Source of the DNA: Candidatus Eiseniibacteriota bacterium
GTDB taxonomy: Bacteria > Eisenbacteria > RBG-16-71-46 > CAVPCR01
Length of the DNA stretch: 64,000 nt
Direction of reading: 5' to 3'
Assembly (NCBI GenBank): GCA_963823555.1
Contig: CAWGMA010000004.1
Coordinates: 480,001-544,000 of the forward strand
The notes below the pieces were generated by a model. That model worked only from the letters and a program-made list of their open reading frames with translations. It was not told the DNA's origin and did not search any database. Shown one piece after another: positions 1 to 64,000 of the stretch; position 1 is the first letter of the stretch; each line of letters starts with the position of its first letter. Both the position numbers and the translations under genes were made by a program.

Positions 1-542
1 AAGCACCCATGGTGAGGCGGATCCGGTGTGCACTTGCGGTCGCCGCCGCCGAAGGGGCCCGACACGCCGAACAGCTCGCTGACGACGATGAGACCGCGGG
101 AATCGGCTGCGCTCAGGAACGCTGCGAAGTTGTCCCAGAAGCGCGGATCGAACCGGGTCAGGTCGAAGCGCCCGCCACCATCGGCTGCGATCCTGCCGCC
201 GCCCGTGCGCGCGTAGGGCATGGGGGTCGCCGGTGAGCCATGGTTCTGGATCCAGCCATCGGCGATGGCGAGCGCGCGCACGGTGTTGAGTCCGTGATCC
301 GTGGCGTAGTCGAGGACACGCCGCCAGTCGCCTTGCTCGGGAGTCATGAAGCGATAGCTGCCGATGGCGAAGACGGGATTGCCGTGAACGTCGGTGAGGT
401 AGCGCGGGTTCAGCGCATACGGCCGCACACCGCTCAGAGGAGCAGGATCGGCGGGCTGAGCCTTCGGCGCGCACTGGAAGAGGGTGGCGCTAGCGATGAA
501 CACCACGAGGAACGTCACGATCCTCCGTCCGAAGAGCTCCAT
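1..542 (-). CDS. Secreted glycoside-hydrolase-like TIM-barrel protein (DUF4038/apiosidase-like), truncated at the window edge
   Basis: Translated by hand (absent from the ORF track because it has no stop): MELFGRRIVTFLVVFIASATLFQC signal, then NPRYLTDVHGNPVF, GLNTVR and FDLTRFDPRFWDNFAAFLSAADSRGLIVVSELF. Confidence 0.6.
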   Translation of the reverse strand, partial: MELFGRRIVTFLVVFIASATLFQCAPKAQPADPAPLSGVRPYALNPRYLTDVHGNPVFAIGSYRFMTPEQGDWRRVLDYATDHGLNTVRALAIADGWIQNHGSPATPMPYARTGGGRIAADGGGRFDLTRFDPRFWDNFAAFLSAADSRGLIVVSELFGVSGPFGGGDRKCTPDPPHHGC

Positions 543-611
543 GGTGCTTCCGGTGGGGGGTCTCGCGGTCGGTTCTTCGAGTTTCATGATGGCCTCTCGA
601 GGCCGGCCCGC

Positions 612-1430
612 TCAGAGGCGATGCGCGCCCAGGAAGCGTTCGATGGCGGCGTTCACGGTCTCCGGTTGCTCGAGCGGCGCCAGGTGGCCAGCCCCCGGAA
701 TCTCGACCAGATCCGCGTTGGGGATGGCCGCGGCCATTTCCCGAGCCAGCTTTGGCGGCGTCACGTTGTCATCGCTGCCGACGAGGATGAGCGTGGGGCA
801 GGAGATGGCGGCCAGCATCGGCCTGACATCGGGACGCGCGGCCATGCCTTCGAGCGCGCCGACGACACCATCGGTCGATGTGCCGAGGATCATTTCCCGG
901 GTGAGCTCGATCGTGGCCGGGTCCACCTGGCGGCCGCCGACGAGGCGATCGAGCAGCTGATCGGCGATCGCCGCCACGCCATCGCGGCGCACGCGGGCAG
1001 ACTGGTCGGCGCGCGCCCCCCGCACCTCAGGAGTGTCGGCTCCGGCCTGGGTGTCGAGGAGCATGAGGGCGCGGAGCCTCTCGGGGTAGCGCAGAGCGAA
1101 GGCCAGGGCCACGTAGCCACCCATCGACAGGCCGGCGAGCACGACCTGGTCGAGAGCGAAGTGGTCCATGATCTGCCTGAGGTCCTCGGCCAGGCGCACC
1201 ATCGAGTAGGGAGGCGGCCCGGGCTCGCTCTCTCCGTGCCCGCGGAGATCGGGGAGAAGGAGCCGGCGCGGAGCGAGTCCAGACTGCTGGCCCCGCCACA
1301 TCCGGCGGTCGAACGGGAAGCCGTGCACCAGAAGGAGTGGAACCCCGGGTCCGCGCCGTTCCTCGACGGCGATCTCCGCATCGCCGATGGCGAGCCGGTG
1401 CACGATCGCGCTCCCGTTCGGTGAGGTCAT
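612..1430 (-). CDS. Alpha/beta hydrolase (3-oxoadipate enol-lactonase-like)
   Basis: VHGFP oxyanion motif, PDLRGHG, GLSMGG nucleophile elbow, GSDD and AGHL catalytic motifs. Confidence 0.9.
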   Translation of the reverse strand: MTSPNGSAIVHRLAIGDAEIAVEERRGPGVPLLLVHGFPFDRRMWRGQQSGLAPRRLLLPDLRGHGESEPGPPPYSMVRLAEDLRQIMDHFALDQVVLAGLSMGGYVALAFALRYPERLRALMLLDTQAGADTPEVRGARADQSARVRRDGVAAIADQLLDRLVGGRQVDPATIELTREMILGTSTDGVVGALEGMAARPDVRPMLAAISCPTLILVGSDDNVTPPKLAREMAAAIPNADLVEIPGAGHLAPLEQPETVNAAIERFLGAHRL

Positions 1431-1448
1431 GGCGCCTCCCATTCGGGA

Positions 1449-1808
1449 TCAGATCCGCTCGATCGCCGCCGGCAACAAGACGAGCACCACGCAGCCATCA
1501 CGGCTCGCCGGACGATGGGCCGATCCCGGTGGATAATACACGTAGTCGCCGCTCTCGTAGGTGTGGTCGCCGTCCTCGAGCGTGCCGGAGAGGACGAAGT
1601 ACTCCTCGCCTCCCGGATGGCGGTGTGCTGCGTAGTCGGCGCCTGGAGCGAAGCGAAGAAGCAGGGTGAGACCGCCTCCCTCGGGGTGCCGGCGCAAGAC
1701 CTTGTAATCGACTCCCGACACATCGGGAAAGGAGCGCCAGGGGATACCATCGGTGTCGACATGGATGAAACCTGGGGCCCGGTTTCCGGTGCGCATGGGT
1801 TCGGTCAT
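1449..1808 (-). CDS. ChrR-like cupin domain protein
   Basis: LLRFAPGADYAAHRHPGGEEYFVLSG and YYPPGSAH cupin motifs. Confidence 0.88.
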   Translation of the reverse strand: MTEPMRTGNRAPGFIHVDTDGIPWRSFPDVSGVDYKVLRRHPEGGGLTLLLRFAPGADYAAHRHPGGEEYFVLSGTLEDGDHTYESGDYVYYPPGSAHRPASRDGCVVLVLLPAAIERI

Positions 1809-2011
1809 GGCTCATGCCTCCTGGAGCGATGAGGAGCGAGCGTAACACAGAGGGAGGGCGGGCAAAGACGGCGGGGACGGCCGCTCGGGCTCACGCTTCC
1901 CTGCTTGCTCCATCCGGCCAGGAAGGCGACAATGCATCGCGTCGATCCGGTCGGGTCGAGCCCTCTCCGGCCGGCGAGCCAAGACTCCCGCCCCACGCAA
2001 GGAGACTGCGC

Positions 2012-3352
2012 ATGGAGCGCGAAGATCTCGAGTCGGTGCTCGATGATATTCGCTATCTCGCCGAGCACGAGGACGTCTCGAAGGTCCTCACCGTGCTCCT
2101 CGGCGCCCACCCCGCCGATGTCGCCGATATTGTGCGGCACCTGCCGGAGGATCTGGGACGCTATGTCTTCGGTCTCCTCGACGACGAACGCGCGTCCGAT
2201 GTCCTGCTCGAGCTCGACGACTTCTCCCGGGAGCGGCTCGCCGCCGGCCTCGATCGCGAGCGTCTGTCCGCGCTCATCGACGTCATGGATTCCGATGACG
2301 CGGCTGATGTCGTGTCCGATCTTCCGCCCAATGTCGCCGAGTCGGTTCTCGAGACGATACCCGCCGAGGATTCGGCCGAAGTCCGGGAGCTCCTCCAGCA
2401 CGAGGAGGACACGGCCGGCGGGCTCATGCAGCTCGAGCTCGTGGCGGTCCCGCAAGGGAGCACGGTCGACGAGGCCATTCGCGATGTGCGGCGGCACGCC
2501 GGGACCATCGAGCGCATCTACGATCTCTACGTCATCGACGAGGCCGGGCGCCTGCGTGGCGTGCTCTCCCTCGATCGGCTCCTGGCCGCTGCCGGCAATG
2601 TGCGCGTCGACACCATCATGGATCCCGACGCCATCGTGGTGAAGGCCGGAGTGGATCAGGAGGAAGTGGCCAAGCTCTTCAAGCGCTACGATCTCATCGC
2701 CCTTCCAGTCGTCGACGAGGAGGACAAGCTCGTCGGTCGGATCACCGTCGACGATGTCATCGATGTCGTGGTCGACGAGGCCTCCGAGGACATGCGCCGC
2801 CTGGCCGGTGTCGGAGAGGAGGAGTACCGGGAGACATCGCCCTTCCGCATCTCTCGCGCGCGCTTGCCGTGGCTTCTTCTCGGGCTCACGGGGGGGGTGG
2901 GATCGGCGGCGCTGCTCTCTCGCTTCGAGGGGTCGCTCGCTCGCAACCTGCCGCTTGCCTTCTTCGTGCCCGTGGTGACCGCGATGGGCGGCAACATCGG
3001 GATCCAGTCATCCGCGATCGTGATCAGCGGTCTGGCGAGCGGCGAGATCAGCTTGCGCGATTCGGGCCGCCGGATCCTGCAGGAACTGCGCGTGGGGCTC
3101 GTGAATGCGGTCGTGCTGGGGCTGGCCATCGCGCTCGTCGCGTCGCCCTGGCAGGGAACCGACATCGGAATGGTGGTGACCGCCGCCCTGGTCACCGTCA
3201 TTCTCTCGGCCTCCTTCATCGGATCGACGGTGCCTCTGGTCCTGCACCGATTGGGGCTCGATCCGAGCCTCGCCACCGGTCCTTTCATCACCGCCTCCAA
3301 CGATGTCTTCGGCCTCGTCGTCTATATGACCATCGCCGGGGTCCTGCGATGA
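2012..3352 (+). CDS. mgtE: Magnesium transporter MgtE
   Basis: HPADVAD N-domain, EDTAGGLM, CBS pair, RLPWL, MGGNIG, DPSLATGPFIT; AAGGAG RBS before ATG 2012. Confidence 0.95.
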   Translation: MEREDLESVLDDIRYLAEHEDVSKVLTVLLGAHPADVADIVRHLPEDLGRYVFGLLDDERASDVLLELDDFSRERLAAGLDRERLSALIDVMDSDDAADVVSDLPPNVAESVLETIPAEDSAEVRELLQHEEDTAGGLMQLELVAVPQGSTVDEAIRDVRRHAGTIERIYDLYVIDEAGRLRGVLSLDRLLAAAGNVRVDTIMDPDAIVVKAGVDQEEVAKLFKRYDLIALPVVDEEDKLVGRITVDDVIDVVVDEASEDMRRLAGVGEEEYRETSPFRISRARLPWLLLGLTGGVGSAALLSRFEGSLARNLPLAFFVPVVTAMGGNIGIQSSAIVISGLASGEISLRDSGRRILQELRVGLVNAVVLGLAIALVASPWQGTDIGMVVTAALVTVILSASFIGSTVPLVLHRLGLDPSLATGPFITASNDVFGLVVYMTIAGVLR

Positions 3353-4125
3353 AGCTCGCTACCTGGAACGTGAACTCGATCCGGGCCCGCCGCGAGCGGG
3401 TCCTCGACTGGATCCGTGCCAACGAGCCCGATGTGCTCTGCCTGCAGGAGCTGAAGACCGAGGAGCGGGATTTCCCGCGCGAGGACTTCCGCGCACTCGG
3501 TTATGAGGCTGCGGTCCACGCGCAGCGCACCTACAATGGCGTGGCCATACTCTCCCGCTCGCCGCTTGCGGATATCGAGCGCGGGTTCGGCGACGGTGGC
3601 GATGAATCGCAGGCACGTTTCGTCGCGGCGACGACGGCTGGTGGCATCCGGGTCATGTCGGTGTACGTGCCGAACGGCGAGGCGGTCGGTTCCGAGAAGT
3701 TCGCCTACAAGCTCGCCTGGTGCGAGCGGCTCGTGGCCTACCTTGCTGGGCGCCTCACTCCCGATGCGCCCGGTGCCGTGTGTGGCGACTTCAATGTGGC
3801 CCCAGCCGAGATCGATGTCCACGACCCGGCCTCGTGGCAGGGCCATGTGCTGTTCTCTGCGGAGGAGCGGGCGGCCTTCCGGCGGATCATCGACTGCGGA
3901 CTGGTCGACATTGTGCGCCAGCTGAATCCCCGGGAGCCGATGTACTCCTGGTGGGACTACCGGCAGCTCGCCTTCCCGAAGAACCGCGGGCTCAGGATCG
4001 ATCACCTGCTATTGACACCGGCGCTCGCTCGGCGCGCCGCAGCGGCGCATGTCGACCGCAATGCGCGCAAGGGCAAGCTGCCGAGCGACCACGCCCCGGT
4101 CGTGGTCGAGGTCGCCGCCGCCTAG
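3349..4125 (+). CDS. xth: Exodeoxyribonuclease III
   Basis: MKLATWNVNSIR, LCLQELK, YNGVAILS, GDFN, YSWWDYR, GLRIDH, SDHAPV; ATGA overlap with the mgtE stop. Confidence 0.96.
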   Translation: MKLATWNVNSIRARRERVLDWIRANEPDVLCLQELKTEERDFPREDFRALGYEAAVHAQRTYNGVAILSRSPLADIERGFGDGGDESQARFVAATTAGGIRVMSVYVPNGEAVGSEKFAYKLAWCERLVAYLAGRLTPDAPGAVCGDFNVAPAEIDVHDPASWQGHVLFSAEERAAFRRIIDCGLVDIVRQLNPREPMYSWWDYRQLAFPKNRGLRIDHLLLTPALARRAAAAHVDRNARKGKLPSDHAPVVVEVAAA

Positions 4126-6500
4126 CGCACGAGCACCGCCTTCTCGACGGCGGTCCCGTGTCCCGGCTGCGCCAGCCGGAAGAAGTAGATGCCGGAGGAG
4201 GCCGGGCGTCCAGCGGCATCGAGGCCGTCCCAGGTGAAGTGATGGCGGCCGGCGCCGAGCATCCCGGGTGCGAGCTGCCGCACCTGGCGCCCGCTCGCAT
4301 CGAAGATGGCCAGCGTGACGAGGCCCCGTCCCGGCAGCACGAAATCGATCGCCGCCGACGGGTTGAACGGATTCGGACGGACGGGGAACAGCTGCAGCAG
4401 CTGCTGCGGCACGGCCGCTTCCGGCGCGGTCACGCCAGCGGTGGCAACGGGCAGGCTGCCCGACACGACGATGGCGTAGCCCTGCCGCTCGGACACGACC
4501 TGCCGGGCATGCACGTTGATCGTGTAGGTGCCCGGGGCCGGCGCCGACAGGAACACCACCTCCACGTTGTTGAGGGGGTCGAAGTCGCCTCCGGTCGCCG
4601 ATTCACCCCCGCTGAAGACGTTGCCCCTGTAGATGGGGGCCCCGGCGTCCAGGCCGGCGATCACCTCGAGATCCAGGTCGTTCACCGGCGTGTATCCGGC
4701 GCCGAGCGCGGCCGGCTCGTCGGTGAAGACGAGCGTGATCTTGAGCGGGTCGGTGCCGATGACCTCGATCTCGTGGGTGGCCATCTCATCCGTGGCGAGC
4801 CCGTAGGCGTGTCGCACGTCGACGACCTGGAGCCCGCGGCTATCGCCGTCGAAGTAGAGTGTGTTGTCGAGCAGGATCCGGCCCCAGCCCTCGCGATCGC
4901 TCGGGTAGCCGGTGACCCCGGTCATGTCGACCGTCGAGTTGACGAGTGCGGCCTTGGTCAGCGCGGCGGTGGGAATGAACGCGTCGCCGGCGGTTGGAAT
5001 CCCGCTCGGGTAGACCCCGGTCTCGAAGTACTGGCGTACGAGTGCTGCCGTGCCCATCACGGCGGGGCAGGCCATGCTGGTTCCGGTGAGCGATGTGGTG
5101 GCGCAGGTGCCGCTCGAGGACGAGACGATGCCGACCCCCGGGGCATAGACCTCCGGCTTCCGCCTGCCGTCCGCCGTCGGTCCGGCACCGCCCGAGCCGT
5201 GGTTCATCTGATTCGGAGCCTGGCGCGTGGCGCCGACCGCGAGGCAGTTCTTGGCGTTCTCGGGTGTCTTGAGCAGCGACAGGTTGGTCACCGCGAAGGC
5301 GACCAGGTTGTCCTCGAAGAGCCGGCTGAACAGATCGATGTCCCGGCACCATGCCGTGTAGGCCGTCGTCCCATCGTCTCCCCAGGAGTTGGTGTGGACG
5401 CGGGCGCCGTCCTCGGCGGCATAGGTCAGGTACTCGATGAAGTTGGACGGGCCGCCGCCCCAGCCGGTGACATCGCTGGAGTTGGCGTGCGAGATGCGCG
5501 CCCTGTAGGCGATGCCATTGTTCGAGAGGGTGCCGTTGATCGGTTCCTGGTCCCCGGCGATCGTGCAGGCGGTATGGGTGCCGTGAAGATCGGTGCCGTA
5601 TCCCGTGCTCGAGCGATAGGCGACGAGCTTGCGATGGAGCGGACCCGGGGTGTTGTCGATCGGATCGATGAAGTAGCAGCTGTTGCGGTTCAAGCGGCCG
5701 TCGATGTGCCCCACGATCTGCCCTTCCCCGGTCAAGCCGTGGTCCCAGAGCGGGGTGATCCCGGAGAGGTTCGACTGCACGACCCAGCGCGTGATGTTGT
5801 TGCGGAGCGCGAACTCCCCGAACTCCTCGAGCCACTGGATGCCTCGGATGTGCGCCAGGTCCGGGATCCGTTCGCGCGCGATCCGGACGCGGAGGCGATG
5901 GACGTGGGCGCCATCGGCGAGCCCCACGATCTCGCCGCCCACGGCCTCGACTTGAGCCGCGATGCCGAGGGGGTCTTCCCCGGCGAAGATATCGGCGGTG
6001 ATCCAGGACAGCGGATCGGCGCGGCGGGCAGGATCGGCGAAGACGCGCTCCCCGATCGCGGGCGAGAGGCGGTAGGCGGGCTCGTAGAGCCCGATCCACT
6101 GCACCTCAGGTTCAACGGCGAGCGCGGCCACCGCATCCGGGGCGAGGCGGACGAGCAACGCGTGGTTCGGGATGTAGTCGAGGATGTCTCCGTTCGCGCG
6201 TTCGATCGCCGAGCGGAACGCCGGGCCGATCGGGCCTCTGCCCTGCACGATGTAGTACTCGTGGTCGGGGAATGGGGCGGGTGCTGTACGGGTGCGCAGG
6301 CCGGCCGGAACGTCGGGGCCAACGCGGGTGTCGAAACGGGCGGCGGCGAGCAGGATCAGGTGGGGATCGGAGGCTCTGGCCCGCGCCTCGGCCGCGAGCG
6401 GGGAGCCCGATCCGGAATCGGCCTGGGCCACACCAGCCACGATGAAGAGGCCAAGGGCGAGAGACACAAGGGCGAGCGCAAGGCGGGCGCGATCGGGCAT
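4122..6500 (-). CDS. Secreted S8 subtilase with C-terminal FlgD-Ig/sorting domain
   Basis: Signal peptide; catalytic triad motifs GHIDG, HGTH, GTSMA; NSWG; C-terminal PNPFNP...IFDASGRQVR...WDGLD...SSGIYF. Confidence 0.93.
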   Translation of the reverse strand: MPDRARLALALVSLALGLFIVAGVAQADSGSGSPLAAEARARASDPHLILLAAARFDTRVGPDVPAGLRTRTAPAPFPDHEYYIVQGRGPIGPAFRSAIERANGDILDYIPNHALLVRLAPDAVAALAVEPEVQWIGLYEPAYRLSPAIGERVFADPARRADPLSWITADIFAGEDPLGIAAQVEAVGGEIVGLADGAHVHRLRVRIARERIPDLAHIRGIQWLEEFGEFALRNNITRWVVQSNLSGITPLWDHGLTGEGQIVGHIDGRLNRNSCYFIDPIDNTPGPLHRKLVAYRSSTGYGTDLHGTHTACTIAGDQEPINGTLSNNGIAYRARISHANSSDVTGWGGGPSNFIEYLTYAAEDGARVHTNSWGDDGTTAYTAWCRDIDLFSRLFEDNLVAFAVTNLSLLKTPENAKNCLAVGATRQAPNQMNHGSGGAGPTADGRRKPEVYAPGVGIVSSSSGTCATTSLTGTSMACPAVMGTAALVRQYFETGVYPSGIPTAGDAFIPTAALTKAALVNSTVDMTGVTGYPSDREGWGRILLDNTLYFDGDSRGLQVVDVRHAYGLATDEMATHEIEVIGTDPLKITLVFTDEPAALGAGYTPVNDLDLEVIAGLDAGAPIYRGNVFSGGESATGGDFDPLNNVEVVFLSAPAPGTYTINVHARQVVSERQGYAIVVSGSLPVATAGVTAPEAAVPQQLLQLFPVRPNPFNPSAAIDFVLPGRGLVTLAIFDASGRQVRQLAPGMLGAGRHHFTWDGLDAAGRPASSGIYFFRLAQPGHGTAVEKAVLVR

Positions 6501-6708
6501 GGAGCGGGCCTCCGCGTTTGGGGGATCGCTGCGGCCCGATCCCGGCTGGTAGGACGAAACAGACCAACTCTATTGTAGCATGCCGGCACCCGGGACGGCG
6601 CGGTTCGATGCTAGGATGCGCGGGTCGAGCCCGCAGGGGCGCATCCGCTTCGGGCCTCGCAGCGGAAGCCCGGCCGAGAGCACTGTACCGACGCGGAGGT
6701 CTTTCCTT

Positions 6709-7842
6709 TTGGCTAGCAGCACCGGCACTCTCTTTCGCGCCACCACCTTCGGTGAATCGCACGGCGGCGCCGTCGGGGTGGTCGTCGACGGTTGTCCGCC
6801 GCAGTTGCCGATCACGCGGGAGGAGATCCAGGCCGACCTCGATCGTCGACGGCCCGGCCAGAGCCACATCACGACGGCGCGCGCCGAGGAGGACCGAGTC
6901 CATATCCTCTCCGGGGTCGACGCTGAGGTCACGCTCGGCACGCCGATCGCTCTCGTCGTGGGCAATCGGGACGCGCGTCCCCAGGATTACACCGAGCTCG
7001 GCCGCGTTTACCGGCCTTCCCACGCCGACTACACCTACGAGGCCAAGTACGGCATCCGCGCCGTCGCCGGCGGCGGCCGCGCGAGTGCACGGGAGACCAT
7101 CGGGCGAGTTGCGGCGGGAGCGATTGCCCGCAAGCTCCTCGCGGCGCGGTCTGGAGTCGAAGTCGTGGGCTGGGTGAGACAGGTGCAGCGCGTCGTGGCG
7201 GACGATATCGACTCGCGCCGGGTGACCCGCGCCAAGGTCGAGGCCTCGATCGTACGCTGCCCGGACCCGGCGGTTGCCGCCAGGATGATCCGCCTGATCG
7301 AGCGCACACGGAAGCGCGGGGATTCGGTCGGGGGAGTGGTCGAGTGCGTTGCGCGCGGTGTGCCGCCCGGTCTCGGTGAGCCGGTGTTCGACAAGCTCGA
7401 GGCGGATCTCGCCAAGGCGGTGATGTCTCTCCCCGCGGCCAAGGGGTTCGAGATCGGCTCAGGATTCGCCGGCACCTTGCTCACCGGATCCGCCCACAAC
7501 GATCCCTTCTATGCGAGATCAGGCCGGGTGCGAACCCGGACCAACCGTTCCGGCGGCGTGCAGGGCGGGATCTCGAACGGGGAGGACATCCTGATCCGGG
7601 TCGCCTTCAAACCGACGGCGACGATCGCGCTGGCTCAGGAGACCGTCGATCGGGGGGGCAGGGCCCGAACGCTCCGCGGCCGGGGTCGACATGATCCCTG
7701 TGTTCTCCCCCGTGCGGTGCCCATGGTGGAAGCGATGGTGCTCCTCGTCCTCGCGGACCACTGGCTACGGCAGGCGGCCCTCATCGCGGGGCGGCCAGCC
7801 ACCCGGTCCGGGCGCCCCGCCCGCTCCCGGGCCGGGCGTTAG
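6709..7842 (+). CDS. aroC: Chorismate synthase
   Basis: [51 protein letters not shown] start after GGAGGT. Confidence 0.97.
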
Positions 7843-7977
7843 CTCCCGGAGCCCGGGACGCCCAAGAACAACGGCGTCCCGCCGGCGATCCGGCTTCCCT
7901 GCCCTGGCCACTGGGATAACTTGATACTGGATAACAGCTTGAGCCCAATCCCGGGTCCCGGCAGGAGAGGCTGGGCG

Positions 7978-8016
7978 GTGGGGCGCTGTTGGCGGAATGC
8001 CCCACTTTTCTTCTTT
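7978..8016 (+). terminator. Probable intrinsic terminator after aroC
   Basis: GTGGGGC/GCCCCAC stem followed by TTTTCTTCTTT. Confidence 0.55.
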
Positions 8017-8229
8017 ACTGGCTCAAGCCGCTCCGCCAACCGGCCGATCTGTCTCAGCGAGGGCGCAAGGAACGCGCAGCGCGCGAGTACCCGCCGCAGA
8101 GGTTCCTCCCCTCGATCCCGTCCGGTCCCACGTGCGGTCGTACGCGAGCCGGGCACGAGACAAGGAGTACCGTCCCGCACCTTGGCGGGCCGGGGTCGGG
8201 TGGTACCCCGACTAGCCATGGAGTTCAAA

Positions 8230-8775
8230 ATGACGAAAGGACTCTTCCTCACGGTCGCCTTCAGCCTGGCCCTGGTGGGTGCGGCGATGGCAGCTCCGGC
8301 GATGACGGGCAAGGGGCCGATGTCCCTTACCTTCGAGGCGAATCCCGAATCGCCCCTCATCCTCTTCGGGTGGAACATCGCCGACATGACCAAGTTCAAC
8401 ATCGGTGCCGGCTTCGTGAACTCGGAGCCGGGTGTCGAGATCACCGAACAGCCGTTGCAGACCGAGTCTGATACGAGCTGGCAGTTCCAGACCGGCGTCA
8501 ATCGCTACCTGGGCTCGATCTCGAACAACATGTTTGCACCGTACTTCGGCGCCCAGCTGAACCTGCGGGACTACGGCTCGAACTATGACACCTCGTACGC
8601 GGTTCGCGGGTACTTCGGCGTCGAGGCCTTCGTCGTCGATGCCCTCTCGATTGGCGGTAACATCGGCCTCGAGTGGCAGCAGGACGGCGATTACGTGCTG
8701 GGGGACCAGACCTACAAGGGTGATTCGTCCGTCGGCACGGGTGTGTCGTCGATCCTCGCAACGCTCTACTGGTAG
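8230..8775 (+). CDS. Small outer-membrane beta-barrel protein
   Basis: Signal peptide, alternating amphipathic strands (PYFGAQL, YFGVEAFV, LSIGGNIG), terminal aromatic ILATLYW. Confidence 0.75.
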   Translation: MTKGLFLTVAFSLALVGAAMAAPAMTGKGPMSLTFEANPESPLILFGWNIADMTKFNIGAGFVNSEPGVEITEQPLQTESDTSWQFQTGVNRYLGSISNNMFAPYFGAQLNLRDYGSNYDTSYAVRGYFGVEAFVVDALSIGGNIGLEWQQDGDYVLGDQTYKGDSSVGTGVSSILATLYW

Positions 8776-8863
8776 CCGGGAGCTACCCGTGGTGGCGGGG
8801 GGAGCCCCGCCAAGCGGGGCTAGAGGACGCATAGCGAACTTCACGGGCGAGCGTGCTCGCAAC

Positions 8864-8906
8864 AAACGGGGGAGGTGCTCTCGAGAGGAGCTCCTCCCCC
8901 TGTTTC
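8864..8906. terminator. Hairpin between convergent genes (likely bidirectional terminator)
   Basis: AAACGGGGGAGGTGCTC...GAGCTCCTCCCCCTGTTT inverted repeat with A/T flanks. Confidence 0.6.
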
Positions 8907-9525
8907 ATTGGGCACGCCGCGGCGGGATCAGGCGTACCAGCTGGAAGATGTGGGTGTGCCCGTCGGACTCCAGGGACTCGACGATGACCGAGTCGCATTC
9001 CCTCAAGTCGATGAGCTGGTCCGGAGTGACGACGACGGTGTGGGTGTGCCCGCTCGCCGAGGTCGTCGTGTAGTTGCGAACTCCAGTCGGGTCGTTCATG
9101 TCGGCCGCTGGCACCGTCATCGAGTGGCGGTGGCCCGTCAAGTCGAAGTCGGACTGGGCCGTGATGTCCGAGGCCAGGTCGGGCAGGTGAATGAGCCAGA
9201 CATGCCGGTGCCCGGCATTTTCGCTCGACTCCTTGGTCACCGAACAGCCCAGGCTCAGGCGGTCGATCTCATCTGCTGAGAGCTGGACCTCGTGGGTGTG
9301 TCCCACGTTGCTCGCGGTGTAGGTATGGTCCCCACCGCCGGCGATGTCCGCATCCGGAATGATGATGGTATGGCTGTGACCGGTCCCGTCCGGAAGCGAG
9401 GAGAACGTCTCCGCTGTCGTATCCGGCCCCGTGCCTCCGTCATCGCTGCAGCCGAGCTGACGGAAGATGAGGGGCATCGTCGCCCCGCCGATCGCCACCC
9501 GCACCAAGAACTCGCGCCGCTTCAT
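8905..9525 (-). CDS. Tat-signal lipoprotein with six GHxH motifs (putative metal-binding)
   Basis: MKRREFL twin-arginine motif, LGC lipobox, two repeated units each with three GHxH. Confidence 0.75.
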   Translation of the reverse strand: MKRREFLVRVAIGGATMPLIFRQLGCSDDGGTGPDTTAETFSSLPDGTGHSHTIIIPDADIAGGGDHTYTASNVGHTHEVQLSADEIDRLSLGCSVTKESSENAGHRHVWLIHLPDLASDITAQSDFDLTGHRHSMTVPAADMNDPTGVRNYTTTSASGHTHTVVVTPDQLIDLRECDSVIVESLESDGHTHIFQLVRLIPPRRAQ

Positions 9526-9676
9526 CGTATCGCCTCCGGGTAGGTTGATTCGCGCTCATGGGCCGGTAGCGTGGGCACCGGCGATTCAGCACACTCTCTT
9601 TCGCGACGGCATTCGACACTAGCAGGGCCTGCCGCGCCGGGGCAAGCGATCGCCCGCCGCAGGTGCATCGCGGGCA

Positions 9677-10330
9677 TCAACCCAGTGGCCGCAGGACAGC
9701 CCGCACCGGAGAAGCCTCCACTCCGGACAGGCGCAGCGGCAGCGCAATCAGCTCGTAGCGCCCGGCGCGGACCGGGCCGAAATCGAGTCCTTCGAGGATC
9801 GCCACGCCGCCGGAGAGAAGGCAGCGGTGCACCGGGAGATCGATGGCCCCGGCTCGATCCACGGACGGCGCATCGAGGCCCACGATACGCACGCCCGCCC
9901 GCACGAGCATGGCGGCGGCCTCGAGGGTCAGGTGCGCATAGCTCGGAGAGAACTCGTCGGGTGCCGGACCGCGCCGCGTGCGCAGGAGCAGCCGCTCGAC
10001 GCCCTCGAGGTCGCAAGCGGCCAGTGCCGCTCCATCCACCGCCGGAACGCCCTCGAGATCGACCACCGTGGCGGGCCCGATGAAGATCGACAGATCGAGC
10101 GACGCGATATCGGCCCCGCCGGCCAGGAGGTGGAGCGGCGCGTCGACATGGGCGCCGAGATGAGGCGTCAGGGTGATCGCCGAGAGGTTCGTCGATTCCC
10201 CGCGCTCGGTGTTCTGGGTCCAGGAGACGCGGAGGGGCGAGTCGCCGGGCCACACCGGAGTGGAGAGCGAAAGCACGGGGCTGAGATCGATCACTTGAGG
10301 AGCAGTCTGTTCCAGAGGCCGGTCGGCCAT
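9677..10330 (-). CDS. Cyclase family metal hydrolase (kynurenine formamidase KynB-like)
   Basis: IDLS, PVWPGD, HLGAHVDAPLH, GLDAPSVD, ILEGL, ASPVRAV. Confidence 0.9.
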   Translation of the reverse strand: MADRPLEQTAPQVIDLSPVLSLSTPVWPGDSPLRVSWTQNTERGESTNLSAITLTPHLGAHVDAPLHLLAGGADIASLDLSIFIGPATVVDLEGVPAVDGAALAACDLEGVERLLLRTRRGPAPDEFSPSYAHLTLEAAAMLVRAGVRIVGLDAPSVDRAGAIDLPVHRCLLSGGVAILEGLDFGPVRAGRYELIALPLRLSGVEASPVRAVLRPLG

Positions 10331-10932
10331 GTGAACCTCCGCGACGCGGGTCGGATGCTCTCAGCCTGGTGCTCGAACCAGGCGATGTACCGGCGTTCCC
10401 CGGCGGAACGGCGCGCGATGGCTGCGGCGGCGAGCTGGTGGAGACTCGCCGCCACGCCCGGGCGGAGCCCGAGCCCGCTCGGGTCGGCGAGGCGGGCCGG
10501 CAGCTTGAGATAGAACGGGAACGCATCCACCAGGCTCACGTCGCGGGCGAGGGCGAACAGATCGCAGCTCCGCTCGCCACCAGGAACGAGCCCGCGCCCC
10601 TGCAGGAGATGCACGAGCTCGTGGGCAATCGTGTGCAGGGCCAGGCGTCGTGGGTTGAGCCAGAGCTTCTGGCCCTCGATCTCAGCGAATCCGGCGGCGC
10701 TGCGTGTGAGCCCTATGGTGAGGACGAGCCCATCGAGCTCGGGGAAGAAACGGCGTACATAGCGCACCTGGCTCAGCACGAGTGGGCCTCGCGGGTGGTT
10801 GCGCAGTGGCCCGGTGGCGACGACATCACGGGGCGCCGCAGATTCCGTGTCGCTAACCGCCACCGGCGGCTCCCCTGGCGCGGCGCGACGACCGGTGGGG
10901 AGGTTGAAGAGCGCGAGCTGGGCTCCGCTCAT
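10291..10932 (-). CDS. Hypothetical protein with HExxH zinc motif
   Basis: TIAHELVHLLQG followed by GERSCDLFAL; ATG overlaps the stop of the upstream radical SAM gene. Confidence 0.65.
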   Translation of the reverse strand: MSGAQLALFNLPTGRRAAPGEPPVAVSDTESAAPRDVVATGPLRNHPRGPLVLSQVRYVRRFFPELDGLVLTIGLTRSAAGFAEIEGQKLWLNPRRLALHTIAHELVHLLQGRGLVPGGERSCDLFALARDVSLVDAFPFYLKLPARLADPSGLGLRPGVAASLHQLAAAAIARRSAGERRYIAWFEHQAESIRPASRRFTWPTGLWNRLLLK

Positions 10933-12062
10933 TCGCGGCGTCCTGGGGTCGACCACACGCCCGGGATCACCGTCTGGCAGTCCGGGCAGCGCCCCTCGCG
11001 GATCCGGTTCTCGCGCACGAAGTAGCCGTGGCGCTCGATGAGGAGCGCGCTGCAGTTCGGGCAGGATGTGTTCTCGAGATCGCCCACTCGCCCCGGGCGG
11101 TTGCCGGCGTAGACGTAGCGTAGGCCGGCGGCTCGGCCGATCTCCGCCGCCCTGAGCAGCGACCGAATCGCCGTGTCCGGGCGATCCATCATCCGGTAGT
11201 TCTGATAGAAGGCGGTGACATGCCAGGGGATGTCGCGATCGACTCCAGCGAGAAAGCGGGCAATGCCTGCAAGCTCGGCCTCCGAATCATTGAAGCCAGG
11301 AACCACCAGCGTGACCACCTCGACCCAGAACTGGCGTTCCTTGAGCCCGACGATGGTCTCGAGCACCGTCGACAGGAGGCCACCGAGCTCACGATAGCGC
11401 CGGTCATCGAACCCCTTCAGGTCGACCTTATAGAGATCCACCCATGGGCGCAAGTAGTCGAGGACGCGGGGCGTGGCGTTGCCGTTCGAGACATAGGCGC
11501 CGATCAAGCCCCGAGCCTTGCCGCGCCGGAAGACCTGGACCGCCCATTCGCTGGTGATGAGCGGTTCATTGTAGGTCGAGGTGATGATCGGGGTGCCGTG
11601 CCGCACGGCCAGCTCGACCAGCGCGTCCGCCGAGATGCGTTCCAGGGGTGCGACCGCGCTCTTGTCGCGAAGAGCCTGCGAGGTGATCCAGTTCTGGCAG
11701 TAGCTGCAGTGGTAGTCGCAGCCGAGCATGCCGAAGGAGAGGGCGGCACTGGCGGGAAGCGCGTGATAGAAGGGCTTCTTCTCGATCGGGTCGACCTGGA
11801 TCGAGGCGACGTAGCCTCCGGGAACGTAGAGCGTGCCGTCCCGGTTGGCCCGCACGCGGCAGATGCCATCGCGGCCGGGAGGGATGCGGCAGAGGTGGCC
11901 GCAAGCGAAGCAGCGCACCCAGCCCGGTTGATCGGAGAGGGGTTCGTAGAGCTCACCCGGGACGGCGTGTTCCGCGAGGAGGGTCGCAAGGGGAGAGGAT
12001 TCCCGGTTGCGGTGGGGGGGCTGTCCGGACCTGGGGGGGGACGGGTCGGGGCTCCTCGACAT
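10929..12062 (-). CDS. amrS: AmmeMemoRadiSam system radical SAM enzyme
   Basis: CFACGHLC...GICRVR, DPIEKKPFYH, GCDYHCSYCQNW, YNEP, PWHVTAF, YVYAGN, C-terminal CxxC pairs. Confidence 0.92.
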   Translation of the reverse strand: MSRSPDPSPPRSGQPPHRNRESSPLATLLAEHAVPGELYEPLSDQPGWVRCFACGHLCRIPPGRDGICRVRANRDGTLYVPGGYVASIQVDPIEKKPFYHALPASAALSFGMLGCDYHCSYCQNWITSQALRDKSAVAPLERISADALVELAVRHGTPIITSTYNEPLITSEWAVQVFRRGKARGLIGAYVSNGNATPRVLDYLRPWVDLYKVDLKGFDDRRYRELGGLLSTVLETIVGLKERQFWVEVVTLVVPGFNDSEAELAGIARFLAGVDRDIPWHVTAFYQNYRMMDRPDTAIRSLLRAAEIGRAAGLRYVYAGNRPGRVGDLENTSCPNCSALLIERHGYFVRENRIREGRCPDCQTVIPGVWSTPGRRE

Positions 12063-12210
12063 CGGACCTCGCTTTCGCTCCCGCTTGAGCTGGTGCCGCC
12101 GGTGGGTGTTCCTCCCTCCAGCCTAGGCCCCGGGGGGGCACCGTGCAACGCCCGATCCGCGGCGGTCGGGGAGAAGGACCGCGGTGCGGATCGGGTGTCG
12201 CGGGCCGCGG

Positions 12211-13122
12211 CTAGTGCTGCCGGCGCTGCAGGATCGTGATGACCGTGAACGCGCTGGTGGCGGCCAGGAGCACGACGAACCAGAAGGTCGCGGGTCGGCT
12301 CTGCATCGGGATCGGCACGTTCATCGAGAAGAAGCCGATCCAGACCGTGGGCAGCATGAGCGCGATCATGATGATGTTGAGGCGCTTGATGAGCACGTTG
12401 AGATTGTTGGATACGACCGAGACCCGCGCATCCATGAGTCCCGAGAGCACCTGCGAATAGATCTGCGCCTGCTCGTGGCATTGGTTGTTCTCGATGGCCA
12501 TGTCCTCGAGCAGTTCGAGGCTCTCCTGGCTCAGTCCCAGGCGGCCGGCGTTGGTTCGCAGGCGATCGATCACCCGGCCGTTCGAGCTGATCGCGTTCAG
12601 GTAGTAGACGAGACTCTTCTCCAGAGTGAAGAGATTGAGGAGATGGCGATTCTCCATCGCCGTGTTCACTTCCTTCTCGATGGACTCGCTGCACATGTTG
12701 ATGACCTTGAGATGGCCGAGAAAGTGGTGAATCGAGCGATAGATCAGCTTGAGCACCATGTCCTCGAGCGAGGCCACCCGGGCAAACGGTTTTCCCTCGA
12801 AGAGCTCCACGTCATCGCTGGTGATGATGACCAGGCGATCCTTGAACCAGAACATGCCGAGCGAGAGGACCTTGAACAGGAAGTTGTCGGCGGCCGAATA
12901 GTTCTTCGGGCGCTTGGTGATGATCGCGACATGATCGGGTTCGAACTCGACGCGGCCGATCTCGTCGGGATCGAGAGCCGAGGCCACCGTGTGGGGGTCG
13001 GCTCCCAGCTCATCGCTGATCCGGTGGCGCTCGGCCTCATCAGGGGCAACATAGACGGCGATGGTCCCGCCGCTTTCGCAGGCCTGTACTCGGCCGTCGC
13101 GGATGTCGAAACAGCGCAGCAT
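12211..13122 (-). CDS. corA: CorA family Mg/Co transporter
   Basis: [40 protein letters not shown] (variant of the GMN motif), two C-terminal TM helices. Confidence 0.88.
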
Positions 13123-13329
13123 GGGCTCCTCCTCTCCGGGGGACACTGCGCCAAAGCGTTGCCGGTGGCAAGCGGATGCATGGGCCAGGGGCGGGCTGGC
13201 AGGACCCAGCCCGTCCTTGAGTCCGCCGCCGCCAGGATGCTACGATCGCCAGCCCTCAACCGGGAGGCCCTGGCCGACCCGGTTCAACCCGCAACCCGAC
13301 GGGAAACCGCGACCCCGATCGGAGAGAAG

Positions 13330-15386
<2,057 letters not shown>

Positions 15387-15418
15387 CGATGAGCTGAATC
15401 AGAGGGGAGGTGCAGGTG

Positions 15419-16443
15419 ATGACGCATCGTCTCGCGACGGCCGCGCTCTTCATGGGTGCCGTGCTCGCTGTGCTCGTCGTCAACGCCCCGGCGCCGGTCG
15501 CCGAGATGGCGCAGCCGGTGGCCACCTTCTCCATCGTCGCCCGTGATCCGGCCACCGGCGATCTCGGCATCGCCGTGGAGAGCCGGTTCTTCGCCGTCGG
15601 TGCCGTCGTGCCCTGGGCGCGCGCCGGAGTGGGAGCCGTCGCCACCCAGGCCGCGGCCAACACGACCTTCGGGCCGCGCGGACTGGAGCTCCTGGCACGT
15701 GGGTTGGCGCCGGGAGCGGTCATCGATTCCCTCCTCGCCGGGGACGCCGAGCGTGATCAGCGTCAGGTCGGGATCGTCGACGCCAAGGGACGTTCGGCCG
15801 CGGCCACCGGTCCGGAGTGCCAGGTCTGGGCCGGACACCGCTCGGGTCCCGAGTACGCCGCGCAGGGCAACATCCTCACCGGGGAAGACGTGGTCCTGGC
15901 CATGGAGCGTGCCTTCCTGGATACGCAGGGGCATCTCGGCAGCCGGCTCCTCGCCGCCCTCGAGGCAGGACAGGCGGCCGGGGGGACTCGCGCGGGCAGC
16001 AATCGGCGGCTCTCCTCATCGTGCGCGACAAGGGCGGCTACCGCGGCCTCAACGATCGCTACTGCGATCTTCGCGTCGATGATCACGAGACGCCGATCGC
16101 CGAGCTTCGCCGCCTCTACACGCTGTGGCTTCCCAATGCCCTCATTCTCGAGGGCTACAACCTGGTCGCAGAAGAGAAGTACGGCGCTGCCATCGCGCGC
16201 GGGGAGGAGGCGATCGCCTTCGCTCCGGCAAGCGGCGAGGGCTACTATCACACGGCGTGCTATCTGGCGCGGGCAGGACGTGGGGAGGAAGCCCTCGGCC
16301 GGCTCGGCGAGGCCATCACCCGCGATCCCAAGCTCGCAGCACAGGCGGCCGGGGATCCCGACTTCGAATCGATCCGTTCGCTCCCGCGTTTCCAGGAACT
16401 CATCGCCGGCACGAAGCCGGCCCGGCCCGCCGGGACCCGCTAG
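15419..16443 (+). CDS. DUF1028 (Ntn-hydrolase-like) protein with C-terminal TPR; frameshift at G6 15980-15985
   Basis: ATFSIVARD, GVGAVATQA, AQGNIL; GGDSRGQQSAAL, DLRVDDH and the TPR lie in the second frame. Confidence 0.85.
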
Positions 16444-17416
16444 CAGCGATGCTCGCCCAGGAGAAGGCGAGCTGATCGCTGGCGGCGCGGCCGGGCGCGC
16501 GCGTGCATTCACCCTGCGTGAAGCCGTAGCGCGCGCGCAGCTTCCGGACGCGCGCCACGATCTCCTCGCGGGCCGGCCCGCGCAGGAAGGCCGAGTGAGC
16601 GTAGGCCTTGCGGTACCAGGCCAGATGCTCCGGGAAGTGAGCGGCGAGAAACGGGAAGAAGCGGCGTCGGGGTGCCGTTCGCAGGTGGAGGAGGCTCGCG
16701 TCGGCGTAGCTCGCTCCAGCATCGCGCGCGGCCGCGAAGAGGCGGGCGAGATCGGCTTCGGCATCAGTCAGGTGCGGCAGGATCGGCATGATGAAGAGCC
16801 CGGCGCGGATCCCGGCGGCACGCAGGGCGGCCAGGGCGGCGAGGCGCCGCTCAGGCGTCGGCGCCCCGGGCTCGATCGTGCGCAGGAGAGCGGCATCCAT
16901 GCTGATCAGGCTCACGTTGACGCTGAGCGGGCGCGTGCGGGCGATGGCGGCGAGCAGATCGAGGTCGCGCCGGACGAGATCGGACTTGGTGGTGATCGAG
17001 AGCTCGAGCGTGGAGCAGGGTGCGAGCGTCTCGAGCAGCTGGCGGGTGATGCCAAAGCGGCGCTCGGCCGGCTGGTAGGGATCGGTGGCCGTGCCCAGGG
17101 CCACCGGGCGCCCGCGCAGGTCCTCGCGATCGACGGTGGTGGCGAGCACGCGGGGCGCGTTCACCTTGACATGGACCTCGCGCTCGAAGTCGAGCGGGTC
17201 CTCGTAATCCATGAAGGCGTGGGTGTAGCGAGCGAAGCAGTAGGTGCACCCGATCTCACAGCCGCGGTAGGGATTGATGCCCCAGGTGAAAGGGAAGGCG
17301 GGGTTCGGATTCTTCGTGAGCACCGACCGGCAGTGCATGCGGTGGTAGGTCACGCGGCGCTTCTCACGGAGGTGCTCGGGTAAGGGCGCGATGGGAAGGA
17401 GAGCCGGGGTCGACAT
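16400..17416 (-). CDS. SplB/Rv2578c-like radical SAM protein (putative DNA repair)
   Basis: INPYRGCEIGCTYCFAR, GTATDPYQP, ITTKS, RDLDLL, IEPGAPTP. Confidence 0.9.
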   Translation of the reverse strand: MSTPALLPIAPLPEHLREKRRVTYHRMHCRSVLTKNPNPAFPFTWGINPYRGCEIGCTYCFARYTHAFMDYEDPLDFEREVHVKVNAPRVLATTVDREDLRGRPVALGTATDPYQPAERRFGITRQLLETLAPCSTLELSITTKSDLVRRDLDLLAAIARTRPLSVNVSLISMDAALLRTIEPGAPTPERRLAALAALRAAGIRAGLFIMPILPHLTDAEADLARLFAAARDAGASYADASLLHLRTAPRRRFFPFLAAHFPEHLAWYRKAYAHSAFLRGPAREEIVARVRKLRARYGFTQGECTRAPGRAASDQLAFSWASIAASGSRRAGPASCRR

Positions 17417-17427
17417 GGGAGAACCAT

Positions 17428-17448
17428 ACATATGAATAGCTCATATGT
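17428..17448. promoter_or_regulatory. Perfect AT-rich palindrome ACATATGA-N5-TCATATGT (candidate repressor operator)
   Basis: 8-bp perfect inverted repeat about 12 bp upstream of the radical SAM start, in a divergent intergenic gap. Confidence 0.6.
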
Positions 17449-17502
17449 CGATGGGGCACTACGCAGCGGGCACCCTGCCCGTCGTTGAGACTGCGTAAGC
17501 TG

Positions 17503-18204
17503 ATGTCCACCAATATCTTTACAGAGAAGCTAGGCATCGCGGGGCAGTCCGAGATCACGGTGGCCGGAGCCTACCCCACGGGGTTCCGCCCGGGAGAGAC
17601 GCCGGCCCTGGTCCTGGCCCCGGGGGCGGGAAGCGATCTTCGGACGCCCCTCCTGGTCGCTCTCGAGGAAGCGCTCGCGCCGCAGATGCTCGTCCTGCGC
17701 TTCAACTTCCCGTATCGGGAGGCGGGCCGCCGCGCGCCGGATCCGCAGAAGAAGCTCGAGGCGACCTATCGCGCCGTTCTGGCCTGGTTGCGCCAGCACC
17801 CGGAGCTGCGCCCAGGGAGGATGATTGCCGGTGGCAAATCGATGGGCGGGCGCATCGCCACCCACGTCGTGAGCGCCGGCGAGGCCCTCGATGGCCTCGT
17901 TCTCCTCGGCTATCCGCTCCATCCACCAGGACAGCCCGCGAAGCTGAGGGTGGCGCATCTCACGGATATCCGCTGCCCGCTCCTGTTCGTCCAGGGATCT
18001 CGCGACGCCCTGTGTCGCCTCGATCTCCTGGCCCCGACCCTCATAACACTCGGTTCCCGCGCCCGTCTTGTCGTGATCGATGAGGGGGATCACTCCTTCA
18101 AGGTGACCAAGCGCAGCGGCCGGAGCGAGCATGAGGTCTTCGCCGAGATCGGCGCGCGAGTCCGGGAGTTCGTTCTGGATCCCGGCGGTCGCCTTCGCGG
18201 CTGA
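17503..18204 (+). CDS. Alpha/beta hydrolase (KANL3/Tex30-like)
   Basis: LAPGAG, RFNFPY, GGKSMGGR, LGYPLHPPG, QGSRD, GDHSF; start uncertain. Confidence 0.85.
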   Translation: MSTNIFTEKLGIAGQSEITVAGAYPTGFRPGETPALVLAPGAGSDLRTPLLVALEEALAPQMLVLRFNFPYREAGRRAPDPQKKLEATYRAVLAWLRQHPELRPGRMIAGGKSMGGRIATHVVSAGEALDGLVLLGYPLHPPGQPAKLRVAHLTDIRCPLLFVQGSRDALCRLDLLAPTLITLGSRARLVVIDEGDHSFKVTKRSGRSEHEVFAEIGARVREFVLDPGGRLRG

Positions 18205-18213
18205 GGTACGACC

Positions 18214-19128
18214 GTGCGCGCGGCGCCTCCTCTCCATCCCTCGATCGATCTCCTTGGCGGCCGATTGGCGGTGATGGTCGCTGGCGAGATCACAGGTCTG
18301 GCCGCAGTGGATCCGCTGGCGCGGGCCGAGGTCTATGCGCGGCACGGGATCCTTAACGTCATCGATCTCGATGCGGCGCTTGGTAGGGGCGGCCAGGGGG
18401 GGCTCGTCGGCGAGATCTGCCGCCGGCACGAATGCTATGCGGGCGGCGGGATCCGCTCGGTCGAGGACGTGATCCAGCGCCTCGATCGCGGCGCGGTGAA
18501 GGCCATTCTGGGCAGTGCGCTGCTCGCCCCTGGCGATCTCAATCGCCCGTTCCTGGCCGATCTGGCGCGCCTGGTGCCGCGGGAGCGGCTGGTCTTTGCC
18601 CTCGACGCCGATCGGGGCGAGCTCATGACCGAGGCCTGGACGCGGAGGAGCGGCCTCGAGATCGGCCGCGTGATCGCGGAGCTCGAACCCTTCTGCTCCG
18701 AGTTCGTGATCACGGCGATCGAGCGCGAGAGCACGGTGGCCGGACCCGATCTCGCCACCCTCGATCGGCTTTGTGTCCTGACCCACAACCCGCTCCAGGC
18801 GGCCGGCGGCATCGCCACCATCGGCCACGTGCTCGCACTCGCCGAGCGTGGTCTGGGTGCCGTCCTGAGCCAGGTGATTCACCTGGGAGAGCTCGACCTC
18901 ACGGCGGCCTGGATGGCGCTCCTCGATCTCGCTCCGGATGAGACCGTCCCCGCCCGGGTCCGGACCCGCGACGGCCTCGAGCTCGCCGCCCTGTCGCTCG
19001 ACACCGATCGCATCGACCGCGCGTTGCGAGAAGGACGGATCACGGTGCCGGGGAGCGGACGGGACCGGGACGTGACGCAGGTACGCCTGAGAGGCCACCC
19101 GCCCGAGCTCCACATCACGATGATCTAG
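18214..19128 (+). CDS. Divergent HisA-like TIM barrel with C-terminal extension
   Basis: PSIDLLGG, VIDLDAALG, GGGIRS, ILGS, ALDA, AAGGI. Confidence 0.75.
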   Translation: MRAAPPLHPSIDLLGGRLAVMVAGEITGLAAVDPLARAEVYARHGILNVIDLDAALGRGGQGGLVGEICRRHECYAGGGIRSVEDVIQRLDRGAVKAILGSALLAPGDLNRPFLADLARLVPRERLVFALDADRGELMTEAWTRRSGLEIGRVIAELEPFCSEFVITAIERESTVAGPDLATLDRLCVLTHNPLQAAGGIATIGHVLALAERGLGAVLSQVIHLGELDLTAAWMALLDLAPDETVPARVRTRDGLELAALSLDTDRIDRALREGRITVPGSGRDRDVTQVRLRGHPPELHITMI

Positions 19129-19219
19129 GAGCCAGTGCCGGGAATCCCAGCTTCCGCGGCGTCACGGTGCGCGGTCGCCGATGGTAGAGTCCCGGGTACG
19201 GATGACGGGAGGAAGCAGG

Positions 19220-20113
19220 TTGGATGTTCATGTCAAGCAAGCAGCGTTGATCGGCCTCGAGCGCGGCCTGCTCGCGCCGGCCGAGCGGGATCACGCGCTC
19301 GAACACCTGGAAACCTGCCCGCTCTGTCGCGAGTTGCAGGCAGAGATCCAGGCCGAGCTCGCCGCCATGGACTCGATGGATCCGGTCCCCGGTGCGGTGG
19401 GCCGCCACATACCGCCTGGGCTCCTCGCCGGCTTCGTCGCGGCTCGGGAGAGCATCGGTGAAGACCTGGCCTCCCGCATCGAGCAGCATATCGCGCGGTG
19501 CCCGCTCTGCCACGACGCAGCCGAGCGGGCAGCACGCCCCCGTCAGGAGCCACCCCCGGACTTCCAGCGGCCGATACCGCTCGCCACCTTCCTGCGCCTC
19601 CGCCGCGGCGTGGCGGTCAAGCGTGACCGGCCGCGCCGGCGCTCGCTCCGCGGTCGGGTCTGGTGGCCGGTCGTCTCCGGGCTCGTGCTCGCCGTGATCA
19701 TCGGTGGGATCATGATCCCTCGCTGGCGTGCCGAGCGTGCGGGAGCCACGTACCTGAAGATCGCCACGCCGCTCCGCCTGCTCGGCAACAAGAGTGGGAT
19801 TGCTCCTCCTCCAGCGGTGTCCCTCGCGCCGGGCACGCCGCTCGTCCTGTTCATCAAGCTCGCCGTGCCGCCGCCGGGCGATGCCCATTTCGATCTCGTG
19901 CTGCGCCGCGCGGATGGGTCCGAGCTCAAGCGCCGCATCGCCGGCACGGCTTTCGATCCCTCGGGCACGGTCGCCATCCTCGTTGCTCGCGAGGTCCTCG
20001 CCGTTGGAGAGCGGGTGGAAGTGGAACTCGTCCGGGCCGGCGACGCCACCCGGGCGGCGGTGTTCTCCGACGCCTTCACGATCAGTTCCCCACCGCCGGA
20101 TCGCACGCCGTGA
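19220..20113 (+). CDS. Membrane-anchored anti-sigma-like protein with two zf-HC2 motifs
   Basis: HLETCPLC and HIARCPLC, one TM helix, extracytoplasmic C-terminal domain; TTG after GGAGG, start uncertain. Confidence 0.65.
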   Translation: MDVHVKQAALIGLERGLLAPAERDHALEHLETCPLCRELQAEIQAELAAMDSMDPVPGAVGRHIPPGLLAGFVAARESIGEDLASRIEQHIARCPLCHDAAERAARPRQEPPPDFQRPIPLATFLRLRRGVAVKRDRPRRRSLRGRVWWPVVSGLVLAVIIGGIMIPRWRAERAGATYLKIATPLRLLGNKSGIAPPPAVSLAPGTPLVLFIKLAVPPPGDAHFDLVLRRADGSELKRRIAGTAFDPSGTVAILVAREVLAVGERVEVELVRAGDATRAAVFSDAFTISSPPPDRTP

Positions 20114-20685
20114 TCGGTATCGGTCGCCTCGTCCTCGCCGCCGTGCTCCTGGTCGGCGCGAAGGGAGGGACACCCTTGCTCATTGATGATTTCTCTCGCG
20201 AGGACGAGCGTTCGGCGCTCGGAACGGAATGGCGTGACTTCACCGACCGGGTGATGGGGGGGCGGTCGCAGGGCGAGGCCCGGCGCGACACGCTCGATGG
20301 ACGGAGCTGCCTCCATCTCCGGGGTGAGGTCTCGCTCGCCCATGGCGGGGGATTCATCCAGGTTGCGGTGCCGCTCGAGAGCGGCGGCAAGGCGCTCGAC
20401 GCGAGCGCCTACACCGGCATTCGTCTCGTCGTGCGCGCATCCGGAGAGGGCTACTACCTTCACCTGCGCACGGGCGACACCTGGCTCCCCTGGCATCACT
20501 ACCGGGCCCCGATCCCGAGCGGGGAGGCGGGCTGGCGCGAGGTCTCGGTGCCGTTCGCCGCGTTCGAGCCGCAGGGTCTCATGAAGCCGCTCGCGCCGTC
20601 CAAGCTCGAGCGGCTGGGGATCGTCGCTGCGAAGCGGGAATTTTCGGCCGATATCGCGGTGGCGCGTATCGATCTCTATCGCTGA
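20110..20685 (+). CDS. CIA30 family protein (carbohydrate-binding-like fold)
   Basis: LIDDFS, W..FTDRVMGGRS, G.VSL..GGGFIQ, PFAAF; signal peptide; GTGA overlap with the upstream gene. Confidence 0.88.
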   Translation: MIGIGRLVLAAVLLVGAKGGTPLLIDDFSREDERSALGTEWRDFTDRVMGGRSQGEARRDTLDGRSCLHLRGEVSLAHGGGFIQVAVPLESGGKALDASAYTGIRLVVRASGEGYYLHLRTGDTWLPWHHYRAPIPSGEAGWREVSVPFAAFEPQGLMKPLAPSKLERLGIVAAKREFSADIAVARIDLYR

Positions 20686-20699
20686 GGATGAAGGCCGAG

Positions 20700-20740
20700 G
20701 GCCCGAGCCGGCGCGGATCTCTCCCTACCGGCTCGGGCTC
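20700..20740. terminator. GC hairpin, paralogous to 30520-30560
   Basis: GCCCGAGCCGG...CCGGCTCGGGC stem. Confidence 0.5.
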
Positions 20741-20779
20741 CATGTCCAAGCCAATCCAGCGCCCGCCCCGCCTGATGGA

Positions 20780-20822
20780 CTACTTGAGCACGATCATGCG
20801 CCTTGTGGCGCTGAACGATCCT
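20780..20822 (-). repeat. 43-bp direct repeat copy 1 (orphan copy of the 3' end of gene 30595-32598)
   Basis: CTACTTGAGCACGATCATGCGCCTTGTGGCGCTGAACGATCCT is identical to 30595-30637 and encodes GSFSATRRMIVLK-stop on the minus strand. Confidence 0.92.
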
Positions 20823-20935
20823 CGTTGTGTCCGAACAATCGATCGGCGGTGCGCATCTCACGCCGCCCGCCGGTGACCTGAACTAGTTACGATCTAGTTT
20901 AGTCTGACACGGCGCAAGAAGAAGAGGTGGCCATG

Positions 20936-21291
20936 CTAAGTCGCCAAGTCCCCCAGGGAGCGGTCCCGCCACTGCAGTTCCGCCATCTCCTGGAACGCCC
21001 CCACGGCATGCCAGCGGCCGCACTGCGGGCAGCGGTGGCCCCGGCGCTCGTCGCGCAGCCGAACCACCTTCACCCGTACGCCTCTTCCCCGCCGATCGGC
21101 GACCGTGTCGGTGTCCACCGCGACCACTCCGAACCCTTGCAGAGCCCAGACCCGTCTGAGATCCTCAAGTCGCTCCTGGTCTTCCATGACCGCCCTCCTT
21201 TGTCAGAGAAGGGCTCCATGGGTACGCCGAGAGCATCCGCTTCTCAACCGCCTACCCCGAACTCAGGCCCCACGGAAAATCGAGGGGAGCG
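20936..21291 (-). mobile_element. ISL3-family remnant (N-terminal zinc-finger fragment plus a degenerate terminal repeat)
   Basis: ORF 20936-21187 has HRCPQCG and WRDRSLG; a possible end reads CGCTCCCCTCGATTTTCCGTGG on the minus strand. Confidence 0.6.
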
Positions 21292-21522
21292 CGAAGAAAG
21301 AGGGGACTTCGGGTCTCAACTTCACCTTCAACCGGAGCGCGCCCCAAGGAAAAATGCGCTTGTGCTGAAATCCGGGGAGGCGCACGATTGCCGTTGGTCC
21401 CCCGCTCAAACGCGAGCCAGGGACCAAGGCTAGACCTCACCGCCCGGCGACCCCACGCGGGTCCCGGCGCCAAGCCGCCCGACGATGAGGTTGCAAATGC
21501 TCAGTGCGACCAGGAGGCGGCT

Positions 21523-21951
21523 ATGAAAGTTCAACCAGCTTCTGCACTCCCTCAGTATCCGGCACCCAGCTCCAAGTTCCTCTTCATCCTCATGGGTGCT
21601 CTCTTGCTTGTGCCTCATGCGTCGCATGCACAAATGGACCCCTGTGATCCCGTACCTGGCCAATGCACTACCCGATGTGCGCCTCAAGGCTGGGGGATCC
21701 AGGTCGCAGTCCACCACAAGAGCTTCGAGTGTTTCCAGTTCTTCCGACAGCGCTGCGACGAATCGGGATGGACGCTAGTCTATGCGGGTCCCGACAGCAG
21801 TATTTGCGACTGCACATACAATCCCTCTTACAAGTATCGCTACCATGTAAATGGCTTCTCGGATCTGAACTACGGAACCTGTGCGAGCCTTTCTGACAGC
21901 TGCACATCGTTGTGGTGGACCGGCGCTGGCGAGATCACGAGCTGCCCCTGA
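21523..21951 (+). CDS. Small cysteine-rich secreted protein
   Basis: AGGAGG RBS, hydrophobic signal ending ASHA, 10 Cys in the mature part, lower GC than the flanks. Confidence 0.6.
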   Translation: MKVQPASALPQYPAPSSKFLFILMGALLLVPHASHAQMDPCDPVPGQCTTRCAPQGWGIQVAVHHKSFECFQFFRQRCDESGWTLVYAGPDSSICDCTYNPSYKYRYHVNGFSDLNYGTCASLSDSCTSLWWTGAGEITSCP

Positions 21952-21985
21952 TCGCCAGCGCGATCCTCTATCAAGGAGGTAGACC

Positions 21986-23248
21986 ATGCGAGCTTGCAAG
22001 GTGTGCGCGTTCTTGATCCTAGCCGCGTCGGCCGGGCTCGCGAGCGCTGGCACGTGGACGGAGCAAGTGTCGAACAGCAACGGCGAACTCTACGTCGTTC
22101 ATGCGGTCAGCGGTGACATCGTGTGGGCGGCAGGCGGTAATGCCCAGGTTGTGAGGACGACTGACGGGGGGGAGCATTGGGAATCTTACCCCACTCCCTC
22201 CGGTTCCCACTCGGCGCTCTTTGCCATCGACGCCGAGACCTGCGTCGTTGCCGGATACCCTGGACTCTTCTGGCGCACGACGAACGGCGGGGCGTCTTGG
22301 GATCAGGTTCATTATGTCGACACGTACATCAACGGTATCCACTTCTTCGACGCCCAGCATGGCTGGGCGGTCGGGGATCCCGTCGGGCAGAACTGGGTCA
22401 TCATTGAGACCACGGACGGTGGCGTGCACTGGTTGCCATCGCCGACTGCACCCCCCTCAGGGCCTGGGTTTGGGCTCAGCCGCTCATTCAGCTGGGTTGG
22501 CAGCCAAATCGGCGTCTTTGGTACCAATGCGGCAGCGATCTTGCGCACAGCGAATGGCGGTACCGACTGGAGCACGGTGGCGACGAATGTCCAGCAGGTG
22601 GCGGGGCTCGTGCTGAGCGAAAGGGGGATTGGGCTTGCGGGGGGGGACCTGGACGCGCTCGATCGCAGCACGGATGCCGGCCTGACCTGGCAGGCGATCC
22701 AGAGCCCGACGCCGGCTCGGCTACTCACCTTCGACTGGGTCGCAGGAACCGACGAAGTGTGGGGCTCGACACACATGCTAGGTGTTTTCCACAGCGCGAA
22801 CGCCGGCATCGACTGGGAAGGGCATGTCTTTGGTCAACCTTACTATGTATCCGAGGATATCGATTTCGCCAGCGCCAACACGGGTTGGTCGGTCGGGTAT
22901 GACTCGCGGAACGGGATGGGCCGGGTCTGGAAGTACACGACCACGACCGGAGTTGACGAAGGCGTCAGCGCACCGACGACTCTCTGTGTTTGGAGCTGCC
23001 CCAACCCGTTCACGACCAGCATCACGTTCGCGGTGGACTTGCCATCAGACGGCCGGATTGAGGTCGCGATTTACGATCTGACTGGCCGCGAGGTGGCGAT
23101 CCTGGAAGCTATGGAAGGCGCGGGACACCGCGAATTGCACTGGGACGGACGCAACATGTTTGGCCGTCCAGTCGCCAGCGGCATCTACGCCTACCGCATG
23201 ACGACTCCGACCGGGAGGGCTGCAGGCAGGATAGTGCGAATGCGATAG
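21986..23248 (+). CDS. YCF48/BNR-repeat beta-propeller with FlgD-Ig C-terminal domain
   Basis: Repeated T.DGG..W boxes, GWAVG; C-terminal PNPF, IYDLTGREV, WDGRN, SGIY; AAGGAGGT RBS. Confidence 0.88.
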   Translation: MRACKVCAFLILAASAGLASAGTWTEQVSNSNGELYVVHAVSGDIVWAAGGNAQVVRTTDGGEHWESYPTPSGSHSALFAIDAETCVVAGYPGLFWRTTNGGASWDQVHYVDTYINGIHFFDAQHGWAVGDPVGQNWVIIETTDGGVHWLPSPTAPPSGPGFGLSRSFSWVGSQIGVFGTNAAAILRTANGGTDWSTVATNVQQVAGLVLSERGIGLAGGDLDALDRSTDAGLTWQAIQSPTPARLLTFDWVAGTDEVWGSTHMLGVFHSANAGIDWEGHVFGQPYYVSEDIDFASANTGWSVGYDSRNGMGRVWKYTTTTGVDEGVSAPTTLCVWSCPNPFTTSITFAVDLPSDGRIEVAIYDLTGREVAILEAMEGAGHRELHWDGRNMFGRPVASGIYAYRMTTPTGRAAGRIVRMR

Positions 23249-23511
23249 AGCCGCCCGAACCCCGGGGCTGGACGCGCACGTCCGTTCGGCCCTGCTCCAT
23301 GCCATCTCCCTGGCCGCCACGGAATGGACTGTCCGTTCCGAAAACTCCGTATCGCGGGTCCTTTGCACGTCTGGGGGCCTGATCGACCCCGCTGAAGCGG
23401 TCCACCGACTTCAGGATGCGGTTCGGACCCGCGATTCCTCCTGCCAGCGCGCCCGTCGCTGTGCGCCTGAGATGATCGCCACTGGCGCGGCGCACGAGAT
23501 GGCACGCGATT

Positions 23512-23690
23512 TCATTCGATTCTCGCTTCCCACGGCGTCCGCCCGCCCAACGCCTGGCTCGGTCGGTGCAGGTTGTGCCAGAAGACATACAGCGCGATCT
23601 GAGGCGGCGGGCGATCTTGAGGGTCAGGGCCTCGATCTCGGCGGTGGTGGGTGTGGGGAGCGGACCGAAGTCGAGCTGCCTCCTCCCCGA
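23512..23690 (-). mobile_element. Mosaic transposase debris (rve integrase C-terminus joined to an IS91-like fragment)
   Basis: YVFWHNLHRPSQALGGRTP resembles an integrase core C-terminus; FGPLPTPTTAEIEALTLKIARRL resembles IS91-like transposases. Confidence 0.5.
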
Positions 23691-24202
23691 TGGGCTCTTC
23701 GTCCCCCTCACCGATGGTGACCCGGACCGATGACGAGAGCGAGACCGCGGCCCTCCTCGAGGCGATCGCCGCCGCACTCCAGAGCGACCTCGCCGCTGCG
23801 TTGTCGTGACGTCGATCGGGAACCTGCCGCGGTCCCTCTTCGTGCTGGACTCCGGATGGGTTGCGGCCCGAGGCTGGCCCCCTACCGGACGACACGCGCG
23901 CTGGCAGCCTGGAGGGCCTCAAGGTGCCGGGCCGGGGAGGACGCGGATGATTGTTGGCCCGGCCGGCCGGCCTCGCACCCGGGGCTTGACCGGCCGTCCC
24001 GGGGAGGCTTAGATAGTGGCATACGCGCGAGCGGGCCGCACGGCGGCCGCAGAACAACGGGGAGGTAGCGCACCGAACACACGAGCACCGCGTGGAGGGT
24101 CCTGAAAGGGACTGGGACCGCAAGGGCATGGGCGGTGGCACTCATCGCAAGCGACGTGGAGCGATGCTCGATCATGAGGGAGACAAGCAAAGGAGAGGTA
24201 GG

Positions 24203-24313
24203 ATGGGAGACAAGGGCAAGAAGGACAAGGACAAAGGCAAGAAACAGAAGACAAGTAAGCACGACCAAGCGGAAAAGAAGAAGCAGGAGAAGCAACCGAA
24301 GCGAACCCCGTGA
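24203..24313 (+). CDS. 36-aa lysine-rich small protein
   Basis: MGDKGKKDKDKGKKQKTSKHDQAEKKKQEKQPKRTP preceded by an AGGAGAGG RBS. Confidence 0.55.
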   Translation: MGDKGKKDKDKGKKQKTSKHDQAEKKKQEKQPKRTP

Positions 24314-24510
24314 CCTCGGTGTCCAGGTCAGGGCGAGCATCCTGACCATGGTGACACCGCTAGCGGCAGTGGCGAAAGAGACCGGGAGTGTCTGCAGTTC
24401 ATCCGCAGCCAAGGGGGCCTCGCGGGTAGACGTCGAAGCGGCAAGTCTTCTCGTTGAGCCCATGGGTGCGGAGCCACTCCCCCAGGCGTGTGGCGGGGGG
24501 AGAGTGGTCC

Positions 24511-25488
24511 ATGGCCAGAGAGCATATCGAAGCCCCGGCGGGCAGGAGGATGGCTGCCTCCTTGGCGGCGCACTGGACGGACTCATCCCCGGAATTTGAG
24601 CGGCATTTCACAAACCTGGTCTATCGGATCCGCGGGTCCTCCGGTCCCTGGTACCTGCGGATCACCCCCGTCACTCATCGATCCGAGCAGCAGATCCTCT
24701 CCGAACTGGAGGTGGTGCGCCACCTCGGTGCGTGCGGAGTCCCCTGCTCGCAGCCGGTCCCGGCGCGCGACGGCCGGCTGATGCACGTCGGCGAGATGGA
24801 TGGCCTTCCCCACATCGGATGTGTATTCGAGGCGGCCCCAGGGGTCGTGTTCACGGATGCGGCCGTGCCCGATCAGACCGCCTTTTTCAAGAGCGCCGGA
24901 AGACTCATCGGCCGAGTGCACGCGGGCCTGCGGTCCTTCGACCGGTCGCCCGAGTTCGCGCGCTTCACCGGGGACCAGGACCGCTGGGACGGTTTTGCCG
25001 ACCACGTCCCGAGAGGGGAAACGGCGGCCTGGGCGCTCCATGATGACCTCCGGGCCTGGCTGTCCGAACAGCCGAAGGACGAGACGCACTACGGGCTCGT
25101 CCACGGCGACTTCACGGTCATGAACCTGCGCATCGAAGGCCAGACCATCACCCTCTTCGACTTCGATGCGTGCTGTGATCACTGGTACGCCTACGAGATT
25201 GCGACCTTTCTCCACTACTTTGGCGCACGCCCGGACCGCCGAGAGCTGGCGTACAACAACGTCCTCGAGGGCTATGCCGCCACCTCCTCGGTCGACGATG
25301 CACTCCGGCGCCAGATCCCCCGGTTCGGCCAGATGCGCCTGCTCTACTCGTTCTTGGTGTTCGCCGAGGAATGGGGATTCGAACGACTCACGCCGGAGCG
25401 CGAGGCGTACTTCGAGCTTCGGCGGCGTCTGTTCCAGGCGAGACCGACCTGGTCGGAGCCGGGCGGAACGGCGGAAGGTAGGGTGTGA
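24511..25488 (+). CDS. APH/homoserine-kinase-II-like phosphotransferase
   Basis: NLVYR, YLRIT, Brenner motif HGDF..MN, FDFD..C..WYAYEIA. Confidence 0.88.
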   Translation: MAREHIEAPAGRRMAASLAAHWTDSSPEFERHFTNLVYRIRGSSGPWYLRITPVTHRSEQQILSELEVVRHLGACGVPCSQPVPARDGRLMHVGEMDGLPHIGCVFEAAPGVVFTDAAVPDQTAFFKSAGRLIGRVHAGLRSFDRSPEFARFTGDQDRWDGFADHVPRGETAAWALHDDLRAWLSEQPKDETHYGLVHGDFTVMNLRIEGQTITLFDFDACCDHWYAYEIATFLHYFGARPDRRELAYNNVLEGYAATSSVDDALRRQIPRFGQMRLLYSFLVFAEEWGFERLTPEREAYFELRRRLFQARPTWSEPGGTAEGRV

Positions 25489-25648
25489 TTGCGAGCGTGC
25501 TGGGAACGGAAGGACCCCGGGTGGAGGACAGCCCAGGTCGAAAGGACTCGCCGCATCCCATGAACTGAATGGGGCTTGTTCCGCCGGCGTACGCTGCGCG
25601 GCGAGCCGACAGCTGTTCGGAGCAGGCAAGCTTGTCAGCGCCATCCCA

Positions 25649-26395
25649 TCAGCGCGTGACGATCACCTTGACCGTCTGCGATCTTTCCCCCTGCGCGAGC
25701 CGTGCGAAGTAGATGCCGGGGTTGATCGGGCCCCGCCCGGCGAGGTCCACGACGTGCGACCCAGCACCTAGCGCGCCAACTTCCTTGGATGCCACATGCC
25801 GCCCGGCCACGTCGAAAAGCGAGAGCTCGGCCGGCGCGGCGTTCGGCAGGTTGAACGACACCTCCACTCGGTCGCCGCGCGACGGGTTCGGGGAAGCGCC
25901 CCTCAGCGCGAAATCAGCCGGAATTGGCGGGCCGTCCACGCTGGTGACGGCCGCGGTGAACAGCGCGAAGGCCGCGTCCCCGGAGGGCGCCGTGAACCGG
26001 CAGTCGGTGGGCGGCCCGTCCTTGAAGCCCTCGGTCAGGTGTTGGCAGCGGAAGTGGTAGCCGTCGCCGCCCGTGCCGCGGGCGATGCTCCAGCCCGGGA
26101 ACCCCCACTGCCATCCATCGTCGTGCCTCCGAAGACGCCCGCATACATCTCGCCGGCATTGCCGCTGTTTTCGTACTCCACCAGGGGCGGATGCGCGACA
26201 TCGGGTTCGCTCCCGCCCACGCTGGATGCGTAGATCGCCACAGTGAAGTTCACCACCGGGCTGTTTCCACCATACGCGGGGTCGTACGCTCCGCGCCATT
26301 CGACCGAGTCGACGTCCGCATCGTAGCCCAGCACAAATCGGTCCCACACGTACTCGTCGTAGTTGCTGCCATCCGGATCCCACCAGGAAGAGCGC
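25649..26395 (-). pseudogene. 5'-truncated, frameshifted secreted protein with FlgD/sorting C-terminal domain
   Basis: WWDPDGSNYDEYVWDRF... in one frame and ...SPNPSRG..LFDVAGR..PGIYFARL in another; no signal peptide; begins at the oriIS-like repeat. Confidence 0.7.
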
Positions 26396-26463
26396 ATAAG
26401 ATATTTCATCGGGCTTTTGGCCTGACCTCAAGTGTAGGACGGGGGATTGGGGAAGGGCAGGAG
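26390..26463 (-). repeat. oriIS-like repeat copy 1
   Basis: About 74 bp matching 28344-28417 with about 9 mismatches and 1 gap by eye; minus strand ends TGAAATATCTTATGCGCTC; lies 3' of the IS91 transposase remnant. Confidence 0.7.
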
Positions 26464-26679
26464 CGTGTCGGGGGGGAGCGGAGGGGCCCATGGCGCCGCG
26501 ATGGCACGGCGGGGCGATGGCATCGGGCGTCGGTGGGCGCGGCGTACTGCGACCGCACGGAGTTGTCCCATCACTCCGGCGGGATGCGCGGAGCGTCGCG
26601 GGGTTCGCTGCCGTTTTGGGGCGGGCCGGTGGTGGTGGCATGGCTTGCCCATAGCCCCGTCACCAGCGCGGGTGAGGTG

Positions 26680-27320
26680 TCACGACGGTGGCGGCCGGGC
26701 CGATGGAGACCGCGAGGCGGGGGGTGCCTCACCAACATCGTCCACGCGATCGTGGTCGAGCGGCGCTGCCTCATCCCACATCTCAAGCGGGAGCTCGGTT
26801 GCGTCGGCTCGCGCCAGCGCTGGTGGTGCGGTGGGCAGGCGGAGATGGCGGAGGATCGAGGTCAGCACCTTGGGGTCGGAGATGAGGGCGAGGACGGCCA
26901 TGGCGGAGGTGCAGCGGGGACAGCGCAGGGCGTCGATGTGGAACACGCGGCAGAGCAGCTGGGCCAGGGGAGCGAGCGTCGACGGCGGGGCATGGTGGTG
27001 GCGGGTGGGGGCGCCGCAAGCGGCGCGGTCGGAGTGAGCTCGGCTTCGGGGTCACGGTGCGGCTGATCGCTGGCGGTACGAGCGAGGTCGCACCCTGGGC
27101 GTGGGGCCAGGGTCGGCGCAGGTGGTAGACGATGCGACCGTCGCTGCGGCGTGCGAGGCGGCCCTGGGCGAAGGGAGCGCGCAGGCGGTAGCGGCAGAGG
27201 CGCTCGAGGGCAAGCCGATCGCCGGCGGCGACGGCGTGGGCGGCGTGAAGGGAGAAGCCGGCGACCTTGGCGCAGAGCGGTTTGGGTTCGGGCTCCCGGT
27301 CTTCGGGAAGCGCGAGCTGG
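26680..27320 (-). mobile_element. IS91-family (rolling-circle Y2) transposase remnant
   Basis: GFSLHAAHAV..DRLALERLCRY...DGRIVYHLRRPW and C-terminal FHIDALRCPRC...ISDPKVLTSILRHL; internally deleted. Confidence 0.8.
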
Positions 27321-27337
27321 GGTGAGGGAAGGGGTGG

Positions 27338-28021
27338 TCAGCGCTGGTTGTCGAGGAGCCCCACCACGAGGGCGTTGCCTAAAGGATACGGTTGTCCATA
27401 GGGAACATCCTTGACGCCGTCCCAGCCGGTTTCGACCCAATGGTTGAATTTGGAGAGGCGCTTCATGAACGTAACGGTGGTGAACGGCAGCCGGCCCTGC
27501 GCCAGCAGCCCGTCCAAGAAGGCGTTGTGGCCGAGCGGGAAGGTCAAGACCGCCTTTCCGCCGGGCTTGAGGACGCGGGTCTGCAGGTTGTCGAACGCTT
27601 GGAGCACGCGTTCGGGATCCCGGGGGGCTTCGTCCCAGCCGATGTGCTCGAACGTTGAAACGCTGAGGACCGTGTCGTAGGGGTGGTGGGGATGGAAATC
27701 CGCGATGTCGGCATTGATCACGCCGGGGCCGCTTTCGTATTTGTCCAGGATGTCGTGGCGGACGGGGAAATAATGCGACAGGACGTTGCCAACCTCCAGC
27801 ACCCGCGGCCCCGCGGCGCGCAGGGCTTCGCGCGCGATGGGAATTTCCACGCACCGTTCCGACCTGGCCGTCAGATTGTAATCGGACCAAAAGTAGCCGC
27901 AGGTTTTGCCTTGGAAGACGAAAGTCGGCCGTATCGCCTGGTAGAAGAGACGCAGGACCTTGTACAGCAAGCGCCGGCTGAAGGGGGGCTTGACCGGGAC
28001 GCCCGGCGGATAAGAACTCAT
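27338..28021 (-). CDS. Class I SAM-dependent methyltransferase-like protein
   Basis: ERCVEIP, RVLEVGNV, DILDKYE, SVSTFEHIG, LKPGG. Confidence 0.8.
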   Translation of the reverse strand: MSSYPPGVPVKPPFSRRLLYKVLRLFYQAIRPTFVFQGKTCGYFWSDYNLTARSERCVEIPIAREALRAAGPRVLEVGNVLSHYFPVRHDILDKYESGPGVINADIADFHPHHPYDTVLSVSTFEHIGWDEAPRDPERVLQAFDNLQTRVLKPGGKAVLTFPLGHNAFLDGLLAQGRLPFTTVTFMKRLSKFNHWVETGWDGVKDVPYGQPYPLGNALVVGLLDNQR

Positions 28022-28122
28022 CGCAAACTTGCAGTACGTCTCTTCATCAGGGCACGGTCCTCTGTTGGCGGATGGAATGAGGTAACTATATCAAACTTGC
28101 CGGTGAAAAACGAAGAAGCCGG

Positions 28123-28345
28123 TCAGGGTTTCGGGGTGCTCTTGAGGAGGGCGTTCACGCGCTCAAGGGCTTGGGAGGCGCTGGCGTGCCGGGGGTTCAT
28201 TCTGCTCATTCTCAAGACGTCTTGGAAGACGGCGCGGGTCCGCTCGCAGTCCCCATTGCCGTAAAGGCGCAGGCGCTCCCTGTATTGTCTTCGGCGGTTC
28301 CTTCCTCCACGCCGGCGGGGACGAAGAGCTTTTCGCTGCCCATGA
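28123..28345 (-). pseudogene. C-terminal fragment of a TPR-like gene
   Basis: ...YGNGDCERTRAVFQDVLRMSRMNPRHASASQALERV...KP-stop, cut at the second oriIS-like repeat. Confidence 0.35.
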
Positions 28346-28417
28346 GCGCATAGGAGAATTCACCGGGCCTTTTGGCCAGATCTCGAGTGTAGGACGGGGA
28401 ATTGGGGAAGGGTAGGA
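28344..28417 (-). repeat. oriIS-like repeat copy 2
   Basis: Similar to 26390-26463; minus strand ends TGAATTCTCCTATGCGCTC. Confidence 0.7.
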
Positions 28418-28695
28418 CGGCGCTTCTCGGTCATGCGCCAGGCCGGTTGCGTGCATCTTAAGCGGATCGCATCAAGCATCCGCTGCGGCTATCAGATGTG
28501 CCGTAACTGAAGTCCTGGCAGCGCGATCGTATTCTCGGACACTACGGGGACAGGGGTGAGTGGGGTGCCGGAAACCCGCGCCGCGCCGCCCGGCTCTCTG
28601 AATCGCTGCCGAGAGCCTCGCTTGTTTCACTACAGCGTCTGCTCTGGACCCCGGAAGGATACCGCATGCGAAACGCGTTGCACTCCTCGATCCTA

Positions 28696-29319
28696 CTACC
28701 AGTGTCGTGAGCTGCCGTTGCTCATCAGCCGCTTCGATCCTGCGGGCTCGGTCGTCTCACTGTAGATCGCCCAGTCCGAGACGATCCCCGTATGTCCCGC
28801 ACCGCTGTCGACGATGGTGCGATAGAAGGCACCGTCGGCGTCGCGGCCTTCGAAGACCTCGAGTGAGGCCACCTCGCCGACGGCTTGCCACCCCTCGTCC
28901 TTGAAGAAGTAGGTGCCACGCAGCTCGATCGGATACGCCCAGAGCTCCGTGCCCTCGCATGGATTCATGCGGGCAAGGTAAATCTCGAGCACCGAGCTTG
29001 TGTCATAGGTGCCGTCACGGTCGGCATCATAGTGCAGCGCCAACACCAGATCGCCAGAATAGGGGTGGGAGACCGAAAGCGCTACCATTAGGTCGCGGAT
29101 CGTCCGCGTGTTGCCTGAGAACGAAAGTGGACCGATCGTCAGCCCGGCGGGATCGTTGTCGGGGATGGCGGCCGACGTGCCTAATGTGGCGCAATCGTGC
29201 TCGGCGAGGCAGTCGGCGTACGCGTGGCCGCGGATCTCCTGAGCAGCCGGGCCGCTCGCGATGGTTCCGAGTCCCATGTGCAACGCAGCGACCGTGGTGA
29301 TCAAGCTTGGCTTCCACAT
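28696..29319 (-). CDS. Secreted proprotein-convertase P-domain protein
   Basis: Signal peptide, AIPDND, SHPYSGDL, D...G.TG...W; GGAGGA RBS. Confidence 0.7.
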   Translation of the reverse strand: MWKPSLITTVAALHMGLGTIASGPAAQEIRGHAYADCLAEHDCATLGTSAAIPDNDPAGLTIGPLSFSGNTRTIRDLMVALSVSHPYSGDLVLALHYDADRDGTYDTSSVLEIYLARMNPCEGTELWAYPIELRGTYFFKDEGWQAVGEVASLEVFEGRDADGAFYRTIVDSGAGHTGIVSDWAIYSETTEPAGSKRLMSNGSSRHW

Positions 29320-29552
29320 GATTCCTCCTCCGATCGACAAGGGTTGTTCCTCGACTGTGGCTAAGTTCTTGAACTGCCTACCTTGCCGTCCGATCTAGCA
29401 TGCGGATTTTTGGGTCAAGCTGTGCCAGCCAAAATGCCGGGTCCCGTTGGCCTCGTACTCGGTCCGCAAGACCTCTGTTGACCGGGGGTTGTGGGGCTCC
29501 GCCTACGGTTCTGTGCTGTATGGATGGGTCCTTCTATCGGTAGGAGAGCGTT

Positions 29553-30252
29553 TTGAGCCAGTCGGCCCCCCCCCCACGATCTCACGATACTGTTGCTCGA
29601 GCTCGGATCCGACACCTGCCGCGATCCCCGAGCCGCGTCGCGCATCTTCGAGCTGGTGCATGGCGAGCTACGACGTGTGGCGGCCGATCTCATGCGCCAC
29701 GAGCGGCCGAACCACACCCTCCAGCCCACAGCCCTGGTGAACGAGGCGTACCTGCGCCTCGTCGATGGCACGCGCGTCGAGTGGCAGAACCGGGCGCACT
29801 TCTTCGGCATTGCTGCGCGCGCGATGCGACAGATCCTTGTCGATCATGCGCGCGAGCTCGCCGCCGCCAAGCGTGGCGGTGGCTGGCAACGCGTGACGCT
29901 CGATGAGCGTCTGGACGTCGTGTCGGAGGGCGAGATCGATGTGGTCGATCTGGACGCTGCTCTGTCGCAGCTTGCCGAGATGGATGTGCGCATGGCGCGG
30001 ATCGTCGAGCTGCGGTTCTTCGCCGGGCTGACGGCGGAGGAGGTGGCCGAGGTGCTGGACATCTCGCGGCGTACCGTGCAGCGCGAGTGGCGCGTGGCGC
30101 GGATGTGGATGCGCCGGGAGCTCTCGGGAGACCGTGAGGTACCGCATGGTGTCGCGCCCAAGTCGAACGCGTTCAGGGTCCCATACGGAGGCTTGCGCAC
30201 CCGTAGACTCTCCAATCCGCAATCCCACAACGACTTCCATCCCGGAGAGTAG
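29553..30252 (+). CDS. ECF sigma factor (TIGR02999-like, normally kinase-associated), with a frameshift in a C10 tract
   Basis: HTLQPTALVNEAYLRL, WQNRAHFF, AMRQILVDHAR, KRGGG, VELRFFAGL, REWRVAR; TTG start after AGGAG is out of frame across C10 at 29566-29575. Confidence 0.88.
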
Positions 30253-30519
30253 TTGAACCTCACCCCGCTCTGCGCAGAGAACGGTTAGTACATGGTCGCA
30301 TCCGCCGACCCGGTGGACGGGGTGGGCGAAAACGGGCGGACTTGTTGAACAGGGCCTCGGTCTATTGACGGATCGGGGCCTTCGTATGTGGCGACTTCGG
30401 CCAGACATCGGGCTCTCGGGCGACGGCTTGACACCGTGATCCTTACTTGCCACAACTGCCCACGGGGTGGCCGCTCCTCGAGGCCCGATCGAGCTCTCTC
30501 GTTGAGGGAAAGAGATGAA

Positions 30520-30560
30520 GCCCGAACCGGAGGAGGATCTCTCCGTACCGGCTCGGGCTC
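30520..30560. terminator. GC hairpin downstream of gene 30595-32598
   Basis: GCCCGAACCGG...CCGGCTCGGGC stem. Confidence 0.5.
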
Positions 30561-30594
30561 CCGCGTCGAGGCGATTGAGTCTTCTATCTGGGAT

Positions 30595-30637
30595 CTACTT
30601 GAGCACGATCATGCGCCTTGTGGCGCTGAACGATCCT
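30595..30637 (-). repeat. 43-bp direct repeat copy 2 (gene 3' end)
   Basis: Identical to 20780-20822. Confidence 0.92.
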
Positions 30638-32598
30638 GCCTCCAGACGGTAGAGGTAGAGTCCGCTCGGCACGCGCTGGCCGCGTTCATCGAGTCCGTTC
30701 CAGGAAACCTCGTGCCGTCCGGATGGGAGACTGGAGTCGAGAAGGGTTCGCACCAGGCGACCCTGGACGTCATAGACAGCCAGGAGCGCGTTGCTCGCCG
30801 ACTCGAGCGTGAAGGCGATGGTTGTCGTCGGGTTGAGCGGATTGGGGACATTCTGCTCGAGCTGGGCACGCACCGGAGCGCTTGTTGCCGGGTCCGCCAC
30901 CGCTGCGCCACCCTCCGGGCAAGCGCGGACGTTGTCGATCCAGAACTCCTGCCCGCCGACCTGGAACTCGCCGATCGAGCCGCCGGAGGCATAGAGCGCG
31001 CCGCAGCTCTGCCCGGGAGCCCCGTAGCTCACCACCCATACCTGCGCGCCACCGACCACCGCGCCGTTCAGGTCATCGAGGTCGGCGGCGTTGCGGCAGT
31101 CGCCGTTGATGGTGAGGTTCACGTTGCCTCCGTAGTCGCCGAAGTCGAGCGTGAGCCACTCGAGCGGCGCGCCGAAGTCGATCCGGAGGTTCACGTTGTT
31201 GAGGTTCAGCTCGCGGCCGGTGCCGCAGGCGCGGCCCACGTTCTGCACCTCGGCCCGGCCGCCGTTGAACGGGGTGGCGCAGGTGGCGCCTGGGAAGTAG
31301 AAGGTCTTGACCTCGTAGTTGGCGTTGTCGCTGGTGAAGGTCGCGCCCACCGGGTACGTGGCGCCGAGCGCGAGATCATCGAAGCTCGAGCGCAGCGGCT
31401 GCGGGCACTGGTTGCAGTAGCTGAGCTCATCGATGAACAGCTCCTGTCCGCCGATCACGAGCTGGTTGACGGTGCCGCCGAGGAAGACAGCGCCGCAGCC
31501 CTGGCCCGGCTGACCGCCGTCGAACACCTGGACACTGACCCCACCCACGATGGCGCCGTTCAGGTCCGCGAAGTTCGCGACCGAGCGGCAATCCCCGTTG
31601 ATGGTGAGGTTCACGTTGCCCCCGTACTCGCCATAGGGAATCACGACATCGCTGACCGGTCCGCCGAAGTCGAAGTCGAGGTTCACGTTGTTGACCTCGA
31701 TCTCCTTGCCGGCGCCGCAGGCGAGCCCCGAATTGCCGACCCGAGCCATGTTGGCCGTGGTCTGCCCGCTGCAGGGCCCGAGGGTCACGAAGAAGTCGCG
31801 CACGGTCACCGCGACGCCACCGGTCGTGAACATGCTCCCGCTGGGGTATGTGGCGCCGAGCGCGAGGTCTTCGAACTGGAGCTGGTTGCACGGCCCGGCC
31901 TCCGGGCCGCCGCAGTCGCCGAGGACCACGTTATCGACGCCCGCCAGGATCCCGGGTGGGGTCGGGGTGACGGGCGTCGAGATGCGCACCGAATTGAGTG
32001 CCGTGGCGCCGCCGAAACTGCCCGAGTGAGCGAGCACGTTATCGAGGAAGACCTCCCAGGTGTCGCCGGGCAGGTCGATCAGCACCCGGAGGTCGACGAC
32101 CCGGCCCAGGGTGTAACCGCCGATGACGACCGTGCCGCCCGTGGGAACGAAGACCGAGACCGTTCCGTTGGCCAGGAAGCGGATGGTGCGTACGCCAGGT
32201 GTGTCGAAGAGAATGCCGAGATCGGCCGTGGCCTGGGCGTTGGAGACCAGCACCTGGCTCGAGAAGCAGTAACGGTCGGCCGGCGGCAGACCATTGAGGG
32301 AGAGCGTGATCTGATCGCCCTGGCCGTCGGTGGAGCTCAGCTGGAGCGGCTGGTCGTTGAGGGCGCCGAGGGCGGTCACGACGGTCGGCGTCCCGAACGG
32401 AATGCTCGACACCGTGGCGCGCGGAATCGGGCCGCCCCCGGTGACGGGCGGGAGCCCCACTGTGTGCGGTGGCGTCCCGAAGTCGACATCGTAGTAGACG
32501 ATCGCCTGCGCGTTGGCAGCCGAGAACAGCACGAGAAGGAACAGCGCGAGGGAAGAGATGAAACGCTGATGCATCGTAGCCATCCTGGGGACGAGCAT
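30595..32598 (-). CDS. Secreted protein with two tandem Cys-containing domains and a FlgD-Ig C-terminal domain
   Basis: Signal peptide; duplicated F[ED]DLALGATYP...NNVNL..DFG...YGGNVNLTINGDCR...GGQE; QNVPNPLNP, YDVQGRLVR, SGLYLY; AAAGGAG RBS. Confidence 0.85.
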   Translation of the reverse strand: MLVPRMATMHQRFISSLALFLLVLFSAANAQAIVYYDVDFGTPPHTVGLPPVTGGGPIPRATVSSIPFGTPTVVTALGALNDQPLQLSSTDGQGDQITLSLNGLPPADRYCFSSQVLVSNAQATADLGILFDTPGVRTIRFLANGTVSVFVPTGGTVVIGGYTLGRVVDLRVLIDLPGDTWEVFLDNVLAHSGSFGGATALNSVRISTPVTPTPPGILAGVDNVVLGDCGGPEAGPCNQLQFEDLALGATYPSGSMFTTGGVAVTVRDFFVTLGPCSGQTTANMARVGNSGLACGAGKEIEVNNVNLDFDFGGPVSDVVIPYGEYGGNVNLTINGDCRSVANFADLNGAIVGGVSVQVFDGGQPGQGCGAVFLGGTVNQLVIGGQELFIDELSYCNQCPQPLRSSFDDLALGATYPVGATFTSDNANYEVKTFYFPGATCATPFNGGRAEVQNVGRACGTGRELNLNNVNLRIDFGAPLEWLTLDFGDYGGNVNLTINGDCRNAADLDDLNGAVVGGAQVWVVSYGAPGQSCGALYASGGSIGEFQVGGQEFWIDNVRACPEGGAAVADPATSAPVRAQLEQNVPNPLNPTTTIAFTLESASNALLAVYDVQGRLVRTLLDSSLPSGRHEVSWNGLDERGQRVPSGLYLYRLEAGSFSATRRMIVLK

Positions 32599-32756
32599 GG
32601 CATCTCCTTTGCGTTGCGGGGTCCAGTTGTGTTGATCGGAACTGCCGGGACGGAGTCCCTGCCAACACTCACCAGCATAGCACCGGGGCCGACAGGACGA
32701 AATGCGTTCACGCAATGTTCACATTGCAATGATGATTGTAGATTCCTGGGCTCCGC

Positions 32757-33635
32757 CTAATCCGCTTGGGTCGGCGTCGCTTGTGAACGCGCAAGCAGAG
32801 CCGTGGCCGCGATGATGAGGGTCCCGCCCCCGAAGGCGAGCGCATCGGGGCGCTCGTGGAACCAGATCCAGCCGAAGACGGCCCCGAAGAGAATTCCCCA
32901 GTAGGAGACGCCGGTCGCCCGCGCCGCCGGCTCGAGCTTGAGGCTCCAGGTCAGGAACACCTGGGCGATCGTGGTCGTCACCGCCACTCCCGCGAGAGCG
33001 AGCCACTCCCACCCTCGCGGCGCGACGAAATCGGTGAGCACGAAGGGCAGGGAGACCAGCGCCGAGATGAAGGGAAAGTAGAGGACAATGGTGAGCGGAT
33101 GCTCTGTTCTCGACAGCACGCGCACCAGCGCATAGGCCGCGGCCGCACCGATGGCGCTGCCCAGCGCGGCTGCGCCCGGCCACAGACTGAGTCCGCCCTC
33201 CGGCTTGACGATGAGGAGCGCCCCGGCAAAGGCGATGACGACCGCCGTCCACACCCTTCCCCCGGTGGATTCCCTGAGTACGAGCGGGGCGAAGAGCGCA
33301 AGCCAGATCGGATTGGTGTATTGCACGGTGACCGCACCGGCCAGCGGCAGGTGGGCGATCGCGTAGAAGTAGAGGGCGAGCGCGGTCGAGCCGACCACGC
33401 CGCGGGCGATGAGAAGCGCGCGTTTCTGTCCAAGGAGGGGGGCCCCGGCGCGCAGGGCGAGACCGAGAGATAAGAGCGCGGAGAGAACGCTCCGCGCGAA
33501 CACGACCTCCATCGGCGGCAGCCGCCGGCAGGCGAGCTTGACGAGCGCCGCCATGAGCGCGAAGAAGAACGCGGCCAGGATCATGTAGGTTAGACCGCGG
33601 CGCAGGAGCGGCGGAGCGTTCGCGCTTCGGCTCAC
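32757..33635 (-). CDS. DMT/EamA family transporter
   Basis: About 10 hydrophobic helices, EVVFAR, YTNP, LVLRE, IWFHERP. Confidence 0.9.
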   Translation of the reverse strand: MSRSANAPPLLRRGLTYMILAAFFFALMAALVKLACRRLPPMEVVFARSVLSALLSLGLALRAGAPLLGQKRALLIARGVVGSTALALYFYAIAHLPLAGAVTVQYTNPIWLALFAPLVLRESTGGRVWTAVVIAFAGALLIVKPEGGLSLWPGAAALGSAIGAAAAYALVRVLSRTEHPLTIVLYFPFISALVSLPFVLTDFVAPRGWEWLALAGVAVTTTIAQVFLTWSLKLEPAARATGVSYWGILFGAVFGWIWFHERPDALAFGGGTLIIAATALLARSQATPTQAD

Positions 33636-34354
33636 GCTGTATCCGGCCCGCTGGTGTCCGCCGCCGGCTCCGGGTTCCACACCGCGACGTCGCCCAGCGG
33701 CTTTCGTCGCAGGTCGGGCACTCGCGCCGCCGGTGCCGCGTAGCCGATGGGGAAGAGAATGTAAGGGCGCTCGTTCTCCGGGCGACCCAGGATCCTGGCG
33801 AGGAAGCCCATCGGGCTCGGCGTGTGAGTGAGCGTGGCCAGTCCCATGTGATGGAGCGCGGCGATGAACAGGCCGCAAGCGATGCCGACGCTCTCCTTGA
33901 CGTAGTAGTTGCGGACCGTGCGCCCGTCAGGCGCCACCCCGTGGACCTCCTCGAACACGACGACGAGCCACGGTGCGATCTCGAGGTACGGCTTTTCCCA
34001 GGTGGTGCCGAGCGGAGCCAGGGCCTCCCGCCATTCGTCCGTCATGCGCTCCTCGTAGGAGCGTCTCTCCTCGGCCTCGGCGGCCTGGCGGATCCGGCGC
34101 TTGAGAGCAGGGTCGTCCACGGCGACGAAACGCCAGGGCTGGCGGTGAGCGCCGGAGGGTGCGGTCGCCGCCGTCTGGATCGCGAGCTCGATGAGTCGAC
34201 GCGGCACCGGATCGGGTGCGAAGTGACGGACGCTCCGCCGGCTGTTCATCTCGGTATGGAAAGTTACGGCTCGGCGCAGCATATCGTCTGGTGCGAGGCG
34301 GGGCATCCGGTAAGGGATGAAGGAGTGATCGCGAGGTGAGTGCGGCTGGCTCAT
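33632..34354 (-). CDS. Nitroreductase family protein, iodotyrosine deiodinase-like
   Basis: RRSVRHF, APSGAHRQPW, AEAEERRSY, W..LAPLGT..KPYLE.AP, YVKESVGIACG, TLTHTPSPM. Confidence 0.9.
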   Translation of the reverse strand: MSQPHSPRDHSFIPYRMPRLAPDDMLRRAVTFHTEMNSRRSVRHFAPDPVPRRLIELAIQTAATAPSGAHRQPWRFVAVDDPALKRRIRQAAEAEERRSYEERMTDEWREALAPLGTTWEKPYLEIAPWLVVVFEEVHGVAPDGRTVRNYYVKESVGIACGLFIAALHHMGLATLTHTPSPMGFLARILGRPENERPYILFPIGYAAPAARVPDLRRKPLGDVAVWNPEPAADTSGPDTA

Positions 34355-34364
34355 GGGGCGGTCC

Positions 34365-35048
34365 TCATCGGGCGATGTCGCCGAACGTGGCTTGCCATGC
34401 CGGATGCTCGCCGGCAAGCGTGAGCGCTGCTTCGAGCCGCGCGCGGCTTCCCGGGCGGTGGATCCAGGTGGAGCGGCCGGACGGGTGGGGGAGCGGAATC
34501 ACCGTGACCGGATGCGCACCGATCCGGCCGTCGAAGCGGCGTCCGATCACCTCGTCGAGCGTGGCGCATTCGAGAAAGCGATCGATGGCGAGCCGCCCCA
34601 CGGCGAGGATCAGGCCCGGCTCGAGGAGCGAAACCTCGCGCTCGACGAACGGGAAGCAGTTCCGGATCTCCGCCCCGTCGGGCACGCGGTCGCCGCCGGC
34701 CGGTGTGCGGCCGGGGAAGCAGCGGGCGACCGCAGCCATGTGCACGCGCGAGCGGAAGGTGGCCTCATCGACGCCGAGCCGCGCGAACCAGCCGAACATG
34801 ACCTTGCCCGCGGTCCAGGCGAAGGGGTATCCGGCGTAGCGCTCACGCGGTCCCGGCGCCTGGCCGATGAGCATGATCCTGGCACCGGGGGCGGGCCCCA
34901 CGACCGGCGGGCCGATGACGCTCGGACACTTCCGGCAGGAGCGAAGCTCGGCAATGTGGCGCGCGTAGGGGCCCGCGCCGCGGGGATCGGTGGCGCGGAG
35001 GCCATAGGGGGGTTCTGGTATCGGCTTGGGTTCGTGCTTCGGTTTCAT
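34365..35048 (-). CDS. Uracil-DNA glycosylase superfamily protein
   Basis: CRKC, LIGQAPG, PFAWTAG, RCFPG, LPHPSG. Confidence 0.88.
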   Translation of the reverse strand: MKPKHEPKPIPEPPYGLRATDPRGAGPYARHIAELRSCRKCPSVIGPPVVGPAPGARIMLIGQAPGPRERYAGYPFAWTAGKVMFGWFARLGVDEATFRSRVHMAAVARCFPGRTPAGGDRVPDGAEIRNCFPFVEREVSLLEPGLILAVGRLAIDRFLECATLDEVIGRRFDGRIGAHPVTVIPLPHPSGRSTWIHRPGSRARLEAALTLAGEHPAWQATFGDIAR

Positions 35049-35929
35049 GTGCGTAGCAGGATGAGGAGGACAGGCAGGATCCCGATCGCCGCCAGCGACG
35101 TCAGGAACACGACCGAGGCCACGAGATCGGAGTCGGCCCGGTACTGGCGGGCGAGGACCACGTTGACGACCGCCGAGGGCATGGTCGAGACGAGGATGAC
35201 GACATCGCGGGCGATGCCGGTGATGCCGAGGAGGCGGACGACCGCGAGCCCGAGCGCGAAGCCGACTCCGAGCCGCATCACGGCGCCGAGAACGGCGAGC
35301 CGCACGTCGCGGAGGCGCATCTCGCCCAGGCTGTAGCCGTAGATGAAGAGGATGACCGGGATGGCGGCCTGCCCCAGCATGTCGGTGGCCTCGAGGATGA
35401 AGCCGGGGACCGGGACCCGCGTCGCCTTGAGGAGGATCGCCGCGAAGGTGGCGATGGTGACGGGGGTGGTCAGGAGCCGGCGCGGGTCGGGGGAGCGCGA
35501 GACGATGGCGATCCCGACCGTGTAGAGCAGGGTCACCGTCGCCAGGTAGTAGAGGACTCCGTAGCCGAGACCGACGCGTCCGTAGTTGGCTTCGAGGATG
35601 GGAAAGGGGAGATTCGCCGAGTTCATGAACACGATCGGCAGGTACAGCCCGCGGCGGTCCACCTTGAGAAGCCGGAAGACGAGGAAGGCGAGGGCGAGGG
35701 TCGCCAGCATGACCAGCGCGCCGCCACCGGCCACCGTGACCATGTCGTGGGCGTTCGTCTCCATGCCGGTGATCGCCGAGAAGGCGAGGCAGGGGACGAA
35801 CAGCTTCATCGAGAGATCGGTCATGGTCTCGATATCGCGCCGCCACAGGCGCTGGAACACGAGCCCGAGCGCCATCACGGCGAACGTCGTTCCCACCGAG
35901 ACCAGGACTTCGGCCACCACCGGGTTCAT
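35045..35929 (-). CDS. AEC (auxin efflux carrier-like) transporter
   Basis: VPCLAF, FMNSANLPFP, LGQAAIP, MPSAV; multi-pass TM. Confidence 0.88.
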   Translation of the reverse strand: MNPVVAEVLVSVGTTFAVMALGLVFQRLWRRDIETMTDLSMKLFVPCLAFSAITGMETNAHDMVTVAGGGALVMLATLALAFLVFRLLKVDRRGLYLPIVFMNSANLPFPILEANYGRVGLGYGVLYYLATVTLLYTVGIAIVSRSPDPRRLLTTPVTIATFAAILLKATRVPVPGFILEATDMLGQAAIPVILFIYGYSLGEMRLRDVRLAVLGAVMRLGVGFALGLAVVRLLGITGIARDVVILVSTMPSAVVNVVLARQYRADSDLVASVVFLTSLAAIGILPVLLILLRT

Positions 35930-36206
35930 GGCGGGCGAAGGTAGCAGATCGGTGCCGGGTTGGGTTCGCCGGGCGGCGCTGCCCGGCCGCAAGCCGCCAC
36001 TCCGGCCCCAACCTCTCAACCATGCTCGCAGCTCTGCACGCTCGGTGTATGATGAATCCGCTCATGGGCGTCCCGGGGGCCAGTCCCCAGGGGGAGATGC
36101 TCACCCAGCTACCCAAGGCTCGACGCTCCACTCAACCCGGCGCCGCGGTGTGGCCCGCGTCGGTCGAGTCGCGCCGCGTCGCCACTCGCAAGTCAAGGAG
36201 TCGGCG

Positions 36207-37058
36207 ATGAACTCGCATTGCTCGGCGATGGCTGGGACGGTCGGCTTGGCGGCCGGCCTTCTACTCATTCTCGCCTGCGGCGGCGGCGACGATGGTGACG
36301 ACATCACTGGGCCGGACGGTGATGTCGATGTCATGTCCCAGCTAGGTCCTGCCCTCGTCACTGAACTCGGCAATCTCAGCACCATTCTCCGGCTTCCCAG
36401 CGGCCCGCCGGGGTGCCTGACGGTGACTCCCCTGCCATTCCCGGACTCGGACGGCGATGGAGTTCCTGACTCGGCGCACTTTGCCTTCGACGAAACCGGA
36501 TGCACCTTCGTGTTCACCGGGGGATCGGGAACGAGCTGGGGCACGATCGATGTCACGGATCCCGGGGCCTCCTTCGGGTTCAGTACGCTCCATGCCGTGT
36601 CGCACGCGATCAGTACCGTTGATCCTCCCTCGACTCGGACCCTCACGATCAACGGGACGCGGACGGTCGGCGGCACGCCGACGCGCCTTACACTGAGCGA
36701 GGACATCCAGCTCGCGTTCAGCATGACCGGCAAGCCAGCCAGCGCGGCGACCGAGCGCTGGACCGCCGTTTTCACGCCTGAAGATGGCTCGAGCGTGGTC
36801 TTCGGCCTCGGCGTTCCACTGCCCTCGGGTCAGATCGATCTCGCCGGCACCCTGATCTGGATGCAGGAGGGCATCACCGTCACGCTGGCCGTCTCGACGG
36901 CGGTGCCGATCGCGATCGACACGGCGTGCGAGTCGCCGTTCCCGGTGGCCGGCGAGGTCCGCTTCCAGGTCACGAGCGGAGCGGCCCCCGGCTACGTGAG
37001 CGTGCGATTCACCGGCTGCGGCGGGGAGATGGAGGTGGACTGGGTGCCGGCGGGGTGA
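36207..37058 (+). CDS. Hypothetical lipoprotein
   Basis: ILAC lipobox, DSDGDGVPD Ca-binding-like motif, beta-rich; AAGGAG RBS. Confidence 0.7.
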   Translation: MNSHCSAMAGTVGLAAGLLLILACGGGDDGDDITGPDGDVDVMSQLGPALVTELGNLSTILRLPSGPPGCLTVTPLPFPDSDGDGVPDSAHFAFDETGCTFVFTGGSGTSWGTIDVTDPGASFGFSTLHAVSHAISTVDPPSTRTLTINGTRTVGGTPTRLTLSEDIQLAFSMTGKPASAATERWTAVFTPEDGSSVVFGLGVPLPSGQIDLAGTLIWMQEGITVTLAVSTAVPIAIDTACESPFPVAGEVRFQVTSGAAPGYVSVRFTGCGGEMEVDWVPAG

Positions 37059-37659
37059 TGCCGATCAGCCGTCGATCTCCACGCCTGGATAGCGAGCCTT
37101 GCTCCATGACCGCGATCTCGGTGCCGGGAGTCATGTAGACACTGTCCACCGGGCGGGTTCCGACTCTGGCTGCTACCCGCCGAGTACGGCAACCAGTGCT
37201 GGGTGTTTCGCCAGGTCAAGCCGTTCGCCAGGGTCCGCCCAGGAGCACCAGCAGGATGGGCATCGAATAGTAGTAGAGGCAGCTGAGCAGGCGCGGATCG
37301 CCGTTCATCTCTTTCGCCTGCTTGGATCTAATATCCATATTGCAGATTGGTGGTTGTTGGATCCCGGCGATGGTGTTCACCCTTTTGCGGAGGCGCGAAA
37401 TTTCCGCGAATTTCTTCTAAGTTGCCGAGTGGCAAGCGAGTCCACTGCTCGGGCCGATGGGTCTTTGAGACTTCTGTGAGGGTTGATCGGCTAGCCTTCT
37501 CGTGTGCGCCGAGGAGCACCCCGGCCGTGGGCCGTCGGAACGGCGCCGAAGCGGCGGAAAGCCGCCCCACACATCTCATCCGTGTCGCGATTCACGGGCG
37601 CGATGGGCAGCATGCCAAGAGGGTCCGCGCCGCCGCCTACTGAAGAGGAGGATAAGGCC

Positions 37660-38679
37660 ATGGATGGACATGGACCTGTCCAGCAGGTGGCATGGGCAGG
37701 GCTCGTCGCAATTGCCAGCACCTTGCTTGTCGCAAATTGTCTACAGGACCCGGGGGCCGACGCCGTGTTCGGCCCCGGGCTCGGAGCGTTCGAGGACGGA
37801 ACCCAGTCGCGGACGATCGATGCACCCGATCCGGCCATCGCCTTCGTCACCTATGAGGGGCGGCACGTCAGCTCTCTCAAGGTCATGGATGCGGACGGTT
37901 CCAACCGGGCCACGGTCTTCTCCGCGCCCGATGATATCCAGATGCTCCCATCCTGGTCGCCCGATGGGAGAAGCATCGCGTTTCACCACGATGGCACCCC
38001 CGCTTCGTGCGGGTGGAATCTCGCGCGCATCGACGTCGAGGTCGTGGACGGCGTGCCGACGGGCGCCAACTTCGAGATCCTGCTGGAGCGGAACAACTCG
38101 ATCACCGAGGTCGCGTGGTCGCCGCTTGGAACCGAGATCGCCTTCGTCGATCTCGAGTCGAGGGCTCTCGAGGTGGTGCCAGCTTCCGGCGGAGACGCGG
38201 TCGTCGTGTATGTGTCGCCGCCAGGTCTCCTGCCTCACTATCCGGCGTGGAGCCGTGACGGGACTCTGATCGCGTTCGTGGAGTGGGAGCCCGCCGCAGC
38301 TGCCTACGCCATCCGCGCCGTCAACACGACGACGGGGCGTCTCAGCACCTTGCTCGGCGCCGCTTTCTCGCGGCAGATGCAACAGCCAGGCTATTCGGGG
38401 CTCATTCGCTTCCTCGACTGGGGCCACACCTGGGATTGCCTGACCTTCGATGTGATCGGCCGCGGCGAAATCTACGTGCTGGAAGTTCCAGGAGGGACGC
38501 CAAGGCTCGTTGCCAGGGGCAACTTCCCCACGTGGTCCCCGGACGACTCGGAGATCCTCTTCTCCGGTGGCCACGGGCGGCTCAGCAAGGTGGATCCGAA
38601 GACCGGAGCCGTCACAGAGGTGGGCGGTGACGGCAACTGGCCGGACTGGCGCGCGCACCGGATGGCGCCGTCGAGTTGA
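37660..38679 (+). CDS. TolB-like PD40 beta-propeller, secreted
   Basis: MDADGSN, PSWSPDG, PAWSRDG, PTWSPDD, PDW repeats; GAGGAGG RBS. Confidence 0.85.
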   Translation: MDGHGPVQQVAWAGLVAIASTLLVANCLQDPGADAVFGPGLGAFEDGTQSRTIDAPDPAIAFVTYEGRHVSSLKVMDADGSNRATVFSAPDDIQMLPSWSPDGRSIAFHHDGTPASCGWNLARIDVEVVDGVPTGANFEILLERNNSITEVAWSPLGTEIAFVDLESRALEVVPASGGDAVVVYVSPPGLLPHYPAWSRDGTLIAFVEWEPAAAAYAIRAVNTTTGRLSTLLGAAFSRQMQQPGYSGLIRFLDWGHTWDCLTFDVIGRGEIYVLEVPGGTPRLVARGNFPTWSPDDSEILFSGGHGRLSKVDPKTGAVTEVGGDGNWPDWRAHRMAPSS

Positions 38680-38817
38680 GGGCTCGGGTGCCGAATCGCG
38701 GCCAGGCAGTGACGGGGGCCGGCTACCGTGGGCGGTCGATGCTGGCCGATTGAAGGCCGGCCCCGACCGCTGCTAGGATCCACCGGTCGAGAACGACCCG
38801 AGGAGGAGCGCACCCCC

Positions 38818-39144
38818 TTGAACAGCCCGCCCGATCGACTTGCCGGCATGCTCGCCTATGTCGAGGCTCATCCCGACGAGCCGTTTCCCCGCTATGGACT
38901 CGCGATGGAGCTTGCCAAGCGCGAGCAGCTCGCCGAGGCGGATACGCAGTTCGCCGAGCTTCGCCGCCGCCATCCCGATTACCTGCCCGCCTACTATCAC
39001 CATGGGATGCTCCTCGTCCGCCTCGACCGAGAGGCCGACGCGCGCGCGACCTGGGAGGAGGGCATCCGGCTTGCCGGGGCCAAGGGGGATCTGCACACGA
39101 AGAGCGAGCTCGAGACCGTGCTCACGGATCTCGGTCCGGCCTGA
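38818..39144 (+). CDS. Small TPR protein
   Basis: PDEPFPRYGLAME, HPDYLPAYYHHG, GDLHTKSEL. Confidence 0.8.
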   Translation: MNSPPDRLAGMLAYVEAHPDEPFPRYGLAMELAKREQLAEADTQFAELRRRHPDYLPAYYHHGMLLVRLDREADARATWEEGIRLAGAKGDLHTKSELETVLTDLGPA

Positions 39145-39159
39145 CGCGGTCCGACGGAG

Positions 39160-39600
39160 CTATTGGCCGATATCCTCCTGCCACAGCTCCGGGTGATCGC
39201 GCATGAAGACATCCATCAATGCCTTGCAGGCCGGATCGTCGAGGTCGATCACCTCGACGCCGTGGCTCTCCATGAACGAGCGGGCACCGGGGAAGCTCTT
39301 GGCCTCACCGGCGATCACCTTCGGGATGCCGAACTGGACGACGGCACCCGCGCACAGATAGCAGGGCATGAGGGTCGAGACCAGGATCGTGTCGCGATAG
39401 GTCTTCTGGCGGCCGGCATTGCGCAGGCAATCGATCTCGGCGTGGGCCATCGGATCGTGCGCCTGCACGCGCCGGTTGTGTCCGCGCCCGATGATCTCGC
39501 CACCGCGATAGAGCACGGAGCCGATCGGGATGCCGCCTTCATCGAGACCGCGGCGGGCTTCGCTGATGGCCCCGGCGAGGAGGATGCTCCACTCGTGCAT
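39160..39600 (-). CDS. Cytosine/nucleoside deaminase (CDA fold)
   Basis: EGGIPIGSVL, GHNRRVQ, HAEIDCL, PCYLC, W.EDIG. Confidence 0.92.
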   Translation of the reverse strand: MHEWSILLAGAISEARRGLDEGGIPIGSVLYRGGEIIGRGHNRRVQAHDPMAHAEIDCLRNAGRQKTYRDTILVSTLMPCYLCAGAVVQFGIPKVIAGEAKSFPGARSFMESHGVEVIDLDDPACKALMDVFMRDHPELWQEDIGQ

Positions 39601-39633
39601 CGGCTCGCCCACTCTTCCTGTTACGCGCCTGAT

Positions 39634-41754
39634 CTAGTACTCCGCGATGTCGCGAATCGCCGCCAGGACGTCCTCGGTCTGCGGCAGGATCTCGTCCTCG
39701 ATGTTGGGGGCGTAGGCGACGGGCGTGTCGAGGCTGGCCACGCGCCGCACCGGCGCGTCCAGCCACTCGAACGCCTGATCGGCGATCCATGCCGCCACCT
39801 CGGCCCCATAGCCGAATGAGATGTTGTCCTCGTAGACGACGAGGGCCTTGCCGGTCTTCTTGACCGACTCCCCGACCGCTTCCTGGTCCCAGGGGGCGAG
39901 GGAACGCAGATCGAGGATCTCGGTCTCGATGCCCTGCTCGCTCGCCGCCCGTTCGGCGGCGATCATCGAACGCCTGACCAGCGCGCCGTAGGTGATGAGG
40001 GTGAGATCGCGCCCTTCACGGGCCTTGCGGGCCTTGCCGAAAGGCACCATGTAGTCGGGGCCGGGATAGGGGCCCTTGGCATAGGGCTGGCGATAGAGAT
40101 GCTTGTGCTCGAGGAAGAGCACCGGATCGTCGCAGCGGATCGCCGTGCGCAAGAGTCCGTTGGCATCGAGCGCGTTCGATGGCATGACCACCCGCAAGCC
40201 GGGGGAGTGGGTGAAGAGCACCTCCCCCGACTGGCTGTGATAGACGGCGCCGCCGCCCAGATAGCCTCCGATCGGCACCCGGATCACGAGCGGGCACTTG
40301 AAGGCGTTGTTCGAGCGCCACCGCATCATCGCCAGCTCATTCCGGATCTGCATCATGGCCGGCCAGATGTAGTCGAAGAACTGGATCTCGGGCACCGGCT
40401 TGAGCCCCCGCGTTGCCATGCCGATGGCGCGCCCGACGATGTTGGCCTCGGCGAGCGGGGTGTTGAACACCCGCTCGCTGCCGAACTGACGCTGGAGCTT
40501 GTGCGTCACCTTGAATACGCCGCCCTTGCCGGGAGCCGATTCCAGGATCTCGTCACGAGTGGCATCGGCGCAGTCCTCGCCGAAGACCAGGATGCGCGGG
40601 TCGCGCGCCATCTCGTCGCGGAGACAGCGGTTCACCGCCTCGACGACCGAGATCATCTCGGTCGAGGGCTCGGGTTCGGTGGCGAACTCATCCGAGGTCG
40701 GATCGACGTCCGGCGAGTAGACGTAGAGCGTGGACGAGCCGGCGGGCGGACGCGGCGCCTTGATGGCGGCGTCGGCGGCGGCCCTCACTTCGGCCTGGAC
40801 CTCCTGCCGGACGCGCTCGACATCGTTGGGGGTGATGATCTCCCGCTCGAGGAGGTGGCGTTCGAGGATGCGGATGCAGTCCTGCTCCGCCTCGATCTTG
40901 AGCTCATCCTGCGACCGGTAGAACGAGTGATCATCCGACATGGAGTGCGAGTACGGGCGCGTGACCCGGGCATGGACGAGCGCCGGGCCGCGCCGGGCGC
41001 GGCAATGCTCGACGGCCTTCCGGCAGGCATCAAGCGAGGCGTGGATGTCGTTGCCATCCACCTCGAGATGGAAGAGGCCGGGATAATGGCGGACGATGGC
41101 CGAGATCGAGCCGCCGGGGGTCTGCACCTCGACCGGTACCGAGATGGCATAGCCGTTGTCCTCGACCAGGAAGAAGACGGGAAGGCGCTCGACGCTCGCG
41201 GTCGAGAGGGCCTCCCAGAATTCCCCCTCCGACGTGGCCCCATCGCCGATCGAGACGTAGGCGACCTCATCTTCCCGGTAGAGCTCCTCGCGGCCGGCGA
41301 TGTCCTGGATCACGCTCATGTAGCGGGCGGCCTCGGCGCAGCCGACGGCCTGGAGGCACTGGCTGCCGGTGGGGCTCGACTGCGACACCACGTTGAGGCG
41401 CTGGTGTCCCCAGTGGCTCGGCATCTGCCGGGCGCCCGAGTTCGGGTCCTCGATCGAACCGACGCCGCAGAGGAACATCTCCGTCGGTGTCATGCCCAGC
41501 TCGAGCATCAGGGCGCGGTCCCGGTAGTACGGGTAGAACCAGTCATGGCTGGGACGCAGCGCCTTGCCCGCCGCGATCAGGACGGCCTCGTGGCCGGCCC
41601 CCGAGATCTGGAAGAAGATCTGGTTCTTGCGCTTGAGCCGGATCTCCTCGTCGTCGATGGTCCGCGAGACCAGCATCGTGCGATAGATGCCGAGAAGCTC
41701 CTCGTGCTCGGGGGCGTGGGATGCTGTGTTGATCCGGTGGTTCGTGTCCGTCAC
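39634..41754 (-). CDS. 2-oxoacid (branched-chain) dehydrogenase E1, fused alpha/beta
   Basis: [27 protein letters not shown] motif, HSMSDD, FGED, EIQFFDY, YHSQS, FLEHK. Confidence 0.95.
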
Positions 41755-42025
41755 CGTCCGTCCTGCTAAATCATTGAAAGGTAATTAAATCGAGCGGGGG
41801 AGTGGGCGAGTATAACACGGTCCAGGAAGGCCGGGAAACACGGGCTCGGCTGGCCTGCCGCCTGGCGGGGCCTGAAACCCTCACCGGGAAGGTGTCATCC
41901 CAATGAGCGTGGGCGGGGGGCTCGAGAGCCAGGCGGCTCTGGCTTCCTGGCGGGGGGTGATATGGGCTTTCCTGCCATCATCCGTAGGTTGCCCGCTTCT
42001 GAAACCAATTTCCAGGGAGGTGGCG

Positions 42026-42307
42026 ATGAACAGCGACCAGGACCGGCCCCCGGTCTATGCCGAGCACGCAGCGCGGCTCGAAGAGCTCGGACTCATGCTC
42101 GGCCCGGACCGCGGACGGCTGGCGCTCGGGCTCGACCTCCTCACCGAGGCCTTGATCGCCGCCGGCGCGCACGCGGTCTACTGCCGGCAGGCTTCGGATG
42201 CCGATCGTCCCAGCCCCGACATGCGACAGATCACCGGACGCATCGAGCAGGCCAAGCACCTCATCCAGGATGTCATGGGTTCCCTGGCCGGACAGCGGAC
42301 GCCCTGA
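42026..42307 (+). CDS. Small helical hypothetical protein
   Basis: GGAGG RBS, 93-aa ORF with host-like codon usage. Confidence 0.6.
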   Translation: MNSDQDRPPVYAEHAARLEELGLMLGPDRGRLALGLDLLTEALIAAGAHAVYCRQASDADRPSPDMRQITGRIEQAKHLIQDVMGSLAGQRTP

Positions 42308-42339
42308 CCGCGCCTGGTCCTCTCAGCCTTCAGCCTGAC

Positions 42340-43041
42340 CTAGCCGTTTCGTTCGCGGTGGATGTGATCGGCGGCGATCCCGCGCCCGATGAGCCCCGCC
42401 ATCACCGCCTCGATCATCTCCCGGCGACCGCAAACATACACATCGAGGTCTCGACGCATGCCGAGCACGGAACCGAGGTGCGTCTGGACGTATCCGGTTC
42501 GTCCCGACCACTCGGCTCGCGGCCTGCTGAGGGTGGGCTCGTAGGCGAATCGCGACTCCCTCGCCGCCAAGGCCGAGAACTCCTCCCCGAACAGTAGATC
42601 CTCCTCCGTGCGGGCGCCGAAGAGGAGCGTGACGTGTCTCTCTCCGCTGGCGAGTGCGCGGTGGATCATGGGCCGGAGCGGGCTCACCCCGCTCCCGGTG
42701 GCGACGAAGAGGCAGTCCCGATCCACCGGTTCGCGGAGGCGGAAGGAGCCGTGGGGGCCGGAGAACTCCACGCGGTCCCCAGGCTGGAAAGGCGGCCGAG
42801 CCGGCGCCGAACTGGTTCCCGTGCCGGCGATGCAAAGCTCGAAGCAACCGTCCGGTCGTGGTGGTGACGCGATCGAGTAGTGGTGCACGCGGGACTCCCC
42901 GCCATCGCTCGTGTGCAGAGAAACATACTGGCCCGGTGCGAAGCGGAAGGGTGTCTCACCCCCCACGCAGAGCACCACCCGATGGGCCCAATCGCCAAGG
43001 CGCTCCACGTCTTCGATTCTGGCTCGATGAAGTGCTGTCAC
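42340..43041 (-). CDS. FAD/NAD(P)-binding oxidoreductase (FNR-like)
   Basis: FAPGQY, YSIAS, GPHGSF, ATGSGVSP, FGART, YVCG. Confidence 0.9.
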   Translation of the reverse strand: MTALHRARIEDVERLGDWAHRVVLCVGGETPFRFAPGQYVSLHTSDGGESRVHHYSIASPPRPDGCFELCIAGTGTSSAPARPPFQPGDRVEFSGPHGSFRLREPVDRDCLFVATGSGVSPLRPMIHRALASGERHVTLLFGARTEEDLLFGEEFSALAARESRFAYEPTLSRPRAEWSGRTGYVQTHLGSVLGMRRDLDVYVCGRREMIEAVMAGLIGRGIAADHIHRERNG

Positions 43042-43171
43042 GCACGAGAAGATAGCCGAGCACCCTCCCCGGGGGCCAGCACGGCCTGGGATCGGCGCCT
43101 TCGGCCCGTTCTCGATCTTCTCTCGCACGTGACATTGACCCCAGTATTTCCAGCCCCTATCCTCTTGCCCG

Positions 43172-43960
43172 ATGAGCCTCTCACCATCGTCCTCATCCAG
43201 CGCTCCTCACCCGCTCATCACCGTCTCCGGCTTGGCGTCGGGGGTGGGGAAGACGACCCTGGCCGAATGGCTCATCCGCCGCCTGGCTCCGATGGCCGCC
43301 CTCAAGGTGACCGTGGTCGACTCCGGGATCCACGGCTGTCCCATCCAGCGTTCCTGTGGGGTTTGCTCCTCCCTCCGCATGCCCTATCGCATCCTGGTCG
43401 AGCATCCATGCTCGGGCGGCGATCGAGTGGAGCCCCATGTTCCCCGGAAGGACACCACACGCCTGGCACGAGCCGGTGCGGATCCCGTGATCTGGGTGCA
43501 GACTCGGTGGGAGTTCCTCGATGCGGCTCTGCGGGCGGGCCTGGCCCGGGTAGGGAGAAGGGGTGTCGTGATCGAGGGCAACACGGCGGTGTCGCGGCTC
43601 CGGCCGGATCTGGCCCTGATGGTCGACCGCCCGGGGCGCGCTGAAGCCAAGCCCTCCGCGCGGGCGATCCTCGATCGCATGCACGCGGTCCTCCTCAATC
43701 TCCCGCGGATGGTGCACGGTACCGAGGTTGTCGGATGGGGTGGGGGCATCGATGATGCCTCGAACGCAGCACGGCGAGCGCGGGGTGCGGCCCGGCTCGG
43801 GAGCGAGAGGCCGGGCCTGCCCGTTCATCGGCTCGACCTGCAATCACCGGGATGGCGCGGGGAGCAGATCCTCGATCGGCTGGTGGCCCACGCGGTCGGT
43901 TCGGGTGAAGGGGGGAGGGAGAGCCGGGGAGGCCAAATCGGATCGGGGATGCTAAAGTAG
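43172..43960 (+). CDS. P-loop NTPase (MobB-like) with a Cys cluster
   Basis: GLASGVGKTT, CPIQRSCGVC, KDTTRL..AGA..V.W, VIEGN. Confidence 0.7.
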   Translation: MSLSPSSSSSAPHPLITVSGLASGVGKTTLAEWLIRRLAPMAALKVTVVDSGIHGCPIQRSCGVCSSLRMPYRILVEHPCSGGDRVEPHVPRKDTTRLARAGADPVIWVQTRWEFLDAALRAGLARVGRRGVVIEGNTAVSRLRPDLALMVDRPGRAEAKPSARAILDRMHAVLLNLPRMVHGTEVVGWGGGIDDASNAARRARGAARLGSERPGLPVHRLDLQSPGWRGEQILDRLVAHAVGSGEGGRESRGGQIGSGMLK

Positions 43961-44554
43961 ATGGCGATGCTAGACGAACGTGCTCTGGTCCTGAACCGTC
44001 ACTGGCTTGCGATCGATACGGTGAGCGTGCGCCGTGCCTTGTGCATGCTCTACCTGGGGGTCGCGCGCGCCGTGGCGCCGGACACGTTCGAGCTCCATGA
44101 CTGGGGGAGTTGGGCCTCCCTCAAGGTGGAAGCAGGGCAGCCGGCCATCCGTGCCGTGCGTTTCCAGATGCGGATGCCCGAGATCGTCTTGCTCCTGGTC
44201 TACGATCGGGTCCCGCGCCAGCGCGTCATCTTCTCCCGGCGCAATCTCTTCCGCCGTGATCAGTTCATGTGCCAGTACTGCGGCCACCAGCCCGGACGCG
44301 ACGAGCTATCGATCGACCACATCGTGCCGCGGTCGCGCGGCGGGCGCAGCACCTGGGCCAATTGCGTCGTGGCCTGCCTCAAGTGCAACAAGCGCAAGGC
44401 GGATCGCACGCTCCCGGAGTCAGGGCTCAGCCTGGTCCGGGCGCCCCAGGAGCCGACGTGGAGCCCATACCTCAGCCTCAACCTGGGCCGGCGTCGCGTG
44501 AGCTGGGAACGGTTTATCTCCGAGAAGTACTGGAACGTCGAGCTTGAAGAGTAG
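43961..44554 (+). CDS. HNH endonuclease (McrA-like)
   Basis: LVLNRHW, FSRRNLFRRD, CQYCG, IDHIVPRSRGG, NCVVACLKCN..K. Confidence 0.93.
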   Translation: MAMLDERALVLNRHWLAIDTVSVRRALCMLYLGVARAVAPDTFELHDWGSWASLKVEAGQPAIRAVRFQMRMPEIVLLLVYDRVPRQRVIFSRRNLFRRDQFMCQYCGHQPGRDELSIDHIVPRSRGGRSTWANCVVACLKCNKRKADRTLPESGLSLVRAPQEPTWSPYLSLNLGRRRVSWERFISEKYWNVELEE

Positions 44555-44752
44555 TGCTCTCCTCCGGCTGGACTCCTGATCCTGTTCGGGTCCGGGTTGT
44601 CGATTTGATCAGGTCGGAATCGGCTCGAGTTCTCGCGTGGCGGGTGCGAGCAGGACGTTCGCTGATCGCCGACTAGGGGAAGAGGACTGGGCGTGCCTTC
44701 CCGGCCGCGGCGCCGGGCAAGCAGATGATGCCGGCGTCATTGGTCCCGGCCG

Positions 44753-45016
44753 CTAGAAGACTTCTTCCTCGTCCTCGTCTTCATAGTCGTCGTAGTCATC
44801 CTCGAAGTCCTCGTCATCGTCGTCGAAGTCGTCGTCGTCCTCATCGCCGTCTTCATCCTCATCCTCGAACTCGTCGTCATCCTCCATCTCGTCGTCCTCT
44901 TCTTCTTCCTCGTAGGACGCGTAGGCTTCAACGCACTCCGGGCTGCAGAACTTCTGACCGCCGCGGACGATTGGCTTGCCGACGATCGTCTCTTCGCAGA
45001 AAGCGCAGACTGCCAT
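44753..45016 (-). CDS. 87-aa protein: TRASH/YHS-like Cys motif plus poly-Asp/Glu tail
   Basis: MAVCAFC...KFCSPEC followed by about 50 mostly acidic residues; GGAGGT RBS. Confidence 0.75.
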   Translation of the reverse strand: MAVCAFCEETIVGKPIVRGGQKFCSPECVEAYASYEEEEEDDEMEDDDEFEDEDEDGDEDDDDFDDDDEDFEDDYDDYEDEDEEEVF

Positions 45017-45264
45017 GGTTCCATTACCTCCGCTCTCGCGGTCCTCCGGGGCCGCGGTGGGCGCGTAAGCTACCCCCGGGGGCCGGGTGGTGCAAGCCCC
45101 CAAAGTATGCCCGGTGCCGCCCTCCCCGGCCCCCCGGGATTTTCTCGGCGGGGCGCCGGCCGGCCATCTGATGGCAGCACAAGCCGGCTCCCCCGGCAAG
45201 CGCAATGGACTTCCTTTGCCCCGCCGGTGGCACCGGCCCTTGGGGAGCGGGGCGCGGATCCGCC

Positions 45265-46395
45265 TCAGGCCGTGGCCGGTCCGCCTGCCGGCTCCGCGGG
45301 CGGGTGAACGGGCCCGGTACCTCCCCTGAAGCGCAGCGCGAACACCTCGAGCTCCCCATGCTCGACCTCGAGCGCGAGCTCCAGGGTGCCGTGGCCGGGG
45401 TCGCGAACCAGGCGATAGAGTCGGGGGGCACTGGCGCGGACCAGGCTCGCCGGGCGGCCTGAGCCATCTGCGGGTTCGAGGTCGCGCCCGGAGCGCTCCG
45501 CGGGTACCGGTCGGCCGTCGACCACAACCCTGACCGCGGTCCCGGCCGCGGGACCGCGGAGCACCGCGCTCACCTCGGCCGCCGTGGCTCGCACCTGGAG
45601 GGCGGCCGGCCGTTCCGGCTGCGGCATCGCGATCAGGCTCTCGCCGGTGGCCCGCCATGGGCCGCTCAGGTACAGGCGGTCGGCGATGCGAAGCTTCGCT
45701 TCCGCGTAGTCGACGGTAGCGCCACTCCGCTCGAGCCCCTCACGGTTTCCAACGCTGCTGCGCAGAAATCCGCCATGGAGATCAGGAGTCGATGGCAGGG
45801 TCGTCGGTTTCGCTGCGGGCGGGGATGGAGCCGGCAGGCGGATCCAGGGACCGATATCAGCGCGGCCCTTGGCCAGAGTGGTGACGAGATGGGTGGCGAT
45901 CTGCGCATACCCGACCGGCCCGGGATGGTCGAGAACGACCTGACCTTCGCGGTCGAGGAGGATCGAGCGTGGCCAGAACCGGTTGTCGAGCGCTTTCCAG
46001 ATCGCGAGGTCGTTGTCGAGAACGACGGGATAGCGGATTCCGAACTCGGCGACGGCAGCAGCGACGTGGGCGCGCTCCGCACCGAAGCTGAACTCGGGTG
46101 TGTGGACCCCGATGATGGTGAGCCCGAAGCGCGTGTACCGCCGGTGCCAGGTCGAGAGAAAGGGTATCGTCCGCAAGGATAGCGGGCAGGTGTAGTCCCA
46201 GAAGACGAGAAGAATCGCACGGTCGGCCAGAGCCGGTTCGATGAAGCAGAGCTCGGGGGGCCCGCCCTCCGGCGACTCGGCCATGAGCAAGGGAGGGGCG
46301 TTGAGCCAGCGCGGCGCGAGCCGGCTCCGAATCTGAGCCAGCGCGCGTCGAGGAGCGCCTGGATCCGGTGTATGGTGCGGAGTCGAGGTGGACAT
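45265..46395 (-). CDS. DipZ-like thioredoxin-fold protein (CxxS variant)
   Basis: FWDYTCPLSLRT, IIGVHTPEF, YPVVLDND, NRFWP, DipZ-like C-terminal domain (PRLYRLV). Confidence 0.8.
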   Translation of the reverse strand: MSTSTPHHTPDPGAPRRALAQIRSRLAPRWLNAPPLLMAESPEGGPPELCFIEPALADRAILLVFWDYTCPLSLRTIPFLSTWHRRYTRFGLTIIGVHTPEFSFGAERAHVAAAVAEFGIRYPVVLDNDLAIWKALDNRFWPRSILLDREGQVVLDHPGPVGYAQIATHLVTTLAKGRADIGPWIRLPAPSPPAAKPTTLPSTPDLHGGFLRSSVGNREGLERSGATVDYAEAKLRIADRLYLSGPWRATGESLIAMPQPERPAALQVRATAAEVSAVLRGPAAGTAVRVVVDGRPVPAERSGRDLEPADGSGRPASLVRASAPRLYRLVRDPGHGTLELALEVEHGELEVFALRFRGGTGPVHPPAEPAGGPATA

Positions 46396-46628
46396 GGCGG
46401 CGAGGGTTGGGAGAACCGTATCGTCTGGGATATCGGCTCGCGGTCGCGCGATGTCAAGCCCGGGGCTCGTCCCGCCTCCCCCGGGTAGCGCCGGCCCGGT
46501 CGCGCCGCTTCGGGCCGGCTCCTGGGGCATCTAGCCCGATCCCGGCGCCCCCGGGTTTGCGCCCCGCGCTATCATCTGCGGCTTTGCCCCCACCAAGGCA
46601 GGACGCCTGGATTCGAGGAGGACCTTCC

Positions 46629-46967
46629 GTGGCGCGATTCGAACGTCATGTCTTCATCTGCACCAATGAACGCCCCGCCGGTCATGCCCGCGGATCGTGC
46701 GCGGCCCGCGGCGCCGTTCCCATTCGCGAGCATTTCAAGGCCGAAGTGCGCCGGCGCGGCCTCAAGGCGCGAGTGCGGGCGAACCAGTGTGGCTGTCTCG
46801 ATGCCTGCGAGCTGGGGCCGACGATCGTCGTCTATCCAGACCAGGTCTGGTACGGCGGAGTCACGCTCGAGGACGTCGACGAGATCATCGAGCGACACCT
46901 CGTGAGTGGGGAGCCCGTCGAGCGCCTTCGCATCCCCGACGGCGGGTTCCCGGAGAGCGAGGGCTGA
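46629..46967 (+). CDS. Thioredoxin-like [2Fe-2S] ferredoxin
   Basis: HVFICTN, GSCAARG, CGCLDACELGP, VYPDQVWY. Confidence 0.92.
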   Translation: MARFERHVFICTNERPAGHARGSCAARGAVPIREHFKAEVRRRGLKARVRANQCGCLDACELGPTIVVYPDQVWYGGVTLEDVDEIIERHLVSGEPVERLRIPDGGFPESEG

Positions 46968-47000
46968 CCGCCGCCGGGTCGCGTCGGGTCGGGCCGGCCG

Positions 47001-48206
47001 CTAGGCTGCGGGTTCGGGCTCCGGGAATCGGCGCACGATCTGATAACGGCTGTCCCGCTGCGCGGGCTCGTATCCCTGCGCCCGGATCAAGCGACGGATC
47101 TCCGCGGCGTCCATCCGCGTGCGGATGGTGCCGGCCGCGGACACCACGTTTTCCTCGAGCATCGTCGATCCGAAGTCGTCGGCGCCGTGATGGAGGGCCT
47201 GGGCCGCAACCTCGGGTCCCATGGTCGGCCACGAGGCCTGGATGTGATCGAAGTTGTCGAGATAGAGCCGGGCCAGCGCCACCTGGCGCAGGTATTCCTC
47301 ACGCCCGGCTCCCAAGGTGGAGCGCAGGCGTGACGCTCCGAGGCTCGTGTTCTCGAACTGCGCCGTCCAGACGATGAAGGCGGTGAAGCCGTTGCCATGA
47401 TCCGCCAGGGATTCATCCTGCAGGGACCGCAGGCGCTCGAGGTGATTCATGCGGTGGTTCACGGTCTCGCCCAGGCCGATGACCATCGATGCCGTCGTGG
47501 TGAGTCCCAGACGCTGGGCGCACCGCATCACGGCCAGCCACTCCGCTGTCTTCTGCTTCTTCGGGCTCACTCGGGAGCGGACCTCGTCATCGAGGATCTC
47601 GGCCCCCCCGCCCGGGAGGCCGGCGAGCCCGGCGGCCATGAGGCGCTCGAGCGTGGTCTCGATGCTCAGGCCCTCGATGGTGGCGAAGTGCTCGATCTCT
47701 GACGGCGAGAAGGCGTTGATCTCGATGGTCGGGAAGGTGGCGCGAATCCACCGCAGCAGATCTTCGTACCAGGTGAGGCGGAGATCCGGGTGGTGCCCCC
47801 CCTGCATGAGGATGCGAGTGCCCCCGGCCGCCACCAGTTCCTGGATCTTCTCCTCCAGTATCTGGTGCGAGTTGACGTAGGCCTCGGGATGCCCGGGGGG
47901 CCGGTAGAAGGCACAGAACTGGCAGTCCGTGATGCAGATGTTCGAGTAGTTGATGTTGCGATCGACGAGGTAGGTGACGCGCCGGGCGGGCGCGCGTGCG
48001 GCGCGCCGGGCCGCGGCGTGGTGGCGAAGATCGCCGATCGGCGCTCGGGTGAAGAGGATCTCGCCATCGCGTGGCGTGAGACGGGCGCCGGCCGCGGCGC
48101 GGCCGAGGGCGGCCGCCAGCTCGGGATCGCCGCTCGCTTTCGGCACCGCGGCGGCCCCGGTGGAGCTCGGCTGAACGCTGGGGCGGAGGCGGGAATCCTG
48201 GGTCAC
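47001..48206 (-). CDS. mqnC: Cyclic dehypoxanthine futalosine synthase (radical SAM)
   Basis: DRNINYSNICITDCQFCAFYR, ILMQGGHHP, PGGGAEIL, HIQASW, GADDFGSTMLEENVV. Confidence 0.9.
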   Translation of the reverse strand: MTQDSRLRPSVQPSSTGAAAVPKASGDPELAAALGRAAAGARLTPRDGEILFTRAPIGDLRHHAAARRAARAPARRVTYLVDRNINYSNICITDCQFCAFYRPPGHPEAYVNSHQILEEKIQELVAAGGTRILMQGGHHPDLRLTWYEDLLRWIRATFPTIEINAFSPSEIEHFATIEGLSIETTLERLMAAGLAGLPGGGAEILDDEVRSRVSPKKQKTAEWLAVMRCAQRLGLTTTASMVIGLGETVNHRMNHLERLRSLQDESLADHGNGFTAFIVWTAQFENTSLGASRLRSTLGAGREEYLRQVALARLYLDNFDHIQASWPTMGPEVAAQALHHGADDFGSTMLEENVVSAAGTIRTRMDAAEIRRLIRAQGYEPAQRDSRYQIVRRFPEPEPAA

Positions 48207-48386
48207 GGGAGCTTCCTCGTCCTGTGTGCTCGGGCCCCGGCCGGGGGGTAGGGGGGGACATCCGTCTCGGGAGTCGCGGCGGCTGCCGGGAAACACACCG
48301 AGCGCTGCATGGTACGTTAGGCTTGAGAACACGGTCAAGCCGACCGCCGGATGAGTCACTGGCCGGGGAATCAAGGAGGCCCGATC

Positions 48387-48695
48387 ATGATCATGCTCGA
48401 GTTCAGCCTGAGTCCGCTCGACAAGGGGCCGAGCATTGGCGCAGAGGTGGCGCGCTGCCTCGACATCATCGACTCGAGCGGTGTCGACTACCGGTTCGGT
48501 CCGATGGGCACGGTGCTCGAGGGCACCTGGGACGAGGTCTTTCAGGTGGTCCGGCGATGCTTCGAGCGCGCCAGCGAGGACTGTGAGCGGATCTCGCTCG
48601 CCATCCGCGTCGACCACCGGAAGGGGGCCGGCCCACGCCTGCCGGACCGGATCGAGCGCATCGAGGAGCGCGTCGGTCGGAAGCTCCGCACCTGA
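48387..48695 (+). CDS. MTH1187/thiamine-binding-protein family
   Basis: MLEFSLSP, VARCLDII..SG, GPMGTVLEG, RISLAIRVD. Confidence 0.88.
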   Translation: MIMLEFSLSPLDKGPSIGAEVARCLDIIDSSGVDYRFGPMGTVLEGTWDEVFQVVRRCFERASEDCERISLAIRVDHRKGAGPRLPDRIERIEERVGRKLRT

Positions 48696-48860
48696 GTTTT
48701 CGCCAGGGCGCCGCCGCTTGTTCTTGACCCGGCGTCCTGGATCGGCACAATGGATAACCCCGCCGCCCGGCGGCGCGGCCCGCCCGGGCCGGCCCGGCGG
48801 CGGCAGACGCGATAGGCCCGGCTCCGCCCCGGCTTGACGCCGGCGCCGAGCGGAGGACGA

Positions 48861-49886
48861 GTGACGACACCCGAACAGCTGAGCCCACTCGCTCCGCGTC
48901 CCGATCAGGCCGCCCTGGCCCGTGCACTCGAGGCCTTCGACGATTTCGTCGATGCCGAGGTCGGCGACACGACGCTGCAGCGTGCCCGCAATCTGGAACG
49001 CGAGACCGGCCTCCGGCAGATCTATCTCAAGTTCGAGGGCGGCAATCCGACCGGCACGCAGAAGGACCGTGTCGCCTTCACGATGGTGCGCGACGCGCTG
49101 CGACGCGGCTACGAAGTGATCACCGTCGCTACCTGCGGCAACTTCGGTGCCGCCATCGGTTACGCGGCGCGCACCGCGAAGATGCGCTCGATCGCCTTCG
49201 TTCCGGAGAGCTTCTCGACGCGCCGAGCCACCGAGATGGAGGCGACGGGCACGCATGTCATTCGCGTCCCCGGCACCTACGAGGATGCCGTGATGATGAG
49301 CCGGGAGCGGGCGGCGCTCCACGAATGGTATGACGCCAATCCAGGCTCGGAGAACGGCGACCTGCAGCTCGAGGCCTATGCCGGCATTGCCTACGAGATC
49401 TTCGATGAGCTGCGCGACGCCCCGGCCGCCGTGGCCGTGCCGGTCTCGAATGGGACCACGCTCGCCGGCATTCATCATGGTTTCGTGCGCCTGGAGAGGC
49501 GCGGGAAGATCTCGCGCGTGCCGCGCATGATCGGGGCGTCCACCTATCGCAAGAACCCCATCGTGCGCTCGTTCGTCAACAACTTGCCGCAATGCGTCGA
49601 TCTCGATCCGGCCGATGCCAAGGAGACCGGCATCAACGAGCCGCTGGTCAACTGGCATGCCTTCGACGGTCAGCTTGCCCTTGATGCCATTCGCGTCTCG
49701 AGTGGCTGGGCCGGCGACGCTTCGGACAAGGCCATGCTCGCCCACGCCCGGCTCTTGCGTGAGCGCGAGGGGCTCGACGTGCTGCCGGCCTCGACCTCGG
49801 CCCTCGCCGTCCTGCTCAAGGGGCACGCCCAGAGCCCGCTACCCCCGGATCGTTACGTGGTGGTCTTGACCGGTCGCCGGGGCTAG
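48861..49886 (+). CDS. PLP-dependent enzyme, threonine-synthase-like (fold type II)
   Basis: YLKFEGGNPTGTQKDR (PLP lysine), ATCGNFG, PVSNGTTLAG, VLTGR. Confidence 0.9.
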   Translation: MTTPEQLSPLAPRPDQAALARALEAFDDFVDAEVGDTTLQRARNLERETGLRQIYLKFEGGNPTGTQKDRVAFTMVRDALRRGYEVITVATCGNFGAAIGYAARTAKMRSIAFVPESFSTRRATEMEATGTHVIRVPGTYEDAVMMSRERAALHEWYDANPGSENGDLQLEAYAGIAYEIFDELRDAPAAVAVPVSNGTTLAGIHHGFVRLERRGKISRVPRMIGASTYRKNPIVRSFVNNLPQCVDLDPADAKETGINEPLVNWHAFDGQLALDAIRVSSGWAGDASDKAMLAHARLLREREGLDVLPASTSALAVLLKGHAQSPLPPDRYVVVLTGRRG

Positions 49887-49888
49887 CC

Positions 49889-51058
49889 ATGGACGAATCC
49901 GAGCGCGACAGCGCGGAAGCGAGCAGGCAGGCTCCCCTCGACGGCACCGCGGTCGTCTACTGCGAAGGTGCCTTCGGGTCGCCCAACGGCAAGACGGCGC
50001 ACGGTCTCGTGCGTCATACGCGCCGCTACGAGGTCGCCGCGGTCATCGACTCGCGTCTTGCCGGACGCGATGCCGGCGACGTGCTCGATGGAACCCCGGC
50101 CGGTATCCCGATCGTGGCCACCATCGAGGACGCCGAGCAGGCGGCACGGGCGCGGGGCGCTGCCCTCACCCACTTCGTGATCGGGCTGGCGCCGGATGGC
50201 GGGCGGCTCCCGCGAGAGGCGCGCGAGATCGTCCTCGCCGCCATCCGCCGCGATCTCAGCGTCGACTCGGGGCTCCACGATTATCTGACGGAGGACCCCG
50301 AGATCGCCGACCTCGCTGCTCGTCGCGGGGTCCATCTGCGGGATATCCGCAAGCCGAAGACGACGCGCGATCTTCACTTCTTCACGGGTCGGATCGCCGA
50401 GGTCCAAGCGGTCGTCCTCGCCATGCTCGGGACCGACTCGGCCGTCGGCAAGCGCACGACCGCGATGCTCCTCGAGCGTGGGCTCAGGGCGCGCGGGCTC
50501 AACGCGGTCATGATCGGGACCGGGCAGACGGCCTGGCTCCAGGGCGTCCGTTACGGCCTGATCCTCGACTCCACGGTCAATGATTTCGTGGCCGGCGAGA
50601 TCGAGCATGCCATCCTCGCCGCCTGGGAGGCGGAGCGTCCCGATGTCATCCTCCTCGAGGGGCAGGGGAGCCTGCTGAACCCGGCTTACCCTGGGGGTTT
50701 CGAATTGCTGGCCGCCGGTCGCCCGCAGGGGATCGTGCTGCAGCACGCGCCCGCCCGCGTCGACCACGATGGATTTCCGGGATTCCCGATCGGGCCGATC
50801 GAGCGCCACATCCGGCTCCTCGAAGAGATCTCCGGCCGCCCGGTGCTCGCGGTCACCCTGAACCACGAGGGATTGACTCCCGAGGCCGTGACCGAGACCG
50901 CGGATCGACTCGAGCGAGAGCTCGGACGTCCGGTCGTCGATGTCCTCCGCGATGGACCGGGGCGCCTGGTCGAGGAGATCCTCGGACGCTTCCCACAACT
51001 CGCCGCCGTGGCTCGCGAAACGCCGGCGGGTGTCGTCAACGGGGGTAAGGATGGCTGA
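49889..51058 (+). CDS. DUF1611 family P-loop protein (DgcN-like N-acetyltransferase)
   Basis: GKTAHGL, IG.A..GG.LP, SGLH, GTDSAVGKRT, TGQT, DFVAGEIE, EGQGSL. Confidence 0.9.
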   Translation: MDESERDSAEASRQAPLDGTAVVYCEGAFGSPNGKTAHGLVRHTRRYEVAAVIDSRLAGRDAGDVLDGTPAGIPIVATIEDAEQAARARGAALTHFVIGLAPDGGRLPREAREIVLAAIRRDLSVDSGLHDYLTEDPEIADLAARRGVHLRDIRKPKTTRDLHFFTGRIAEVQAVVLAMLGTDSAVGKRTTAMLLERGLRARGLNAVMIGTGQTAWLQGVRYGLILDSTVNDFVAGEIEHAILAAWEAERPDVILLEGQGSLLNPAYPGGFELLAAGRPQGIVLQHAPARVDHDGFPGFPIGPIERHIRLLEEISGRPVLAVTLNHEGLTPEAVTETADRLERELGRPVVDVLRDGPGRLVEEILGRFPQLAAVARETPAGVVNGGKDG

Positions 51059-53667
51059 GGCGAAACGCGCGACCAGGGCGGCGGCACGGAACAAGGCGAG
51101 ACGCACCGCCAAGGCGGCGCGCTCGACGGAGACAGGAGCCACGGCCAAGAAGGCGCGCTCGAAGAAGACGGCGAAGAAGGCGGCGACGAAGACGGGAGAG
51201 ACGGCGAGCGAGGGAGACGGCGAAGAGGACGGCCGCCGGAGAGAGCTTCTTCGACCGGCTGGTGGTTCTCGACCGTCTCGTCGTCACCCGCCCTCGTGTG
51301 GAGCGGCGGCGTGCCACCGCCCAGCTCATTGCGATCGGGAAGGACGGGCATGATGGCCGCGGCGAGATGGGGTTTGCCTACGAGGAGGACGTGTTCCAGC
51401 CCGGGGACCCGGCTTCGGAGAACCTCGCCGCTCTGGCCTGCGCCCAGGTCGCGCTCAATTACGGGCTCTTCGCCCGCGAGATCGTCTTCGAGGGCCTGCT
51501 CGATGCCACCGACATCGAGTTCCTGACCGCCGCCGCGCGCAACACGGCGGGCGAGATCTACGTGCACAAGATCGCGGCCGAGAATCCCTTTCTCGATCCG
51601 GGTGTCGCGGCAGAGCCCTTCATCCCCCGGCGGGACTACCTCCAGGCGCGGATCGTCGCCGATATGGCGCGTCCGGTGGCGCAGCCCGCTGGAGAGGCGA
51701 GGCGGCATGCCGTGCTCTCCTCGGGAGGCAAGGAGAGCCTTCTCAGCTACGGCCTCCTGCGTGAGCTGGGCGTGGAGGCCCATCCCATCTTCATCAATGA
51801 ATCGGGGCGGCATTGGTTCACGGCGCTCAATGCCTATCGCTGGTTCCAGGCGCGCGTGCCGGAGACGGCGCGAGTCTGGACCAGTGCCGATCGCATGTTC
51901 AACTTCATGCTGCGTCAGCTCCCGTTCGTGCGTCCCGATTTCGCCCGCATTCGCTCCGACCAGTACCCGATCAGGCTGTGGACGGTCGCGGTCTTCGTGT
52001 TCGCCGCGCTCCCGGTGCTCTTGGCCCGGCGCATCGGCCGCCTGATCATCGGTGACGAGTTCGACACGACTCAGTTCTCGCGCCGGCAGGGTGTGCCGCA
52101 CTATCACGGCCTCTTCGATCAGAGCGTCTTCTTCGATCAGATGCTCAGCCGTTTCTACCGCGACAAGGGACTGGCCATCGAGCAGACCTCGGTGCTTCGC
52201 AACTGCTCCGAGCTGCTCGTCGAGAAGGTGCTTGCCGAACGCTACCCCGAGCTCCTGGCGCTCCAGGTCTCCTGTCATGCCACGCATGTCGAGGGGGATC
52301 GCGTGCTGCCCTGCGGGATCTGCGAGAAGTGCCGGCGCATCGTTGCCATGACCAGAGCGCTCGGCATCAATCCACGCGTCCTCGGCTATGACGACCAGGC
52401 CGTGGCGCGCATTCTCGAGGTGCTGGGGAGCCGCGGACTGAGCCAGGAGGCGCCGGTCATGGAGCACGTGGCCTGGCTCCTGAAGAAGCGGGGCGATCTC
52501 CCCGGATCGATGATCGGGCGCTCGCGTGCCAGGGCGCACCCCGAGGTGCTCAAGCTGCGCGTCGACTCGACGCGCTCGCCGGTCACGGCGATACCCGGGG
52601 ACCTCCGTCACCCCCTGGTGTCGCTCCTGGCTCCGCACGCCGAGGGTGTCGTCCAGCGAGTGGGAAGGAAGTGGCAGGCCGTGTCTCGCGTCGCCGATCT
52701 CGGGCCGGAGGCGAGCGGCGGAGCGCCGGCCCGGCCCGGGACGCGCCAGATCACGCGCGGCAAGTCCCCGGGGGTGCGTGCTCCCGCGCGCCATGCCGGG
52801 CGCGCCGCCCCGGCGGGCAGGATGGCCGCCGCCGGCAAGGTCGTGGGGCGCCAACGCGGTGGGACACCAGAGGTCGATTCCCTGGCCGACATCCTGGTGG
52901 CTCACATGACCTGGGAGGAGGCGCGCGACCGCTTCCGGGCGGCCGAGATCGCTCTCTTGCCCGTCGGATCCACCGAGCAGCACGGGCCCCATCTCAGTCT
53001 GGACATCGACACTTACGACGCCGAGTACCTGTCGATCGCGGCGGCGCGGCGCGTGAGCGCGCCTCGGCCGCTGGTCCTGCCCACGATCGCCTACGGCGTG
53101 GCCTATCACCACATGGATTTCCCGGGCACGCTGGCCATCAGTCCCGATGTCCTGTCCCGGCTCGTGGTCGAGGTCGGAATGTCGGCGGCGCGGCATGGCA
53201 TCTCGAAGCTGGTCATCGTCAATGGTCATGGCGGCAACGTACCGGCCCTGCGCTACGCCGCGCAGATCATCAATCGCGATGCGCGCATCTTCACCTGCGT
53301 CGATTCCGGAGAGACCTCTGATGCCGAAGTCGCCGCACTCATCGAGACGCCGAACGACGTGCACGCCGGGGAGTACGAGACCTCGACCTCGATGGCGACT
53401 CGTCCCCATCTCGTGCGCACCGACCGCATGCGGCGATCGGTGCCCCGCCTCTCGTCCAAGTACCTGGATTTCACCGAGCGCAACTCGGTCGAATGGTACG
53501 CGCGCACGGCGCGCTTCTCGGACTCGGGTGTGCTGGGAGATCCCACCCGGGCCACCCGTGACAAGGGGGAGAAGCTGTGGGCGATCATGATCGATCACCT
53601 GGTGGCGTTCCTCGAGGACCTGAAGGTCCTCCGGCTCGGTGAGCTGAGGAGCCGCCGCAATGAGTGA
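51051..53667 (+). CDS. Fusion protein: Lys/Ala-rich N-tail, PP-loop (MurL/QueC-like) domain and creatininase-family amidohydrolase; apparent frameshift near 51210
   Basis: LSSGGKESLL, SCH...PCGICEKC, then MTWEE, PVGSTEQHGPHL..D.D, HH..FPGT, NGHGGN, DVHAGEYETS, SGVLGDP; the ATG 51051 frame differs from the main ORF 51262-53667. Confidence 0.82.
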
Positions 53668-53690
53668 ACCCCGGAGCTCGTGAGGAGCCG

Positions 53691-54812
53691 ATGCCGATCC
53701 GTCGCCTCGATGTGGCCCGCCTGCGCATGCCGCTCATCCAGCCGTACACGATCGCCTATGAGACGGTGTTCGCGGCCGAGAACATCCTGGTGCGGCTGCA
53801 AGATGAACGCGGGCGTTCGGGGTGGGGTATCGCGGCCCCCGATGAGGCCGTGACCGGCGAATCCCTCGAGACCGCCGCCGAGGCCATCGAGCGGATCATC
53901 CATCCCCATGTGATCGGGGCCGATCCGACGCGGGTCGCCCGCTCCGCCGTCCGCCTCGAGCGCCTGGCTCCGGCCGCGCCGGGGGCGCGGGCCGCGATCG
54001 AGATGGCGATGTGGGATCTGCTGGGCAAGCGGGCCGGGCTCCCCGTGTATCAGCTCCTGGGCGGTTACCGGAGCAGCATCCTGACCTCGATCACGATCGG
54101 CATCTCGGATCTGAAGGACACCGTGAGCGAGTCGCGCGAGCGCGTGAAACAGGGGTTCCGCGCGCTCAAGATCAAGGGCGGGCGCGATCTCGACGAGGAT
54201 GTGGAGCGTCTCATGCGCACCCGCGAGGCCGTGGGCCCCCGGATCCGCCTCCGCTTCGATGCCAACCAGGCCTATGATGCCGATCAGACCCTCGTTCTCA
54301 TCGAGCACACCAAGGCGGCCAACCTGGAGATGATCGAACAGCCGACGCCGCGCGACGCCTTGCGCGAGCTGCGCCGGGTGCAACGCAAGAGCCCGGTCCC
54401 GGTGATGGCTGATGAGTCGTCCCTCAACCTCTTTGACGCTTTCAAGGTGGCGCGCGGTCGGCTTGCCGACCTCGTCAACGTCAAGCTCATGAAGTGCGGC
54501 GGGATCATGTCGGCGATGCAGGCGATCGCCGTCGGCTTCTCCTCGGGGACCGCGGTGATGGTGGGATGCATGGATGAATCCGAACTGGGTATCGCCGCCG
54601 GCCTCGCCGTCGCCCTGGCCCGTCCCGGCGTGACCGCTGCCGATCTCGACGGGCACATCGATCTCCAGAACGACCCCGCGGCGGGCATCCTCAAGCTGAA
54701 GGCGGGAGTGCTGCATCCCTCGCCGGCGCCGGGTCTCGGCATCACGTCGGCGATCGAGGATCGGCTCGAGGATGCCATGGGCCAGCTCCCGCTCGGACTG
54801 GCCGCCCCGTAG
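53691..54812 (+). CDS. Enolase-superfamily epimerase/racemase (L-Ala-D/L-Glu epimerase, DgcA-like)
   Basis: LKIKGG, RFDANQ, IEQP, MADES, NVKLMKCGG, GCMDES, DLDG. Confidence 0.92.
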   Translation: MPIRRLDVARLRMPLIQPYTIAYETVFAAENILVRLQDERGRSGWGIAAPDEAVTGESLETAAEAIERIIHPHVIGADPTRVARSAVRLERLAPAAPGARAAIEMAMWDLLGKRAGLPVYQLLGGYRSSILTSITIGISDLKDTVSESRERVKQGFRALKIKGGRDLDEDVERLMRTREAVGPRIRLRFDANQAYDADQTLVLIEHTKAANLEMIEQPTPRDALRELRRVQRKSPVPVMADESSLNLFDAFKVARGRLADLVNVKLMKCGGIMSAMQAIAVGFSSGTAVMVGCMDESELGIAAGLAVALARPGVTAADLDGHIDLQNDPAAGILKLKAGVLHPSPAPGLGITSAIEDRLEDAMGQLPLGLAAP

Positions 54813-54851
54813 TCGCCACCGCCCGGATGCGCGGGCGCGCTATCCCGGACC

Positions 54852-56117
54852 TCAGTCCCGGGTCTCGGCGAGGACCTCGTTGTAGACGGCCTCGATGCGT
54901 TCGACCCTGGCATCCCAGCCGAACGCCCGCGCGGCCGCGGCGAGCGCGGCTCGATCCCAGGTGCGCCCCAGCGCGATCCTGAGTCCCTGGGCGAGCTCCG
55001 CGTCCCCCTGGGGCGGGACCAGGATCCCGGTCACTCCATCCACCACGCACTCGGGGACCCCACCCACTCGGCTGGCCACGACGGGTGTGCCGGCTGCCAT
55101 GGCCTCGGGAATCACGAGCGGCAACCCCTCGCTCGAACTCGGCAGAACAAGGAGATCGGCGGCGGCGAGCCAGAGGGGCATCTCAGCATGCGGGCGTTGC
55201 CCGGCGAAGAGGACCCGAGGGATGAGGCCGAGGTCGCGAACCAGCGCGCGGAGCCGCTCCTCTTCCGGACCGGCCCCGGCAAGGACCAGCGTCACGACGG
55301 GCATCGCGGGTTCCGCAGAAAGCTGCGCCAGGGCGCGAATGAGGCGATCGACCTGCTTCACCGGCAGGAAGTCGCCGGCGAACACGACGAGCGGGGTCGG
55401 TTCGGCGACGACCGGCTTCCCGAGGAGGCTCGCGCTCTCGGCTCGGCACGCGGCCCGATCGCGCGGGGTGAAGCGTGCGGTATCGACGCCGTTGGCGATC
55501 ACCTCGAGCCGCTGTGGCGGCGCCCCGGCGGCCATGAGTCGGTCTCGAATGTCACGGCTCACACAGAGCACGCGGGCGGCGGAGCGGACGGCAGCCAGCG
55601 TCTGGGCGCGGTAGCGGATGCCGTCGGGCCGGTCGAGGCGGGCAACGTCGCTGCCGTGGGCGGTGATGATCGCCGGGCGGCGCAGCGCACGCGCCGCCGC
55701 CACCGTTGCCCCGCCGTGCGGGTAGAGCCAATGACCGTGCAGGAGGTCGGGCCGGCCGCTCCGGTGGGCGGTGGCCAGGATGGCTCGTACCATGAGGAGC
55801 GGGTCCAGCAGCGGCCACAGTCCAGGGAGGTGGAGTTGCCGGGGGCGAAAGATGCGGAGTTCGTGCTCGCCGATCCGCTCGTGTTCCTCGGCCGGGGCTC
55901 TGGGCACCTCGGCGCGCTTCTCCGCATAGTGCTGGAGCGGCGGGTACAGACGATAGGGAGCGACCACCGAAACCTGGTGATGTGCGGCCAGGCGCTCGAC
56001 CTGCGCCCGCACCGCCACCTGCATGCCGCCCCGGGTGAGCGCCGGAGCGGAGAACGTGGGCGTGCAGACGAGGAGGCGAAGCGAATCAGGCTGACCGGAA
56101 TCGCGATCTCGGACCAG
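54852..56117 (-). CDS. Glycosyltransferase family 4
   Basis: HGHW, TAHGSD, NGVD, LPSSSEGLPLVIPEAMAAG, VGGVPE; frame stays open upstream of ATG 56024 to CTG 56117. Confidence 0.9.
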   Translation of the reverse strand: MVRDRDSGQPDSLRLLVCTPTFSAPALTRGGMQVAVRAQVERLAAHHQVSVVAPYRLYPPLQHYAEKRAEVPRAPAEEHERIGEHELRIFRPRQLHLPGLWPLLDPLLMVRAILATAHRSGRPDLLHGHWLYPHGGATVAAARALRRPAIITAHGSDVARLDRPDGIRYRAQTLAAVRSAARVLCVSRDIRDRLMAAGAPPQRLEVIANGVDTARFTPRDRAACRAESASLLGKPVVAEPTPLVVFAGDFLPVKQVDRLIRALAQLSAEPAMPVVTLVLAGAGPEEERLRALVRDLGLIPRVLFAGQRPHAEMPLWLAAADLLVLPSSSEGLPLVIPEAMAAGTPVVASRVGGVPECVVDGVTGILVPPQGDAELAQGLRIALGRTWDRAALAAAARAFGWDARVERIEAVYNEVLAETRD

Positions 56118-56285
56118 GGCTCATCCTCCGGACGATCATCGTCCGCTCACGGATCGGGCCCGCGTGCTGCGGGGCCGCCACAGAAAACACAGCAAGCCGG
56201 GGCATGGTAGCAGAAGCAGAGCGGGCGGCGCGTGATAGGATGGGCGGGCGCCGCCTCGAGGCGCGAGGGACAAGAGAACGGAGCG

Positions 56286-57290
56286 ATGGCAACGATCCTG
56301 ATCACCGGAGCAAGCGGATTCGCCGGCGGACATCTGGCCTCGGCCCTTGCCGCCATGGAGGGCCCGGGGGGGCGTCCGGTGCTCGTCGGCCTGGGCCAGG
56401 GTCCGCTCGATCCGGCGCTCGAACCGCTCTTCGCTGCCTACCACGACGGGGATGTGACCGATTTCGATTTCTTGCGCCGCGTCATCGGCTCGGCGCGCCC
56501 GGACCGCGTCTATCATCTCGCCGCGATCACGTTTGGTCGCCCCGCCGGCCCCACCGACCAGCGCTTTCTCGATGTCAACGTCCAGGGGACCCGTCTTCTC
56601 TTCGAGGCGCTGCTGGCGGCCGAGATCACGCCCCGGGTTCATATCGCTGGTTCGAGCGCGGTGTATGGCGCGGCAGTGGCGGACCCGATCACCGAGGACA
56701 CCCCGCTCAAACCGCAAACGCCCTACGCGGCGAGCAAGGCGGCGCAGGAGATGATCGCGCTGGCCTATGGCAGGGGAGAGGGGTTTCCGGTCATCGTGAC
56801 CCGTGCCTTCAACCACACCGGTCCCGGCGAGCACCCGCACTTCGCCGCTTCCACCTTTGCGCGCCAGATCGCCGCGGCGGAGGCCGGAACCGGGGATCCT
56901 TGCATCCGTGTCGGCAATCTGGCGGCCTATCGCGACTTCACCGACGTTCGCGATATCGTCCGCGGCTATGTCACGGCGCTCGAGCACGGGGCGGCAGGAG
57001 AGTGCTACAACGTCTGCTCCGGAACGGCGACGCGAATCGAGGATGTTCTCGACATGCTGCGCCGCAAGGCTCGCGTCCCGGTCGAGGTGGCTGTCGACCC
57101 GGATCGCCTCGCGCCGGCCGACGTTCCCTTCCAGCGGGGAAGCCACGCGAAGCTCGCCGATGCGACGGGCTGGCGGCCCACAATCCCGCTCGCCACGACA
57201 CTCGCCGATCTCCTAGACTACTGGCGGCGGCGCTCGGTGGCGAGTCGGCCCGGTCCCGCCTCGCCGGTGAGCGACGCACCCAGGGGGTGA
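56286..57290 (+). CDS. GDP-sugar reductase/dehydratase (RMD-like SDR)
   Basis: ITGASGFAG, YHLAA, GSSAVYG, YAASK, RAFNHTGPG, VGNL...RDFTDVRD. Confidence 0.88.
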   Translation: MATILITGASGFAGGHLASALAAMEGPGGRPVLVGLGQGPLDPALEPLFAAYHDGDVTDFDFLRRVIGSARPDRVYHLAAITFGRPAGPTDQRFLDVNVQGTRLLFEALLAAEITPRVHIAGSSAVYGAAVADPITEDTPLKPQTPYAASKAAQEMIALAYGRGEGFPVIVTRAFNHTGPGEHPHFAASTFARQIAAAEAGTGDPCIRVGNLAAYRDFTDVRDIVRGYVTALEHGAAGECYNVCSGTATRIEDVLDMLRRKARVPVEVAVDPDRLAPADVPFQRGSHAKLADATGWRPTIPLATTLADLLDYWRRRSVASRPGPASPVSDAPRG

Positions 57291-57292
57291 GC

Positions 57293-58285
57293 ATGATGGA
57301 ATGGACAGATCGTCCGGTCTTGGTAACCGGCGCCGGTGGTTTCATCGGCAGCCATCTGGTCGAGGAACTGGTCCGCGCCAAGGCGCGGGTTCGTGCCTTC
57401 GTGCGCTACAACTCGCGCGGCTCGCGCGGGTTCCTCGATGATTTCGCGCCCCAGGTGCTGGAGCGGATCGAGGTCGTGTCCGGCGATCTGCGCGATGCCA
57501 ACGCGGTGGCCAACGCCATGCGGGAGGTGAGCACCGTCTTCCACCTCGGTGCCCTGATCGCCATTCCCTACTCGTATCGCAACCCGCGCGAGGTGGTGGA
57601 GACCAACGTCATCGGCACGCTCAATGTGCTGGCCGCCGCCCGTGATCTCGGCACGGAGCGCATCGTTCACACCTCCACCAGCGAGGTCTACGGCACGGCG
57701 CAGTACGTGCCGATCGACGAGAAGCATCCGCTGGTCGGCCAGTCGCCCTATTCCGCGTCCAAGATCGCGGCGGATCAGGTGGCGGAGAGCTTCCATCGCT
57801 CCTATGGTCTGCCGGTCGTGACCGTGCGCCCGTTCAACACCTATGGGCCGCGGCAATCGGCGCGGGCGGTGATCCCCTCGATCATGATCCAGGCCATCAC
57901 GCAGGACCGGATCTTCCTCGGGGCGACCCACCCGACCCGTGATCTGGTCTTCGTCAAGGACACGGTGCGCGGCTTCATGGCGCTGGCGGCATGTGATGCC
58001 GCCATAGGACAGGTGGTGAACCTGGGGAGCGGACGTGAAGTCTCGGTGCGCGAGCTCGCCGAGCGCATCGTGGCGCTCGTCGGCCGTCCGGTCGAACTGG
58101 TCTTCGATGCCACCCGTCTCCGCCCGGAGCGGAGCGAGGTGGACCGGCTCCTCGCCGACAACCGGCGAGCCAAGGAGCTGAGTGGGTGGGAGCCGGTGGT
58201 GAACCTGGAGGATGGGCTCCGCGCCACCATGGACTGGATCGGCGAGCACGCCGCGCTCTATCGCCCGAGCGAGTACGCTGTCTAG
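57293..58285 (+). CDS. NAD-dependent nucleotide-sugar 4,6-dehydratase (LegB-like)
   Basis: VTGAGGFIGSHL, FVRYNS, HLGALIAIPYSY, TSTSEVYG, QSPYSASK, RPFNTYGPRQSARA, RLRPERSEV. Confidence 0.9.
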   Translation: MMEWTDRPVLVTGAGGFIGSHLVEELVRAKARVRAFVRYNSRGSRGFLDDFAPQVLERIEVVSGDLRDANAVANAMREVSTVFHLGALIAIPYSYRNPREVVETNVIGTLNVLAAARDLGTERIVHTSTSEVYGTAQYVPIDEKHPLVGQSPYSASKIAADQVAESFHRSYGLPVVTVRPFNTYGPRQSARAVIPSIMIQAITQDRIFLGATHPTRDLVFVKDTVRGFMALAACDAAIGQVVNLGSGREVSVRELAERIVALVGRPVELVFDATRLRPERSEVDRLLADNRRAKELSGWEPVVNLEDGLRATMDWIGEHAALYRPSEYAV

Positions 58286-58374
58286 CGCGGCGGCGAAGAC
58301 CCGTGGCCGAGGAAGGAACGAAGGCGAGGCTCGCCGAGGGACAGATCGGCGGCCGGCATGCCGATAGGGTGACC

Positions 58375-59073
58375 ATGCACGCGGTGATCATGGCCGGCGG
58401 GCTGGGGACGCGACTCCGCCCGCTGACCTACGCCATCCCCAAGCCCCTGCTCCCGATCGGCGATCGGCCGATTCTCGAGATCCTGCTCACCCAGCTGGCC
58501 CGCGGGGGGTTCCGCCAGGTCTTCATCTCCACGGGATACAAGGGGGATCTCATCAAATCCTACTTCGGGGATGGACATCGCTTCGGTCTGGTCCTGCGCT
58601 ATGTGGAGGAAAAGGAGCCGCTGGGCACCGCCGGAGCGCTTGGCCTCGTCCGTGACGAGCTCACGCAACCGTTCCTCATGGTGAACGGTGACATCCTCAC
58701 GCGGTTCGACTTCGGCGCCTTCATCGCCCGCCATGCTGAGAGCGGTGCCGAGCTCACGGCGGCTGCGGTGCGTCACGAGATCACGATCCCCTATGGAGTG
58801 ATCAGGAGCAACGGCGAGACCATCGCCGAGGTGGTCGAGAAGCCGACCGAGACCCGGCTCGTGCTGGGCGGCATCTACGCCATGTCCCCGCCGGCCCTCC
58901 GCCACCTGCCGCCGGCTGGTGAGAGAGTGGACGTCCCCGAGCTCATCGGGCGCGCCATCCGGGGTGGTGGGAAGGTCCTCTACCAACCGATCGATGCCTT
59001 CTGGATGGATGTCGCCAAGATGGACGACTTCGAGCGGGCGCGGCAGGAGCTGGCCACCTGGGATGACGTGTAG
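58375..59073 (+). CDS. Sugar-phosphate nucleotidyltransferase
   Basis: IMAGGLGTRLRPLT..IPKP, EPLGTAG, NGDIL, IPYGVI, EKP. Confidence 0.92.
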   Translation: MHAVIMAGGLGTRLRPLTYAIPKPLLPIGDRPILEILLTQLARGGFRQVFISTGYKGDLIKSYFGDGHRFGLVLRYVEEKEPLGTAGALGLVRDELTQPFLMVNGDILTRFDFGAFIARHAESGAELTAAAVRHEITIPYGVIRSNGETIAEVVEKPTETRLVLGGIYAMSPPALRHLPPAGERVDVPELIGRAIRGGGKVLYQPIDAFWMDVAKMDDFERARQELATWDDV

Positions 59074-59107
59074 CCGCCGCTAGCTCGGGCGCCGGCCGGG
59101 GAATTCC

Positions 59108-60304
59108 ATGCACGTCCTGTTTCTCGCCGAGGACTACACACCGCTTGCGAGTGCGCAGGGTGGTGTGCGCGTGAGCCTGGCTCAGCAGGCAGAGGGACTC
59201 GCGCGTGAGATCGAGGTGACGGTGCTCTCACCGCGGCGCCTCTTTCCCCCGCTCGGTCGCTACCGCGCCACGGGCGTGCCGCAGAAGCCACCGTCCGGCG
59301 AGGCTGCAGAGGATCTGGCGGCAAGTCGCGTGCGCATCCTGCGCCCCCGCATCCTCCATGTGCCGATCCTGTGGCCGATCACCGAGCCCTTGCAGCTCCT
59401 CGCTGCCGGCGCCCAGGCGCTCCGCGGCCCGGCGCGCGGGGCCCACATCGTGCACGGTCATCGCGCTTTTCCCATGGGTCTCGTCGCCGTTCTCCTCGGA
59501 CGTCTGTTTCAGCGGCCGAGCGTGGTCACGGTCTACGGCACCGAGGTCAACGTCGAGGCGGACTCCTCGCATCGGGTTCTGCGCCGCTTCGTGCGCGCCG
59601 GCCTCAGGGCCGACCGCTTGATCGCCGTGAGCCGATCCCTCGCCGAGCGCGCGCCGGCCATCGGCGTCCCTGGGTCCCGCATCCGTACGGTGCCGAGCGG
59701 AGTCGATCTCGTGCGGTTCGCTCCGGGAGATCGCGCTCGCGCCCGCCGGGAGCTCGGGCTCCCCGCCGATCGCTTCATCTTTCTCTCGATGAACCTGTTC
59801 GATCCCGTGAAGGGGCACGCGATCCTCATCGCGGCCATGAGCGAGCTCGCTCGGCGCCACCCGGGGCGGGCCTTCCTCGCCATGACCGGGGATGGTCCCG
59901 AGCGACCGCGGATTGCGGCCGAGGCGCGCGCGCTCGGGATCGAGAGCGATGTCCGTTTCGCCGGTCTCCGTCCCTATGGCGAGCTTCCGCTCTGGGTGAG
60001 CGCGGCCGATGCGCTCGTCCTCCCCAGCCTCAATGAGGGCATGCCGCTCACCGTGCTCGAGGGCTTTGCCGCCGGGAAGCCGGTCGTCGGCTCGTCGATC
60101 GGTGGCATTCCCGAGGTGGCGCCCGACGAGCGCTACGGGATCCTCGTGCCCCCAGGCGATCCTCGAGCCCTCGCGGCGGCCCTGGGCGCGGCCATCGACC
60201 GGCCCTGGGATTCGGGCGTCATCCGCGCCCGGGCCCAGTCCTTCGCGTGGCCGGCCGTCATCGAGCGGATCCGCGAGGTCTACTCCGAGCTCCTGCCGGG
60301 CTGA
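59108..60304 (+). CDS. Glycosyltransferase family 4
   Basis: HGH, YGTEV, SGVDL, KGH, LPSLNEGMPL..LEGFAAG, IGGIPE. Confidence 0.9.
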   Translation: MHVLFLAEDYTPLASAQGGVRVSLAQQAEGLAREIEVTVLSPRRLFPPLGRYRATGVPQKPPSGEAAEDLAASRVRILRPRILHVPILWPITEPLQLLAAGAQALRGPARGAHIVHGHRAFPMGLVAVLLGRLFQRPSVVTVYGTEVNVEADSSHRVLRRFVRAGLRADRLIAVSRSLAERAPAIGVPGSRIRTVPSGVDLVRFAPGDRARARRELGLPADRFIFLSMNLFDPVKGHAILIAAMSELARRHPGRAFLAMTGDGPERPRIAAEARALGIESDVRFAGLRPYGELPLWVSAADALVLPSLNEGMPLTVLEGFAAGKPVVGSSIGGIPEVAPDERYGILVPPGDPRALAAALGAAIDRPWDSGVIRARAQSFAWPAVIERIREVYSELLPG

Positions 60305-60531
60305 GGCCGGATCCGGCCGAGCTGCCGCCCCTGTCCCGGGGTGAGACATTCGTCCGTTCCTTGCCAACTTCATCCAGCGGCCCTGATCCACCATCCTTCG
60401 GGCCGCGCAACTTCCCGCCTCGTCCTGCCGATTGATTCCCTAGTGCGTTTGTGGGCGGCATGGCCGGCGTCCCAGGCATCGGCCCTGTCCCCGCGGGTTC
60501 ATTCCAGTCCATCGAATGAGGTAGAGAGACC

Positions 60532-61044
60532 ATGCGGAAGTTCGTTCCCGTTCTGCTCGCGCTCGCCGTCATGGCTTGGGCGCCATCCGCCCTGGCCCAG
60601 AGCACCGCGAGCGCCGACATCACGGCGCGGGCCACCGTCCTCGGCCCGATCACCGTCACCAATCAGGCGGACCTCGAATTCGGCAACGTGATTCCCGGCG
60701 TCGCGAAGTCCGTTGCGATCAGCGGCACCACGTCCGGCCGCTGGCTCGTCGCGGGCAACGCCGGCGCCGAGGTGAATCTCGACTTCACGGCGCTGCCGAA
60801 CAACCTGACCGGTCCGGCCACGATGTCGATCACGTACGCCGCCAACGATGCCGGCCACAACGTGACCAACAACGCCGCCGGGGCCGTGCCCTTCGATCCG
60901 GCCGGGACCGCGCTGGCGAACATCGGAAATGCTCCGGCGGAGCTCTACGTCTGGATCGGCGGCACGGTGAACCCGGTCGCGGGACAGGCGGCGGGTCTCT
61001 ACACCGGGACCATCACCCTGCAGGCGGCCTACACCGGCAACTAG
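60532..61044 (+). CDS. DUF4402-like pilin, probable major subunit
   Basis: Signal peptide, ITARATV N-terminal strand, DLEFG, VWIGGTV, GLYTGTITL..Y. Confidence 0.75.
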   Translation: MRKFVPVLLALAVMAWAPSALAQSTASADITARATVLGPITVTNQADLEFGNVIPGVAKSVAISGTTSGRWLVAGNAGAEVNLDFTALPNNLTGPATMSITYAANDAGHNVTNNAAGAVPFDPAGTALANIGNAPAELYVWIGGTVNPVAGQAAGLYTGTITLQAAYTGN

Positions 61045-61078
61045 CTCGACTGCGGACCCCTGTTGCCACGGAGGGACG

Positions 61079-61594
61079 GTGAGGAAGGGGAGCGGATCAT
61101 GGTCGCCGGCGATCCTCGTGATCGTCTCGGCGCTCGTGCTGCCAGCGATGGTCGGACGCGCGGAGCCGGAGGCGGATGCACCCGGCTCCGCCGCGCCGCC
61201 GCCGCAGGGTCGCCAGCCCCTTGACTTCGGAGACGTGGTGGCGGGGATCGAGCTGAGCGTGAGCCGGCTCGATGGGCGCCGCGCCGGATCGTGGAAGCTC
61301 TTCGGTCGAGAGGATCAGGAGGTGCTCCTGACCTTCAACCTGCCGGCGGCACTCGCCGGTCCGCGCGGGGCGGCGTTGCCGATCCGGTTCGGCCGGGAGG
61401 ACGGCGGGTTCACGACCGAGCACCGGCCCGACCAGGCGCGGGGCTTCGATCCGCAGGTGCCGTATCTCGGCCGGCTGGGTCGCGGTGGTCATGCCTACGT
61501 GTTCCTGGGCGGCACCGTGAGTCCGCCGCTCGGGCAGCGTGCCGGAGCATATCAAGGCACGGTGACGCTCACCGTCGCCTTCACGGCGAATTGA
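61079..61594 (+). CDS. DUF4402-like pilin 2
   Basis: Signal peptide, LDFGDV, FDP, VFLGGTVSP, GAYQGTVTLTVAF. Confidence 0.72.
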   Translation: MRKGSGSWSPAILVIVSALVLPAMVGRAEPEADAPGSAAPPPQGRQPLDFGDVVAGIELSVSRLDGRRAGSWKLFGREDQEVLLTFNLPAALAGPRGAALPIRFGREDGGFTTEHRPDQARGFDPQVPYLGRLGRGGHAYVFLGGTVSPPLGQRAGAYQGTVTLTVAFTAN

Positions 61595-61695
61595 CAGTTC
61601 TGTGATCGCGGTCCACCGGACCGGCGATGCGGAAGGGCCGGATGGGAATCGGAAGGAAGGATAGACGGATGGATCCGAGGAATGAAACGAAGGGA

Positions 61696-62526
61696 ATGCC
61701 CACCAAGCGGCTCGCATCCCTGCTTCTGGCGGTCCTGGCCCTCTGGGCCGGCACGGCGGGAGCGGTCGTCGTCGCGCCGCATGCCCTCTTCATCGATCAC
61801 CGCACGCGCTCCGGCGTGCTCTACGTGCACAACCCGGGTGATGTGCCGGAGGAGGTCACCGTCGATCTCGAGTACGGCTACCCGGTGTCGGATGGCGAGG
61901 GCGGGGTGAAGATCGAACTCATCCCCGACCCGCCGGCTGATGCTCCATCGGCCGCCGGCTGGGTCCGCGCCCTCCCGGCGCGCACGGTCGTGGCTCCCGG
62001 GGCCAGGCAGGCGATCCGTTTCCTCGCCCAGCCCCCGGCCGGGCTCGCCGACGGCGAGTACTGGAGCCGCGTCATCGTCACCGCGCGCGGGGGGCAGCCG
62101 CCCGTCGCGGCGGCCGGCAACGAGGCGGTGCAGGTCGGCCTCACCCTCGAGATGCGCACCATCACCTCGCTGACGTATCGCAAGGGCAAGGTGACTACCG
62201 GCGTCCAGCTCGACGGCTTCACCGCACAGCTGGGTGGTGACACCTTGACGACCGACACCCGCCTCTCGCGCGCGGGAGAGGGCGCCTTCCTCGGCACGCT
62301 GGAGTTCACGCTGACGGATCCGGCCGGCGCCATCGTCGGCAAGTGGAAGAACGCCGTCGCCGTCTACGAGGATCTCTACCGCCGCCTCGAGTTTCCGGTG
62401 GGGGCGCTGGCGCCCGGCCGCTATGTCGTCGGGCTCCGGGTGTCCACGGCGCGCGACGACATTCCCGAAGCCCATGTCCTGCCGGCGCCGCCGGTCGAGA
62501 CCACCGTGGCCGTGGACGTGCCCTGA
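61696..62526 (+). CDS. Putative periplasmic pilus chaperone (two Ig-like domains)
   Basis: Signal peptide, VVVAPHALFI, VHNPG, W...P....VAPGARQAIRF, PPAGLADGEYW. Confidence 0.7.
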   Translation: MPTKRLASLLLAVLALWAGTAGAVVVAPHALFIDHRTRSGVLYVHNPGDVPEEVTVDLEYGYPVSDGEGGVKIELIPDPPADAPSAAGWVRALPARTVVAPGARQAIRFLAQPPAGLADGEYWSRVIVTARGGQPPVAAAGNEAVQVGLTLEMRTITSLTYRKGKVTTGVQLDGFTAQLGGDTLTTDTRLSRAGEGAFLGTLEFTLTDPAGAIVGKWKNAVAVYEDLYRRLEFPVGALAPGRYVVGLRVSTARDDIPEAHVLPAPPVETTVAVDVP

Positions 62527-62572
62527 TTCCCAGCGCAGAGGGCGCTCGAGGAACGCTTGAACGATGAAGAGC

Positions 62573-63118
62573 ATGGCGACAGAAGCGCAGTGGAGAGGAC
62601 GGGCCGCCCGGGGCGTCATGCTGCTCGCCGGGCTCGCTCTCTTCCAGGCCTTGCTCCCGACTTCAGCTCTCGCGCAGTCATCGATCACCGCGAGCGCCGT
62701 CGTCGTCGGGGGCAATCTCGACATCGCCCGCGAGCGGGATCTCGATTTCGGCGATGTGATCCGCGGGGTGCCGGTGACGATCGCCATCCGTGACAACAAC
62801 GCCGGGCGCTTCCGCATCACCGGCAGCCCGGGCGCCGATGTCTCGCTCAACTTCCTCCTGCCCACGCTCCTCGCCTCCGGTCCCAACACCATGCCCATCA
62901 GCTTCGGGCCGAGCTCGGCAGGTCACTACCCGTTCAACGTGCCCCGCTTCGCGACCCTCTTCGATCCGCGGGTCCCGGCGGCGGCCCAGCTGCGCAACCA
63001 GGGTCCCACCGGGTACCTGTTCGTCTGGCTGGGGGGCACGGTGTCGCCGTCGGCCTTGCAGGCGCCGGGCATCTACACCGGGAACATCACCCTGGTCACC
63101 TCCTACACCGGAAGCTAG
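62573..63118 (+). CDS. DUF4402-like pilin 3
   Basis: Signal peptide, SITASAVV, DLDFGDV, FDP, VWLGGTVSP, GIYTGNITL..Y. Confidence 0.72.
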   Translation: MATEAQWRGRAARGVMLLAGLALFQALLPTSALAQSSITASAVVVGGNLDIARERDLDFGDVIRGVPVTIAIRDNNAGRFRITGSPGADVSLNFLLPTLLASGPNTMPISFGPSSAGHYPFNVPRFATLFDPRVPAAAQLRNQGPTGYLFVWLGGTVSPSALQAPGIYTGNITLVTSYTGS

Positions 63119-63151
63119 AGAGGGCCGTCCTCGTTGCGAGGAGGCATCGGG

Positions 63152-64000
63152 ATGGCAGGGAACGCTCGTAGCACGACGGCGCCGGCGGCCCGCATCGAGG
63201 CTGCCGTTCGCGCTGCCGGTCTCGCGGCTCTCGTGCTCGTGCTCCTCGTCCCATGCCCGACGCGCGCCGGCGATGACGACATCGTCATCGAGCTCCATGC
63301 CGGGCGGCTCGCCCGGCAGACCCTGCTCGCGCGCACCGCAGGCGGCATGGTGCTCGTCCCGGCCCGGCCGCTCTTCGAGATGATCGAGGTGCGCGCCAGC
63401 GTCGACTCGACCGGCCATCTCACGGCGGTCCGGGAGCCGAAGGGCATCCCCATCGAGGTCGACTTCACCCGGCAGTCGGCCCGTTCAGGAAATGACGTCT
63501 TCACGCAAGGATCGGCTCCGATGGCCTGGGCCGGAGGAGAGCTCTACCTGGGAACGCCCCTCATCGAGCACCTGCTCGATCTGAAGGTGGTCGTGGACTG
63601 GGCGGAGCTGGCCGTCATTCTGGATCCGGTCGATGATCTACCCCTGGGCCGTCGCCTCGCTCGCGAGCGGGCCCGCGCCGCGCGCCGGGGCGGGAGCGAC
63701 GATCCTCAGCCGGACCGCCTGCTCGGACCGGGCCCGGAGGCCGTTTCCGGCGCCGCCCTCGACTGGGGTCTCTTCATTCCCGACTTCGCCCTGCCCCAGG
63801 CCTCGAGCTACGAGCTTCGCTTCGGCACCGGTCTCGCCGGCGGCGCCTTCGATCTTCGCCACCGGGGCACCGCCGGCGGGAGAGCCGAGCACCCGATTGC
63901 CGCCTCCTGGGTTCGCGCCTGGCCGGAGGGATGGATCCCCCGCCAGCTCCGCCTCGGCTGGGTGGCCTCGACCGGGCCGCACGCCCGGCTCTTCCGCGGC
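63152..64000 (+). CDS. Putative usher-like outer-membrane assembly protein, truncated at the window edge
   Basis: Translated by hand: GAGGAGG RBS, signal peptide, then DIVIEL, VLVPARPLF, GELYL, VDWAELAVIL, LP..RR..RE, ALDW, GLAGG; open to the window end. Confidence 0.6.
   Translation, partial: MAGNARSTTAPAARIEAAVRAAGLAALVLVLLVPCPTRAGDDDIVIELHAGRLARQTLLARTAGGMVLVPARPLFEMIEVRASVDSTGHLTAVREPKGIPIEVDFTRQSARSGNDVFTQGSAPMAWAGGELYLGTPLIEHLLDLKVVVDWAELAVILDPVDDLPLGRRLARERARAARRGGSDDPQPDRLLGPGPEAVSGAALDWGLFIPDFALPQASSYELRFGTGLAGGAFDLRHRGTAGGRAEHPIAASWVRAWPEGWIPRQLRLGWVASTGPHARLFRG

Follow-up and report, generated by a model that had tools for sequence, protein, structure and literature searches.

A conserved four-gene cassette with a PP-loop/creatininase fusion, whose three-gene core extends to archaea, may make and recycle a peptide-like metabolite

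The window analyzed here, a stretch of 64,000 nucleotides from a Candidatus Eiseniibacteriota bacterium, contains a cassette of four genes on the + strand that encode, in order, a PLP enzyme, a DUF1611 protein, a PP-loop domain fused to a creatininase domain, and an enolase-family epimerase (Table 1). All four genes are present in the same order in 53 of the 59 GTDB loci with full coverage, across many named bacterial groups, and their co-conservation is far above chance expectation; a three-gene core (PLP, DUF1611, PP-loop) is also present in archaea, Thermoplasmatota among them. A sequence-only reading of this DNA had proposed a D-amino-acid or N-acyl-amino-acid pathway, and the synteny survey supports a co-conserved amino-acid pathway. 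Our leading, still tentative, explanation is that a small, peptide-like metabolite is both made and recycled by the cassette: the core would acylate an amino acid and invert the terminal residue at the expense of ATP, and the creatininase domain and epimerase would recycle the product.

Table 1. Features of the cassette and its upstream region, in window positions
Feature	Positions	Strand	Details
MTH1187-family gene	48387..48695	+	upstream neighbour
Sigma-70-like promoter match	48724..48751	+	TTGACC-16-CACAAT; 9/12 matches
Fold-type II PLP enzyme, family PRK06381 (gene 1)	48861..49886	+	PALP 196 bits; PRK06381 422 bits, cut-off 266
DUF1611 protein, DgcN-related (gene 2)	49889..51058	+	PF07755 and PF17396 above gathering score
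Probable start of gene 3, with a low-complexity N-terminal stretch	51051..51214	+	out of frame with body; from close relatives
QueC-fold PP-loop domain, MurL-like architecture (gene 3)	51244..52695	+	SSGGK 51718-51732; SCH and CGxCxKC 52270-52332
Creatininase-family metal amidohydrolase domain, fused to PP-loop (gene 3)	52900..53667	+	PF02633 234 bits, above gathering score
Enolase-superfamily dipeptide-epimerase homologue (gene 4)	53691..54812	+	K160-x-K162, D190/E216/D241, K265, D318-x-D320

Sequence and HMM evidence confirms the gene limits of the four-gene operon described earlier, with gaps of 2 bp between the PLP and DUF1611 genes and 23 bp between gene 3 and the epimerase ATG at 53691, but the overlapping ATG at 51051 and the body of gene 3 are in different frames. 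This ATG overlaps the DUF1611 stop and opens a 100-codon frame rich in Lys, Ala and Thr that ends at 51353; the enzyme body lies in the next frame and ends at 53667, and the frame changes before 51244. In close relatives, gene 3 starts in frame at the overlapping ATG, and 51051 is probably the true start here as well. Gap-free matches to public contigs cover 50971-51185 and 51215-51428, and no piece bridging 51186-51214 was found among the public matches listed; the break is either an assembly error or a real frameshift.

The MTH1187-family gene that had been noted upstream is confirmed, but it turns up with the cassette in just 2 of 80 GTDB loci, both from the closest relatives, and in 0 of 80 metagenome loci, and we do not count it as part of the cassette. 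Comparison of loci likewise ruled out mqnC and a glycosyltransferase gene. Two sigma-70-like sites were found (versus 0.4 +/- 0.7 in shuffled sequence); the match in the gap ahead of the PLP gene weakly suggests that the cassette is transcribed apart from the MTH1187-family gene. No terminator-like site was found, and an Rfam search returned a single, sub-threshold match.

Archaeal-type loci keep the core and often gain genes for a GNAT, an M14 hydrolase and the epimerase. Creatininase was found in 0 of 66 such loci, the epimerase in 19 of 80 and an M14 hydrolase in 20 of 80, all counted at the level of the locus rather than by whole-genome searches, so that a hydrolase or epimerase gene absent from the locus may still be present in another part of the genome. 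In these loci the epimerase and hydrolase form a module that can be present or absent. A GNAT gene is present in 50 of 80 metagenome loci. Other loci have lost single parts: the PLP gene occurs without a PP-loop gene nearby (L217, L227), DUF1611 and PP-loop genes occur without the PLP gene (L100, L106), and DUF1611 is absent from L069 and L161. In L208 a D-Ala-D-Ala-ligase-like (ATP-grasp) gene adjoins the PP-loop gene; a search with that query turned up its arrangement of aminomutase, ligase and PP-loop genes in none of 40 relatives. Distance correlations between the genes range over 0.36-0.92; since related sequences are not independent, we do not treat these values as proving co-evolution. 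No published account of the route was found, nor any DUF1611 literature related to the cassette, in searches that reached a minority of subscription papers.

The PLP enzyme shares its scaffold with threonine synthase (1V7C, 6CGQ; Z 38.4, rmsd 2.4, 302 aligned), and NCBI's PRK06381 model itself bears that name. Nevertheless, an ordinary threonine synthase is unlikely: the thrC model scores 97.5 against a cut-off of 167.1, and Gln replaces the Arg of NPxRLEG, which binds phosphate in threonine synthase, in 72 of 72 bacterial copies. The annotation is probably wrong. Of 251 genomes in each of two phyla, 7 and 10 encode a PRK06381 protein, every time with the PP-loop gene in the same genome. Four other cassette genomes have a separate thrC; none scores above cut-off in the host genome (92.5% complete), where homoserine dehydrogenase and thrB were also not found. 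Cys92 (codon 49134-49136), in the substrate loop, is invariant in 119 of 119 sequences. Identity to threonine synthase and serine racemase is about 25-28%, and both this Cys and the Gln set the enzyme apart. In serine racemase, the Ser that precedes G-N acts as the re-face base. Through L181 the Cys maps to the second Ser of SSGNH, a position where non-racemases also have Ser or Thr. The enzyme is likely a racemase or a beta/gamma-replacement enzyme.

The DUF1611 protein has an invariant P-loop (GTDSxxGKRT, 128 of 128) and is predicted to be an amide-forming enzyme, either an N-acyltransferase or an ATP-dependent ligase. Its gene lies beside the PP-loop gene in 76 of 78 loci in one set and 67 of 68 archaeal-type loci, and the two are fused in P0125. 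In the passages of PMC10690619 consulted, DUF1611 is not connected with cyclic 2,3-diphosphoglycerate synthetase.

The N-terminal 490 aa of gene 3 match no Pfam entry and belong to a family with no model of its own, although it comprises at least 2748 database proteins. No solved relative was found by sequence, and no relatives were found in plasmids. The motifs SGGKxS, SCH and CGxCxKC are invariant, the latter two forming a putative zinc site, and the structure model (pLDDT 96.5) has a QueC fold (Z 12.9, rmsd 3.1, 190 aligned); the domain is predicted to adenylate a carboxylate. A match to MurL is weak (E 9e-5; NF041275 21 bits versus 700, with 38 bits for the best relative tested), but MurL clusters rank next after the family's own in a feature search (0.96, 27 of 30 hits). 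In Foldseek, QatC gives the longest alignment (TM 0.40 over 448 columns, E 7.6e-7). This match and the DUF1611 fusion would fit protein modification as by QatC-QatB or Cap9-CdnD, with the QueC-like domain attaching a small molecule to a partner protein and creatininase removing it, but partner N-termini are variable, the partners keep intact small-molecule active sites and defence genes are absent among the recurring neighbours scanned, making this highly improbable.

The creatininase domain conserves the motifs EQHG, NGHGGN and HAGExET and shares one ORF with the PP-loop domain in 70 of 72 cases. It misses the cut-offs of all named members tested (MftE 157/172, creatininase 100/235, IolN 74/245, ArfB 29/180), the best being the peptidase MftE. 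The deacylation step previously suggested for it is plausible as amide hydrolysis, and variant loci carry other hydrolases (M14, AstE/DoeB-like), but the creatininase is not obligatory: besides the archaeal-type loci, it is absent from L088 and L230, which keep the epimerase.

The catalytic residues of the epimerase (KxK, three metal ligands and the second Lys) are conserved in 73 of 73 sequences and D320 in 72. Its pocket is acidic (E24, D51, D295): position 24 is Glu in 69 of 73, Gln in 3, Asp in 1 and never Arg, and D51 is found in 72 of 73. All catalytic and metal residues are shared with the dipeptide epimerases 1JPM/1TKK, 3JVA and 3RIT; the last, which we take to act on Lys/Arg dipeptides, also shares GCMDE and an acidic residue 51. 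The N-succinyl-Arg/Lys racemase 2P88 (presumably BC0371) has the catalytic and metal residues and Asp51 but lacks the DxD motif, and Glu24 occurs in none of the five aligned structures. In Ala-Glu epimerase, Arg24 holds the Glu carboxylate and D321/D323 the ammonium (bioRxiv 2022.05.01.490185). Glu in place of Arg24, together with Asp51 and the DxD motif, therefore predicts a free-amine dipeptide with a C-terminal basic residue as substrate.

Together with the acidic pocket, the HMM scores leave the earlier comparison of the pair with DgcN/DgcA acting on D-Glu poorly supported: the DUF1611 protein scores 145 bits against a DgcN cut-off of 480 and the epimerase 162 against a DgcA cut-off of 400, and a second DUF1611-epimerase pair in the host genome scores higher (252 and 210). 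Although a DUF1611 protein, an epimerase homologue and an amidohydrolase share the operon, a longer version of the DgcN-DgcA route, with glutamate or stem peptides of peptidoglycan as substrate, is very improbable given these scores, Glu for Arg24, the archaeal core and the glutamate racemase (MurI) of the host, and the peptidoglycan reading in particular is unlikely to describe the core function.

We infer the reactions, their direction and the product as follows. An amino acid, provided or racemised by the PLP enzyme, would be placed in an amide bond by the DUF1611 protein. At the cost of ATP, the QueC/MurL-like domain would adenylate the carboxylate of the terminal residue and convert this residue to its D form; its return to L and the cleavage of the product would fall to the epimerase and the fused creatininase domain. 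At the terminal position we predict a basic residue (Lys, Arg, Orn or a shorter diamino acid), and the metabolite may be stress-protective. The PP-loop gene is nearly always beside an amide-forming enzyme (DUF1611, GNAT or D-Ala-D-Ala-ligase-like), the same ligase-then-inversion order as in MurD2-MurL (PMC8788868). Against this explanation, fusing a synthetic to a degrading domain requires regulation, of which none was seen here, a racemase as PLP enzyme would mean three stereo-inverting enzymes, which looks redundant, and modules are lost singly. Moreover, the MurL score is far below cut-off, and the enzymes with the most similar solved folds (QueC, Cap9, QatC) yield nitriles or amidines instead of epimers.

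In favour of the preferred explanation, recurring neighbours include Mg transporters, MscS, Hsp20, GroEL and sigma-54 regulators, and no amino-acid or peptide transporter was found among those scanned; each stress neighbour, however, occurs in at most 19 of 80 loci, and none was seen around the copy in this window. A sigma-54 motif lies upstream in 8 of 68 loci versus 2 of 68 intragenic controls, a weak signal, and was not seen at this copy.

In a linear biosynthesis (protection, ligation, deprotection, epimerisation) with steps in gene order, the PLP enzyme would make or racemise an amino acid, DUF1611 would N-acetylate it, the PP-loop domain would adenylate it and ligate it to a basic amino acid, the creatininase would strip off the acetyl group, and the epimerase would invert the terminal residue, leaving a free dipeptide. 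Relatives with the QueC fold pass adenylated carboxylates on to amines, the DxD motif implies a free amine at the epimerase step, a racemase that supplies a D-specific acetyltransferase would fit the invariant Cys at the re-face-base position, and in L212 a further DUF1611 gene adjoins an Orr-like racemase gene. We nonetheless consider this unlikely: both late steps are missing from most archaeal-type loci, L088 and L230 have the epimerase without creatininase, and L208, a single locus, already has a ligase beside the PP-loop gene.

Salvage or detoxification of D-amino acids, which we also regard as unlikely, would have DUF1611 acetylate a D-amino acid, the PP-loop domain drive it irreversibly to L, the creatininase free the product, the epimerase handle D-basic dipeptides and the PLP enzyme racemise or deaminate. 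Many of the records belong to groups of sediment heterotrophs, which would suit salvage, and inversion followed by deacylation accounts for the PP-loop/creatininase fusion. There is precedent in DgcN, which is described as N-acetylating D-Glu as part of a racemisation that cannot be reversed (PMC11747546, PMC12363236). However, no amino-acid or peptide transporter, and no recurring uptake system, was found among the recurring neighbours scanned, MurL works only from L to D, and the host has both the second DUF1611-epimerase pair and MurI.

An ectoine-like solute cycle, in which the QueC-fold domain would use ATP to activate the amide oxygen of an N-acetyl diamino acid, closing it into a cyclic amidine, and the creatininase would reopen the ring, has a slim chance of being correct. 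Creatininases open a cyclic amidine, QatC and Cap9 form amidines, the epimerase pocket suits a basic side chain, some neighbours are osmotic or ion-transport genes, and in the cultured Chondrinema litorale genes for a DoeB/AstE-like deacylase and a 2OG oxygenase accompany that for the PLP enzyme (WP_284688346.1). That deacylase scores 68 against 403 for DoeB, however, EctD gave no match at 1e-8, the DxD motif favors a dipeptide and the best creatininase-family model is a peptidase.

Possible, though doubtful, is a bolder reading: a pathway of bacteria and archaea to a D-configured basic dipeptide or cyclic-amidine stress solute by two new chemistries, one a Cys/Lys two-base racemase on a threonine-synthase scaffold (the whole PRK06381 family being misannotated), the other an ATP-driven epimerase or ligase, MurL-like but independent of the cell wall, in fusion with the hydrolase that reverses its product. 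If true, an unmodelled PP-loop family would gain a function, the PRK06381 annotation would be corrected, MurL-type chemistry would extend beyond peptidoglycan, and uncultured bacteria and archaea would have a D-amino-acid metabolite. The residue-level predictions (a basic C-terminal residue; Cys92 as second base) narrow the assay space, and C. litorale provides a cultured host of the PLP family.

The cassette resembles several known systems in part. Like QueC, Cap9 and QatC, its PP-loop domain has the fold, the SGGxDS loop and a Cys/His zinc-type motif, but it is twice as long as QueC and has no queuosine or defence genes among its recurring neighbours. With MurL it shares a PP-loop protein of about 460 aa, an extra N-terminal part, a Cys cluster and a position after an amide-forming enzyme, a likeness of feature score and architecture rather than of residue-by-residue comparison; unlike MurL, which pairs with MurD2 in genomes that lack glutamate racemase, it is not beside mur genes, is fused to creatininase and occurs in archaea, and MurI was found in four of five cassette genomes, the host included. 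In DgcN-DgcA (EC 2.3.1.312, 5.1.1.25; NF041892, NF042940; PDB 7XRJ), a DUF1611 protein and a dipeptide-epimerase-family protein also share an operon, but the pocket there contains Arg, the cassette has two further enzymes, and in archaeal-type loci DUF1611 is tied to the PP-loop gene, not the epimerase. The NAGGN osmolyte operon (GNAT/ATP-grasp, asparagine-synthetase-like PP-loop enzyme and peptidase) has the same architecture of acyltransferase, PP-loop enzyme and peptidase, from which the cassette differs by lacking a glutaminase domain and an ATP-grasp and by adding a PLP enzyme and an epimerase.

Four same-strand genes separated by gaps of 2 bp and 23 bp make up the cassette, as the sequence-only reading had it, and HMM searches matched PALP/PRK06381, DUF1611, creatininase and MR_MLE. 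The overlap it reported between the DUF1611 gene and gene 3 (the PP-loop and creatininase fusion) stands only in part: an ATG at 51051 does overlap the DUF1611 gene, but its frame stops at 51353 and the body of the enzyme lies in the next frame. The gene 3 start is in frame at the overlapping ATG in close relatives. Both flanks of the break are covered gap-free by public contigs, with 51186-51214 unbridged among the matches listed, and the first 490 residues of gene 3 gave no HMM match over cut-off.

Features of the cassette and of other genes in the window (window coordinates)
Feature	Position	Strand	Remarks
HNH endonuclease gene	43961-44554	+	stand-alone
Small Cys-motif ORF	44737-44916	-	very acidic Glu/Asp tail; no Pfam match at 1e-5
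Redoxin-like protein	45265-46530	-	DipZ-type C-terminal domain; TCPLS where CxxC expected
Small Cys-rich ferredoxin-like ORF	46599-46967	+	beside the redoxin-like gene
mqnC (futalosine pathway)	47001-48200	-	transcribed away from the MTH1187-family gene
Promoter-like site	48338-48309	-	by mqnC
PLP enzyme	48861-49886	+	PALP; PRK06381 422 bits, cut-off 266 (HMM)
DUF1611 protein	49889-51058	+	HMM match DUF1611
Gene 3, PP-loop + creatininase	about 51051-53667	+	creatininase HMM on C-terminal third
Epimerase	53691-54812	+	HMM match MR_MLE
Sugar-nucleotide cluster	54852-60304		convergent with the operon; two GT4, two NAD-dependent dehydratases, one nucleotidyltransferase
DUF4402 gene, look-alike neighbour, 299-aa secreted-looking protein without Pfam match	60532-62526	+	by eye, resembles a pilin/chaperone set

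The PP-loop gene occurs in 7/40 relatives, always in cassette order (7/7). A GTDB scan returned at least 577 relatives, of which the best 80 were kept, with a bias towards close, fused forms; the two closest named loci among them (81% and 73% identity) are titled Candidatus Eisenbacteria. Counting only loci with enough flank, DUF1611 lies 5' of the PP-loop gene in 76/78, the PLP gene is present in 73/73 and creatininase in 74/76 (in the same ORF as the PP-loop in 70/72 full-length cases), the epimerase is adjacent in 60/65, and all four genes occur in 53/59, so that the proposed co-conservation survived a synteny survey. The distribution of the cassette is patchy: PRK06381 scored over cut-off in 7/251 genomes of one phylum and 10/251 of another (seed genomes included), all of which also carry a strong PP-loop match, and one further genome in each of the two phyla has a PP-loop match, strong or distant, without PRK06381.

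When metagenomes were scanned from a Thermoplasmatota seed protein, 547 matches came up; the loci of the best 80 have DUF1611 (67/68) and PLP (47/50) genes and no creatininase (0/66). A convergent GNAT gene is found at 50/80 of these loci, and an epimerase (19/80) and an M14 hydrolase (20/80) occur together. At three loci the surroundings proved archaeal, with genes for proteasome alpha, topoisomerase VI B and archaeal D-aminoacyl-tRNA deacylase; the archaeal placement covers only part of the 80, and L161, which has PP-loop and GNAT genes only, looks bacterial. Named PLP homologues come from Thermoplasmatota, Thorarchaeota, Promethearchaeota, Thermoprotei and Nitrososphaerales. Individual retrieved loci are without DUF1611 (L069), creatininase (L088, L230) or the PLP gene (L100, L106), and L227 has only PLP and DUF1611 genes within the 16 kb examined. 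At L208 the PP-loop gene stands alone directly behind an aminomutase-like and D-Ala-D-Ala-ligase-like cluster (L208:2-3223); a lysine-2,3-aminomutase-like and D-Ala-D-Ala-ligase-like (+ HDAC/GNAT) cluster also lies near the cassette at 5/80 loci (L024, L032, L037, L039, L082). An N-formylglutamate amidohydrolase cluster lies near it at 4/80 (L027, L029, L090, L091), and the homologue in the window's genome (C2:431361-432130) is split over several frames. In the cultured Chondrinema litorale, a plasmid locus (L217, NZ_CP111053.1:172466-176080) carries a PRK06381 gene whose product scores 432 bits and has the Cys motif intact; its operon differs from the cassette and also includes ppk2 and genes for an AstE/DoeB-like deacylase and a 2OG-Fe(II) oxygenase.

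The closest folds to the PLP enzyme are threonine synthases (Z 38.4), with which it shares its scaffold, but the thrC model scores it at 97.5 vs 167, Gln replaces the Arg of NPxRLEG in 72/72 bacterial copies, and a separate thrC is present in four other genomes with the cassette; the PLP enzyme is unlikely to be an ordinary threonine synthase. Homoserine dehydrogenase and thrB were not found in the window's genome (92.5% complete). Cys92 is invariant in 119/119 copies and corresponds in position to the second Ser in the SSGNH loop, which we take to be Ser84 of human serine racemase. The available text of one study assigns Ser84 as the re-face base (PMC6424897). Because the thiol of Cys92 would be a better acid than Ser, racemase activity is a real possibility, yet threonine synthase and cysteine synthase carry Thr or Ser there and do not racemise. 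In most PLP homologues (L019-L096) the N-terminus is extended by a conserved acidic stretch (LLDGA ... LEERLEAFEDI). The first part of this stretch is absent from the copy in the window and from the two relatives closest to that copy; several archaeal forms lack the whole stretch.

The 73 near-full-length copies of the epimerase retain every catalytic residue. At position 24, 69/73 have Glu and none has Arg, Asp51 is present in 72/73 with the DxD kept, and position 295 is Asp in 58/58 bacterial and Asn in 15/15 archaeal-type copies. In Ala-Glu epimerase, by contrast, the residues that bind the substrate are Arg24, for the glutamate carboxylate, and D321/D323, for the ammonium, according to a preprint (bioRxiv 10.1101/2022.05.01.490185). 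Among five aligned structures, an acid occupies position 51, which presumably binds the substrate side chain, only in 3RIT and 2P88; we take the former to act on Lys/Arg dipeptides and the latter to be BC0371. BC0371 is an N-succinyl-Arg racemase in the passages available (PMC2948282). Given Glu24, Asp51 and the DxD, we infer from these residues that the substrate is probably a free-amine dipeptide with a basic last residue rather than N-acetyl-Glu; an N-acyl basic amino acid is a possible alternative.

This bears on the route first proposed for the operon, DgcN/DgcA action on glutamate, in which DgcN N-acetylates D-Glu and DgcA racemises N-acetyl-D-Glu, as stated in the accessible parts of PMC11747546, PMC10845958 and PMC12363236. 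With the cassette DUF1611 protein far under the DgcN cut-off and Arg24 never present, we regard that route as highly improbable. The intact P-loop makes an ATP-dependent ligase possible for the DUF1611 protein, and the available text of GapMind 2026 predicts a distant homologue to be an N-succinyl-L-glutamate synthase (PMC13759103). The metal motifs of the creatininase domain are intact, and its nearest model is the peptidase MftE (157 vs a cut-off of 172). A second DUF1611-epimerase pair in the window's genome (G000:C1:1224105-1226218; L184:9106-11240), just 3' of bshC, PIG-L deacetylase and GT4 genes (a bacillithiol-like cluster), outscores the cassette pair (DgcN 252 bits, DgcA 210 bits) and is still under both cut-offs. 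Elsewhere, a DUF1611 gene precedes an ornithine-racemase-like gene (L212:4351-6779; 368 bits, cut-off 480).

We tentatively favor a build-and-recycle pathway, in which the DUF1611 protein would form an amide bond, the terminal residue would be inverted at ATP cost, and the epimerase would reverse the inversion and the hydrolase cleave the product. Such a pathway would explain the place of the PP-loop gene after the amide-forming enzyme, the epimerase and hydrolase as an optional module in archaea, and the lack of a recurring uptake system (none recurs in the annotated part of the 60 listed neighbour clusters). A linear ligase route and D-amino-acid salvage have most steps in common with it, and we consider either one unlikely but credible. 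An ectoine-like cyclic amidine cycle is improbable, and protein modification more so.

We found no paper describing the cassette, and the text seen of PMC11685415 and bioRxiv 10.1101/2022.03.03.481873 held nothing relevant. What is new here is the basic-residue pocket of the epimerase, the Cys92 racemase hypothesis, the frame break in the window's copy, the genome-level coupling of PRK06381 and PP-loop genes with its exceptions, and a cultured organism with a member of the PLP family.

The cassette comprises known folds in an undescribed pathway. The PP-loop domain is modelled confidently (pLDDT 96.5), with QueC (Z 12.9, rmsd 3.1, 190 aligned) and Cap9 (Z 12.8) as best structure matches and QatC matched by Foldseek over 448 columns; SGGKxS, ESGxHW, SCH and CGxCxKC are invariant among 123 sequences. 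An 855-aa DUF1611 + PP-loop fusion protein (P0125) forms a single-member cluster. MurL consumes ATP, gives AMP and turns a terminal L-Glu to D, proposedly via an adenylate, in the available sections of PMC5808125 and PMC8788868. MurL clusters rank just after the PP-loop family's own in a language-model feature search (0.96), yet the MurL HMM gives the domain only 21 bits vs 700, so that it may work like MurL but does not belong to that family.
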